The notes: generated by a model not told the origin, from the letters alone. Counted from the first letter of the stretch, positions 1-64,000 are shown. The stretch: DNA of 64,000 bases from Neoechinorhynchus agilis (GCA_051530055.1 CM121342.1:1150797-1214796), one strand, 5' to 3'. Translations and numbers: made by a program.

Positions 1-129
1 AAAAGCAATCGTTCCAAGCCGCAAACTTTTTTTGCGGCTTTAAATGGTGTTTTTTTTGTGGATCTCAAAATAATCAAGTAGTGATCATCATCATACCATG
101 TCTTGGATTATTTTCGGGGGAAAAGATAT

Positions 130-365
130 TTTCTTTTTCTTAGTGTTATCATTCCGGATTTAAATTCATTAATTTATTTCCCCGGTATTTCACTTCGGAT
201 AATTCCGACATTATCAAGGTTCGTCATTGCTTGTAAGTTTTTAAATATCTGAAACTTTCAACCAATGACAAACCTTGTGGAAATGTCGGAATTATCCGAG
301 AGGTGAAATACCGGGGAAATAAATTAGTGAATTTAAATCAGGGGTGGCAAAACTATGAAAAAGAA
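130..365. repeat. Long imperfect palindrome (foldback element), core arms 157-230 and 268-339
   Basis: gatttaaattcattaatttatttccccggtatttcacttcggataattccgac... is mirrored by ...gtcggaattatccgagaggtgaaataccggggaaataaattagtgaatttaaatc; weaker arm similarity continues out to about 130 and 365. Confidence 0.85.
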
Positions 366-2080
366 AGTAACGATCATCAATTGAGAAAATGTTCCCTTTG
401 AGATTATCTCAACGCCGTAGAAATGCAGCCAATGCTTTTTCTAAAAATGCACTCTTTTTAAAATGGTGATTTTGAAGACGCTGAGAATTAAAAGGCACGT
501 TGAACGATTTTGATCGGAAATTGTGTACAAAAACGCCTTTTAAATTTTTTTCGATAGTAGACATTTACAATGACCGCGATTGTTTTAGATAATTTTGAAC
601 ACTTTTATAAGGTTTTCGTAAAAATATTATAACATTTATATACATATCTAAATGGGTTTGGGTTTTAAGGAACAAGAATATTTTGCTTATAGAAAAAATG
701 GAATGATTTGTGCTTAGAACGGATAAATGCATTATATTTATTGTTTTTGTCTTCGACTGGCGAGGTATGTTTTATTTGATGGGTTTCGAACCTTTTCAAG
801 TTATCGCATTCAGTAAAGATCAAATCAAAAGTTCTGAATTCGAAGTGCTGGATTATAGGTAAGTTCAAATACTTAGATTTAAAAATTTTTCTTAAGAAAT
901 TAACCGTGAAATCTTACATCAATATGTCTGATCAAGATTTTCTAAACATCAAATTTACGTGAACATCTATTTGATTTTCTTCGAAAATGCAAATAAACCT
1001 GATGATGTTTTTTATCATTTTTTTCCGATATTTTATTTTTTCCAGCATGAATCCTTTTTTCAGGGGCATGCAATAGCTTTTAAAGCTCAAGAGTAGGTTT
1101 TCCATAATCTAGATTTGATTTTTTGTCGATATCAAAACTCAGCAATTCGACGGTGCTAAGAGCGGCAAAGTAAGAATTTTACGTGATACCATGCTTTAAA
1201 AACTTATAACTTCGCCCTTTAACTTTCCGTAGATATTTTAACGCTTGTGCCTTATTTAAGGCGGAGACTTTTAAAATGGAATTTATTTGTAACGTAGAAA
1301 AACCTTTTAAACATCTCCCATAAAACATGCAAAAGGATTCCGCTAAAATTAGTAAAATTTCCTAAAAGCTCTCGTTGACGTTTCAGATCCTTTCTAAATG
1401 TAGTCACTTTTTTTCATTTTTAGCACCATTCGTCCTAGGAAATAAATTTAAATGCACGTTTTTAAATTGAGTATGGAATAATTTTTATGGGAAATTGCTC
1501 GAGATATAGAGAAGCGATTTATATTTCACAAGCACTCAAAAACGTACATGGGAATTCCTTTTTAAAGACGAAGTGGTTAAAATCTTAAATGTTTATATTA
1601 GTGGAGACTTCATCCAAAAATCGACAATGAACAAACCTGTCGATATTTATGTTCGTTGTATGGGGATTTTCGGATCCTTTGACAAATTCTTAATTCAATT
1701 GCGACACTTATTGGTAGTGCGAATGCTGCTACTAAAAATTTTCCTATTCATCTTTTAAAATAACATTCCGTGCACTCTTTTTAGTTGAGTAGTTGCTCAA
1801 AAATCGTGTTTTAACATCTCGAGTAATTTCCTATAATAATTATTCCATGCATTTTTTTGTATGTTGTGCACATTTTATAAATGAAATATTTCTAAAAGCG
1901 ACTACTCAAACTTTCCAATTAATCACTAAACACATCTCGACGAGCCAATTAGTATGACTTTAATTCAAATCTGATGAGTATAGCAACATCCGTATCGCAG
2001 CAATGCTTCTTAGGAGTATGTATATTTTTGACTTTTATTTAGTCGCATAGAAAATTTTTTAGTGTTATTTTTTAACTTTT

Positions 2081-2177
2081 CTAGGTTTTACAATAATAAA
2101 GCACAAAACGTGCAATCACCACAGTCCGCAAAATTGGAGCTTCTCGCCATTTTGTGCTTTATTGTTGTAAAACCTAG
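2081..2177. repeat. Short hairpin formed by an inverted duplication of a CRE-element 3' UTR tip
   Basis: Arms ctaggttttacaataataaagcacaaaa / ttttgtgctttattgttgtaaaacctag; the minus strand matches the CRE 3' UTR at ~38200-38270 and ~21820-21890. Confidence 0.7.
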
Positions 2178-2441
2178 AAAAGCTAAAAAAATTACACCAA
2201 AAGAAATTAGAAAATCTGCCTCGAAATTTGAATTTCTGAAGGATAATAAATGCCGTAATAACTCTTAAATTAAAATGTGGGTATTAAGTTTCAAGCCAAT
2301 TAAAAAATCTAATGGATTATTTGCTTTAATAGGCGTGAAATTAATTCAATATCTTTAACCGTGATACTTTTCCACAACGTTCGTTGGTAGATAAATTCAT
2401 TTGATATTCTAATGCACGATAAAAAATTTCCAAGCTTTTAG

Positions 2442-3245
2442 ATGATCCTGGAATTCATCATACTTACGATTACAACTGCTCGATCCAAACTGATCACCGT
2501 TGACAATCTCTGGGAGTGTCAAATCGGTGGCTCAACTGAAGTATACGTATCCAGTGAAGATTTCGGAAAATTTAAGACAATCGAATGGCGCCGAGGTGGC
2601 GTGTCAATAACTCCTAATCACAAGCACTTTAATATAACCACTGACCCAAATGGTAGTCGATTGACAATCCAGCGGGTGGTGAGTGTAGATTTTGAAATCA
2701 AGAAATGGGTTTTCGCTGGCATTGAGTCGAATGGTCGAGAAACAACCCACGATTTTGGACCGATTAGGCAACTTCCATCTGTCGAGGGATTCATCATCGA
2801 TAATAATCCTACTGTAATTAGAGATTCAATAGATAAACGGGCGATGTCACCTCTAAAAGTCCAATGCAAGATCAGCGTCCCTGTAATTGAGAAAAACAAA
2901 GTACTTATTTCGTGGCTCTTTAGGCAAGAAGGAGCTGATGATTACATCCCGATTTTCGAAAACTTGACTACGACGTCTTACGTGAACGATACTTTGAATT
3001 TTGATAGCCTTAGTCGAGAAAATCGTGGGCATTATGATTGCCAAATGCAATATGAAACACTGAATTCTTCAATTGTGGCTTTCCTTCGCGTGAAAAACAA
3101 ATATGCAGCATTATGGCCGTTTTTAATAAGTTTGCTCGAAATAGTCGTCTTGGCTCTGCTGGTATTTAGATCTGATCGAAGGGAAACATTAGATGCTGAT
3201 CTTACTTCCGAAAGTGCAAAGGAGTCCTTAGTAAAGAAAAATTGA
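2442..3245 (+). CDS. BSG: Basigin/neuroplastin-like Ig-domain single-pass membrane protein (267 aa, intronless)
   Basis: Hydrophobic N-terminus; Ig domain with C..W..LxF..L..ENRGHYDC; juxtamembrane/TM motif LRVKNKYAALWPFLISLLEIVVL matching basigin RVR..LAALWPFLGIVAEV, including the intramembrane Glu. Confidence 0.8.
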   Translation: MILEFIILTITTARSKLITVDNLWECQIGGSTEVYVSSEDFGKFKTIEWRRGGVSITPNHKHFNITTDPNGSRLTIQRVVSVDFEIKKWVFAGIESNGRETTHDFGPIRQLPSVEGFIIDNNPTVIRDSIDKRAMSPLKVQCKISVPVIEKNKVLISWLFRQEGADDYIPIFENLTTTSYVNDTLNFDSLSRENRGHYDCQMQYETLNSSIVAFLRVKNKYAALWPFLISLLEIVVLALLVFRSDRRETLDADLTSESAKESLVKKN

Positions 3246-3364
3246 ACGATTTAGCTATGTGTTGAATAAAAGTTTGTTCGTTGTCCTTTAAAGACGCGCA
3301 TTCGTTGCCATGTAAACGTTTTATACGTTCTTCGTACTTTACGTTGTATGTAAAGATCTGCAAT

Positions 3365-3847
3365 ATGAACTCAACGGAAAATCCTCTTGTTTCCGTAAAT
3401 ATTCCATCAGGATCCGTACGAAGTCGAAGTTCAGTTAAAAGTAATACAACAAAGGAACCAAGCAGTCATTTTGCTTCTTCGGATGGATATTACAGTCCGC
3501 AAAATTTGCAAACTTTGGAACCCATACGGGAAAGTACTTCAGGATATCATGAAAGCGAAAAATCAACAACCGATGCCATAACGGTATCAATCAATCGCTT
3601 AGTGGATGATCTAAAAGGAGACGTTGAAGGTAGAGTTAGTTCAAATTCCCACGAGATTCGATATGGATCTAATTTGGTGTCAATTACTAAATGTTGTAGA
3701 GGCTCTTCGGTTTTGAGCAAATATGAGGATAAGCTGGAAAGCTCGGGCACGGGAATCGACAATGTTTATGATTTAAATAATGTTAAAAGGGCGGGCTGTG
3801 TAAGAATTGGTTGCAAGTGCAAATGCCGTTTAAAGAATTTGCAATAA
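3365..3847 (+). CDS. Hypothetical Ser-rich protein (~160 aa) with a Cys-rich C-terminus
   Basis: Open frame from ATG 3365 (MNSTENPLVS...) ending GCVRIGCKCKCRLKNLQ; GC content above the flanks; no recognised domain. Confidence 0.45.
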   Translation: MNSTENPLVSVNIPSGSVRSRSSVKSNTTKEPSSHFASSDGYYSPQNLQTLEPIRESTSGYHESEKSTTDAITVSINRLVDDLKGDVEGRVSSNSHEIRYGSNLVSITKCCRGSSVLSKYEDKLESSGTGIDNVYDLNNVKRAGCVRIGCKCKCRLKNLQ

Positions 3848-4689
3848 ATTGAACACTTAAGCCACATTTACGTGATTTTGAAGAATTAACGTAATGTCAA
3901 TTAAACAATCGTTATCTGATATTTTAAACTGTATCATTATTTCAATTTAAAGTAAAACGTTAATTGCAATTTATCTTCTTAAAACCCAATAAAAAAATTG
4001 CGTTTATTGATTTTCACTCCGTACGACCAACGTTTAACGCAATAAGTCTAATTCCGACCCGATTAACTACTCTATGATCCTAATTGGTTAAACAAACTTA
4101 GTTTACGAAAACAAACGTAAAAGAGAACTATTTAGTGAGACTACATTAGATAATATCCGGAAATTCCTCTTAATTAAAAGCACAACTTTAGCGGACACAA
4201 AAACGTAGTAGTTAAAAAATTCTTAGCTTTCACTGTCATTTTTTCTAGAAGTGAGTGATTTATGAGCGTCATATGTTTAAACATTTGAATGGTTAAGCGC
4301 ATTTCCTTCTTATGTCGCTTAAAGAATAATAGTTTCGAGAAAATGAAAGTTTTAATGTTGTCAGGTTAGTTAAAAATAGAGCGAAAAATAATAAAACTCG
4401 CATCCGAAGGTATTCTTTTTCTTTTGAGTTCAGCAATAGAACCACGAAAAATGGTCGTCTGTGACACTTACGTTGTACGTATATCCAATGCATTCGCGAT
4501 TGATTGGGTTTTTTTATCTACAGGGCGATATGTCATTTACTGGTGCTCATTACGACTTTACTTCAAAGCTGTATGGATGCAAAGAGGAGCAGGATTACAG
4601 TAAAAGCCATTGTTGAGGAAAAATTTTAAGTATTAAATCTAGTATTATTGATTAGTCATGATTGCTGTTGGAGGATAAAAATTAGTGTA

Positions 4690-4985
4690 AACTAGGTTAT
4701 CCACGCAGGACTGAATTTATCGCATAGTACATCGATTTCGGTTAGGGAAGCCGGTGTGTACATCTCCGTCCGGATCCTCAGATACCTCCCGATGAGGCAG
4801 GATTCATCAGTGAATTTCCGCCTCCCTTCAACAGTATTACGTCCTTTTTGGTTATGAGTCATCGGCAGAAATTGACATTTAACCCTTTGACCCAAACGGG
4901 AATTAAGAGCTCTAGTCCACTGGACCACCTCGGCACAACTACGGAATGTACAAACTTCTTCGTCACTTTTGTCTGGTGCCAGCTT
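4690..4985 (-). mobile_element. Copy of a short interspersed element with an internal tRNA-like segment
   Basis: Shares core tgatgaatcc..cctcatcgggaggtatctgaggatccggacggagatgtac with 5009-5208 and 32548-32825; minus strand contains GCCGAGGTGGTCCAGTGGACTAGAGC (A-box/D-arm-like). Confidence 0.65.
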
Positions 4986-5008
4986 TCAATTTTATTTAGC
5001 GTATACGT

Positions 5009-5208
5009 GACTCAGCCGGTCAATGATGAGTCCCGCCTCATCGGGAGGTATCTGAGGATCCGGACGGAGATGTACAAACCCATTACCGTACGGTCATGGG
5101 TATTTAGCACAGACCAGCGCTTCCCAGACCAAAATCGGTGGCTATGTGCTCAAATTCAGCCGTGTATGGATACCTTAATTTACACGGACAAATGTAACCG
5201 GCTGAGCC
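5009..5208 (+). mobile_element. MITE-like copy of the same family with inverted termini
   Basis: Left end gactcagccggtca and right end ggacaaatgtaaccggctgagcc; near-identical to 32660-32825. Confidence 0.65.
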
Positions 5209-5622
5209 CCGCAGAAAACAAGAATATTCTGATGCTATTTGTACTTTAAAGCAACTAAGAAATCAATTCTTTTTCGAAAATATTGCCTTTTATTTTAGCG
5301 ATAGCTGAACATAACAGCAATTTTAGTGAATTTGGGTTTGATGAACAAAGAAGTGCTGTCGAATTGTGTTTTAGTTAAACTTCATCTATTCCTGAAACCA
5401 AGATCTATTTGTTCTCTCTCGAATGTGCATGAGGACCCAAAGGTACATGGCTCCTCTTCATTGTGACTTTCTAATAAAACGTGTTATTATTACTGTCGTT
5501 TTGATCATTATAACGATTTTCCCCGTTCAAGCAAAAATTACGCTCATAAGGATGAAATCCTTAAGAAGAGATTCATTACTAAAAATCGCTAATTTTATAT
5601 TAACATGCATCATTGAATTTTT

Positions 5623-7805
5623 TTACAATCTTCGGAAATCACATTTCATAAATCGGTAGAACGCCCTTTTGAACTGTTGATTAGCTAAAGCATAACATAA
5701 CGGATTGACAGGACTATTTAGATAGCACATATAATAAAACAGCAAGTATACATGGTTGAGTGCTTTACTGTGTTGGCAGATTGAACAGAAGTTATAAATA
5801 ATCGAGTATACATGCCAAGGAGTCCAACAAATAACGAATGCACCCAGGATGATAGTTATGGTTCTTAATGATTTCGCTGCTTTTCGCCGTCTTTTCGTTT
5901 TATGTTTGGATACGTTCCGTGGGAGATTTCGCAGCAACAAAGATTCCACTGGAAACGGAGAAGCCACAGCAGATGATTTTATATCTGCGTGCTCATGCTT
6001 CTTAAGAGGCGATCGAATGCAGCATAATGAAAAACGTGATTGCTTAACAGACTTCGGGGGTGGTTCGAGCTGATGTTCATTGTCCTTAGTTGGTTCATCT
6101 CCGTAATAAACACATTCTCAGCTGGCATACGCGACTATTAAAAGTATCTTACCCTCTAAATTGTTGACTAGCGTATAAATATTAACGGTTGATTTTTACG
6201 GTTCTAAAAAACGTAAATAAACATCATAATTTTTCTAGAGTATTTTTTGAAGGGTCATTAATAATATCCATCGGTCCACCACGTGTACTATCCTGAATAT
6301 CATGAAGACTTAATGAGGCATCTAAGTTCGAGTTAGCAGAAAGTGAATATTCATGAATATTGTTCCGTTTTATGTCGAATGACTGATTCTGCAAATCAGT
6401 ATTAAAATTAAATCTAAAAATAGCGGACTAAAATTTTTAAACAAAAGAATAATGCTAAAACATTGAGTTCGAAATCAAAATTTGCCTAATAGAATTCGTG
6501 ATTATCGAAAAAAATTCGGCGAAAAACAAAAATAAATTAAAGTCGTTCTATGTCATCTAATTCTTGGCAAAAATCGCTACGGTATACTATTTTCTCTTAT
6601 CTAAAATTAAATAATATTTAAAACAATATCGTTAGGCCAAACTAAAAACGCCAGGACGATGTGAAACTCTATTCCCTTAGTTGCTGCAAAGTGGAACACT
6701 TGCAAATTACCGTTGTCCTGGGTGCAAAGTGCCAAGCTGCAATAAGTTCTATACTTTAAAATGTGCATTTCTAAAGTGACAAATCTCCAACCGAACTAAG
6801 CTCAGAGATTGTGTTTTGGTGGGAAGTTGAAGACGAAGATTCCTCGTAATTGTTTGAAGAACTTTGATTAACACAAGCAGGCAGTTTTGCTGACCGATTG
6901 AAAGTAATAGCAGCGATGCTTTTCATTGTCCTATCGGACGATTCGACAAGCGAAGCCATTCGTTTCGCCTTATCTCGGGACTTTTTTTCCAAATTAGACG
7001 CTATTCGATATATTTGAACATATAGAACAATCATGACCAGTAGCGTGACCCAAAAATATGCGAGAGTGAGAAATAAATTAAAGTATTTGTTTTCCTTCCA
7101 TCGAACGTCACAAACCCCTGTTTCCGGATCAAGATTTTCCTTTTTTTCTTTACTGAACTTGGGATAGAGGAAAGTAGCACCAAAGAATATAAGACTGGGC
7201 ACTGCCCAGGATGCGCAAATAGCTAACTGAACACGTCGCCTTGTTCTGAGTCGTCTATATTTAGCAGGGATTTTAACAGAGCAATATCGATCTATCGTAA
7301 TAAATAGAACTGTCCATATACTAATGAGGCATTTGGCAGATTTCTCAACTAAAGATTTTGAGACATCTGCCTTTAATGTATAATCAACAGATAACCATAA
7401 ATCACAACAGAAAGTATTGAAGGGCCATCGTTGATTAGCGTAGATATAGGCCGTTAGGAACGGGATAGAGAATGTTCCAATGAAGAAATCACTAACTCCG
7501 AGTGAGCAGAGAAAGAGATTTGACGGTTGTCTGATTTGTCGATCAAGATAGAAGGCGAGAATGACAAAGACGTTACCGAGTGTCGTGGTGATACTGATGA
7601 GAACATTGATGGCGACAATGAAGTTTTTGAGGAAACATGAACCTAGATAATGTTCCTTGCAGTTATTTGCATGTAGATCCACAACCTCTTGAAACGATCC
7701 AGAATCCTTGAAAGGTACTTTTGTGGACAGAGAGACAAAGTCGAAAAACCATTTCTCGTTTTCAAAGTCCCGTATGAAATTTCCTGTGAAACTAGAGTTT
7801 TTCAT
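5623..7805 (-). CDS. mAChR-B: Muscarinic acetylcholine receptor, B-type (GPCR); exon structure of intracellular loop 3 (5968-6770) unresolved
   Basis: GNVFVILAFYLDRQIRQPSNLFLCSLGVSDFFIG, CDLWLSVDYT, ITIDRYCSVKIPAKYR, KAAKSLRTITIILGAFVICWTPWHV, YYMCYLNSPVNPLCYALANQQFKRAF are hallmark B-type mAChR segments. Confidence 0.9.
7332..7373 (-). other. 42-nt in-frame hairpin insertion in mAChR TM3 (candidate non-canonical intron)
   Basis: AAGGCAGATGTCTCAAAATCTTTAGTTGAGAAATCTGCCAAA encodes KADVSKSLVEKSAK between conserved DYTL and CLIS; 14-bp inverted repeat with one mismatch. Confidence 0.75.
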
Positions 7806-9975
7806 TGCTTCGTTTGCTGTCTTGATAGGCCAGAAGATTAGTACATTGCTCCAACATGGATTTTATCGACTATAAACAGAAGAGGACATTTGGAAAAGAT
7901 AAGATTTTTCACTATATCAAACATGCACACAAGAAAAGTCGAGATCGTCAGTATTTGTGCAAAAGCTGGAAAGTAGTCATTTAAAGTGCTATAGAGCACT
8001 AATGATGTTGCCATATCTACAACCAAACAGCAAAATCCCGCCTAGAATGTCATTTCGCGCTGAAAATTCATTGATAACCTGCCTTAATTGTTGACAGATT
8101 CCTTTTGGGGAGAAGCTTTCTGTTGGTGAAAAGGAAGGTGAAAAGTGTCATTTTTTATTGTGCTTTATTCTACACGCCACAATTACATAGTACAATAGAG
8201 AAAGCAAAAACCAAAATTGGATATTGAAAAGCGAGGAAGTGGGTGTATACGAATGAGAAATTTCATCGTTCGGACTGTTGCGCTTTATGCTTTGAAAGAG
8301 AGCGAAACAAAATTTGATAGTTTTTGGTTAGGTTGTGCGGAGTGGCGGAGCTGCCTAACGAACGGAAGATTGAAATAGATTCTAAGGCAGGCAGAGAAGG
8401 GATGTATGGAGGGAAAAGCATATTAAGAATGCAAATTGCGACTCCTATTTCTTGAAAGCAGACAAAAAATATGATTTTGTCAGTTATTATTTCTCATGTC
8501 ACATAATACTTTATTAAGGCTCTATGTGTTCAATTTTCACTGATGGGTTCTCTTGGGACTATTTGAGATTGTCATAATCAAGATTAATCAAGCAATCAAC
8601 GGACTTGATGCTCTTCAAACAAACGCGCTTGCTCTGTCACTGCGCTCGAGCAAAATGAAGCATTGCTCGTGGCATATAAAAACTGAGCGAAACCCGTATC
8701 AAGTTAAAATTACATTGTGTTAATATTCGAAGCGCAGTGCACTGGCAGCGTTCGATTTTTTCCGGCCCGACTTACCTTCCCCTCAAGCGTGAACGTAGCT
8801 TGGTATGCTATTTTTCTCAATATATACAGACGAAAGCGTTGAAGATATATAATGTTAAATCAATTTATCACTCACACAGCTCTATATGTCCCAAAATCTT
8901 ACCTCATTAACGAGAAGACTTAAACTCTTTTAGCTGATATGACAAGCCGGAGGAATACCGAATGCCTGTGCAATAGTTTTTCGGCGTAGTTCTTGTTTTA
9001 AATTAGATAACGCCGGTCCGCTTCCCAGGGTGTTGTAATATATAGAGGGAAAACACGAGATCAATTATTAGTCAAAGACTTATACGAGCTCACTTAACAA
9101 TAGTACACCCGTTGGCGGATGGAAGCTACAATGAAACAATGATAATATGAGTGTGGATGAAAGTACAACGACGTGTAATTTAATCATAAAGGCAAAACAG
9201 AAGATTACAAGTGCTGAACCGAATCATGCCCCCTAAAAGCTAAAAGATCATCGACATAAACAATCTGGAGCTGGTTGGTGGCATTTTAGAAGACTTTAGG
9301 TGTCAGACATGGCGTGTCAATCATTTTTGCTGGATATGATCGACATTTATTCGAAATCAGGATCGATAAACGCGAAAATGGCAGACATCTGAAGCTTATC
9401 AAGAAACTACATGGCACGGACGTTTCTGAAGCAAGTGAGTTGAATGCGCTGAAGCTCCAAATATACTTAATTCTCTAAATTAACCACTAGATTTTGGATA
9501 AACAACCTTTAATAGAAATTCTATCTTAAGTAATTCCTCTTTGTGAAAAAAATAAAAGGGATTCATTAAACTAATCTTGAATGCGCCATGCTGAAATTAT
9601 AACAGTGAGAAGGTAGCAATAAAATACAATATTGAATATTTTAAATACCATGTCGTACAGTATAACTTTAAAACTTTTCTCTGTTTCACAATTGTCAATA
9701 CATTTACTTCCAATTTTATTCAAATAAAAATACAGAATTTGTGGCTTTGTACACTGTAACCACAGTGAAACAATTTGAAAAGAATTAAGATATTTATACT
9801 TGATTTTAAAATATCCGCTTTCTAGAGCAGAAATGTTAAAGGCTTTTCAAAAAATTAAAAGTAAAATATTAAATGCACGTGTGGAAAAAATTGTATGCAA
9901 CAACAAATGCTTCATTGTTCACATAGGGAAAATCTATAGTTTTTCGCGGATCTTTTTTTATCAATAAACACTTTT

Positions 9976-10211
9976 ATATTCTTGTTGTGCGAATCAAACA
10001 CTGAGACTCATTTTTATTGTTTAATATTTCGTGGACAAAATCCACCTCGTCAGACATTGTTTTCGAATTCGAAGAAAAATTCGAATTTTTCTTCGAAAAT
10101 AATGTCTGACGAGGTGGAGTTTGTCCACGAAATATTAAGCAATAAAAATGAGTCTCGGTGTTTGATCTGCACAGCAAGAATATCTTTCCACCCGAATGTG
10201 ATCTTGCATGA
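9976..10211. mobile_element. Palindromic dual-hammerhead element (inverted PLE pLTR-like) flanked by a 17-bp direct repeat
   Basis: Arms of ~100 bp (9976-10183); both arms read CTGACGA-G-GTGGA-loop-TCCAC-GAAA-TATT followed by AATAAA; aataaacacttttatat at 9963-9979 and 10212-10228. Confidence 0.75.
10101..10140 (+). ncRNA. Minimal type I hammerhead ribozyme core (stem I shortened); mirror copy on the minus strand at 10019-10058
   Basis: CTGACGA, 5-bp stem II GTGGA/TCCAC, GAAA, palindromic stem III ATAT, AUU triplet; stem I 3' strand appears to have lost ~3 nt. Confidence 0.6.
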
Positions 10212-11093
10212 AATAAACACTTTTATATGACGGAAAGCAACGATGAACTTTTTTCTAGAATAAAATTTTCACACTTCTTGAAACTCTAATGTACACTTAA
10301 AACGCATTTCACCCACTCTGTCTCCGCTTGTACTTCAATTCACCAATAAATTCATCGTCAGTAATGAAGCTTGACTAAGAATCCTAATCTCTCTTGAGAA
10401 TACGAAATTGATCCAAGGGGAATAGACTTCATCTCTACAGGAAGTTCTTGAGGCCAAGTAGACGATTGTGTAATCGGAAAGCGACAAATGAGACGTAAAT
10501 AGAAATCAAAAGGGGTGATTTTAAATGCCTGAGATTTACAAACTTACCAACTTTTCTGTGGAATACCTGATTTGACGCGATTCTCATTCGGTATTAATAG
10601 ATATTCTTCACTTATATACATGTCTCAAATGCGCCACGGATTTGGTCGTTGTAATGTGAAAACAACAGTTTCCCTGGATACATACCGTAAAGTGGTATTT
10701 CTTCACACGCAAGCACCTTTCGATGACAGTTCCTTTTTCGCGAACGCCGAATGTCGACCTTTAGCCTTTATTTCATGTAAACTCATGAGTGATCTTTATA
10801 TTATTGGCAACGTTCATGATGGATCGTAATATAAAAGCGGTTCCGGTCAATTTTTACCAATACCCACTAGATGTTTTTCATAAGATAATTCCAGTAATTA
10901 AAGCATGTCTTCCATTTTCATGATCTGTAATTATTTCGCCAAAAACATTCAAGATGGTTCGTGCGATATGCCGATCGAGTCAATATTTATTATGAAAAAC
11001 GAGTAACTTCAGAATATTTTTTGAAATCTGAATTATACCATACGATAAATTTCCACATTTTTCACAAAGTTTTTATACCAAGCTTTGAGAGAT

Positions 11094-11900
11094 GACATCC
11101 CAGGGTTATTGCTCGCGACAAACTAAATCTTTATTAACAAACTTACCTTTGCCAAATAATTACTACTTCAGGATTGTTCAGATTTCGTTCTAAACTGATG
11201 GCAGATCCACTGGCTGTCTTCTTATCTTCCCAATCGCCAACAATACATTCACTGACGCTCTACCTCCTCGATGATTAGCCTATCCCTCACAAAAGTCGTA
11301 TCTCACGGTGCCACCCTGTCACTCATTCTTTTTTTATTTACTTATGCCGGCGATTTCACTATCATCACTCAATCACCTCTCCCTCTCATTAACCTCTAAC
11401 GAAATCACCCACAAAAGATTTCTGCCACAATCACAAACTCCACCTGAATTTCTCTAAATCTTCAAGATGATCACCTCAATCTACCTTAACCCCACGTCTT
11501 ATCCCAAGCTTCCAAATGACATCCTACGAGTTGCCTACCTGAGAATTCTAAGTCTCAAATTTCATCAAATCATAAATGGGATTCGCACATCACTCCCCCC
11601 CAAGAAATTTACCGCCTCCGCCATTTTTGAGTCCCTTTCCAAATTTTACTTCAACTTTATTTTACCCTCCCTCACCTACGGTTATCCCGCCTTCTGCAAC
11701 CTATTCAAATCCGTCGCCTTGAAACGTTTCACGGAGAAGAGTCTCTAAAATTTGCACAGTTCATTTTCCCCCTTTCACCGAATGCCTTTATAAAATTTTC
11801 AAGACCTATCAGAACTCGTGTGTTCGCGAGATCGAGTGTTCACGAGGATTCAGAGGTACATTGTTCCCCTTCTATATTAAGTAATAAAACTTGTTATTAT
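11094..11900 (+). mobile_element. Degenerate LINE reverse-transcriptase fragment (I/Jockey/CR1-like), duplicated at 57945-58750
   Basis: Remnant motifs VSHGATLSLILF / YAGD (VPQG..LSP.LF / YADD), FCHNHKLHLNFSK, FILPSLTYGYPAF; near-identical to 57945-58750. Confidence 0.6.
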
Positions 11901-12472
11901 GATGGGAAAGTTGGCGCGTATGGTCGACCAATTTGCAGGAGCCGAGTTGATTCCGAAAAGATGAAGCAAACTATCGTGAAGGATTTTCAGAACCTGTCAC
12001 CGGGGATAGAATTTATAACTCTAGACCGGTTGAGTCTTCTAGGAAGCTGCGTTTTTGGTTAACTTTCGGCGCTGTGCGAACGAGTTAATAAATTATCTTC
12101 GAACGACGCTCTGTTCCTTATCAAGAACATCCTCTTCATTCCAAAATTGCTGTATAAGTTACGCACAGCACCTTTTTAGACATAAGGATAAGCTGGCAAA
12201 ATTAGACTAGACGGTGAAAGCCTCTCTCGAGAAAATTCCAAATATTAAGCTGTCGGACGAGGCGTGGCGTCAAGCGTCCTTGCCTGTGTCGTCCGGCAGT
12301 TTAGGTATCCGAAAAGCAGCCGATATTTCTCTGCCAGCTTGTTTGGGATCGTATGAAGCAAGCCGCAAAATATTTCCATGCGTTATTTTCGAGAATTACA
12401 CTTTTGATGATGATTTCGTGGAGGCGCTTAATCTTTGGTATGGATATTCAGGCAGCAGCGAGCAGGTACCCG
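11900..12472 (+). mobile_element. CRE-clade non-LTR retrotransposon fragment (RT C-terminal region)
   Basis: LSLLGS..., LFLIKNILFIPKLLYKLRTAPF, WRQASLPVSSGSLGIRKAADISLPA. Confidence 0.85.
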
Positions 12473-12719
12473 GCAAAGTTGTACTGTATTCTGAAAATTT
12501 CACAATATGTTTGAACAATGTTCGTAAAAGTATGACAAAACAACAAGAAAGGTCAATCGCCATTGCGTACAATTGTTGTTTATAGACATCTTAGCACCTT
12601 ACATTCACTTTACCCTTCGACATTATTTGGTATTCAAAAGCAACAAACTCGCTTAAATACTGAACGACGATTTATTATTCAAAATACGATTTGTCTCGAT
12701 TCTTTATGGCGGTTCCGAT

Positions 12720-15700
12720 TTACATCACAATACAACGATTAATTTCCCTTTTCTTATCAATATCCATAGATTTTACACTGCTAAATAGTCTTTTCGTGGT
12801 GAAACCGGACGATGTTCCCTTAGATTTTTGATAGAAAAAAATGTAGCAGGGCTCTCGTAGAGAGTTTACAGCCGAGGCCGGTACAACTTTATGAACGTCA
12901 TCGTTGTACATAGTCCAATAATCCTCACTGGATTTAGTGTAAGCTATGTAATGGCCGCTCGAGAATGATCCATAATGACAAGCAAGACCGTAAAGGTCAT
13001 ATCTTTCTTCGATATACTTATCTGCTTCCTCGTCGTATCGATTCATGACAAAGTTTTCCAGATCGAAATTTATAGATTGATTAGAACGCGTAAAAGTACC
13101 CAAAAGATGCTCGAATCGATTGAGATGGACAACCTACAACTCATCGAAAGATATACCGCACTTTTTTAATGAAAACTTACTAATACCGGTGGAAGCTCAC
13201 AAATATCGTACTTCTTCTCGGTATATTGCCTCGATCCACAGTGCTCACAACTTATCATTTCATCAAGTGTTTCCCATTTTAAGAATGACCCAAGACAGTC
13301 TTTCAAGCTTACAGTTGGTTCAATAGGAGCAATCGACGTTCTTTTGCGATTCTCGTTCAAGCTGATTTTATTATTTTTGGAGTTCCAGCATTTGTACCAA
13401 ACCCAAGGATCCCAATCGATGATCAGCAGTTCATTATCTCTTAATGTCGGATCTTCTCCAATTTCATGTCCCATACAGAATCTAAATGGAAAAAGAGAGA
13501 CGCTTGAAAATGACTACAATTTAATAAAATGTAGTATTGCCCAAAGGAAAGAATTTTAACTTCTTTTCTGTCCCCGTTTATTCATTCATTTGTTGCTATC
13601 GTTGTGATACCCCAACACAATCGATTTGCTAGTCCATCGAATTATTTCTTCGTTTCTCACGCTCAAGGACTCCAATCGCAAAGTTAAGCACTAGGAGAAT
13701 TTATAGCCTTTCGAACCCTACGCTTTTGCGACTTTCTTTGCATAAAATTCTCTCCTCGTGGAACATTATTACTTCAAAATTATTCTTTAAAAACTCATAC
13801 TTGTTCCATTTGCATCTTGCGCATCTTATGGTATTCAGATGAACAACATTTAGCTTAAAATTGAATTCGGATCTAAAACTTGTTAGCATTATTATTTCTC
13901 AAAAACAACATCGAACATACTTTGACAACTCTCTTTCAAGTTTTTCCCTTGAAACATAATACGATATCCTACTCGTGGCCTGTTCATACAACTCTTTGCG
14001 TTTCATTCCAGGTCTGATATCAATCAGAATGGGCCATCCAACTATTTTAGCGATTTGCTCGCAGCAATTCGGAAGGCCGACATTTTTAGGGAGCTTAATA
14101 AGTCGTATCGCATAATTTCTGACAGAAATGAAAATACCAGAACACGATTGTAGGCCAATATTGACCTATGCTTTTTTACTTCGTCATATTCCGGCATTTC
14201 GAAACCATATAACGGCCCTTTTCTTAACAAAGAACTTACCATCAAATCCGGATTTTTGATTGGCTGAAAATATTCATTTTATCGCTAGAGTTGCAACCGA
14301 TTACAAACTTTGAAAAACCAATCGATTTTCCGGTAAAACATAACACCAGTTAAGTTGAGATGGCGTTGAACTGATGTCATCAGGGACGATAGATTGCAAT
14401 AATCTTGAATACTCAGTTCATAAGGCTTAATTCGGTCGTTTCCTTCATGGTGAATAACTAAATTTTAAAGGCAAAATTATAATTTCCTGCGCTGCCCACA
14501 AAGCTCACCGATAAAACGAGCAGTCATTCGATGCTTCGTAATTACTGGAAGAGTCAGTGCAGTGAAATTTTCATGGGAAAAATGCTCAGCTCGGCACTTT
14601 TTACAAGCAAATGTGGACCGTAATTTTCCTTCGAATAGCTCATGTACGATAGTTTGCCTATTTGGTTCTATTTTATCTGGCATTAAAGGCCCGTTTTGTG
14701 TTCGTAAGTTATGGACCATGCCATTTTCAGCGGGTGGCAAGTCGATCAGCATTTCAGTATTATCTCTGGCTTGTATCTTCTTTAGTTCCGAATCGAACGT
14801 ATCCAAAATAACGGACAAAAATTCCAGAGCGTCGTGTTGTTCGTGATCAGCCAAAAATGCATTCCGTTCGGCCAACAGGTCCTGTGCGAAAATGAGTGGC
14901 AATGGGGACTTCTGGCTTTTAATCGCAATAGGCATATTTTTAGGACTGAGGGCATTAACCATCTCTTAGTTGACGATTAAAATTGATTTTCTTTAGTCAG
15001 ATGATATAGATTGTTAATTTTTAAATTCAATGTACCATCCCAATGAAAATCGAATTACTGTGGTAGAAATTATTCTGAAAATTTTGACTTGTGGTAAAGA
15101 TAATCTCGGTTAGAAATCATTTTATTGTAATGAAATATTTTGAAAGGGGAAACCTCGCCTCGTCAATCATCGTTTAGACATTCAGGTTCGAATAAAACAC
15201 TTAAACAATGATTGATGAGGCGAGGTTTTCTCTTTCGAAATATTTCATTACAATAAAAAGATTTCGAACCGGGATTATCTTCACCACAAGTCAAAATTTA
15301 CCGTCCCGATCTATTTTTTCGAAATAATTATTCTGCAAATTCAGAGGAAAAATATACTCATGATTATAGTCGCCAATATTCCTTAAATTTCATAATAGAA
15401 TTTGAAAGTCAGCAAAATATTAGACCGAGGTTCTAGGATTTTTAGGTTTGCTAAGCACAATATTAATCACAATTTTATCACGCCAATTTCGGATGCTCTG
15501 GTATTATAGATCTTAACTTAAGCTTTTTGAACATAAGTTAATTTGAAAATGATATTAACTACACGTTCATGAAAAACGCTAAATCTAAATTGTTTGTTGT
15601 TCGGAAAGTTTTGCCCTTTTAAGAGATGCGAACTCCCGAGCAAAGACTAAACGTTTTATAAGCGGTCTCAGAATCGAGAAACAGACTCTAGGTGAAACAT

Positions 15701-18700
15701 TCATCTCACGGAATGTTTTAAATTTCGTGTAGGTCTCAAACATGTCTAAACAGCAAAAAAATACCTGCACAAAAAACCACAAATTTTGATTTCATCCTGT
15801 AAAAAATAATTCACATAGGTACCTTTAAAAATGTTGGAAAAACATCAATAGAAATACCACTCGTCATTTTCTCCACAAGGCGACAATATTCTGGAATTAC
15901 TTGAATATCCAAATTTGACATCCTTTAATACAATAAATTATATCTTGTACGATCATACGCAGCTATTACTTCTTTTCGATCTGCAATCGTTCTGATATTT
16001 TCTTCAAATGATTCGTGAGCTGTTCCGTGTGAATAAGACATTGGAGAACACTGTTCATGTAACAAGTGTTGCCCAAATTCGCCAATCCAGCCATTTTAGA
16101 ATCTTATGTTGCACTATATAAAATGTGAGTAATAAGAAAATGAAATTACCTTCCGCGTCGTCCATTAGATCCACAGAATCTCGCGGCCATGATCCATCCG
16201 GGTTTTGGGCTGCTCATAAAATTTAAATTTCATGTTTGCTTAATTTTGCAAACCTTCGAGAAGCACACTGCTCACGGTGCTCATATTAAGTTGATGAATT
16301 TTATTCTCTTGATGGTCAGAAATTATATAAAGTGGCCGATCTCCTCTCATTTCCCATAATCTGTATCGACTTTCTGAGCAATTGAGCCGATTGTTTAGTC
16401 GATTTATAAGATCTCCCACTGTTTGGTGGTGACTCAAAACTTTCACCATCACCAGCGCGTGCTTCTTGTCACTCAAGACTGAAATCCGATTCACTACAAA
16501 AATTTAAATGCTTCAGTAGGTATTAAAAACCGATGATCGGCGCTAGAGGATCGTGTACGGATAAACTTTTTAGATTACCTAAGTGAAACGCAGTCCATTT
16601 GCCATCTTATTTTAGCGAGGAAAAGTTCCATATTAGTTATAGTTAATCATGAATGAAAATTTTGAAATATAAATTGTTTTCGAAAGGAATACGTTTATAG
16701 TCTTATCTCACTAAAAAACTAATAGATTTCACGGAAAACGGAAAAACGCAAGTGCACCCTATTGAACCGATGTTTTTTGGGGTTCATAAAATTGGTTACC
16801 AAATATACAAAACTTACTCGTAGAAATGGAAGACCGTGAATAGCGTACAGTGTCCGTTTTACTTTTATCATCTCTTAATAAAAGAGCCACATTCGGATCG
16901 CTTACATCAGCGTAGATTTTAAAAACCACCTAAGGACCAATGTCAGTTTAGTGAGCTTTGCAAAATCAATTTACTTTGTGAGTTTCTACATAAAGAGTTC
17001 CACTGGCATCCTCGATAACATCTCTGGGTATATAAGGCCCTATACCGAATATACTCATCAAATATTTCGCAACTTGTTCCGGAATATATGCGTAATCGCG
17101 ATCGAGCCGTAGATTTCGTTTTATTGGAATATAGTGTTCATCTCTTGCGTATGCGCGAATCATTTCGAACAGCGAAGTATCGACCAAATTTTGATTATTG
17201 ATAAATTCAGCATCTACGATTGATTCTTTTTTCCTGCTTTCCGAATTTAAAATGTCGATGTGTGAGCAGGTACCGGGTTATATGACTAGAATTATTTTTT
17301 TATTAAAAACGTTTAAGACCCCGTCGTGTTCATCATCAGTTCTAACCATTTGTATTTTAGAACTGATGTTGAACCCGACGAGGTTTGAAACGATAAGTAT
17401 TTCCGAATTTATTTTTTAGTCCGAGAAGATTGAAAGCTTACGGTATTAATGATAACCTTCCTTTCTCTATGCTCATTTTCATTTTGTCACCAAATGCCAG
17501 TATTACTGATCTCTAAATATTTACGCAACTTCCATCACGGCTTTATGGTTACTAAAACGTACTTTTTTCTTCGCTTGCCTGTTGTCATTGTCCAGTACAT
17601 TTAGATACTTTATATCGATTGCACAGCGGGGTCGACCTTTCTTTAGACCAATTATAGAATCCCATTTCAGCCAATATCTGTGAAGAAAACATTAGGCAAG
17701 AAATTTCTATCAATATATATCTTTCCGGGTTATAATTGGTCACACTTTCAGTTCATGGCTAATCGTTCAAGGGCTAGAAATATTAAGAAAATCTAATGTA
17801 AAATTTTTAATATTTCGCGTTTTACTTAACCCGTTTTAGTCACAGTTTTGATCTTGAAATTGAATTAAATGCATTTCACTCAACGACCTCGAGGGTGATA
17901 GAATTGTCAAAACGATTTTAATAAGGTGGTAAGTTATTAAAAGCAAAGGATAATCTTCGAAGTGGTATTCGCGAAATCTTACAATTAGACCCCACAAAAA
18001 TTCTAAATTTAATAAGAACCAAAACCATCGAAATACCTTAATGTTTGAGCATGAGCAGTTGAAGAATTCTGTGGAACGCGGAAATATAACGAAAATACCT
18101 AAACAGTTTCTAAATAATTCCCTATATAATATTTTAACAATCGACAAACATTCTTAATATGAGCGTTAAACCAGCGAAAGCTATTGTGTAAATCTTCTTC
18201 TCCAAGCAGAAGATCCTTAAGAAGAATGTTAACGAAATAAAATCGTAAAAATACTAACTTTTGTCGGAAGTAAAAACTGTTCAATATATTGTTCCATTGT
18301 TTCGTCTTCTTTTTTGTTGTGGGCAATAAGCTGATTGGTAACTAATAAAATTCTGATAACAATTTAATTTTTATTTTTTAAGCGCCTGCATTTTTTGAAC
18401 GAATATTTTCATATCGTCAGCCCAAATAAAAATTGTAATAATTTTTCGATGAACATGATTATAATTGAAAGTAAATATTAATCCTAAGAAACTTTCTCAC
18501 ACTTCATAAAGTTCTAAAATTTTGAAACTCGAAATATTGCCATTCTTTAATCACAAATTGTACTCTTTTTCGCATTAAGAAAAACAATGCTTTACCTAGA
18601 TTATGCGATATACTTACAATCAGAAGAGGTGTGGCCAAATCCTCTGCAAACATCATTGCACGTCAACACAAATTCTTGGAAATCGATTTCACCGTCGTGA

Positions 18701-19959
18701 TTGATGTCCATTGCGTTAAAAATAGCTTAAAGAACAATAGATTGAATTTCGATGAATTTATCTGCAGATTAATTCCACGCCGATCGTTTTGTGCTTTATT
18801 ATTAATTAACAAAAAAATATTTTCAAAAAAAGGGAATTATACATAAATAATTTGTCCAACGCCTCTTTAAAATATATTTTTCGAAAACTAAATATTTCTC
18901 GGCGTGGAAAAAGAATTTAAATACCTGAAGTGAGTTCTTCACCTATCCAATCATCCATCATTTTGTGTAAAATATTTTTATCTATCGTAGCGATCAAATG
19001 ATCGGAACGAAATGACCAAAACGTCCTTTCCAACTGTATTATTTCTTCAATCGAAACTTAAAATTGATATATATCGGCTAACGTTCTCTAAAATTCAAAA
19101 GCTCACACATTCTGTAATAGTTGCGAGATGCGGATAACCAACAGTTGCTTGGCCGACATATTTTTGAACATATTTGCACTAAAATTGAATGTGGTTAAAA
19201 AATTAAATAAAATCACAATCTAACTGATTGGGTGCTATTTTCAAACATATCTTGAAGCGTGTCATTCCTTTTATTTAGAATATCTGTAATCGCATATTCC
19301 GTATTCTTTAGATCCGCCTGAACTTTTTCAAGCTCTCTGAATACTATAATTTATTTCCTATAATTAATAATAATTCTTAAGAAAGTACCGTATTTGATGT
19401 ATTTCCCAGCATTAAGCTCGGCGAAGGATACAAATGCAAATAAATGCTCAAAACTTATGTATTCATCGGTTCCTCGTAAATAATCGTAAATGACCTATCC
19501 ATCAATGCCATAAACTGCAATCGATTAATAAATTTCTTACTCTGACGAACCAAATAGGCACGGCATCATCTAGTATTACTTTTTCGAATACATTCAAATT
19601 CATCGTAACATGTGGGAAACAAATCTTGTAAAAGTAATTCTGCCATTCTTTCAATCGTGATTGATCGGCTAATTAAAAGATTCATTTTTAAAAAATTTAA
19701 GCGCTTTGAATTCTCTGAATCAGCTGACCTCTGTCAATGATGTTATGCACTAACTCCGAGTGGGAATATCCGTTGCCCATTTATTCCACGTATCTTGTAG
19801 CTACTGGGAGTTTATATTTCCTCAAGACAATGTAATTTCTTCAAGCGCATTCGCAAGCGACTCACTTATAGACGTTTATATCTTTTCTTCGAGAAGCTCA
19901 CTTTTCTTACTCACGTTTTTCTCTGAATTAAAATATACCGACATTTTTACGTTCCCCAT
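12720..19959 (-). CDS. USP32: USP32-like ubiquitin-specific protease (EF-hands, DUSP, UBL, USP catalytic domain), multi-exon
   Basis: Spliced pieces: MGN start at 19959; [13 protein letters not shown]|VIYDYLRG (USP32 N-terminus); EF-hand [21 protein letters not shown] (~18700); DUSP tail (16966-17187); QNPDGSWPR; Cys box [18 protein letters not shown]; FPTFLK|[22 protein letters not shown] across a ~940-nt intron; His box [28 protein letters not shown]. Confidence 0.85.
15079..15325. mobile_element. Palindromic hammerhead-bearing element inside a USP32 intron, with a 16-bp direct repeat
   Basis: Arms 15079-15299; right arm AATGA-TTGATGA-G..GAAA-TA-T-T-TCATT-AC-AATAAA; aattattctg(a/c)aaatt at 15068-15083 and 15326-15341. 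Confidence 0.7.
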
Positions 19960-21638
19960 TTGGAGTAGCGATTTCTAGTGAATAATAAGGAATGGGAAAT
20001 CGTCAGTATGATGAAGATTCTTACCATTGATTTTTTTTGCCAAATAACACTGTAATGGTTTTAGAGATCCGTGGATGTATACGATTCTCTCAGGATGCAG
20101 TATCGCGAGCTTAAAGAACTTTCACGATATTGCAATTTCTTCGCGAGGTTAAATTGCAATATTTTATGCAGGAAATCTCTTGAGTCATTCAAAACCTGCT
20201 TAAAATAAATGTACGATTCTCGTCCTCCGAAAATGACTTATTCGTGAGTTTATGTTTCAAATGAATAATCTCTTGTACGAATTAACACTTTCCAACGACG
20301 CGTGAATAACGTTCTTTTCTCAGTTTGAAATAAGAACGAAAATGAAGTTTTTAATACTTTACTCGCCGAAAAACTTGGTGGTAGAATCTGACTCACGATA
20401 AATTAAATAACTATCTTAATCCCGCATGATTTTCAACTGAAGTCTCAGAATAAAATTAAAATGATAACGATTAACCGTGAATAATTTTTACAATATAGTC
20501 GTAACTTTACAAATCAAATTTAAAATCGCAATTATTGCATCGTTTTAATACTTGTATGTTACCTTAACTCTAGAATCAGAACATCATTGCTTCGATTATA
20601 GAAACATATATTAATCTTTTATTTCTCTTGATATTCAAAAATGAAAATTTATAACATGGTTGTCCAGCAAATGAAAGCCGTAGACGTAACATCGACCGGC
20701 TGCAAGTTGGGCCGTAATCGATGCTGCCAGTATAATTAAATTTACAGATCGAATTAAAAAGAATGAGTATTAAAAACATAAGCAATAGAATCGTAAGCTA
20801 CAAATCAGCGCGCACAAGATAATATTCCTTAAATATGTAAATCAATTGATAATGAGGGAGTAAAGGAGGGCCATGAGACTTCTGCGTATGCAAATTACGA
20901 TCACTAATAGTCGACTTTAATGTAAAAAATTCGAACAACCTGCGCAAAATGGGGAAGGAAACGTAAAAACAATCCCGTTAAATCTCAACGTACGAGTGCA
21001 ATAACCATGAACAAATCAATAGAAAAGTATGATATTTTTGTAAAAAATAAATGATATCAAAATCGCTATCCCTTACCAAAATTGATCACAAGAACGGCTA
21101 ACAGCATTCTTGAAAAGAGCACATGATTACAAAAGGAAATAAATTTATTAATTTTACATTACGCTTGGGAAAAGTGTCAAGATTTTGCCGTATTGCGGCT
21201 TCAGGAATCTACAAAGGCGAGTGGAGTTGTGAATTGTGTTAAAGTAGCGACATTGAAGTGTGGAAAGTTCGCCCACATGCTTATTGAACAGTTATGTGAC
21301 TTTGTCGAGATGCACCTGGAACACTCCGAGTGCCAAAGCGACGGAGAAGTAAAACTCTCGACGTGAGTTAGTTTTCTGGCCAAGGACCCGGTGGAACTTT
21401 CTATCGCAGAGGCACTACTTAAATCCGGGGCGATTGGAAGGGAAAGTCGTTCCTGAAGACAATGCGTCGGAGAGTTCTGGACATCAGCTTGACAAAACCC
21501 AAGAACTGCTATGGTAATTTTGGATACAGTAATGTTCTAACTTGAAAGGTAGAAATTGAGTAAAAAAACGAAAAGCGTAAACAATATGAATAATCATGTC
21601 AAAAAGATCCTTCGGGATGGTAAATATCTAATGATTTC

Positions 21639-21791
21639 TGAACATAATCATGGTTCACGATTCCTTTATTATTATGAAATATTTCGAAAGAGGAAACTTC
21701 GTCCCGTAAGTCATTGTTTGCAAGTGTTTACGACGTTAGATCGCGAAATATTTCATAATAATAAAGGAATCTAGAACCGGGATTATGTTCA
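21639..21791. mobile_element. Degenerate member of the palindromic HHR-like family
   Basis: tgaacataatc..attcctttattattatgaaatatttcg mirrored by cgaaatatttcataataataaaggaat..gattatgttca; arm homologous to 15100-15175. Confidence 0.65.
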
Positions 21792-21814
21792 CCATCACCA
21801 TTAAATATGAATAA

Positions 21815-21890
21815 TGATGGCTCCGATTTTGCGGACGGTGGTGATTGCACGTTTTCTACTTTATTATTGTAAAACCTATTAAACCAAAAT
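21815..21890 (+). mobile_element. Isolated CRE 3' UTR tip
   Basis: gctccgattttgcggacggtggtgattgcacgtttt..ctttattattgtaaaacct, same as ~38205-38270. Confidence 0.65.
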
Positions 21891-22009
21891 TTCTAAAAAA
21901 CTAAAAAATTATAATTTGTTTGGTTATAAGAACCATACCTACCTTTTAGACATGAAGTCCGACGAGACGGACGAAATATTGTGAAAGGGAATCAATAAAT
22001 AATATGTAA

Positions 22010-23860
22010 GAGAGTTGCGCTGAAATTGGGTGGGGTGTTGAGGCCTTTCCAGTTAGGATGCTGCACACCTTGTGGTGCCGAAGCCATTACTCACGCACTC
22101 CGCGACCATCTTGAAGTAGCAAAGGCTCCTTTGGTCGTCTTAAAGTTAGATTTTAAAAACGCCGTCAACTCCTTCCGCAGAGAGAAAATGTTGGATTCCA
22201 TCAAAGATTTTATCCCTGAAAGTTACCCCTACATTTTATTGGCCTACTCCAATAAAACCCCTCTCCTATACAACAATCAGATTATTTGGTCTCAATGTGG
22301 TGTCCAGCAGGGTGACCCCCTTGATCCCATTGGATTCGCGTATACAATCAATGAATTGGTACAATCACTAATTTCTCCTTTCAACGGTTGGTACTTGGAT
22401 GACGCCACACTCAGCGGCGATCCCCAGGTTGTTTTAAGGGACTTACAAACGATTATAAGCGAAGCAGAAAACTTGGACCTCGAACTGAATTTCGAAAAAT
22501 GCGAAATCCTTTTTCAGGGATTCGATGACAGTTCTCGTTCGACGATCATCGCAGATTTTCGGCAAGTTGCTCCCAGGGTACGCGAGGTTACAAAATACGA
22601 ATTTAATCTCCTCGGAAGCCCCATTTTCGCCGAAAATGTCTCAAAGGACCTCGAGGCCCACATACCGAAGCTCGAATTATTATGCACAAGAGCATGTGAG
22701 CTGTCGGCGTACGAAGCCTTCTTCCTTTTAAAGAATTGCCTATACATCCCCAAATTGATGTATAAGCTGAGAGCTGCTCCGTGTTTCGGGGAGAAAAGAG
22801 TTTTATCGGATCTTGACGGGTTTTGCGCTCTTTTTTAAAGAAAATTTTAAATATAAACATTACGGATACGGGCTGGCGGCAGGCTACGTTTCCAACCTCT
22901 TTTGGCGGCCTCGGCATCCGCACAGTGTCTGATTTAGCCCTTCCAGCGTTCCTGGCCTCTTACCGAGCCAGCAAAACGTACGCGGGAGCCCTTTCCAACA
23001 TGGGGCAAAACTCGCAATATTATTTGGACGGCTTATCGATCTGGCCATCCCGGACAGAGATCCCACACCTTCCGGAAAATGACCACAAGCAGTCAGCTTG
23101 AGACCTTCCCCTCATAAAGAAGATCCACAAATCCTTTAATAATCTTCTCGCCGAGGTTTCCCAAGTTCGTCTTGCGGCGTGTTCTACAAAGGAATCGGGA
23201 GCCTGGCTAAATGCTCTCCCCGCCCGACAATCGGAACTCTTCTAGAGGATTCTACGTTAAGGGTCGCAGTTTCTTTAAGATTGAGCCAGGATATTTGTAT
23301 CCCGCATCGCTGTCGCTCTATAGTTGACGCTAATGGCAGACACGGCCTCTGTTGTAAAATGTCCAGAGGGAGGTTTCCAAGACACTCAGAATTGAACTCA
23401 ATTTTGAGTGGAGCTCTAGATTTCGTCCACGCGCCCAATATTTTAGAGCCGAGTAATTTATGCCGCCTAGACCACGGTTTTTCCATGGCGGGAGGGAAAC
23501 CGCTTTTATGGGATGCGACTTGCGTGGACACGCTTGCCCCCAGTAATTTTCAGTTTTCAAAAAAGAGCCCTGGAGGTTCAGCGGTCGTAGCTGAGGAACG
23601 AAAGCGTTCAAAATATAGAGAGCTCCTGAGGAATTACCATTTCGTCCCTTTTGCCGTGGAAACGTATGGAGCCTTGGGACCATCAGCGCTCACTCTTCTC
23701 GTCGATTTGGGACGAAGGACGAAAAGGATGACGGGGGAACCGTGCTCTAGAAATTTCCTCGCTCAACGAATCGCAATTGCGATACAGCGAGGGAACCCTG
23801 CCAGTATACTGGCAACGTCGGGATGTTTACAGGAATGAAAAGCGAAATAGTTTTACCAAC
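22010..23860 (+). mobile_element. 5'-truncated CRE-clade non-LTR retrotransposon (RT + restriction-like endonuclease), disrupted
   Basis: QLGCCTPCGAEAITH, KLDFKNAVNS, GVQQGDPLDP, WYLDDATL; CCHC-like HGLCC and RLE motifs LLWDATCVDT, KYREL..YHFVPFAVETYGALG, IAIAIQRGN. Confidence 0.92.
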
Positions 23861-24574
23861 AAAAATGGAATAAATCGATTGCTCATAAAAAATTTTAAAA
23901 GTTTTGTAGCCGAGTGATCTAAATTCAATTCAGTTTGTTAAATCTCGACCGAATCTTACCAACTATAATAACGCTGGCATCAAGTGAGAAAATCGCGTGA
24001 ATCGCTTTTCTCTTTTCAATAAAAATTTTTCGTTTTTATTATGAGCTCTCTAAGCCATGAAAGCGGCTATAGTCGTCATCGGGCTTCGGTCCATGACCGA
24101 TACCTACTGTTTTTTATGTAGATACTCGCACGATTACGGTATTTAAGTGGGATGTTCTCGGTTTTACCTCTAAAGAATATTACAACGAGAAACTTTCTAT
24201 CCGCCAAGGCATGCGTTAGTAATCTCTGAAGCATGACAACCGATTTGCGTCTTCTAAGACGTTAATGACGAATGACTTAGTTGACGCATCAAGAAATATG
24301 ATCGATGCAAGCCATAAAGTCCTTAAGACGACTAGAAGTTCCCTTTCACTAATTTTGAACTTTACTCATGTAATGTTGATCGGAATTAATTTTTATTAAG
24401 GATAATATATAGAAATTTTTAGGGCCACGGTTTTACACGCATTGGAAACTGTTAATTAGACGCCAGAATATAAAACAAATGCTTAAATCTACTGCAGGAT
24501 TGTTTCGCTCATTACAAATAATCCGACAGATAAGAAGTTTTTGTAGCATTAGATTTGTTAATTTTAAGTCATTC

Positions 24575-26979
24575 ATACCACCGCTCTGGATCACTCAGCT
24601 GCCGTCCTGATGTAACGGTCGAAAGGACGGATGCAGCGTTCCCTCCCATTGCACAGCCAGACTTTTGTTTTGTAGGAGGAATGACCCTGATCTCGGATCG
24701 CCAGTGATCCGTATCAATCTCCCGGACAATTGCTTGATCAGGTTCAGTGCCGCGATACCAAACGACTCGAGTGTTTCGAAGCCAAATGAAACGAAATGAT
24801 AATTTCGACTCAGGTACCTGTATTTTGTCTTTTTGCGTTCCTCGCGAATTTTATGTTGCTGGCTGCGAATGGCGTCCCAGAGAACGCATTTTATTTCTCG
24901 CCACTGGAATACTTTAACACCTTCAGGTCTACGGTCATCGAGTCGGCAAAGATGACTCGGCTCTAGGATGTTGGGCACATTAGCAGTATTCAGGGCACGA
25001 CTAAGAGCATTGCGTTCATTTCGCCGTGTCGTGAGTACCTGCCGCCTTATTGCCGACAGAAGAGACCATGACGCCCCGGTGGTTCCACGGTGACTCCGCA
25101 ACGGCAGCGATGGGATGTCGGTACCCAAAGTCTCAGGGAATCTGCAATCCTTACGGACTCGTCGGAGAGAAGAATACTCACAGAAGGGCTCGGGATAGCG
25201 TTGAGACAAGCACCTGATTCTCTAGTAGAGACTGCCGCCAATCGAGTTTGCTTCACCAGGTAACGAGAATCTCAAATTAGAGAGTTGTGAATTCTTGCTA
25301 TCAAGGGTGAGTCCCAAACTGATTGTTTGCAAACATTGACTGGTACCTGTTCGCTGCTGCCTGAATATCCATACCAAAGATTAAGCGCCTCCACGAAATC
25401 ATCATCAAAAGTGTAATTCTCGAAAATAACGCATGGAAATATTTTGCGGCTTGCTTCATACGATCCCAAACAAGCTGGCAGAGAAATATCGGCTGCTTTT
25501 CGGATACCTAAACTGCCGGACGACACAGGCAAGGACGCTTGACGCCACGCCTCGTCCGACAGCTTAATATTTGGAATTTTCTCGAGAGAGGCTTTCACCG
25601 TCTAGTCTAATTTTGCCAGCTTATCCTTATGTCTAAAAAGGTGCTGTGCGTAACTTATACAGCAATTTTGGAATGAAGAGGATGTTCTTGATAAGGAACA
25701 GAGCGTCGTTCGAAGATAATTTATTAACTCGTTCGCACAGCGCCGAAAGTTGCGGTTGAAGATCGGCAATCTCTGCTTCAACATTAGAACCAAAAATGCA
25801 GCTACCTAAAAGACTCAACCGGTAGTAGTGATCAATTCTATCCCCGGTGACAGGTTCTAAAAATCTCTTACGATAGTTTACCTGGAAGCCTCATCTTCCA
25901 CGTTCATCACAACAATCTCGCATTTCTCAGCATTCAATTCAATGCCAATTTTCGCCGTCTCCGTCATGAGTGTCTCTAAATCGCGCAGTACAACAGAGGG
26001 GTTATCTCCGAGCGCTTCATCGTCCAAGTACCAGCCGTTATAGCTGGACTGGAGAGAGTGCGCGACGGGATTGACTGCAAGTGAGAAGACTATTGGGTCC
26101 CAAAGAATCCCCTGGGTATTAACGAAATAACGAAATGCTTCTGGTGCGTGATCTCTAACTACTTCGAGCAAATCTGCTCGGTGAACTGTGTTGAGTGCAT
26201 TTTTGAAATCACATTTCAAGATCTCGCACGGCTTTAAGTTTCCGATGATGAACTTGCGGAGTGAATGAACAATCGCCTCTGCGCCACAAGGTGTACAGCT
26301 GTCTAACTGAGTAGGGGAAGCAGCATTCCTACTTTTTCCGCTATCCTTTATCTAAAATTTTTGCGGTTAAGCGGCGCAGTTGTTCCAATTGCAATGCGAC
26401 CAATCCCACCTTCCTTTTTTGAGAGGGCATACAAAGATGCGCTGAAAAATAGTTCAATTGCTTTCGAATCAACTTGGCTCCTGCAAATTGGTCGACTACT
26501 CGTGCCAATGCATCTTCAACAGACTGGGCAGCGTCACCTACCTAAAAAGAAGTCATATCCTTGAAATGTTGAGGTCGCATCTTGTCAAGCCCGTAGAGAG
26601 GAGATTGCCATCAACAATTCTGATTTCGATGATGAAACATAATGGATCGTATCGAAGGACGAGGATACTTCGAAATACTGACGACCGCCATCACTGGGAC
26701 GTTTGGAACGAAGGGTTCGTAAAGTTTCTTCGTTATCTTTGGCGAGACTGCCCATTGATGATAAAAGACGAACTGCTCCTCTGACATCTCCGTCTGCGAG
26801 CTTCGAAGAAATGCGTCCAGCAACTGACCGATTTGAGTTTCGGCGGTGGTCACGCTCCTGGACACACTCCTTACGTAGCTCTCATACTGTCGAAAGGCAT
26901 TGAGTAAAATTTTTGCCAAAAGAACTTATTCGCTCTTTTATTTTTGTGGTCAAAGATCATTCAGAAACATCGCTGCCAG
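24575..26979 (-). mobile_element. CRE-clade retrotransposon, 3' part (interrupted by the HHR array)
   Basis: RPQHFKDM, KCDFKNALN, WYLDDEAL, WRQASLPVSSG, RHGLFC, KYRYLSRNYHFVSFGFETL; many frameshifts. Confidence 0.88.
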
Positions 26980-27421
26980 GTGTGCCGAAGGGTTTTTTGC
27001 GTGAGAAGCGCATCAGGGAAAATCTATGGAGGTTCCGGTTTGTTTGCCTCAAAGTCAGGATAAGAAATACCTGGAACGATCTACAATGTTTGAGGAAGGA
27101 TCTCGATATATGTAAGCAGTATTTGTCAGAAGTGTTGGGAAAGGAGGAATTTTCGCGTGTGATGGATATCGCGCTGGATGCTGGCCAAACTGCGAAGCGA
27201 ACTTCCAAAGATCGAATGAAAGCGAAATATGCCGCGTTATGCGAATCGAAGGTCGATCCGAGCCGACCGAGGAGTCAATCATATCCCGAGGAAACCCGGG
27301 ATCGTGAGGACTCTAGCGGGCATCGGTCGGTCGGTAGGACACTCATTAACCAGAAGGATGAGTTGTCTGCCGTCATTAATCTCATGTGAACCTCCACTCC
27401 ACTTCACTCGCATGGTAGATT

Positions 27422-27460
27422 ACACCCTGAAGAAGCCGTTGGACGGCGAAAGCTAGGTGT
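27422..27460 (+). ncRNA. Minimal type I hammerhead ribozyme (copy 1 of 7; others at 28147-28185, 28870-28908, 29595-29633, 30320-30358, 31045-31083, 31758-31796)
   Basis: ACACC-CTGAAGA-A-GCCGT-tgg-ACGGC-GAAA-GC-TA-GGTGT: stem I ACACC/GGTGT, core CUGANGA and GAAA, stem II GCCGT/ACGGC, palindromic stem III AGCU, CUA cleavage triplet. Confidence 0.88.
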
Positions 27461-30419
27461 TTCAATAAAATCTCTCTCTTTCAGTCGGATTGTCAATCAA
27501 ACAATCATCAATAGATAAAACATGCGGCTGAACAACCAAGCAGCGCTTAGTAATCTTATCGACATGCGGATGGACAGTCGATCTTCGCTGCTGCTAAGAA
27601 TTACATTGCGATGTTGGAGCGTCTGAAGGGTCACGAACAACGGATTCAGTTCCTCACAAGGTGCCTCCGAAATAAAATACTCCCTGCATTCCTCGATGGT
27701 GTCCGTGTGCCGAAGGAGTTTTTTTGCGTGAGAAGCGCATCAGGGAAAATCTATGGAGGTTCGGTTTGTTTGCCTCCAAAGCCAGGATAAAAATGCCGCA
27801 GACGATCTACAATGTTTGAGGAAGGATCTCGATATATGTAAGCAGTATTTGTCAGAAGTGTTGGGAAAGGAGGAATTTTCGCGTGTGATGGATATCGCGC
27901 TGGATGCTGGCCAAACTGCGAAGCAAACTTCCAAAGATCGAATGAAAGCGAAATATGCCGCGTTATGCGAATCGAAGGTCGATCCGAGCCGACCGAGGAG
28001 TCAATCATATCCCGAGAAACCCGGGATCGTGAGGACTCTAGCGGGCATCGGTCGGTCGGTAGGACACTCATTAACCAGAAGGATGAGTTGTCTGCCGTCA
28101 TTAATCTCATGTGAACCTCCACTCCACTTCACTCGCATGGTAGATTACACCCTGAAGAAGCCGTTGGACGGCGAAAGCTAGGTGTTTCATTAAAATCTCT
28201 CTCTTTCAGTCGGATTGTCTATCAAACAATCATCAATAGGTGAAACATGCGGCTGAACAACTAAGCAGCGCTTAGTAATCTTATCGACATGCAGATGGAC
28301 AGTCCGATCTTCGCTGCTGCCAAGAATTACATTGCGATGTTGGAGCGTCTTAAGGGTCACGAACAACGGATTCATTTCCTCACAAGGTGCCTCCGAAATA
28401 AAATACTCCCTGCATTCCTCGATGGTGTCCATGTGCCGAAGGGTTTTGCGTGAGAAGCGCATCGGGAAAATCTATGGAGGGTTCCGGTTTGTTTGCCTCA
28501 AAGTCAGGATAAGAAATACCTGGAACGATCTACAATGTTTGAGGAAGGATCTCGATATATGTTAGCAGTATTTGTCAGAAGTGTTGGGAAAGGAGGAATT
28601 TTCGCGTGTGATGGATATCGCGCTAGATGCTGGCCAAACTGCGAAGCGAACTTCCAAAGATCGAATGAAAGCGAAATATGCCGCGTTATGCGAATCGAAG
28701 GTCGATCCGAGCCGACCGAGGAGTCAATCATATCCCGAGAAACCCGGGATCGTGAGGACTCTAGCGGGCATCGGTCAGTCGGTAGGACACTCATTAACCA
28801 GAAGGATGAGTTGTCTGCCGTCATTAATCTCATGTGAACCTCCACTCCACTTCACTCGCATGGTAGATTACACCCTGAAGAAGCCGTTGGACGGCGAAAG
28901 CTAGGTGTTTCAATAAAATCTCTCTCTTTCAGTCGGATTGTCAATCAAACAATCATCAATAGATAAAACATGCGGCTGAACAACCAAGCAGCGCTTAGTA
29001 ATCTTATCGACATGCGGATGGACAGTCCGATCTTCGCTGCTGCTAAGAATTACATTGCGATGTTGGAGCGTCTGAAGGGTCACGAACAACGGATTCAGTT
29101 CCTCACAAGGTGCCTCCGAAATAAAATACTCCCTGCATTCCTCGATGGTGTCCGTGTGCCGAAGGGTTTTTTGCGCGAGAAGCGCATCAGGGAAAATCTA
29201 TGGAGGTTCCGGTTTGTTTGCCTCAAAGCCAGGATAAGAAATACCTGGAACGATCTACAATGTTTGAGGAAGGATCTCGATATATGTAAGCAGTATTTGT
29301 CAGAAGTGTTGGGAAAGGAATAATTTTCGCGTGTGATGGATATCGCGCTGGATGCTGGCCAAACTGCGAAGCGAACTTCCAAAGATCGAATGAAAGCGAA
29401 ATATGCCGCGTTATGCGAATCGAAGGTCGATCCGAGCCGACCGAGGAGTCAATCATATCCCGAGAGACCCGGGATCGTGAGGACTCTAGCGGGCATCGGT
29501 CGGTCGGTAGGACACTCATTAACCAGAAGGATGAGTTGTCTGCCGTCATGAATCTCATGTGAACCTCCACTCCACTTCACTCGCATTGTAGATTACACCC
29601 TGAAGAAGCCGTTTTACGGCGAAAGCTAGGTGTTTCAATAAAATCTCTCTCTTTCAGTCGGATTGTCAATCAAACAATCATCAATAGATAAAACGTGCGG
29701 TTGAACAACCAAGCAGCGCTTAGTAATCTTATCGACATGCGGATGGACAGTCCGATCTTCGCTGCTGCCAAGAATTACATTGCGATGTTGGAGCGTCTTA
29801 AGGGTCACGAACAACGGATTCATTTCCTCACAAGGTGCCTCCGAAATAAAATACTCCCTGCATTCCTCGATGGTGTCCGTGTGCCGAAGGGTTTTTTGCG
29901 CGAGAAGCGCATCAGGGAAAATCTATGGAGGTTCCGGTTTGTTTGCCTCAAAGTCAGGATAAGAAATACCTGGAACGATCTACAATGTTTGAGGAAGGAT
30001 CTCGATATATGTAAGCAGTATTTGTCAGAAGTGTTGGGAAAGGAATAATTTTCGCGTGTGATGGATATCGCGCTGGATGCTGGCCAAACTGCGAAGCGAA
30101 CTTCCAAAGATCGAATGAAAGCGAAATATGCCGCGTTATGCGAATCGAAGGTCGATCCGAGCCGACCGAGGAGTCAATCATATCCCGAGAGACCCGGGAT
30201 CGTGAGGACTCTAGCGGGCATCGGTCGGTCGGTAGGACACTCATTAACCAGAATGATGAGGTGTCTGCCGTCATGAATCTCATGTGAACCTCCACTCCAC
30301 TTCACTCGCATTGTAGATTACACCCTGAAGAAGCCGTTGGACGGCGAAAGCTAGGTGTTTCAATAAAATCTCTCTCTTTCAGTCGGATTGTCAATCAAAC
30401 AATCATCAATAGATAAAAC

Positions 30420-31001
30420 ATGCGGCTGAACAACCAAGCAGCGCTTGGTAATCTTATCGACATGCGGATGGACAGTCCGATCTTCGCTGCTGCTAAGAAT
30501 TACATTGCGATGTTGGAGCGTCTGAAGGGTCACGAACAACGGATTCAGTTCCTCACAAGGTGCCTCCGAAATAAAATACTCCCTGCATTCCTCGATGGTG
30601 TGCGTGTGCCGAAGGGTTTTTTGCGTGAGAAGCGCATCAGGGAAAATCTATGGAGGTTCCGGTTTGTTTGCCTCAAAGCCAGGATAAGAAATACCTGGAA
30701 CGATCTACAATGTTTGAGGAAGGATCTCGATATATGTAAGCAGTATTTGTCAGAAGTGTTGGGAAAGGAGGAATTTTCGCGTGTGATGGATATCGCGCTG
30801 GATGCTGGCCAAACTGCGAAGCGAACTTCCAAAGATCGAATGAAAGCGAAATATGCCGCGTTATGCGAATCGAAGGTCGATCCGAGCCGACCGAGGAGTC
30901 AATCATATCCCGAGAGACCCGGGATCGTGAGGACTCTAGCGGGCATCGGTCGGTCGGTAGGACACTTATTAACCAGAATGATGAGGTGTCTGCCGTCATG
31001 A
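30420..31001 (+). CDS. Penelope-like retroelement N-terminal domain ORF (193 aa; only fully intact copy of the repeat ORF)
   Basis: HEQRIQFLTRCLRNKILPAFL resembles the PLE H..FL.RC....I.P motif; unit 1 reads on to ..SAVINLM (VINLS-like); no RT or GIY-YIG motifs. Confidence 0.6.
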   Translation: MRLNNQAALGNLIDMRMDSPIFAAAKNYIAMLERLKGHEQRIQFLTRCLRNKILPAFLDGVRVPKGFLREKRIRENLWRFRFVCLKARIRNTWNDLQCLRKDLDICKQYLSEVLGKEEFSRVMDIALDAGQTAKRTSKDRMKAKYAALCESKVDPSRPRSQSYPERPGIVRTLAGIGRSVGHLLTRMMRCLPS

Positions 31002-31853
31002 ATCTCATGTGAACCTCCACTCCACTTCACTCGCATTGTAGATTACACCCTGAAGAAGCCGTTGGACGGCGAAAGCTAGGTGTTTCAATAAAATCTCTCT
31101 CTTTCAGTCGGATTGTGAATCAAACAATCATCAATAGATAAAACATGCGGCTGAACAACCAAGCAGCGCTTAGTAATCTTATCGACATGCGGATGGACAG
31201 TCCGATCTTCGCTGCTGCTAAGAATTACATTGCGATGTTGGAGCGTCTGAAGGGTCACGAACAACGGATTCAGTTCCTCACAAGGTGCCTCCGAAATAAA
31301 ATACTCCCTGCATTCCTCGATGGTGTCCGTGTGCCGAAGGGTTTTTGCGTGAGAAGCGCATCAGGGAAAATCTATGGAGGTTCGGTTGTTTTGCCTCAAA
31401 GCCAAGGATAAGCTGGAACGATCTACAATGTTTGGGGAAGGATCTCGATATATGTAAGCAGTATTTGTCAGAAGTGTTGGGAAAGGAGGAATTTTCGCGT
31501 GTGATGGATATCGCGCTGGATGCTGGCCAAACTGCGAAGCGAACTTCCAAAGATCGAATGAAAGCGAAATATGCCGCGTTATGCGAATCGAAAGTCGATC
31601 CGAGCCGACCGAGGAGTCAATCATATCCCGAGAGACCCGGGATCGTGAGGACTCTAGCGGGCATCGGTCGGTCGGTAGGACACTCATTAACCAGAAGGAT
31701 GAGTTGTCTGCCGTCATGAATCTCATGTGAACTTCCACTTCACTCGCATTGTAGATTACACCCTGAAGAAGCCGTTGGACGGCGAAAGCTAGGTGTTTCA
31801 ATAAAATCTCTCTCTTTCAGTCGGATTGTCAATCAAACAATCATCAATAGATA

Positions 31854-32230
31854 CTCAGAGTTAGTCTCGATAGTCTCTTTGCGGCCTGATATAGCGCGCC
31901 CCTTGGGATTATTTTCCTCGCACAATATCCCTACAAATAGAATTTTATTTTGTACTGGTGATGTCGTGAGAGGATTTTGGCGCACACAATCAATGGACTT
32001 AGGGAGTGAACCGGAACCGCCGCAGCGTGAATTACGGGGTTCATGGACCCTAAGAACTCCTGTTTTCGTCAGGAAGACTTGATGAAGTTGAAACAATCAC
32101 ATTGACGTTGTTCTCTTCACTTGGCTCGTTTTGGGCGGCCAAGTTTTCGTTTTCATATTGTGGTCTAGCATCCAGGTTCCGAGCGAATCGGTGGTGGAGA
32201 CATCGGTGTCGTCGTTGGTGGAGGCCGTTA
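31854..32230 (-). mobile_element. 5' part of the interrupted CRE element (N-terminal zinc-finger region)
   Basis: QCDC..(frameshift)..LTKTGVLRVHEPRNSRCGGSG fits the CRE-type C..C...G..R.HGP...C.GS motif; same strand as 24575-26979. Confidence 0.6.
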
Positions 32231-32547
32231 TGCGCTTATTTCAATCTCCTAAATATTTTACAGTTGTATTAGGATTTTAAGAGTATAAATTTATATCATC
32301 GTTGCGCGCAATCTTGATCATTGTTTGACAAATGCTTGGTCGTTACGCTAAAAATCATTGATATTGTGTTGTTTGGTGATTATAAAAATAGAGACTGTTT
32401 TATTGATCTCAATATTTCGTACGTCTCGTCGGACTTCTTTAGGTTGCTTGTAAGTTTTTAAATATGATAGGAAATCAATAAATCAGTCTCGATTTTTTAT
32501 AATCACAAAAGAAAACATATAAATGAATAACTTCTTTACAGAAAGTT

Positions 32548-32825
32548 GGCTCAGCCGGTTACAATTGTCCCGGAACCGGGCAAAAGTGGAGAACTTTATA
32601 CACCCGTAGTAATGCCAACGTGGTCCAGTGGACGAAATACTGAAGGGAGGAGGAAACTCATTGATGAATCCCGCCTCATCGGGAGGTATCTGAGGATCCG
32701 GACGGAGATGTACAAACCCATTACCGTACGGTCTTGGGTATTTAGCACAGACCAGCGCTTTCCCAGACCAAAATCGGTGGCTATGTGTCCAAAGTCAGCC
32801 GTGTATGGATACCTTAATTTACACA
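32548..32825 (+). mobile_element. Third copy of the TIR/tRNA-like short element, with an internal deletion between ggac direct repeats
   Basis: Starts ggctcagccggttacaattgtcc (reverse complement of 5186-5208); core shared with 4690-5208; lone terminus also at 53617-53630. Confidence 0.65.
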
Positions 32826-33128
32826 GTTCACTTTGTGTAATCTACAAATACGAAAACCTTAGCTACGCATGAAGAAAAAAAGGTAATTGTCTTCCATTTC
32901 GATTTAGAAATAAAGCGAATGCTGGTGGACATATCGTGACACTTCAGTCGCAACGTCCTTAGTAGCTACATAAATTTGATGCACAACTATGTGACTGATC
33001 ATCAGATAGAAAGATCAATGCATTCAATAGACTCCAAAGAGGCACAATTTTAGAATATTAGGAGATATTCTCAAACTAACGAAAACCTAAAGATTCTTTA
33101 TAAGGAAAACAACAACAATACATAACGA

Positions 33129-33377
33129 TTATACAAACTGATCATCTTTTAAACTGGCCAGCGAGTTAAACTGACCGCCTGTCCAAAATGTGTGACTTTC
33201 GCTTTTAGAACTGATAAGACTTACACTTTCAGCATTGAACCATTTTTTAAGCACTATCAAGCGACCAAAGAACGGTCGTCTTATTTGATGCCGGTAAAGT
33301 ATAAACAAAAGAAGGAACGTCTGAATAATGATAACTCCGAATTCGATCGCTATTATCGTGATTGAGCTCGCTTGCAT
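33129..33377 (-). CDS. Possible terminal exon of a single-pass membrane protein
   Basis: TM-like IIAIEFGVIIIQTFLLLFILY followed by basic RHQIRR; upstream exons not resolved. Confidence 0.25.
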   Translation of the reverse strand: MQASSITIIAIEFGVIIIQTFLLLFILYRHQIRRPFFGRLIVLKKWFNAESVSLISSKSESHTFWTGGQFNSLASLKDDQFV

Positions 33378-34214
33378 TACTTCCAGTAAGGCCGAGTATT
33401 TGACTCGCGATGGTAGTGTTCAATGTGATTTCGTGTTCCACGATGGAAGTAGTTATAGTTACGTTGGATAAATGTAATGGCTGCGTGACTCTGAGCTAAT
33501 AAAATCGATTGCGAAATCACGTTATATGGTTTGATATACTGTAATTTAAGTCACTTTTGAACGCCCGAGAGGAGCGATCGCGTTAAAGACGAACTTATAT
33601 ATTTTGACTGATTGAATCAGTCATTTTTTTAATTGAATCTAAAAAATTTCATAGGAATTTGCCACAAAGAAAACAAATGATTGTTTTCGTATCGACTCTG
33701 GAACCAGAGATCGTCAACCCCGCAGGCGAAGACTAGCCGCCCTGGGTGCATTTAGGCCAACTGCACGTAATTCGAGGTAAACGTTTGTGGTCTTGAGTTA
33801 AAATTTTGAAGCGCTGATGAAGTACAATTAAATCGAAAACGCCGGAGAATGATGGCTGAATTAACTGAAAATTATTCTTGTTCAGGCGAAAAAGGAGATG
33901 GCGGGTCATAGCGAACTGGTTGAATTCGATTTTGTCGTCGTGGATGGCTTCAACTACCGCCTCCTTTGTTTTTTGTGAGTAACCGATTTTGAAAGATCAT
34001 TCGTAGTTTTACATTGCGAACATTGATTCCCTATTCAAGGATGGTTTCTTAAGAATAATGCTGCATTCGCCTCTTCACCTCTAAAGTTAGGTAACTTAAT
34101 CAAATTGTTTCCTGGGAATTAGAGAAGCTTTCTGAAACCTCCGAACCATGTAAATCAGGCATTCGGAATGAATTCTGCATTTTGAAAACTATAAATGTAT
34201 TCAATCAATCTTCA

Positions 34215-36540
34215 TCTCTCGACAATTAACACACTCACCACCTCCCGCCGAATTCCAGCTTTTGTCCTTTATCGACCGTCGCCATCACGCTGGCAGCATT
34301 GCCTCATTGTACTGCCAGCGAGATATTTTGTCGAAGGAATACGCCTGTTCTTGAGTCTCCGGTTGCCTCTCTCAAATTCTTCGAGAGATCCTGGAGCAGA
34401 GAGAGTGCCGAGCTGCCGAGCGCTCCATACGTCTCTACCCCAAAGGGGACAAAATAGTGAGCCCTCGATAAGTGAAGATATTTCCGTATTTTCCTCCCTT
34501 CCGCTGCACTGGCGGCACCACCGGCGATTTCGAGGGAGTAGGGGATATTGCTGGCTGCGAGGGTATCCACACACGTGGCGTCCCAGAGACTTCGAGACTG
34601 GTAGGCTCCCCTCAAACGATCCAAGAAAGGCCGGCAAAGCAAGGTCGACTAGTGCCCGAATTCCCAATCCCCCAGATGACACAGGCAAAGAAGCTTGTCG
34701 CCACGCCTCATCTGAGAGCTGGACATTTAAAATACGCTCGAGACAAGCCCTCACCTTGCCGTCGAGCTTAGCCAATCCTTCCTTGTGTTTGAAAAATGTT
34801 GCTGTGCGAACCTTGTACAATAACTTGGGGATGAAGAGCGCGTTCTTTATGAGAAACAAGGCTTCATGAGCCGAGAGAGAGCACACCCCATCGCACAGCA
34901 ACGGAAGTTTCGGTATGATATGGCCGATCTCATCTTCCACATTTGAATCGAAGACGCAACTGCCCAGGAGGCTGAGTTGTTCTCGAGTCACGAGTTTCAG
35001 GCCTGGAGCTACGGCTTCGAACCCAACCATTACTTCTTTGACTTTGGCGGCGTCTCCAATATTCAGTACAAGGAGCTCACATTTTCCAGCATTAAGTTCA
35101 ATGCCCATCTTCGAGGTCTCCCTAATCAGCGTCTCCAGATCGCGCGGTACAACGGAGGGATCACCTCCGAGCGTAGCGTCATCCAAGTACCAAGCGTTGA
35201 AGGTGGAATGGAGAGAATGTGCTATTGGATTTACTGTTAGGGAGAATGCGATTGGACCGAGGGGATCTCCTTGCTGCACTCCTCTTTCGGACCAAATGAG
35301 GTGGTCTTCGAAAAGCAAAGGAATCGCCGTCCCGTAAGCATTGAGAAAATACTGGAAGGCTTCTAGGGCAGCGGAACATGCTTTCTCTATTGAGAGAGTT
35401 AAAGGCGTTCCGAAAATCGCACTTAAGAATCACGCACGGCTCTAAGCTTCTCGTAGCAAAGTTTCGGAGCGCGTGGACCATAGCTTCCGCCCCGCAGGAT
35501 GTGCAGCAGCCCAGTTGGACTGGATGAAGTTGCTGTCCGGTTTTCTCTGTAATACGTTTGCAGAGAATTTTTCCTGTGAGTCGGCGTATCGCCGAAGATA
35601 CGGCGATGGGACGGATCCCACCTTCTTTTTTTGTGAGCGCACACAATGAGGCTCCGAAAAATAGGTCCTTTGCAACGGGGTTCAGGTCCTCTCCAGTTAG
35701 GCGGTCGACTATTCGAGAAAGCCCATTTCCTAGAGAGAGCTGCTTCACCAGTTGAAAAGGACATCATGTCCTTTAGGTGCTGAGGCCTTAGTCCGTCAAG
35801 CCCGTGACCCGAACCATTTGCAAAAGTTGAGATGGCCTTTTTTATCTCTGAAATTTGAGTGGGCGTCCTGTCTTGTATGGGAGGAGATGGAATTTCAAAA
35901 CTTCCGCTACTACATGAGTGCTTCGACCGAAGTATTTGTAGCGTCTCGCTGTCTCCTTTTGCGAAACTGTCGGAGGATGACAATAACCGAACAGCCCCCC
36001 GAACATCCACGTCCGCAAGATTCGAAGAGACACGCTAAGTCAGTGATCGTTTTGAAAAACGGCAGCGAAACTCTTCCTTCGTGCGTCCCTTACGAACCTG
36101 ATTTGTTGATGTCAAAGACACCCCAGTATCACCGCTGGTGCAGAGGACTAAGCGCGGGAAAGCGAAGAGCCGTGTCCATGATGGCGCACAGTTCGCTTGC
36201 AGGCAATCGTTGACCAATCCCGTAAATCGCGCGCCTTTAGGGATCCGTTTCAGGACGTTCCTGGGCAGAAACCGCACGATATCAGGTATCGAAATAGAAT
36301 CAGTGGTGATCTGAGGGGTCTCAGGCACAAAAAGGTTCGGTTAATTGTGGTGGAGAACCATACCCACTACAGCGGAGATCCCGGGGACCATGGACAAACA
36401 CAAACCCCCAGATTAGTTAATTTAAAAGACTTACCGCAAACCGGACACAAACCAGTAGAGACGCGTGGGAGCCCGGCAGCGTTGGTCTTCTCAGGTTGAA
36501 CGTGATCGATAAGTGGCGCGTTCAAATAATCTGCGTCACC
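34215..36540 (-). mobile_element. Near full-length but decayed CRE-clade retrotransposon
   Basis: CPVCGK zinc finger, VLKRIPKGAR, GLDGLRPQHLKDM, GIRPIAV, KCDFRNAFN, GVQQGDPLGP, WYLDDATLGG, LWDATCVDT, YFVPFGVETYGALG. Confidence 0.92.
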
Positions 36541-36784
36541 ACTTAAATGAAAAACCTTAATTTTGCAGATTTAACAATATAAACGGATTCAAACTTCTGC
36601 CGATTTGTACCAAGTTTCCTCGTGCGTGATTTTTCGCGTTACTTTTTTAAACCATTTAATCGAATAATTTGAAAGTCTTAGGATTATAGAATATTGTCTC
36701 AGTAATGAAATCGATTGTAACTTATTGTAAACGCTACCTTAATTCTAAAACAATTGTGAACTAATTTCCATATTAAATTTTTTT

Positions 36785-38270
36785 CGGTGGTTCAAGCTGG
36801 AGATGCTGGGAGCGCTGCGGAAGGACGTTAAACGGCGAAATACCTCGATTTATCCAGGGTCCATGTGTTTGCCCCTTTTGGGTTGAGACCTACGGATCTC
36901 TTGGTAGCGAGGCTCCTCAACTCCTGAGGGATCTGAAGCGACGCCTTGAGGTTATAACCGGTGATGCAAAGTCAGGTCAACACCTGGTTCAAAACATCAG
37001 CATCGTCGTGTTGAGAGGAGCAACTCAACCTCCTGAGTAGCTGCGTCTTGGATTAAAATGTAGAAGCTGAGATCGGCCGTATCATACCCAAACTTTCGTT
37101 GCTGTGCCATAGGGTGAGCGCTCTCTCGGCTCACGAAGCGTTATTTTTGATAAAGAACGCACTCTTTATTCCGAAATTGTTAATTCAAACACAAGGAAGG
37201 ATTGGCTAAGCCCGACGACAAGGTGAGGGCTTGTCTCGAGCGTATTTTAAATGTCCACCTCCCAGATGAGGTGTGCGACAATCTTCATTGCCTGTGTCAT
37301 CTGGGGGGGAACGGGCATTCGGGCGCTAGTAGCCCTTGCCAGCCTTTCTTGGATCGTATGAGGGGAGTCAACCAATAGTGAAGAAAATTTTGAGGTAAAT
37401 TTTTTGTCTTGACCAAGACTTTGTGGTGGCGGTTGAGGAATGGTGCCAGCAGACAGGCGCTAACCATGTTCCCGTGAATGGTCTCAGACAGCCGATCTGG
37501 GACAGACCTCTCGTCGCGAGAGCTCCCAGCTCTTTACTTTCAGGTTTTCGCGATGGGGTCGTCCGAGCTAGATTGTTCACGAGAATCGGGGCGTGGTTGG
37601 AGGCTGTTCCTCTGGCATCTGTGGGAACTCTTCTCACTGATGAGGTAACGAGTATCACAGCGTCCTTAAGGCTTGGTCTCCCGATATACACGCCGCTGTC
37701 GATGTGGGTCTTTGGTTGATGTTTTCGGGCGACACGGTCTCCTCTGCAGAAGGTCAGGAGGAAGGTTCTCACGCCATTCTGAGATCAATAGCGTAATTTC
37801 TCGGGCGTTGAGAACATCGAACTTTTCCAACATCTTGGAACCCACCCATCTTTGTCGACTGGACAATCGTCGACCTGACGGAATTTCGGTCTTTCCGTGG
37901 CGGGAGGGCAAATGCCTTCTCTGGGACGCCACGTTTGTGGACACTTTCGCAGTAAGCAACATTCCCTACTCTCTCGAAAAAGCTGGAGATGCAGCCTAAC
38001 CAGGGGCCCACTATTTTGTCCCCTTCGGATTAGAGACGTATGGAGCGCTTGGCAGCTCGGCACTCTCTCTGCTCCAGGATCTCTAGAAGAAATTGAGAGA
38101 AACGACCGGCGACGAACGAGCAGGTGTATTCCTGCGACAAAATATCTCGCTCGCAGTACAACGAGGCAATGTTGCTAGCGTGATAGAGACCGCCGAGTAA
38201 GGAGAGAAGCTCCAATTTTGCGGACGGTGGTGATTGCACGTTTTGTGCTTTATTATTGTAAAACCTTTTG
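36785..38270 (+). mobile_element. Rearranged CRE-clade 3' fragments, ending with a 3' UTR
   Basis: RHGLLCRRSGGRFSRHSEIN, RLDNRRPDGIS, LLWDATFVDT, FVPFGLETYGAL, AVQRGN; related to the 34215-36540 copy in opposite orientation. Confidence 0.85.
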
Positions 38271-38502
38271 CCGCTGAAAAAAACTTTTGGAAAAAATCGT
38301 AGTTTTATTTTATCCCAAGAAATTTGGTACTTTAAAATCCTCCTTAATTTCTAAGTATCGAATCTCCTTTTCAATTGCCTTCAAATATGAAATTGAGATT
38401 CCAAGCTTCTTTAAAATATCCGTCTCTTGAAAGATAAAATATTTGACACATTCCTATGAAAGAACTGGAAAATATAAGACTACGTTTAAGCGATCGAAGC
38501 AG

Positions 38503-40029
38503 ATGTCAATGTTCTGCGATTATTTGTCCAGTGAGATTTTAATCCACTCCATTCCTTGGGATGAGCCACTTCCCGTCCAAAAACGTTCGATGGAGCATAT
38601 CCATTCAGGCAAAAACGTGTTTATACGAGCTCGGACAGGTTCAGGGAAGACAGCAGCGTTCGCTTTACCAATTCTCGATAGAATGCTCACCCAAGACGAC
38701 ATCCGCCGAGCGGTGTTCCTTGCTCCAACCCGTGAACTCACTAATCAAATCAAATGCGTTTTGAACGCTTTGCTGGACGGATTATTATCGGCTAAATACG
38801 AAATCCGTCTGATTGACCTAAATGCATCGAATGAAGGTTACGAATCCTCACAAAAGGAGTTATTGATCGGTACACCTGCTAGATTCGCGTCCTTTTTAAA
38901 GACGAACAAAAATCGATTGGTCGATGTGTTGGTGATCGATGAAGCAGATTTAGTCATTGGAATGGAGCTTGATCGCGATTTGAAGAAGATTATCGAATCA
39001 TGCGGTCGACCCAATCAGCTTATTCTTGTTTCGGCTACTTTGGATAAAAAAGGTTCCGAGGAGTTTGCAGAGATGATAACGGGCGGACCTTCAGCGGCTG
39101 TTCATGTGTGCCAGAAACAATCACTTCCTGAGCAACTTGAACAATTTCGTATAGATTGCAATGAAGATCAAGACAAATACGTACTTCTCGTAGCTCTACT
39201 TAAACTAGGCATCCTCCAACCTCCACCTATGATTGTATTCACAAGTTCGACTAATCGATCATATCGGCTAAGGCTTGTTCTCGAGAGGTTTGGTCTCAAA
39301 TGCCTTACTCTAAATGCGGAGCTTCCTCGAGAATGTCAAATGCACACTGTCGACCAATTTAATCGTGGCGTTGTCGATCTTTTGATTTGTACGGATCAAC
39401 GAGGAGATCGTGGACATGTTTGTCCTCGCGGACTTGATTTCCGATCACTCACGTACGTCATCAATTTTGATTGCCCTTCAACGGTTACCGAATACGTTCA
39501 TCGTGTTGGTCGCGCTTGTCGTCTAGATGATAACGGAGCTGCTTTAACTCTTGTTTGTACCGAGCAGGAGCATAAAGCAATCAGTGATATTGAAGCGAAA
39601 CTCAAAGATCTAAAGATCTTTGCTTATCCACGGGAAGAGGTAAGCGCCTTTCAGTATAGAGTCCGGGACTCGCTTCAGATGGCTTCAAAAGCTGCTATTC
39701 GAAGAACGAGAGCTCAAGAACTTAGAACAGAAATGATCGCTAATGAGAAATTGGCGCGGTCTTATTGGGCAGGGAATTTACGCGAATTGGAGTTGTTGAA
39801 AGATTCAAGTCGACGAGTGCATCCATTACTAACATCTTCCCATCAAAAAGTGTTCAAACATGTACCTTCTTACATGGTGCCGAAGCATTTGAATGTAGTT
39901 ACGTCCACCTCGAAAAGACGCGTTGTGAAAAAGAAGAAAAGATTTAGTGGAGGACACAGTAAAAGAAGCTGTGATCCCATGATGAATCCGAAAAGAGCTT
40001 TAAAAAAGATGAAAGATGGAACCGTGTAA
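38503..40029 (+). CDS. DDX56: DEAD-box RNA helicase DDX56/DBP9, intronless
   Basis: ARTGSGKTAAF, APTRELTNQ, GTPAR, DEAD, SAT, RGLDF, YVHRVGRACR; DBP9-type C-terminus (FQYRVRD..A.IR..R..EL..E..NEKL, KHVPSYMVP); first ATG at 38503. Confidence 0.92.
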   Translation: MSMFCDYLSSEILIHSIPWDEPLPVQKRSMEHIHSGKNVFIRARTGSGKTAAFALPILDRMLTQDDIRRAVFLAPTRELTNQIKCVLNALLDGLLSAKYEIRLIDLNASNEGYESSQKELLIGTPARFASFLKTNKNRLVDVLVIDEADLVIGMELDRDLKKIIESCGRPNQLILVSATLDKKGSEEFAEMITGGPSAAVHVCQKQSLPEQLEQFRIDCNEDQDKYVLLVALLKLGILQPPPMIVFTSSTNRSYRLRLVLERFGLKCLTLNAELPRECQMHTVDQFNRGVVDLLICTDQRGDRGHVCPRGLDFRSLTYVINFDCPSTVTEYVHRVGRACRLDDNGAALTLVCTEQEHKAISDIEAKLKDLKIFAYPREEVSAFQYRVRDSLQMASKAAIRRTRAQELRTEMIANEKLARSYWAGNLRELELLKDSSRRVHPLLTSSHQKVFKHVPSYMVPKHLNVVTSTSKRRVVKKKKRFSGGHSKRSCDPMMNPKRALKKMKDGTV

Positions 40030-40377
40030 GCTTTTGTAGCTTTAAGAAAAACAAGTTTTTCGTTCTGAGGTGAAGATTTTTGTTTGTCGTTTAATTTAGT
40101 TCTTACAAAATTGCTTTCCCCTTTTTAAGAGCTGACATGCAAATAATGCAGCTGAGCCGTTTCAAACTCTAAGAAAATCTTACAAACCGACTAAAATTAT
40201 GCTGTTAAATCTAACGTTCTAAAATTTGTTGATTAAGCTTAAAAACTGATAAAACTTTATTCTAGTTCGCCGACAGATTTATACCAGTTTAATGTGAGTT
40301 TGAAAAAAATCGTCACATATTTATACTTATTCAATGTTTTCGTGTCACTTGATTTCGCATTTTTAGATAAGGTTCTA

Positions 40378-42646
40378 GCGATGTTCAACATAAAATCAGG
40401 TAAGAATTCGGTTAAACTTTGCTACATTAAAATGTTTCTTAGAGCATCGAGGAACATTCTATGTCACAGTTGGCATTTTCATACATCTTTTGATTTGTCC
40501 TTTCACAAAAGTCGAAGAAAGCTTTAATATTCAAGCAATTCACGATGTTCATAAATATGGATTTAATATAAAAAAGGTATTAAATTTTTTAATTTGTTTT
40601 GATTTTTGAAAAATAAAAAACACAGTATGACCATAAAGAATTCCCTGGAGTTGTGCCAAGAACATTTGTGGGATCGGTGCTTATCGGGATAATTCTGTAC
40701 CCATTAAAAGTGCTCCCGTTTATGAATGGATACATACTTCAAATATTGGGTAAGTATATGCATTTTAACTTATTTAAAATGTATCTTTAGCACGACTATT
40801 CCTGGGTTTATTCATCGCATTGGGCTTCTATAAATTCGCAAAGTCAATCCGAGAGGTCTTCGGAGATCATAGTTGCGAAATGATGTCTCTCATAACGGCT
40901 TCTCAATTCCATTTCTGCTTCTACGCATCACGGACAATTCCTAACATTTTCGCTTTATCAATAACGCTGATAGGAACGTCGTTCTGGATCGGACACATGT
41001 ATCGACTTTCTCGTCAAATGCCGATAATCGGGTTTATCGCCAGCGCTACATTCTCTATAATAGTGTTTAGATTTGACACGGCTCAATTTTTTGCGCCATA
41101 TTTTGTTATTGTATTAATCGATATCAAACGAGAATACGGTTTGTCTGGATCGACATTCTTGATTTTTATAGGAATTTTAATGACTCTGATAACAATAGGT
41201 ATTGCTTCTATTAATCTTTAAATAATTAATCAAGGTGTTCAGGTATTACCGTTGCTGTTGATAGTTTGTTATGGGGACGTCTTTTGTGGCCAGAAGCAGA
41301 AGTGTTCTACTTTAACGTGATTCTTAACCAAAGTCACAAATGGGGTGTATCCTTTTGATTCATTAACTTGCAATGTAAATTTTAAGACATTTTCATTGCT
41401 GTAAAACTGCTGGATTTCGTTCGCTTAGGATTAAAATAACGACGAAAAATATCCATACGTTGTAAAATGATTTTTAGGGAAATTTAAATTCATTGTATTA
41501 GACAAAAATCAAGAAAGCGTTCTAAAAATGATATTAATACACAGAGTCTATAAATACTAATTAATTCTCAATAAAAATAGATTACTTTTTATCGATGTTT
41601 GGAAAAAATCTCTGTGGTTTTCCAAAACCCTTCAATTGAAGCGTTTTAGCAAAAAAAATTTCTTCGCAAACCTTTTGTGACTGCAACGATTGATTTTCTA
41701 TACTTAAGAGGAAAATGAAATGAGTATCACTCAGAAATGAATGCATGCTTCCAGGTTTAAATTTTTGGCTGCCTGATAAATTTCCAAAGCGACAAAAGCA
41801 AAAAATATGATTATGCTCGTCTTAGAAACGTATCTAATATTCAAGCACATTTACCATTATAAAGATATAATCTTATTTTCCTTAAGCCTTAAAACATTAG
41901 ACCGAGCCATTTTTGTGGTACTTTTATTCGGTCCTTCCTAGAATGCTGCTTACAAGCATGATCTTACTACCAGTTGGATTATTGTTAGATCAACGACTGA
42001 AACTTTTGGTTGTGCCATCAATCATTTTCGTGTGCATATTCTCTTTTCTACCTCACAAAGAACTCCGGTTTATCATCTATACAATTCCGATTCTAAACAC
42101 AGCTATCGGGGTTGCGTTAGCTGCATGGTAAATTTTCATGCTGTAAGTTTCAAAGCCGAAACTCAATCTTCGTTTAGGTATAAACGATATCAGAAATCAA
42201 GGCAAACCTTTAAGAAGTTTATCTTGCCTATAGCATTCATTATTGCGAACATGGGTCTTACAGTCTTCTTTGTGGCGGCATCCAAAAATAATTATCCAGG
42301 AGCAGAAGCTTTATTGAGTTTAAAAACCGCTATACCTGGACGTGTATACGTAGGCAACATGGCTGCACAAACGGGAGTTACTCGATTCCTTGAGGATTAT
42401 ATGGGGCAAGGCTGGATTTTTAATAAAACTGAGGGACTTAGCGCGGATATTATAACTAACAATGGATTTGATTTTTTGTTAATGGATTATCCAGTAAATT
42501 TTTCTGGATGCAAAGAGTGTGAACAGTACACTTTGAGATGTTTAAAGTTTTCATTTGGAGGATTTGAACGGAATCTTAGTACGATCCTGCAGAACTTGGA
42601 TTTTATCAAAAGAGTGCCAAGTGTTGCCATCTACATGAAAAAATGA
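40378..42646 (+). CDS. ALG12: Dol-P-Man:Man7GlcNAc2-PP-Dol alpha-1,6-mannosyltransferase ALG12, multi-exon
   Basis: Spliced [16 protein letters not shown]|[14 protein letters not shown]; [13 protein letters not shown]; [30 protein letters not shown]|[14 protein letters not shown]; [12 protein letters not shown]; NYPGAEAL; [10 protein letters not shown]; canonical 41-50-nt introns. Confidence 0.95.
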
Positions 42647-42962
42647 AAATTTTATGTGGGTTTCAAAATAAAGTTTAAGCGAATGAAAAATGATGCTCTT
42701 TGGGATTCTTAGAAAGGCGAATAGGACCTTTGTAAACGGATTAGCGATAAATATGACATTTTATGTTAACGAAATTCGACACAATTAGTTTGACTTTATT
42801 GTTTAAAAATGACAAACCAACAAAACTCGATTATAAAATAAAGTCCCAATCTAGGTACAAAGATCATTTTATATGTTGGATTTAATTGTTATTTTTATGT
42901 AGTGATCAATTGAAGGTTATATTCATACGCTAATGCCCCGATCACAATACCATCGCGGCGTA

Positions 42963-43180
42963 TGCGTCAAACTACGGGAAAAGAGTCTAAACTTCGCCAG
43001 CTTTAGAGAAACAACAACTTAATGCCAGCGTTCAACTACGATAAGAACGAAACCGAACTTCGCCAGTTTTAGAAAAAAAACAACTTGGCGCTTCCGCTCA
43101 ACAACGGAAACAACGAGACCGAACTTCACCGTCTTTAGAAAAACAACAGCTTGGCGCTTGCGTTCCACGACTAAAAGAAC
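42963..43180. repeat. Minisatellite, ~3.3 copies of a 66-bp unit
   Basis: acttc(g/a)cc..(c/t)tttaga..aacaac..ctt recurs at 42991, 43057 and 43123. Confidence 0.75.
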
Positions 43181-43610
43181 GAGACAATGCCCCTTTTACC
43201 AAGTACTCAAAATTCCCCATCCGGCATATATCTGCTAGGTAGCCAGTCATCTTCTTTAGTGTTTCCCAATGTGTCACTGACACCCAACCAAGCGATGCAA
43301 AAGTTTTACAAACGTGCAAATTATTGTGTTTGATGAGTACACAATTGCTGCACTTATTATGCTACTTGGTAATGTTGAACGTCCTCGGCTGTAGGTAAAT
43401 TTAACAAAATATTCTAAAGGCAATGATGTTGGTTAAGAGAACCAAGCGGGCAACAAATGTAAAAATTGCTATACGTTTGTAAGAGGCAAAGGCTGTTAGA
43501 AAAGGCAAAAAAGCATTAAAACTAGAACTTGGTGATTCCATACAATATTGCATGGTCGTCATAGCAATCATTTTTATATTTCCTCAAACAAAATTGTATA
43601 TGGGATCACA

Positions 43611-45083
43611 ATGGAGTTTATTTTTGAATTAAAGAATGCTGATATTTCAACGCGAAGACGAGTAGAGGAAGTTCTTGAACCATTCGTGAACAAAGTGATG
43701 TTATCAAACCCTTCCAATGTTGCAGAATTTGGTTATGAGTATTTTAAAGCACTTCGCGTACAGCGTGATGATCAGCGACGGGATAATCGGAGCCGATTGA
43801 CAATCATTGGTGAATCATTTGATCCAACTACGGACCGTTTTGTTTTCAATGAGAAATTCGCAAAGTCCGCTAAAGATCGTCAACTCGTTTTACAAATTAT
43901 TCCACAGATATTTATGTTTTCACAGTGTTCAACTGATGAATTGAACATGATTCTAAAGCTGATGAAATCGACCAAGTTTAACAGGAACAGTGATATTATC
44001 TCTAAGGATGAATTTGTGTCGAATTTCTATATTGTATATGAATGTGTTGATTTTTGTCGTTCATAGATGTATTCCGATTTAAATCTGCGACATTTCCAGG
44101 TTACATCTTGATTAGCCGCCACTATAGTCGAAAAATTAAAAGGTGTTTAAAGTTTTTGAGCCGAACCTCATACACCCACAAATGGATTATTGGCCTATTT
44201 TTAGCCGTAAAAATTGTAAGTTTTATTGTGTTCTTCATAGAGCTGAATTTTTTGATTCTATTTTTTATATGTTTAGATACTTTGTGATCCAAAACATATC
44301 CACGTTTTTTATCTATAAGAAATACTTTTCGTTTTAGGGCACATAAACCCGTGCATAGGACTTAAATTCATTTAAGAAGGTTAACTCCACATTAAAGATC
44401 AAACGATACCCTAAAACCTAAAAAAATCTTCAAATTCAATAGCTGCAGGTGAAGTCGTGAGTCCTGAAACAAAGGAAAGATTCGAACGCGGAGCTTACTT
44501 TGAAGAAATGGCACTCATACATACCTACAAGAGTGATAAAAAAATCAAATCACATTCAAAATTCGTAAGGCTTTTACACCTCGATGGATTTTTGTTCCGG
44601 CGTTTAATAAGAACAAACGCTTATGAAAAGTATAGACAAAAAGCGGAAACGATTCGGAGAGTTCCTTTGCTGAAGGAGCTTACAGGTCTTGAGGTTACGC
44701 GAATCATCGATCTATTCGATGAGTGGAAATTCGGAAAAAACGAAAGGATTTGTAGAAAAGGAGATAGGAGTGACTGCGTTTTCTTTGTACTTGAAGGTTC
44801 TGTAGATTTACTAACTCAACAAGGGTCGGTAAGCACGAAATATAAAACTTGCTTACCGAACGATTACTTTGGTGAATTGTCTTTAATCTTCTATATTGAA
44901 TGGCAATATACTGCAGTGACAGGTGATGAAGGCGCAACTTTAATTGTGTTAGGTGTGGATTCATTTGAACGTTCTTTAGGGACTAAGTGTATTGAGATAA
45001 TGAAGAGAAATCGAGCGGAATTTGGAGAAATTATGCTTAAGATTAAGTCGGGGTTGTTAATTGATCCTCTTCATTTTCGATAA
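43611..45083 (+). CDS. PRKAR2-like: Divergent cAMP-dependent protein kinase type II regulatory-subunit-like protein
   Basis: RIIa D/D-like LEPFVNKVMLSNPSNVAEFGYEYFKAL; linker SRLTIIGESFDP; two cNMP-like domains (NFYIV..YFEEMAL; VPLLKEL..RIIDLF..YFGELSLI..SFERSLGTKCIEIMKRN); internal splicing uncertain. Confidence 0.75.
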
Positions 45084-45353
45084 AAAGTCTGTTTTTGCGT
45101 GGTAAAATTTTTTTTCCAATAAGCTAATTTAAGATTCCTCTAAAAATACTATCGATAAAGCTGAAAACAAAAGGGGACTATAACATAAAAAGACCCGAAT
45201 TCGCAAAGGACGCAGTATCTTTTCTTATAGTTTTGTTATTCATGGATATAATCAGCATCAAAATTGAATGCACAGTTAAAAATCCTTAAAAGACAAAGTC
45301 ATACATTTTTCACTTTTTTCACTAATCGTCTCTCTAAGCGGCTCCACGAAAGT

Positions 45354-48149
45354 TTACCTTTTAGGTGCCTGCTCACCTGAAGATCTTGCAAATCTAATGC
45401 CTGTTCCGAATCCTAGTCTACTTGAAGGCGAACTTTGAAGAAGACCCATCGACTGATCTGAAGAGTAAATATTGGGTAATTGGGAAATCGCTGAGGAGCT
45501 ACTGCTGAAAGGAGACATTGGTGAGTAGATGTTTCCAGAGACTCCAATTCCTGGTGCCGTTTGCTGACTTAAAGAAGACATCATGGGCATTTGTTGCCTC
45601 ATCATTGGCAGTCTGCTTAATGGAATTTCCCTTGTATTAACCATCTCCATTTCAGTCACATCCTGTTCTACGTTTTGTTGATGAATTGTAGTCGGTTGTG
45701 CATTAATATTCATCAAGCCTAAAGGCTGCATTAAACTAGCCATACCGCCCATAACTCCCATCGCAGGACTAAGCGGTATTTGTTGTCTCATCATTGGCAC
45801 TCTGCTTAATGGAATTTCCCTTGTACGAGTCATTTCAACTTCAGTCACATCCTGTTCTACGTTTTGCTGATGAATTGTAGTCGGTCGTCTATTAATATTC
45901 ATCAAGCCTAAAGGCTGCATTAACCTAGTCATACCGCCCATAAATCCCATCGCAGGACTAAGCGGTATTTGTTGTCTCATCATTGGCAGTCTGCTTAATG
46001 GAATTTCCCTTGTGCGAGTCATTTCAATTTCATTCACATCCTGTTCTACGTTTTGCTGATGGGCAAATCTCGCTTGTGGATTTAAATGACCCAGTTGGAC
46101 AAAAGTAGGAACATTGCGACTTCGTTGTCTCATCAATAGTGGTTGAATGTCTGAAAATGGGACGATAGGCGCATTTCTCATTGCTGGAGCAATCTGCCCA
46201 CTTGACGTTGGCACAATCCCTCGTGTATACGGGATTGGCACAATTTTATCAGTCCCAACAGGGACTGGGATTTTTCGCTCATACGGAATAGCGATGGGAG
46301 TATCGATTGGATAATATGATTTGACAATCCTGGGTACTGGCACAGCTTGATGCCTTACAACAGGAACCGGCACTGGTATACGTTTCTCGATGGGTATTGA
46401 GACTGGTTGTTTGATGATGTGGTAGTAAGGCACTTTTTGAACCAGAGGGACGGGTACCTGTTCAAATATGGGAACTTGAACTGGCACACGTGCCCGCACT
46501 GGAACGGCCACTTTCTCGTAAATAGGCACTTGAACCTGCATTTGTTTCACAATTGGAACAGGGATTTGCTTAATGACTTGAACAGGAGTCGGTACGTATT
46601 TATCAATCGGGATCGGAACCCTATTGAAGCGTTCCGTTGGGATATATATGTTCTTTGTGACAACAACGGGTACTTGATTGATCTTTTGAATCGGTATTGG
46701 AACATCCTTGTTCACAATGACCGGTACCGCTTTGTATTTTGGAATATGAATCCGCACTTCCTTTTCGACAGGGATCACAACCGGTTTGTAGTCAGTCACA
46801 TGATAAGGAACGTCTTTCACAATCGGAACAGGAATTGGTTTATCGATATAATGGGGAACTGGAACTGGTTTTGACACTTGTACTGTAAAAGGTTTCTTTA
46901 CGATTTGTGGAACTGGAATCGATCTTTCGACATAGTAGGGTTTCGCTCGATAAACCGGCACTTTATAAGTCACCGGGGTATCTATTGCTTTCACTACTGG
47001 TCGTTCCACTTTTATGTGGAGGGGAACATTCTTTGTTATGGGCGTAATAACCGGTCTCGATACAGTTATAGGCACCGGTACCTTTTTAGTGACAGGATAA
47101 AAAACCGGACGTGTGATGGGAATATCGATTTTAACATCTTTTACTTTAGGTCTTAGTCGCGTCTTGCCAATCAGTTGAATATTGTCGAGATTTGCAAATT
47201 TAAAATCGTCCTCCAGTACGACTTCCCCATGAGCCAAATCAAACGGTCGACTTTTGTCTTTGTCCGTGAATTTGTGCGAATTATCAAAATCTATAATAGT
47301 TTGATGATCCAACTCATTATCCTTGTTCAGTTCTGAGGTCTCGCCAAACGGTTTTTGTTCCTTGTTCATAAATGCTTGCAATTTTTCAAAATCTAAGTTT
47401 GCTTTAGCGTTGAATTCTGCTACTGGGTCTGATATTTGACCATAAGCGATCGGCTTCTTCATTATCATATTCGTCTGACCAAATCGATCCGTCGCTCCAA
47501 GGTCACCGATTGTCATAATTTTTCCACTTGGAACGTTATTAAAACTATGTCCCGAGCCAAAACCAAACTGTTCGCTTGATCCACCCAGATTCCCAATTAT
47601 GTGAGCAGTTTGAGCTCCTGGTCTGATTGCACCGAGAGGTCGCTGACCACTTTTATATACATTGACTGCGCCGTCGAAATTCTCCTGGCCACCAATTGTT
47701 AATATTTTTCCCGGCGGAATGTCATTAAAACTATGCCCTGATCCAAAAGCAAGATGTTCGCTTGATCCACCTAGGTCTCCAATTATGTGAGCAGCTTGAC
47801 CGTCTGGACCGATTGCACTTAAAGATTGCTGACCACTTTTATATACATTGACTACACCGTCGAAATTCTCGTGACCACCATTGTTGAAGTTTGACATTCT
47901 CAAGAATGGAGTTTGGAACGCGTTACCGAGACCAAACGATCCATCACTCATTTCTATTGCCTTTGCGATTTCTAACTCATTGCTCGTAAGAGCCGTCACA
48001 TCGTCAATGCGGTTTATTTGCTGAGCCACAGGCCAGCTATGGACTAAGATAAAATTTTAGTTGATGATTTCTTAAAAATAAGACCTACTTAATTGATTCA
48101 GTATTAAAAGTACAAAGAATAAATGACTGCTTATAGCATTCATGATCAT
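45354..48149 (-). CDS. Secreted Pro/Val-rich repetitive structural protein (~920 aa)
   Basis: Signal exon MIMNAISSHLFFVLLILNQL joined via a 45-nt GT-AG intron (48044-48088) to the 891-aa ORF; 2 x ~61-aa Gly-rich repeats, ~270 aa of VPVP/EKxVxVP repeats, 3 x HQQNVEQDV..EM..TREIPLSR.PMMRQQ repeats. Confidence 0.85.
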
Positions 48150-48313
48150 TGAAGTTTTGCACAAACGCAACAAAGGTTGAATGTTCGCCAACAATGTGCA
48201 TTTTATTTGCCTTATAGTAATTCGTCAAACGAAAAATCGATATTTGAATAAATGGCACCACCTATAGTTACAATTTGACTGTTTCGGGTTTTGAAGCTTT
48301 ATCAAGCGTTTCC

Positions 48314-48607
48314 ATGCGTTGGTTATTTCTTCAACTTATGGTTGTCGTTGCTCTCATCAGCTGCGGAATCGCAGAGGATGTGGATACTACTGACCATCCC
48401 AAAAACAGTCCTACGGGGACCGCAAAAACAAGACATCGATCAACTGAATCAGAAATGTTCCTTACTTTTGCTCCTGGTCACGATTCTCAATCTGATGAGT
48501 CCAGAAACAATTATCCGGAGGAAGGGAAAATATCGACTGATACTGAAGACGTTAGAATTTGCGTCCTATATAAAGGTGGCAAATGTAAACGAAATGCTAG
48601 GGAATAG
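48314..48607 (+). CDS. Small secreted protein / candidate peptide precursor (97 aa)
   Basis: Signal peptide MRWLFLQLMVVVALISCGIA, acidic spacer, then R-ICVLYKGGKC-KR. Confidence 0.55.
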   Translation: MRWLFLQLMVVVALISCGIAEDVDTTDHPKNSPTGTAKTRHRSTESEMFLTFAPGHDSQSDESRNNYPEEGKISTDTEDVRICVLYKGGKCKRNARE

Positions 48608-50270
48608 AAAAATCTAAAGGACTATTGTTTATCGTTGTTGAGCATTAGGAAAAAGATCCGAAGGTTTGACTGCTTGATGGGACGAAGTGCGATTATTTAC
48701 GAGACTTAGCCCTAAATTACAGACCATTAACACCGATTTAGATTTAGTTGTTCTTAAACTTCACATTCGATTGAAGTCTACGATAATTTGAAGTCATTTT
48801 AAGTCGAACATCGTATAGAAAATCTCCTCTCACATTAGTTTTTTATTCAAATGTTTTATAAAGCTACATTTGTATTAATCATAGTGATCTTGCTCCTGTC
48901 TTTTCATTTCGTGTTATAGAAGATGTCCAATTGTAGCTTTTGCGCGTCTTGTAAGATAAAAGTAGAGCCTTGCTAACTCTGTGCTAAATTTTTTAAGCTT
49001 CGAAGTGTTTAAACAATAAATGCCATTATTCGAATATATTATCCTAGTATATTCAGTTGTAGTATTAAAAACAATATTTTTCCTATCAAATGAAAAAATT
49101 AGTGTTGCTTAAATAAAATGGCTTCTAAAGTTGCACGTTGTTGGATGGCTTGACAACTCCGTTTGGAAGATCTTATAAATGCGGTTGCGTAAGATTTTTA
49201 GTTTTAATTTTAAATGTTTTAGGATTTTCTTCATTGGAAACAATATTTTGAGAATTATTTTTAAAAATATAGACATACCAAAAACATGACAATAGCATGT
49301 CAAATATATTTTCACAAACACTCTTTCTTATTCAATACTAAATTCGACAAATTTTCAGATGTGTGAAATTTCCTTCTTGCAAAGAAAATAATCAACAAAC
49401 TTTAATTTTGCTTAACATCTAAGACGAGTGTTCATTTCTTATTTTTGAAATCGAATGGCAATCGCTCTACGCTTTACAAAGTCGATCGCAATAATTGCAA
49501 AAAGCATTTGTACTATTACCTTGAACTTCATAACTCGAGCATGTCTGTGATCAAGGCCACTAAAAGTGTCCTTGTTTGTACGCTCAATATCTCGGTATTG
49601 TTAGCACATTAAATAGTCTATCTCCGCACAAATAGCGCAATCTTTTGTTGTCAGTCTGGAAAGACAGGTTTGAACTGTCATTACTGATGGAAACCAACTG
49701 CGAAGATAAGTGATTAAGGCGATAATAAAATTATCAAAAAGAAACATGCATTTATCCCGGTTTAAATTCAATTTCGATGAATAATCTCAATTTAATAATA
49801 GAATTGTTTCATTCTATATAAATCGCAGGTTGTCTAATTTTTTAAAGGTTGATATTTTTAATTTTTCTACAAATAAATAATTTATTGCTTTATTTATACC
49901 ATATCAAAAGTTCGATCTTTTCTGAAAATTAAGGACTATCTCTTCCAATAAATGGACGTAATTAAATCCGCCAAAAAGATAGGTAAAAGCGAAATAATTA
50001 AATGTGACATTGATGGAATCAGAAGTAAAACAGCTAGGGCTTAACACATTTGCAGTAATGTTCAAAAGATCTTGTTTTTAAAGCAAAATACACAAGAGTA
50101 AATGATTTAGCCAGAAAATAGCAAAAGTCATCTCACGACACAAATCAAGGCCCAATATAAAGATGTTTTGACATTTTCATATTCAGCGAACAAAGCAAAT
50201 CACAAACGAACTCTCGCACGTGGTTGCACACTCGATTGTGATTGCCTCGTTCGCCAGTACCGCATTTCGT

Positions 50271-51892
50271 TTATCCATTCGAGGGTTGTACGAGTAGTTT
50301 TGAATTCGGAATCTCAGCAGTAGCCGTTGTAGCTTTTTTCAACTCCGCAGTAGAGGTATCCGTATCATCCGTTGAGGCCGTTGTAGTCACCGGGGCAGTT
50401 TCCGTCATTTGGGCAATAGGAATCATTTCCATTGGGAGAATATAGTTATACGTTGGCAGAGTTGACCGATGTTGAACTATCCTAGTAATCATGTCCTGGT
50501 CGATGCATGGCGTGATATATAATCCGGACGGTGGAGGAATTCCTCCAGGTGTAGAACAGCCCAATACGCTGCATATCATATTGAAGCTGAATGGTCGGCA
50601 GAGGAGTACAAAGATTCGAGTTTGACCCAACTGAGTTAGGTCAGTTACCGGACCATCCACAGTACCAAAGAATAGGATTTTGAGCGCCCATTGACCAAAC
50701 ACACTAGCAACCATCGATCTACCGACATAGACGGTTTGTTCCGGTGGCAAACCGGAAATAATTTCAACGGCGATTACCGTCATATCTGGCGTTGCTTGAA
50801 CGGGGAGTGGGGCGGGAATCATGAGTTGATGGAATAATCGATTAGGCCATCGGTAAGGTGTCGGTTGACTGTTAATTATGGGGATGTGGTTAGGTGTTGC
50901 TCCTGGTGCAACGGTGCTTCCGTACAGCATTGGGTTATTGTAGAATAGATACGGATAAAAATTGTGAATGTTTTGTGTGACGGCAGGCGTCTGATTGCCG
51001 TTATCTTGCTGGTATGCGGTAGATGAGCAGAGGCCAAGTCGCTCTATGCCATTTGTTATCATATCAAGATACGTTCCTGGCATTGTTCTCACGGAGGACG
51101 AAATCAACTGAGGGAATCCATTTGAACCTTAACTACGTGCACGTTTTTAGATTTTGAAATAATAAATATAGAAAAGTATTTAGAAAAAGAGGTTTTGAAA
51201 AAATATGGCCAACTTGCCCAACACCACAATTTTCCTACCTGGATTAACCTGTAGCGACCGTCTTGATCGCGTATAGGATAGTTCAACCGGTCTTTAGCGG
51301 AGATCGACGACAGACCCACCCTCGTCGATTTCAGCCGCGTAGAGGTTTCGCTTCGGTATTTCCGGTTTTCAAATACTCGTTTTTCTCCAAGAATTCCATC
51401 CTGGTCTTCACTTGTTTGTTCAAAACTTTCCGGACTCTGGTGCCTTATTCCGTTAAACTTCCTAGGCCTGAAAATGGTGGATCCAGCACTATCAAGCCCA
51501 CTATTATCCGAGACGGGACTTGTGTCAGTTGCGAGGTCCTTGAAAGAAGTCTCGGGTATGCGGGTTTGTTTCGTCCGGCTGACGATGACGATTTGCCCGG
51601 TCTGATCGACATTATGGTCCAGGCCGAAATATGCGGCAACTCGATGAACCAGCATTCGTTGATAGGAGCTCATTGGACTGAATGCGTAGAATGGTCGATC
51701 GTTGTTGATTATAAAAGCAAGCATTTCCCGCTCGAGCGCCATGATGAAATTCCGATCCTTCGGATGTTTCTGAATTGTTTGCCTTATAAATTCCTCCGTG
51801 TCTACGCCCTGGTGATCCCGATACTGTCTTCGGTTTGTATCTTGATCAATATCAGAGCCGTTGGACGTGGCAGCAACGACCGACTTGCTCAT
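50271..51892 (-). CDS. R3H-domain RNA-binding protein (R3HDM/ARPP21/encore-like), two exons
   Basis: KDRNFIMALE..FSPMSSYQRMLVHRVAAYFGLDHNVDQTG..VIV..TKQTRIPE; in-frame intron 51108-51238 (cag|gtagg...ctcag|ttg) joins the two ORFs. Confidence 0.88.
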
Positions 51893-54878
51893 CTAGACTT
51901 CGGAGGTTTGAAGAGCGGGCAACGGGACTGGTAACGGAACAAATTAAAGAAAAGTTCATCGCCGTAAGGAGCGGTGTGTGGGAGGTGGTGGAGGAGATAT
52001 GTGTCGAAAAAAGAGCTTTTCTCGATTCGTAAGCGTGAGTCTCGTTGTATATGATGTGTCAAAGACATGCGTGCGGAAAAAGATTGCAAGGATGGAAATA
52101 GACGTAGACAACGATGAGGAAGAGTAGAAGAAGGAGACCTACACGGTCTCCCATTCGTACAAAAGAAGAGATAGATCGAGTGCAATGCTTGTTGTTGCAT
52201 GCGCTGCGTGCAATATCTGTCTTTTAATGGTTGGTTCCAAAGCCCAATAAATTTAGTACCTTTTAAAATTAAAAAAAATTATTTTTTCCCGTTAAGCCAA
52301 TCACGGTTATCTCTTGTGCTTTTTACGCGCGACCTTCGCGTAACCGTATTGGCTACAGCAGTTTTGCTTTTTCTCCTAATGGCCGCATGTTTTCTAAAGA
52401 GGCTCTGCCAATAATAGGAAACAAGACTTTTGACATGTGTAGCTAAAATGTACGATGCTCGAGAGTATCGAATACGGAGTGAGCGAGAGACAAAGTGAGC
52501 GAAACGAAAAGGGCTCCCGGCTTGCCTTTCGTTTTGTTAAAAAAAATGCTTTTCGACGCTCTAAACGCGATGCACGCACAACTCACACTCCTGTAGCGTC
52601 ATCACTTTTGAAGAACAATAGTAAAAATTAAAAGATTAAAGCTAATTGTCATTATCGTAAATTCAGATATCGAATAATATCTAATTAAATTGCTTAAAAC
52701 TTTTTAAAAATAGAAGATTCTATCGCACAACAAATAATATTTACCACAAGAAGTCTAAATCCTCGAAAGGAAAATATCGATAAATTGTTGATTTCCCACC
52801 AGACGGCTCTTACATCATTTGTAAGATGGCACATCTTCTGGGAATTAGTTTGACATTCTTATGCCATAATAAGATCCTGGACTTGGAAATGGCACCTAAG
52901 AATCTTTATCAGAATTTTTTTAAAGTCGTAACCGACATGAATCGCATCGCAAAATGTAAGGGAGAGTTCAATAAAATGATTTGTTGCAACGTTTTGTGAA
53001 TTTGTAAAGGAAAATTTTTTGGAAAAAAAGAAACCCCCATGTATTTTACAGAATTTTTAGAGAGACTGTCATGCTTTATCTAAAGGTTTTCCGTTTTTGG
53101 GTTGTTAACGTGTGTAGGTAAAACACGACAAAATTCCACTTTCCGCCCAAAATAACACGGTTTGTAGACGTAAAACGCGGTGGATATTTTTTTAGGGAGA
53201 TGGCGCAAGAAGGCAAATGTTATCAAAAAGTCAAAAAAAGCTTTTCAGTGTGTTTGAGCTTAACGAACGATAACCTTGACTGAAAGTTTCTCGCTCAAAC
53301 ATTTTGTCAAATACTCTTCAAAGAAATACAAATCTGATCGAATTATACATTGAAAATAATACGGATAACGACTTTGTTGACAAAGAAGCGACTCAAAGTA
53401 AGCATTTTGCAATTTCTAGAAAGAAAATGTTAAGAAATTTTTTGTCCGGTTTGGCTAAGGGAAATCTTTTCGAGAAAAATTAACAATCTTATAACTTTCA
53501 ATAATCAGTTTTGGCGTATACCAAATTTTGTAAGAAATCGTGGTAATCAACAGGAAAATTACAAAACAAGAAAATTTCAAGGTTTAAATTTTAGAATCTG
53601 CAAATTATCTTCTTGTGGCTCAGCCGGTTTACGTAATAAAACAACAAATGAACTCCGGCTACATAACGCCTGTTTTCGAGAAAGCAGCAAGACTGTTTAA
53701 AAAACGGAAAATAATATAATCTGTAATTTTATAATTAAGGCGATTTAAGATACATGCTCACTCTCATTTTAAATATTAAACTAAGATAATAAATTCCACG
53801 GGCGTTGCAGTCAAAATAGAAAGGCATACAAATTTCCATTGAGGCAATAAAATCCATTTCGTATAGCAGACTTTGAGAAACAAGCTATTATCTGACACAC
53901 AGAGACGAGGGAAAGTTTTATGATAACAGTTTCTACAATCTTCATCTTATCCGATTCTACCCTCACCATTACCGGACAATGGTTCGACGAGCTCATGTCA
54001 AAAAATAGTTAGCTTTTCCTAAATTCGCGACAGTAGTAAGCCTTTAAAGTGAATCAAATTTGTACTTTAGTTGGGCAAAGTAAACTTAAGAAGTGTTTTG
54101 ATTAAAATCTGTTGCTTGATTTTATAATTGACCAATAGGAATGTACGATTGGTTTATTTTACTGCCACGTTTCATAAAAAATATCATTCTCAGGTATCTT
54201 AAAAATTAAAGCTCTTTATAGAATTCAGTATTGCAAACCCCATAAAACTAAAAAAAGGACTTCAAAAGACTATCCAAGAATATGGACAAACCTTTACAAA
54301 CTGCTGCACTAGATGCGGTAGTAAGATGCTTTTCGTAGTACCCCAGCTACAGCACTTTATTATACACCCATCCTTATTATGCTCACGGTAACGAGTGCTT
54401 TTCTATTTGCTAAAGCGAATCGCATTGCATCGTATGCACATTCCCAATCGCTAGGTGATTTAGAAAAATATTAAAAGACATGTAAGAATTTAATCGGAAA
54501 AACAGTGACGAAAGGCGCTAATAATCAAAAAGTTCGAACTCGTTTTTGGTCATGCCTGAAAGGACGAAGGTTTTGCGAACCGTTCATGTATTTTCCATTT
54601 CAACGTTTTGTTCATTAAATTAATTCTATTAAAATTCCAATACTGATAAATCGCCTCTCCAATATATTTTAAGTTAATAAACATTCTACAGCAAAAATCC
54701 GAAAAATTGAAAATAAAGAAGTTTTCATAAAGATTGTTTTTAAGCTAGATGGCGCCAACAAGTTAAAAATCAGCTGGTAACAATACCTTCGCCATTCTTA
54801 TACTCAAAACGATTCAAACGGTAGAGAAAAAGAATCGTTTTCATTTTTTTTATCGAAAAGATCTAACATTTTTCTGTT

Positions 54879-55514
54879 TCACCTCGTATTTGCTGAACGG
54901 ATCATCCTTAATGCATGTAATACATTATCCCTTTCGATCGTTTCTCCACGGGCCACTTGAAATTCCTCAATCGCTTCATCAGCCGTCAGTCCTGTAACCT
55001 CAATCAAATATCGGCAAATCAAGTACCCGGTTCGATTTCTTCCATGCGTACAATGAACGCCAATCAGGTTCCGATGATGAGAATGAGGCTGAATTGTACG
55101 GATACGTCGCATCTCAACATCAATCACCCTCTTAAACTCTCGATAAGCATGTTGATTCGGCATATAATTAGGTCCACCAAGGCAAGCGATTCTTGTATAG
55201 CCGATTCCACGCGGGGAAAGTTCGAGATGCGGACGATAAAACTTGAGTGATTGGGTTAGATCGATAACGTGAATCAGACGTGCGTTATAGTTATGATCGA
55301 GAAAAGCGATAAGATGGTCGAAATTAAATCGCGACTGTTCTGGGATCCTATGATTACGAACAGGAACTTTAAATGGAACGATTGGTAACGTTTTAAGCGG
55401 TGCATTCACCGGTAAGTGTCGTATCCAATCTTTAGGATGTTTACTTAACCTTCCAGCGAAATATTCTCTTGACTCGACATCGTTTGAACGTTCGTTTGCA
55501 ACTGAAGAATACAT
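54879..55514 (-). CDS. DUSP11: DUSP11/PIR1-like RNA 5'-phosphatase (cysteine phosphatase fold)
   Basis: IVPFKVP, VIDLT, GVHCTHGRNRTGYLICRYLIE, AIEEFQVARGETIER; no guanylyltransferase domain follows. Confidence 0.8.
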   Translation of the reverse strand: MYSSVANERSNDVESREYFAGRLSKHPKDWIRHLPVNAPLKTLPIVPFKVPVRNHRIPEQSRFNFDHLIAFLDHNYNARLIHVIDLTQSLKFYRPHLELSPRGIGYTRIACLGGPNYMPNQHAYREFKRVIDVEMRRIRTIQPHSHHRNLIGVHCTHGRNRTGYLICRYLIEVTGLTADEAIEEFQVARGETIERDNVLHALRMIRSANTR

Positions 55515-55627
55515 TGTTCGAGAATTGGATCTAAAATAAAGTATAAGTCCTAAAAAAAGGAATCTCTAAGAAAACGTTGAATAGAGGGAAAAGGGATATA
55601 TTGCCTCGCCGATTGGATTGATTTATA

Positions 55628-55826
55628 GAGATGTGTGGTGATCATAATCCCACGGATAGAAAATATTTTATTGACTTGAGATATTTTGCTCCTCGCCTCA
55701 TTAGTCATCGAAAAAAATTTAGTTTTTGTTTGTTGAATGACTTCGGAGACCGTACGTCCTATGGTACCCTACTCGCAAAATATTGCAATAGGATATTTTC
55801 TATCCAGGAAATTATGATCACCACAC
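55628..55826. mobile_element. Palindromic element of the HHR-like family (degenerate cores)
   Basis: gtgtggtgatcataat..gatagaaaatat..ttattg mirrored by caata..atattttctatcc..attatgatcaccacac. Confidence 0.7.
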
Positions 55827-55931
55827 GACTAAATATTTTGATTTCAAGACTAAATATCGTGATTTCAAGACTAAATATTTTGATTTCAAGACTAAATATC
55901 GTGATTTCAAGACTAAATATTTTGATTTCAG
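55827..55931. repeat. 21-bp tandem repeat x5, alternating A/B variants
   Basis: gactaaatattttgatttcaa / gactaaatatcgtgatttcaa in the order A-B-A-B-A. Confidence 0.95.
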
Positions 55932-56403
55932 GAGTACATATATTTTACTTAGAAATAATAAAAAATAATTTCATAGTTTTTATTCACAACAAAGTACCTC
56001 ATGCGCTCTGTTTCAAAATGCTGGGTAGTAGTTGTTCAAGTCTCCACCACTCATCATTCCTAATACAACTTCAATGTTTCAAGAGAGTGCAGTTGTAGTA
56101 GCTCTCAGCCTGATTGTGCATTCAAGTGAGCTTTTCAGCGTTCCCAAAAACGTTCTCAATAGGATTTAAGCGTCAGGTGGATAACCTGGAAGATATTGCA
56201 CTCAATTCCATAACCATTACAAGCTTCTACTACTGAAGCGGCTTGTCGTCCCGGCTTGTAATAGGATATCCGTATTTGATGGACGTATGCAGGTTGAAGC
56301 CTGACTCATCCAAAAAAAGTTGCTTCTGCTAGTGCACGCCAGGACCTTACTGCGAAATTCGACTAATCAACCACAGGCACTGTATTCCATCGCTTTATTC
56401 CCT

Positions 56404-56623
56404 CAGAAAACGTTGAATAGAGGAAAAAGGGACGTACGGTCCCCACCGATAGAAAATATTTTATTGACTTGAGATATTTTGCTCCTCGCCTCATTAGTCA
56501 TCTAAAATGGTTTTAGTTGTTTTGTGTTGTATGGCTCAGCACCATTCCCGAGATTCGGAGACTCTCGCAAAATATTGCAATAAAATATTTTCTATCCGAG
56601 GATTTATGATCACCACACATCTC
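56404..56623. mobile_element. Second nearby copy of the same palindromic element, with a shared one-sided extension
   Basis: Left arm identical to 55655-55710 over ~55 bp; shared flank gaaaacgttgaatagagg.aaaaggga (55571 and 56406). Confidence 0.7.
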
Positions 56624-57384
56624 CAACTTTATCATTCCAAAGGACTTTTTCTTGATGATTAATTGATATAGCTTTCGACCGAAAATAATAACAATCAAAA
56701 AGCCTAACAATCTTGCTCATTGTTTAAAAATTGCTTTTTCAAAATTTGGTTTTAATGTTTTATAAATGTGATAAAGTGCCAAAAACGAGAAATGTTGTTC
56801 TCTTTAAATAAAGGTCTCCTATTATCAATTTAGCTTAATAATTAAGGACGAACCAATAGATTTTTATTTTCTGAGATAAAAATTTAATAGTTCAAATCTT
56901 CTTTAAGTAAATCGACACATATAAATGAAAAACAACTCTTGTGCTCTAAAATTTACCTAAATTAAAACACTCGTTTAGAAAATAGACCGAAGGGTAAAAT
57001 ACGAGAAAGTCATTCCTAAAGAAACTTTATTTTTCTTATGATTTAAAATATGAACTTAAATGGTCTCTGCAAATATTACTATTTTTATTATGAATAAATG
57101 ATGAACACTAATTTGTGCATCTTAGACTCTGAAAATTTTAAACTTTCCTTAAAAATACTAAAATAATCTAAACGTTCATACTGCAAATAAAAACGTTGAG
57201 ATATCAAGAAACAAATCGAATTATTTTTTACAGCAGAACTAGAAAAAAAATTAACATCAATAACTTTCGTAACGACATCGATGACGTATATAAAATGACA
57301 GTAATGGGTAAAAAATATGAGCTGCAAGAATTGTAAATGCGTCATTTTTTCAACCGACGGTTCATATAAATGTCATGAAATCAT

Positions 57385-57560
57385 TAACACCACCGCCCTG
57401 GATCACTCAGCTTCTTCCCTGGTGTAACGGTTGAAAAGACTGATGCAGCGCTCCATCCCGTTGCACAGATTAATGTTTTGTAGGAGGAATGCTCGTGATC
57501 TCGGATCGCCAGTGATCCGTATCAATCTCTCGGACAATTGCTTGACCCGAGCGTCGCCTT
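57385..57560 (-). mobile_element. CRE 3'-end fragment
   Basis: Homologous to 24580-24740 (ggatcactcagc..., gatcgccagtgatccgtatcaatct). Confidence 0.75.
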
Positions 57561-57944
57561 TTGAGAAATGTTGACATTTAACCTCATTTAAGAATTGACT
57601 ATAGCCCGAAATGCAAAATTATATATATTTAATTGTCCACTAAACGTTAAGCTAAACTAATAGAGTCCAAAATCAAGATGCGAGAAATTCTTTCTTCAAC
57701 ACCAAAATAATATTTTCCATCCAAAATCCAAAATACTAAAATTTTACGTTTTTCCCCATTTTTTGATTGCAATCGAGTTTTTGATAAGCAGCATTTCCTT
57801 TATCTACTTTAATTATTCAAACTTTTGTTTCAGATTTTCAAATTTCATTTGCTTAAAATAGGTGCAATGATTAAATTGATATGTCAAATTCAATATTCCT
57901 TTTAATTGACATGAAATCAACGCTTCCCGTTTTGGGCTTTTTGA

Positions 57945-59615
57945 CATCCCAGGGTTATTGCTCGCGACAAACTAAATCTTTATTAACAAACTTACCTTTG
58001 CCAAATAATTACTACTTCAGGATTGTTCAGATTTCGTTCTAAACTGATGGCAGATCCACTGGCTGTCTTCTTATCTTCCCAATCGCCAACAATACATTCA
58101 CTGACGCTCTACCTCCTCGATGATTAGCCTATCCCTCACAAAAGTCGTATCTCACGGTGCCACCCTGTCACTCATTCTTTTTTTATTTACTTATGCCGGC
58201 GATTTCACTATCATCACTCAATCACCTCTCCCTCTCATTAACCTCTAACGAAATCACCCACAAAAGATTTCTGCCACAATCACAAACTCCACCTGAATTT
58301 CTCTAAATCTTCAAGATGATCACCTCAATCTACCTTAACCCCACGTCTTATCCCAAGCTTCCAAATGACATCCTACGAGTTACCTACCTCAGAATTCTAA
58401 GTCTCAAATTTCATCAAATCATAAATGGGATTCGCACATCACTCCCCCCCAAGAAATTTACCGCCTCCGCCATTTTTGAGTCCCTTTCCAAATTTTACTT
58501 AAACTTTATTTTACCCTCCCTCACCTACGGTTATCCCGCCTTCTGCAACCTATTCAAATCCGTCGCCTTGAAACGTTTCACGGAGAAGAGTCTCTAAAAT
58601 TTGCACAGTTCATTTTCCCCCTTTCACCGAATGCCTTTATAAAATTTTCAAGACCTATCAGAACTCGTGTGTTCGCGAGATCGAGTGTTCACGAGGATTC
58701 AGAGGTACATTGTTCCCCTTCTATATTCAGTAATAAAACTTGTTATTATGATGGGAAGGTTGGCGCGTATGGTCGACCAATTTGCAGGAGCCGAGTTGAT
58801 TCCGAAAAGATGAAGCAAACTATCGTGAAGGATTTTCAGAACCTGTCACCGGGGATAGAATTTATAACTTTAGACCGGTTGAGTCTTCTAGGAAGCTGCG
58901 TTTTTGGTTCTAACGTTGAAGCAGAGATTGCCAATCTTCAACCGCAACTTTCGGTGCTGTGCGGACGAATTAATGAATTATCTTCACACGACGCTCTGTT
59001 CCTGATCAAGAACATCCTCTTCATTCCAAAATTGCTGTATAAGCTGCGTACAGCACTTTTTAGACATAAGGATAAGCTGGCAAAATTAGACAGGACGGTT
59101 TTAAATACTCAGCTGTCGGATGAGGCCTTGCGTCAAGCCTCCTTGCCTGTGTCGTCCGGCGGTTTGGGTGTCCGAAAAGCAGCCGATATTTCTCTGCCAG
59201 CTTATTTGGGATCGTATGAAGCAAGCCGCAAAGTAGTTGAATCCGTTCTTGCCGGGAATTACACTTTGGATGAAGATTTCGTGGAGGCTCCTGATCTTTG
59301 GTGTGGAAATTCAGGTAGCGAGCAGGTCCCCGTCAGTGGTTGCAAACAATCAGTTTGGGACTCATCCCTGATAGCGAGAATTCATAACTCTTTAATTTCA
59401 GAATCTCGTGACCTGGTGAACCGAAATCGATTGGGGCAGTCTCTAGTAGAGAATTGGGTGATTGACTTAACACTATCCCAATCGCTTCTGTGGGCACCCT
59501 TCTCTCCGACGAGACAGTAAGGATTGCAGTGTAACGAAGACTTGGGGGACCGATGTGCACATCCCACCGCTACCGTTGCGTAGGGACCGTGGAACCATCA
59601 GCGCCTTATGGTCTG
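57945..59615 (+). mobile_element. Composite of a degenerate LINE fragment and a CRE fragment
   Basis: 57945-58910 near-identical to 11094-12059; followed by CRE RT C-terminal motifs up to the zinc-knuckle region. Confidence 0.85.
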
Positions 59616-59619
59616 GTCT

Positions 59620-61531
59620 GTCGGTAGCAGTTCTCTCGATCAAATGTGCTGTATTTTTGCTCCGGCTTTTGTAGTTGACGACTAAGAGACGCAAGCGGCT
59701 TCCAGATACCCGAGATCTTCTGTTGGAGAACGGTCTCTACAGCGTAATCGGAAGCGTCCGTTGTTATTGCTATTGGTGCATTTTAGCAAGGTGAGTGAGC
59801 ATCGTGGTGTCTACTAATGCTCTCTTCGTATCTTTGAAAGCTTCATTCATCTCCTGAGTCCATCGAAATACCCTTTTCGGAGGATTTCCTGATAAAGCCT
59901 GATAAAATGGGCACAGCAACTTCGTAGCCACCGGAACGAAGCGATGGTAGAAATTTACCATCCCTACGAATTTCCGTAGGACCTTTACCGTCGATCTTCA
60001 TGGGAATCGTACTTTCCTCGCTCGATGACCGAGGAAATCGAAAACATTTGCGCCGTTCCACTAGACGAACGAATAGGGTTTTCAGGTCCCGCAGATGGTC
60101 AGATTCGTTGTGGCTTGCGAGGAGGATATCGTCGAGGTAGACGACGGCAAATTCGAGGCCAGAGCAGACAGTGTCCATCAGCCGTTAGGAGGTTTGTATG
60201 GCATTTTTGAGGCCGAAAAGCATTCGTAAAAACTCAAACAAACCGAACGGCATTATGATAGCTCGCTTAGGTATGTCCTGCTCGGTGACCAGAGTCCAAT
60301 GGTAGCCACGAAACAAACCGACCTTCGAAATTATCGTTCGTCCGAAAGGTTGAGCAGGGAATTCTTTAATGTGAGGGACTCGATACATATCGGGAGTCGT
60401 GACTTCGTTCAAGCGACGATAATCACCGCAGGTCTCTATCCGTCATCTGATACACCCACTGGCTGTCCAGGATTCTCTTGTAAGGTGCAATAACTGGGCT
60501 TGATGTTTCGAAGTGTGCTACGTTGAATCCGATTTTGGTCGAGCAAAGGTTCGTTCTGTTGTACGTTTCGGGATCGATTAAGTGCTTCCTGCGCACGTCG
60601 ACGAGAAATCCGGCCCATCGGAGGAAATCGGCACCCAGTAAAGGTTGTCGTACAGATGCCATGAGGAATTTCCAACTTACTCTTCTACTTCCCAACTGCA
60701 GCTCTACCATTCTGGTTCCAAATGTGTGAATGAATGAGCCACAGGCAGCTGTGAGTGTTAGGCTTTGCGCACTTGTTGACTTTTCAGCCATCGACGCCGG
60801 CATAACGTTCAATCCTACGGTCACGGAGGTAGAATAAACTATTTATTTCTTTAACATTACTAGTCGATGCACCTTGTGTCATTGAGCACGTTGATCGCCT
60901 GGCCTTGTCCCCATATCGTCGATGGTTGAAGCACATCTCCGCTCGTTTCTTTTTAGGTTCTTGGATCGCTACCGCAGTGGGTTCCTTAGCATTCCATAGG
61001 TCGTCGGCTGCTTGTGCTGGCTTCCGTGGATCCGTTATCTTGGCGTGCACTAGGACGGTTCGTAAATCTTCGGGATAGCCACTCCATGAAAATTTGTAGG
61101 AAAAGAAAACATACGGGTGTTTCTCGAGATAGCTGAGCATCTTGTCCATCAACTTCGATGGCTTGGAGTTCCTCTATGTGGAGAATGCGACTGGCACGTT
61201 GATACTCAGCGAGAAGTGCTCCGTATTCGTTTTGTTGAGGTAGAGTTTCGGGCAAATCGATCCATCATCCGGCGGTATCCTGGTGGATGACTGCAATCAC
61301 ATGATAGAATTTTGTTTCATTCGCTGTGATATTCCGAAGGACGCATTGAGCTTCGAGGTTGATGAGTCCAGAATGGAGGCATATTCAGGCTCCACCGCTT
61401 CAAAATACGCCCACATCTTTTCGGGGTCAACAATGTTGCCGTTGTGACCGAAAAAACCAATTTTATTATTCAACGGTCTACCAACCCTCTATATGCACGC
61501 TGACCGATGGGCCTCTGGCGCCATCATTACA
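59620..61531 (-). mobile_element. Decayed Ty3/Gypsy LTR retrotransposon (gag-protease-RT-RNaseH; CsRn1-like)
   Basis: MCFNHRRYG knuckle; protease LTAACGSFIHTFGTR..PLLGADFL; RT TPDMYRVPHI, FGLFEFLRMLFGLKNA, VYLDDILLAS, NFYHRFVP; RNaseH TDASDYAV..KYSTFDRE; Trp-tRNA-like PBS tgttgaccccga (61421-61432); TG..CA-bounded putative LTR 61434-61531. Confidence 0.9.
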
Positions 61532-62699
61532 ACGGGTTATTAATTTTATATTTCATTATCGTGCAATCACAATTTCGATCTAAGCGAATGGTCAGCGAAT
61601 TCCGATGACGGTTCGAGAAACATTGGTCCCTGCATTATAATTAATTAATTTTTTCGTATTTTTCCATTTATACTTTTTTAATTTCATCTTATGCTCAATT
61701 TCACCATTAAGATCTACTAGATATATCAAACATGCGCAATTTCGTCCCTCAAAAGAGCACTTACTAATCGCTAGCTCCACTCGTGCAAAAATGTATTATC
61801 TATCCGCTTTATAAGAGAAAATGCGATTTACTTAAGTTCAATGTTCGCAAATAAGATACGTTCTGAGTTAGTGTAAAATAATTGTCCAAATGAGACTTGA
61901 AGATTCATCATATAGCATACTTGAATTTTTCAACTGGTCTTTTCACTTTTTCTACGCTAAAATATAAAGGAATTAAAAGTACTGCCTAAATATGCTGCCA
62001 GACTCTTTCTATTGATGGGCCGTTTTAATTGCATTTATGGTTTGGTATGAAATTGAATTACACGTAAATTTTACTATGCAACACTTTAAGTTCTTTCAAA
62101 TGTTCTGCTGCTTGCTCATTATATGGGGAAAATCGTGGTAATTCCAGCATCAATCAGTTCGGTCTTAGACATAATGATAAGCAGCATTAACGCTACGTGA
62201 CATATCAAATATCTTCAAATACGAAATATACCGGCGCAGTGAGGATAATTGCTGTCTTGTTCAAAGAAACATCGCGTCTGTCGCAAAATGTTTATAAAGC
62301 CAGTATTAGTGGGAGAAAACATTTTTATCCCCCGATCACTATAAGTGCCGATTTGGTTAGCGTTTTAGTTAGTTGGAATTCAAGATACGATTTCGTTACT
62401 TAGAAAACCATCCCGTAATCTGGGTTGAAACCCTCTCGTTAAATTCACACTTTTAGTTATTCTGTCATGACCTGAGGTTATACAGTATTTGGCGAAATTT
62501 GGATTTTAACTTTATCTTTTTCTAAACTTGCATTGTGTCTTATTCTGTCGTGACTTAGGATAATGCAGTATTTGCAGTAAATTAAACATCGAATTTTACG
62601 ATCTCTCCATAAACATCGAGTTGTAAAAGAAGTACTTGTTGTCACCTTTCCAGTTAAAACTCCTTTCTATGCGTTATAAATGAAAAATTGAATCTCAGA

Positions 62700-63730
62700 A
62701 TGGTTAGCGAAGCATTTACTAATTTTTTAACAACTTAGCTTATTATACAATTTCAGCATAGTTGGGTGCATAATTATCTATAAATTTCATAGTTTATAGT
62801 TAGTTGTATTTGGAGAAAAGGTCGAATTTTTAACTAAAGATATTGCTCACTATCTCAGTCGCAGAAAGAGAACTTTCGAATATAGGTGAAAGCGATTCGT
62901 CTAGCCATTCACAAAAAATAAGCGATAAAGAAACTGCTAAACATTGATGTAAAAGCCAACAACGTTCACTGAGAGATTAGCTCGACTTTCTGTCTAGCCT
63001 TGTCCATGAACTTTTCGATGTTAGCTTTATATAAAAATTCCCCCCCCCAGTAATGTTTGAGTCTTCGATACGGATAGTTTTATTTTGGCGACAATTGCTT
63101 CAACATCATTTGCAAATTTGATGTGTTCCACAGTACTTGTTACCCGTTCATTCTAGAATTCACGGATGTGATTCATAACACTTCAAACAGAAGGCTTTAT
63201 AACATAAGTCTTTTGCAAATCAGTTCCATCCAGACAATTGCAACGGTAACCTCTAAATACTTAGAGATAGAAATAGTGTAAGTCAATAAATCATGGAGAT
63301 TATGAACAGATAAGTAAACTGATCTTGATGCCTGTGATTTCATCCACAAAAATATACGCACATAATCTCTTCGTCTTATTGTACCCTGTGAAAGTTGTCA
63401 TCAATTTCGTGCCAGATACTAGATCCGCCTTCTCAAAATTCCATACACCTACTTTCTCATTTAGGTTTGACGATGGCTATTTGGCACGGTTATGAGCGGA
63501 AAAGCCCTTACGTCGATTCAAGAGCCTATTTAATTGGTGCATCATCAACAAATAAAACTAAATGGTAACTATGTACTTCATTAAATTTTAAATGGCACTC
63601 ACGAACCATTACCGTTTTCACGGCCTCAAATCCACCCTTTGTCTCATTAATGTCAAGCATAAGCAGGGTTTCGTCGAACCAAATACCGACTTGCTGCGAG
63701 AAAAACACATTATCCTATCTTACAAAAAAT
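62700..63730 (-). CDS. Unidentified multi-exon gene (fragments only)
   Basis: Several open segments bounded by GT/AG at ~30-50-nt spacing (QVGIWFDETLLML.., EKVGVWNFEKADL.., GYRCNCLDG.., ERVTSTVEHIKFAND..); no family recognised. Confidence 0.3.
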
Positions 63731-64000
63731 GAGACACCACTCATGTAACACTAATGTCTGAAAATTTCAATAAAGACATCTAATACTCTGTTTTCCCGTC
63801 TAAACATGATATCCTCCTTTTACTATGTTATATGTGCTTATTGTTGAACGCGATAGCCGTGAATGACCACTCGCCCAAGCAATGCATATTCTGAGGACCA
63901 CTGGCTGTCAGTCAAACATCGCAGCTTATGGAGGATATCTTGTTAATGCTCGAAAAACTACACCTCACGCTAGGTGAGCAAGCACACTTTTGAACATATC

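What the first reader, a model, noticed from the sequence alone, without database searches (positions are those of the whole stretch)
26980..31853. Protein-coding, hammerhead-ribozyme tandem multimer (retrozyme-like PLE derivative)
Seen: ~6.7 head-to-tail units of ~725 bp. Each carries ACACC-CTGAAGA-A-GCCGT/ACGGC-GAAA-GCTA-GGTGT, then AATAAA, then an ATG-initiated ORF (intact in one unit, 193 aa). Across the seven HHR copies the only variation is in the stem II loop (tgg to ttt at ~29613). Known: minimal type I HHRs with a palindromic stem III typify Penelope-like pLTRs and can cleave as dimers; non-autonomous tandem HHR elements (retrozymes) give monomer and circular RNAs but are generally non-coding. 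Inference: this is a non-autonomous unit that lost RT and GIY-YIG yet keeps the PLE N-terminal domain. A read-through transcript would be cut into ~725-nt monomers, possibly circularised, each with one ORF.
Basis: partly seen in the sequence, partly recalled or inferred. Interest (0 to 1): 0.88.

Follow-up and report, generated by a model that had tools for sequence, protein, structure and literature searches.

The report
Gutted Penelope retrotransposon array with ribozymes
A 4.9-kb head-to-tail array of a 725-bp "gutted" Penelope-like retrotransposon, each unit keeping a minimal hammerhead ribozyme and the start and the very end of the parent gene, looks like an intermediate between full Penelope elements and the non-coding "retrozyme" repeats, though most gene copies in it are already broken.

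Summary
Window 26978-31853 (+) holds a 5'-truncated unit followed by six full units of 713-725 bp. There are seven copies of one 39-nt minimal type I hammerhead, and one intact 193-aa ORF (30420-31001).

- ORF residues 1-150 are homologous to the N-terminus of 730-950-aa Penelope-like element (PLE) proteins that carry RT and GIY-YIG domains.
- The window contains no PLE RT or endonuclease.
- Each unit also keeps the last ~15 codons of the endonuclease ORF, just upstream of the ribozyme. This makes the unit an internal-deletion derivative.
- A degenerate RT+GIY-YIG relative lies on the same chromosome. It has the same C-terminal tail and ribozyme region, and its 3' end falls at an equivalent position.

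Rfam's hammerhead models miss the motif. A covariance model built only from two foreign PLE hammerheads ranks the seven copies first (E about 1e-4), and helices I and II covary across four PLE lineages.

Cleavage, circularisation and trans-mobilisation remain inference. Five of the six full ORF copies are disrupted, and the unit RNA is not rod-like.

Verdict: a non-autonomous PLE derivative lying between PLEs and non-LTR retrozymes. It is a new variant of a known kind, of moderate interest.

The parts
26978..31853 (+). Whole head-to-tail array. It consists of a 5'-truncated first unit (starting at unit position ~251), six full units (725, 723, 725, 725, 725 and 713 bp, measured cut site to cut site) and a terminal 62 nt.
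27422..27460 (+). Minimal type I hammerhead, copy 1. Predicted cut after 27455.
28147..28185 (+). Hammerhead copy 2. Predicted cut after 28180.
28870..28908 (+). Hammerhead copy 3. Predicted cut after 28903.
29595..29633 (+). Hammerhead copy 4, with loop II reading UUU instead of UGG. Predicted cut after 29628.
30320..30358 (+). Hammerhead copy 5. Predicted cut after 30353.
31045..31083 (+). Hammerhead copy 6. Predicted cut after 31078.
31758..31796 (+). Hammerhead copy 7. Predicted cut after 31791.
30420..31001 (+). The only intact ORF, 193 aa. Residues 1-153 (30420-30878) form the PLE N-terminal all-helical domain. Residues 154-193 are an out-of-frame, disordered tail.
27522..28100 (+). Disrupted ORF copy in unit 1. 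It carries 1-nt deletions and a 2-nt insertion that shift the frame.
28247..28825 (+). Disrupted ORF copy in unit 2. It has the nonsense changes Q6* and K107* and a 2-nt deletion.
28970..29323 (+). ORF copy in unit 3, truncated by E118* (117 aa).
29695..30048 (+). ORF copy in unit 4. The start codon is changed from ATG to GTG, and it also has E118*.
31145..31411 (+). ORF copy in unit 6, frameshifted by 1-nt and 5-nt deletions (88 aa open).
27300..27389 (+). Remnant of the C-terminal end of the PLE endonuclease ORF (...GRTLINQKDELSAVINLM*). It is open in all seven copies, with stop codons at 27387, 28112, 28835, 29560, 30285, 31010 and 31728. Only in this first copy does an extra G (alignment column 570; one base in the GAGG run at 27289-27292, within CCCGAGGAAACC) put it in frame with the N-terminal domain.
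31792..31853 (+). Terminal 62-nt A/C-rich tail after the last cut site. The array ends 5 nt before the position of the start codon, which is the family's canonical 3' end.
27464..27469 (+). AATAAA hexamer 9-14 nt after the cut site. It repeats in 6 of 7 units, with ATTAAA at 28189-28194. Its function is untested.

Best explanation
This is a non-autonomous, internally deleted Penelope-like element (PLE) that sits in the genome as a 6.7-unit head-to-tail multimer.

Each 725-bp unit contains, in order:
- a 62-nt A/C-rich tail;
- an ORF for the roughly 150-aa helical N-terminal domain of the PLE protein;
- a short junction left by the deletion of the rest of the ORF, including the RT domain and nearly all of the GIY-YIG endonuclease;
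- the last ~15 codons of the endonuclease ORF;
- 32 nt of 3' UTR;
- a minimal type I hammerhead that has no helix III hairpin.

Shown here: the anatomy, the homology, the covariation of the ribozyme helices, the presence of a related RT+EN-type copy in the same genome, and a 3' end shared with that copy.

Inferred:
- A read-through transcript brings two hammerheads together through the palindromic AGCU. They form a double hammerhead and cut after GCUA. [quoted passage not shown]
- Such RNAs, either linear with 62-nt terminal redundancy or ligated into circles, are copied by the RT/EN of an autonomous PLE. Copying starts at the site 62 nt past the hammerhead and runs on for more than one unit. 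This would explain an array with a complete 3' end and a truncated 5' end.
- The array was later reshaped by gene conversion or unequal exchange and is now decaying.
For: Array and motif.

Hammerhead core and helices:
- The core is complete: C3 U4 G5 A6 A7 G8 A9, G12 A13 A14, an A15.1/U16.1 pair and A17.
- The motif shows all four traits listed for PLE min-HHRs in PMC4209133: families with compensatory changes, an extra nucleotide between 9 and 10.1, a G10.1-C11.1 pair and a palindromic 15.x-16.x.
- The monomer folds into helices I and II at -13.7 kcal/mol, z = -3.1.
- Covariance model R1 was built only from the hammerheads upstream of two foreign full-length PLE ORFs (L004, L005). It ranks the seven window copies first, at 25.8-26.7 bits and E about 1e-4. 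The next hit scores 14.2 bits with E 0.53.
- Across four PLE lineages, 95% of cells are paired against 70% in shuffles. Seven of 10 pairs show compensatory change, 0 of 500 shuffles reach the observed values, and slid controls give 18-42%.
- C3-G8 is replaced by U3-A8 in two of the lineages.
- The cut site lies 62-75 nt upstream of the 'MRL...' start codon in all of them: 67 nt here, 69 in L004, 62 in L005 and 75 in L001.

ORF:
- Exhaustive phmmer gives 24 hits, aligned residue 1 to residue 1 with 729-950-aa proteins. The best is E 2.7e-19 at 35% identity.
- P0004 has RVT_1 and GIY-YIG. Others carry DUF8422 and HTH_animal.
- tblastn of these proteins hits the window only inside the array and only with their first ~150-170 residues.
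- AlphaFold gives pLDDT above 90 for helices spanning residues 1-153 and about 50 for residues 154-193.

Internal deletion:
- The tail RTLINQKDELSAVMNLM* matches LLKKQDELSFSMSPL* at the end of a degenerate PLE copy on the same chromosome. That copy has a YLRYVDD RT motif and a FIYIGNTERPLRQRVKKH GIY-YIG motif (L008, minus strand).
- That copy ends 6 nt before the start-codon position, and the array ends 5 nt before it.

Mechanism from the literature:
- Dimer-dependent, weak cleavage of PLE min-HHRs, and the circular-RNA, more-than-unit reverse-transcription model (PMC4209133).
- Internal RT initiation near the 3' end (PMC11167929).
- Retrozymes as derivatives of PLE pLTRs (10.64898/2026.07.22.740005).
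Against: - No Rfam hammerhead model scores the motif, even at E<=10 on a 101-nt slice.
- PLE min-HHRs cleave poorly in vitro. For the Anolis PLE, hammerhead cleavage was not needed for insertion in vitro, and no reads began or ended at the presumptive cut site in public RNA-seq data.
- The double-hammerhead fold is no more stable than two monomers: -25.5 against -25.4 kcal/mol.
- Five of six ORFs are broken.
- Units differ by 1.4-5%, and variants are shared in a mosaic pattern. Units 2 and 4 share three variants, and units 0-2 differ as a block from units 3-6. One rolling-circle event followed only by point mutation does not explain this.
- No target-site duplication was found and no empty site is available.
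- The related RT+EN copy found in the same genome is degenerate and only about 70-80% similar, so an active partner has not been shown.
- Conservation of the hammerhead within the array is not clearly above background.
Confidence: 0.72

Rival explanations
1. Dead satellite. A single internally deleted PLE copy, or an ordinary partial tandem, was amplified at the DNA level by unequal crossing-over. The hammerheads and ORFs would then be inherited relics that are neither transcribed nor cleaved, and nothing is mobilised. This overlaps with the best explanation on what the sequence is. It differs on how the array arose and on whether it is active now.
For: - Adjacent and non-adjacent units share variants in blocks and mosaics, as in satellite evolution.
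- Five of six ORFs are disrupted.
- Units have diverged by 1.4-5%.
- No target-site duplication was found.
- The hammerhead is not significantly better conserved than other parts of the unit.
- The 2026 retrozyme preprint itself proposes local amplification by unequal crossover.
Against: - The array has the asymmetry expected of target-primed reverse transcription. It ends precisely at the family's canonical 3' terminus and starts inside a unit.
- All seven hammerhead cores are intact, whereas both older relatives in L008 have lost theirs, one by G12 to A plus helix II mismatches and one by an internal deletion.
- The consensus ORF is intact.
Confidence: 0.25
2. Functional 'coding retrozyme'. 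The N-terminal-domain ORF would be kept by selection because its product binds the element's own RNA, or dimerises with the full-length PLE protein, and so recruits RT/EN in trans or acts as a dominant-negative. Hammerhead cleavage 67 nt upstream would create the 5' end and allow cap-independent translation.
For: - The consensus and one unit are intact, and all residues conserved across PLE N-termini are kept, for example C48 and P55.
- The domain is a confident helical fold that ends exactly where homology ends.
- The equivalent region of the Anolis PLE is predicted to be a head-to-tail homodimerisation helix and a putative nucleic-acid-binding domain.
- The spacing from hammerhead to ATG is conserved at 62-75 nt in four lineages.
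- Ribozyme self-cleavage can drive cap-independent translation (10.1101/2024.05.16.594327).
Against: - Five of six copies here carry nonsense, frameshift or start-loss mutations.
- Substitutions show no excess of synonymous change.
- An intact consensus is also expected for a recently formed deletion derivative.
- No expression data are available.
Confidence: 0.1
3. Assembly artefact. The tandem would be an over-expansion, or mis-join, of one or two real units.
For: Tandem repeats of this size are error-prone in assemblies, and read data could not be examined.
Against: - Every unit is distinguishable by private substitutions and indels, with pairwise differences of 10-39 per ~720 nt.
- The array lies inside a 16.4-Mb chromosome-scale record.
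Confidence: 0.03
4. Chance resemblance. The CUGAAGA...GAAA motif would not be a hammerhead at all.
For: Rfam models give no hit, and a loose core pattern is common by chance.
Against: - The full descriptor gives 0 hits in 100 shuffles.
- An independent covariance model recovers all seven copies.
- Compensatory changes are seen, and the position upstream of homologous PLE ORFs is conserved.
Confidence: 0.01

Closest known systems
Minimal hammerhead ribozymes in the pLTRs of Penelope-like elements (Cervera & de la Pena 2014, PMC4209133; for example Cercyon of Schistosoma mansoni)
   Same: - Type I topology with no helix III hairpin and a palindromic 15.x-16.x (AGCU).
- An extra nucleotide between A9 and G10.1, and a G10.1-C11.1 pair.
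- A short 5-bp helix I.
- Location near the element's 3' end, just upstream of the ORF of the next unit.
- A U3-A8 core covariant in relatives.
   Different: - Helix II is 5 bp with a 3-nt loop, whereas 7-8 bp is described for the main schistosome families.
- Here the host element has lost RT and EN.
- The seven copies are almost identical, whereas the paper stresses high variability within a genome.
Metazoan non-LTR retrozymes (Cervera & de la Pena 2020, PMC7229834; Li, Clavereau & Pollet 2026 preprint, 10.64898/2026.07.22.740005)
   Same: - Head-to-tail repeats, each with one type I hammerhead.
- Non-autonomous, and proposed to derive from PLEs and depend on them.
- Unit length within the reported 51-972 bp range.
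- About 7 units, which is typical: 75% of families have at most seven.
   Different: - Described retrozymes are non-coding, give 170-400-nt highly self-paired circular RNAs, and match only the pLTR of PLEs.
- This unit is 725 bp and its RNA folds no better than shuffles (z = -1.1).
- It carries both ends of the PLE ORF, including an intact-in-consensus 193-aa reading frame.
Non-autonomous Chlamys PLE derivatives such as MRC1 in Chlamydomonas (Craig et al. 2021, PMC8557442)
   Same: [quoted passage not shown]
   Different: - Chlamys elements belong to the clade with an N-terminal endonuclease and lack canonical hammerheads.
- They are from green algae.
- No retained N-terminal helical-domain ORF is described for them.
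Full-length EN+ Penelope/Poseidon-type PLEs (for example PAc of Anolis, Frangieh et al. 2024, PMC11167929)
   Same: - A homologous N-terminal helical domain.
- A hammerhead next to the start codon.
- Tandem or pLTR organisation and 5' truncation.
- A defined 3' end a few tens of nt past the hammerhead, consistent with internal RT initiation.
   Different: - No RT and no GIY-YIG domain. Only ~15 C-terminal codons remain.
- The unit is 0.7 kb instead of about 3 kb.
HDV-like ribozymes at the 5' ends of R2 and other non-LTR retrotransposons
   Same: A self-cleaving ribozyme placed just upstream of the element's ORF. It defines the 5' end of a co-transcript and has been reported to promote translation initiation (cited).
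   Different: A different ribozyme class and a different retrotransposon class. Those ribozymes act as monomers.

Membership tests
Hammerhead ribozyme, type I, minimal PLE variant | Complete catalytic core: C3 U4 G5 A6 N7 G8 A9, G12 A13 A14, an A15.1-U16.1 pair, and H17 that is not G | tested here: met
   All seven copies read CUGAAGA...GAAA-GCU-A.
Hammerhead ribozyme, type I, minimal PLE variant | Helices I and II base-paired and supported by compensatory changes in relatives | tested here: met
   The MFE fold forms both helices. 95% of cells are paired, 7 of 10 pairs show compensatory change, and 0 of 500 shuffles reach this. Caveats: only 6 distinct sequences, and the alignment was fitted to the model.
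Hammerhead ribozyme, type I, minimal PLE variant | [quoted passage not shown] | tested here: met
   A bulged A, a G-C closing pair and AGCU are present. Relatives have ACGU or UAUA.
Hammerhead ribozyme, type I, minimal PLE variant | Match to a hammerhead covariance model | tested here: inconclusive
   The Rfam hammerhead families give no hit at gathering score or at E<=10. Model R1, built from two independent PLE min-HHRs, finds all seven copies at E about 1e-4.
Hammerhead ribozyme, type I, minimal PLE variant | Self-cleavage at the predicted site, as a dimer | not testable with these tools
   The energy of the double-hammerhead fold equals that of two monomers, which decides nothing.
Penelope-like element (autonomous, EN+) | PLE-type reverse transcriptase domain | tested here: not met
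   tblastn of full-length PLE proteins matches the window only with their residues ~1-170. The ORF has no Pfam hit.
Penelope-like element (autonomous, EN+) | GIY-YIG endonuclease domain | tested here: not met
   Only the last ~15 codons of the ORF remain. The catalytic motifs are absent.
Penelope-like element (autonomous, EN+) | Conserved N-terminal domain that begins the single ORF | tested here: met
Penelope-like element (autonomous, EN+) | Tandem/pLTR arrangement, 5' truncation, and a hammerhead near a defined 3' end | tested here: met
   The 3' end falls at an equivalent position (5 nt vs 6 nt before the start codon) to that of the L008 minus-strand copy.
Penelope-like element (autonomous, EN+) | Optional 30-40-bp 'tail' extension at one end, and a target-site signature | tested here: inconclusive
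   No target-site duplication was found. 82 bp of unassigned sequence lie between the last LINE homology (26896) and the start of the array.
Non-LTR retrozyme | Head-to-tail repeats, each with a type I hammerhead, lacking RT | tested here: met
Non-LTR retrozyme | Non-coding unit | tested here: not met
   The consensus and unit 5 encode a 193-aa ORF homologous to PLE proteins.
Non-LTR retrozyme | Small (about 170-400 nt), highly self-paired RNA | tested here: not met
   The unit is 725 nt. Its MFE is -226.7 against -217.9 +/- 8 for shuffles, z = -1.1.
Non-LTR retrozyme | Expressed as linear and circular unit-length RNAs | not testable with these tools
   No transcript data for this species were accessible.

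The most novel reading that the evidence does not exclude
The 725-nt unit could be a translated retrozyme. Hammerhead cleavage, with or without circularisation, would yield an uncapped RNA whose ribozyme-defined 5' end drives cap-independent translation of a ~150-aa helical PLE N-terminal domain. That mini-protein would bind its own RNA, or heterodimerise with the full-length PLE protein, and so capture RT/EN in trans or poison it as a dominant-negative. If so, retention of the N-terminal domain is the feature that lets this deletion derivative parasitise its parent.
Probability: 0.1. Interest if true: 0.8.

Novelty: new variant of a known kind. Interest (0 to 1): 0.5.

Why it matters
Non-LTR retrozymes have been proposed to be non-autonomous offspring of Penelope-like elements. 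So far the evidence for this is co-occurrence and similarity restricted to the pLTR.

This array fits retrozyme criteria in three respects: tandem organisation, one type I hammerhead per unit, and no RT. At the same time it still carries both ends of the PLE ORF, so the internal-deletion step is visible in the sequence. It therefore looks like an intermediate between the two kinds of element.

It also provides a compact 725-nt natural substrate for open questions about PLE biology:
- whether minimal hammerheads really cut as dimers in vivo;
- whether the site 62 nt past the hammerhead is where reverse transcription starts;
- whether more-than-unit cDNA arises from circles or from template jumps;
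- whether the N-terminal helical domain acts in cis or in trans.

If the ORF proves irrelevant, this is simply a well-preserved example of a decaying non-autonomous PLE array.

Tried and rejected
Searches that found nothing:
- TRF found nothing because its longest period is 500. The repeat finder was used instead.
- Rfam gave no hammerhead, or any credible family, at gathering score on the whole window, at E<=10 on 6 kb, or on 101 nt.
- Pfam on the ORF gave nothing.
- The word-indexed protein search with the ORF gave nothing. Only the exhaustive phmmer search found relatives.
- An exact-product look-up of the ORF found nothing on record.
- Two metagenome scans, one with the single ORF and one with a 7-sequence N-terminal alignment, gave no confirmed relatives. 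Alignment A1 was too diverse to seed a scan.
- Foldseek against the PDB gave no match better than E = 1, only generic helical bundles.

Tests that were uninformative:
- Target-site duplication: nothing longer than 7 nt, which is chance level.
- Empty site inferred from the LINE copy in the left flank: homology to the other LINE copy stops at 26896 and does not resume to the right of the array, so insertion into a LINE cannot be shown.
- Other copies of the unit elsewhere in the window: none.
- Extra conservation of the hammerhead within the array: 2 variable columns of 39, P = 0.21. For 0 of 36 core and stem columns, P = 0.019, but several other 50-nt bins are equally invariant.
- RNAcofold of two motifs: the MFE is a trivial extended duplex, and the double hammerhead is isoenergetic with two monomers.

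Other points:
- P0002 (3873 aa, 8 matched stretches) is a discoidin-repeat protein that matches only a low-complexity stretch of the query. It was discarded.
- Comparing the C-terminal tail with distant PLE C-termini was only suggestive, with empirical P of 0.006-0.036. The case rests on the same-genome copy.
- The 133-bp tandem upstream of the PLE in L002 shows no hammerhead core.

Full report
**1. The observation**

The window is part of NCBI assembly GCA_051530055.1, chromosome record CM121342.1, positions 1,150,797-1,214,796. The array occupies 1,177,774-1,182,649. The organism is an invertebrate animal. Its DDX56 helicase is nearest, at only 40% identity, to that of the acanthocephalan Pomphorhynchus laevis. 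The window is about 36% GC, contains ordinary animal genes and several decayed LINE copies.

The array is real.
- The repeat finder returns seven in-register copies spaced 713-726 bp apart. TRF returned nothing only because its period limit is 500.
- I cut the region at the predicted ribozyme sites and aligned the pieces. This gives a 5'-truncated first unit, six full units of 725, 723, 725, 725, 725 and 713 bp, and a final 62 nt.
- Local alignment to the consensus puts the left edge at 26978-26980 (unit position ~251) and the right edge at 31853.
- The 39-nt motif ACACC-CTGAAGA-A-GCCGT-TGG-ACGGC-GAAA-GCT-A|GGTGT occurs seven times. Its only variation is TGG to TTT in loop II at 29613-29615.
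- A structural descriptor I wrote requires the core, a helix II of at least 4 bp closed by G-C, a palindromic helix III, H17, and a helix I of at least 4 bp. It finds these seven sites and none in 100 shuffles.
- AATAAA follows the cut site in six copies and ATTAAA in one.
- The ATG lies 67 nt after the cut, and one ORF (30420-31001, 193 aa) is intact.

**2. Is the motif a hammerhead?**

All conserved core positions are present: C3 U4 G5 A6 A7 G8 A9, G12 A13 A14, A15.1 with U16.1, and A17. The motif shows every feature that Cervera and de la Pena list as distinguishing genuine PLE minimal hammerheads from chance. [quoted passage not shown] The isolated 39-mer folds into helices I and II (-13.7 kcal/mol, z = -3.1).

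Rfam does not see it. There was no hammerhead hit at gathering score on the whole window, none at E<=10 on 6 kb, and none on a 101-nt slice. I read the miss as a blind spot of models that expect a helix III hairpin. That is my explanation, not something I tested. What is documented is that the 2014 study found these motifs with RNAmotif descriptors rather than with covariance models.

I then made an independent test.
- The closest full-length relatives of the ORF come from other organisms. They carry look-alike motifs 69 nt (L004) and 62 nt (L005) upstream of their start codons.
- A covariance model built from those two sequences alone and run without filters over the window ranks the seven copies first, at 25.8-26.7 bits and E about 1e-4. 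The next hit scores 14.2 bits with E = 0.53.
- The same model picks up a third PLE lineage, in L001 and L002. In L001 the cut site lies 75 nt upstream of an 'MRL' start codon.
- On the alignment of these lineages, 95% of cells are paired against 70% in shuffles, and 7 of 10 pairs carry compensatory changes. No shuffle out of 500 reaches the observed values, and sliding the partners drops pairing to 18-42%.
- The tertiary pair C3-G8 is replaced by U3-A8 in two lineages. This covariant was previously described for schistosome Cercyon elements.

Caveats: there are only six distinct sequences, I delimited two of them by eye, and the alignment is fitted to the model. Even so, I regard the hammerhead assignment as secure. 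Catalytic activity is not shown.

**3. What the ORF is**

Pfam and the word-indexed search found nothing. The exhaustive phmmer search found 24 proteins. In nearly all of them, residues 1-150 of the query align to residues 1-150 of the hit. The long hits are PLE proteins:
- P0004 (867 aa) has RVT_1 and GIY-YIG.
- P0018 and P0025 carry DUF8422 and HTH_animal, and end in the GIY-YIG 'VVYKLTC...YIGET' motif.
- P0001 has YLRYVDD.

Searched back against the window, these proteins hit only the array and only with their N-terminal ~150-170 residues. There is therefore no PLE RT or EN anywhere in the 64 kb.

AlphaFold, using the 24-sequence alignment, gives a confident all-helical domain for residues 1-153 (pLDDT above 90). 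Its long helices span 19-50, 71-113 and 116-153. Residues 154-193 are a disordered tail. Foldseek finds no specific structural relative. In the Anolis PLE the equivalent region is described as a putative nucleic-acid-binding domain, and its extended helix (27-173) is predicted to mediate head-to-tail homodimerisation (PMC11167929).

**4. The unit is an internal-deletion derivative**

In the +1 frame, all seven copies keep an open stretch ...DREDSSGHRSVGRTLINQKDELSAV(I/M)NLM* that stops 32 nt before the hammerhead. Compared with the C-termini of distant PLE proteins this is only suggestive, with empirical P of 0.006-0.036.

One of the phmmer hits (P0011) turned out to be encoded on the same chromosome, about 15 Mb away (L008). 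That locus holds a typical PLE head-to-head pair.
- The plus-strand copy has a mutated hammerhead region (G12 to A, with helix II mismatches) followed by the start of the N-terminal domain, 41% identical in protein.
- The minus-strand copy is 5'-truncated. tblastn hits to it are weak but colinear, running from residue ~118 to ~883 of PLE proteins. It contains an RT motif YLRYVDD and a GIY-YIG motif FIYIGNTERPLRQRVKKH (Pfam GIY_YIG_2, E = 7e-4, below threshold). It has many stops and frameshifts.
- The reading frame of that copy ends ...LLKKQDELSFSMSPL*. This matches the array's LINQKDELSAVMNLM* including the stop position, and is followed by the homologous hammerhead region.

Hence the 725-bp unit consists of the N-terminal domain, a deletion junction (roughly unit positions 550-610), the last ~15 codons of the endonuclease ORF, the 3' UTR, the hammerhead and a 62-nt tail.

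In the truncated first unit an extra G (alignment column 570; one base of the GAGG run at 27289-27292) puts the two ORF remnants in one frame. Whether that in-frame arrangement is ancestral cannot be decided.

**5. Termini and origin of the array**

The minus-strand copy in L008 ends 6 nt before the position of the start codon, and the array ends 5 nt before it. Two independent insertions therefore share an equivalent 3' end, about 62 nt past the hammerhead cut site, in an A/C-rich stretch. This agrees with two published points: that PLE hammerheads lie near the 3' end, and that a PLE reverse transcriptase initiates internally, near an AC-rich stem-loop just downstream of the hammerhead.

A complete 3' end combined with a start inside a unit is the signature of target-primed reverse transcription. 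A multimer with that signature is what the more-than-unit or circular-template model predicts.

Against a single clean rolling-circle event:
- Units differ by 1.4-5%.
- Variants are shared in mosaics. Units 2 and 4 share three changes in the 5' part, units 3 and 4 share two changes (at unit positions 273 and 417-418, the latter giving E118*), units 4 and 5 share two in the 3' part, and units 0-2 differ as a block from units 3-6.

Either heterogeneous templates were copied, or gene conversion and unequal exchange reshaped the array afterwards. No target-site duplication is detectable. No empty site could be reconstructed. The left flank is a decayed LINE on the minus strand up to 26896, but its homology does not resume to the right of the array.

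**6. Present state**

Five of the six full ORF copies are disabled:
- unit 1: frameshifts;
- unit 2: Q6*, K107* and a frameshift;
- units 3 and 4: E118*;
- unit 4: ATG to GTG as well;
- unit 6: frameshifts.

The consensus ORF is intact, so the source element encoded it when the array formed. This locus is now decaying. The hammerhead cores are all intact, but within-array conservation is not clearly above background. The unit-length RNA folds no better than shuffled sequence (z = -1.1), unlike the highly self-paired retrozyme circles.

**7. Mechanism**

Shown: the anatomy, the homologies, the ribozyme covariation, a resident related PLE family, and the shared 3' end.

Inferred:
- Read-through transcription, with pairing of two hammerheads through AGCU.
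- Cleavage after GCUA into 725-nt RNAs.
- Possible ligation of those RNAs into circles.
- Reverse transcription by the RT/EN of an autonomous PLE, starting 62 nt past the hammerhead.

Known limits on this inference:
- PLE minimal hammerheads cleave weakly, and only as dimers or trimers, in vitro.
- For the Anolis element, cleavage was dispensable for insertion in vitro and no cut-site ends were found in public RNA-seq data.
- Thermodynamics does not favour the double hammerhead.

The conserved 62-75-nt spacing between hammerhead and start codon is worth testing as a translation feature. There are reports that ribozyme self-cleavage can drive cap-independent translation. I give this low probability, given the state of the ORFs.

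**8. Comparison with what is known, and verdict**

The element fails membership as an autonomous PLE, because it has no RT or EN. It also fails two descriptive features of non-LTR retrozymes: being non-coding, and giving small self-paired RNA. It meets all the other features of both.

Non-autonomous PLE derivatives that form multicopy head-to-tail insertions are known from the hammerhead-less Chlamys clade. Retrozymes have been argued to descend from PLE pLTRs. My literature searches found no description of a hammerhead-bearing tandem unit that keeps the PLE N-terminal domain ORF. These searches cover only open-access text.

I therefore class it as a new variant of a known kind. It looks like an intermediate form between PLEs and retrozymes.

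Noticed in passing
window 22026-26896, 34232-38236, 58669-59624, 11911-12480: Several decayed copies of one non-LTR (LINE-type) retrotransposon family with RVT_1, in both orientations. One copy, on the minus strand, forms the left flank of the array up to 26896. Two other copies end at the same internal position, equivalent to window 26508.
   Followed up: partly
L008 (same chromosome, CM121342.1 16235861-16248175, reversed), 3440-6315: A head-to-head pair of older PLE copies related to the array's unit, lying ~0.13 Mb from the end of the 16.4-Mb record. One is a 5'-truncated RT+GIY-YIG-type copy on the minus strand. The other is a plus-strand copy with a mutated hammerhead (G12 to A) and a truncated N-terminal ORF. 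This is the inverted arrangement described for PLEs.
   Followed up: partly
window 27289-27292 (first, truncated unit): One extra G (a base of the GAGG run in CCCGAGGAAACC; alignment column 570), present only in this unit. It fuses the N-terminal-domain frame with the endonuclease C-terminal tail into one ORF (26913-27389 as listed). It could be the ancestral in-frame deletion product or a private insertion.
   Followed up: partly
window 32630-32830 and 4745-5190: A repeat of ~170-200 bp, 90-96% identical, is present in the right flank of the array and again near 5 kb, partly in both orientations. It was not identified.
   Followed up: no
window 32230-32309 (-): A sub-threshold Rfam match to the C/D-box snoRNA family snoZ159 (26.2 bits against a gathering score of 39, E = 0.13). 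Probably chance.
   Followed up: no
L002 8588-9350: A 133-bp tandem repeat of at least 5 copies lies upstream of (about 0.65 kb from) a ~3-kb PLE (pLTR spacing 2997) in an ENA metagenome contig. No hammerhead core is visible in it.
   Followed up: partly
L006 1-30 and 3604-3633; L003 1500-2075 and 4850-5376; L009 420-3016: Other PLE contigs show the usual arrangements. L006 is a terminally redundant 3603-bp unit, either tandem or a circular assembly. L003 is a direct tandem. L009 is a head-to-head inverted pair.
   Followed up: no
window 45354-48029 (-): A long ORF (891 aa as listed, called as 916 aa in the assembly) rich in P/V 'PVP(I/V)' repeats, with three near-identical C-terminal repeats. 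It has no Pfam family on record.
   Followed up: no
window 38503-40029 (+): An intronless DDX56-type DEAD-box helicase gene. Its nearest named relative, from Pomphorhynchus laevis, is only 40% identical, so the host lineage is poorly sampled.
   Followed up: partly
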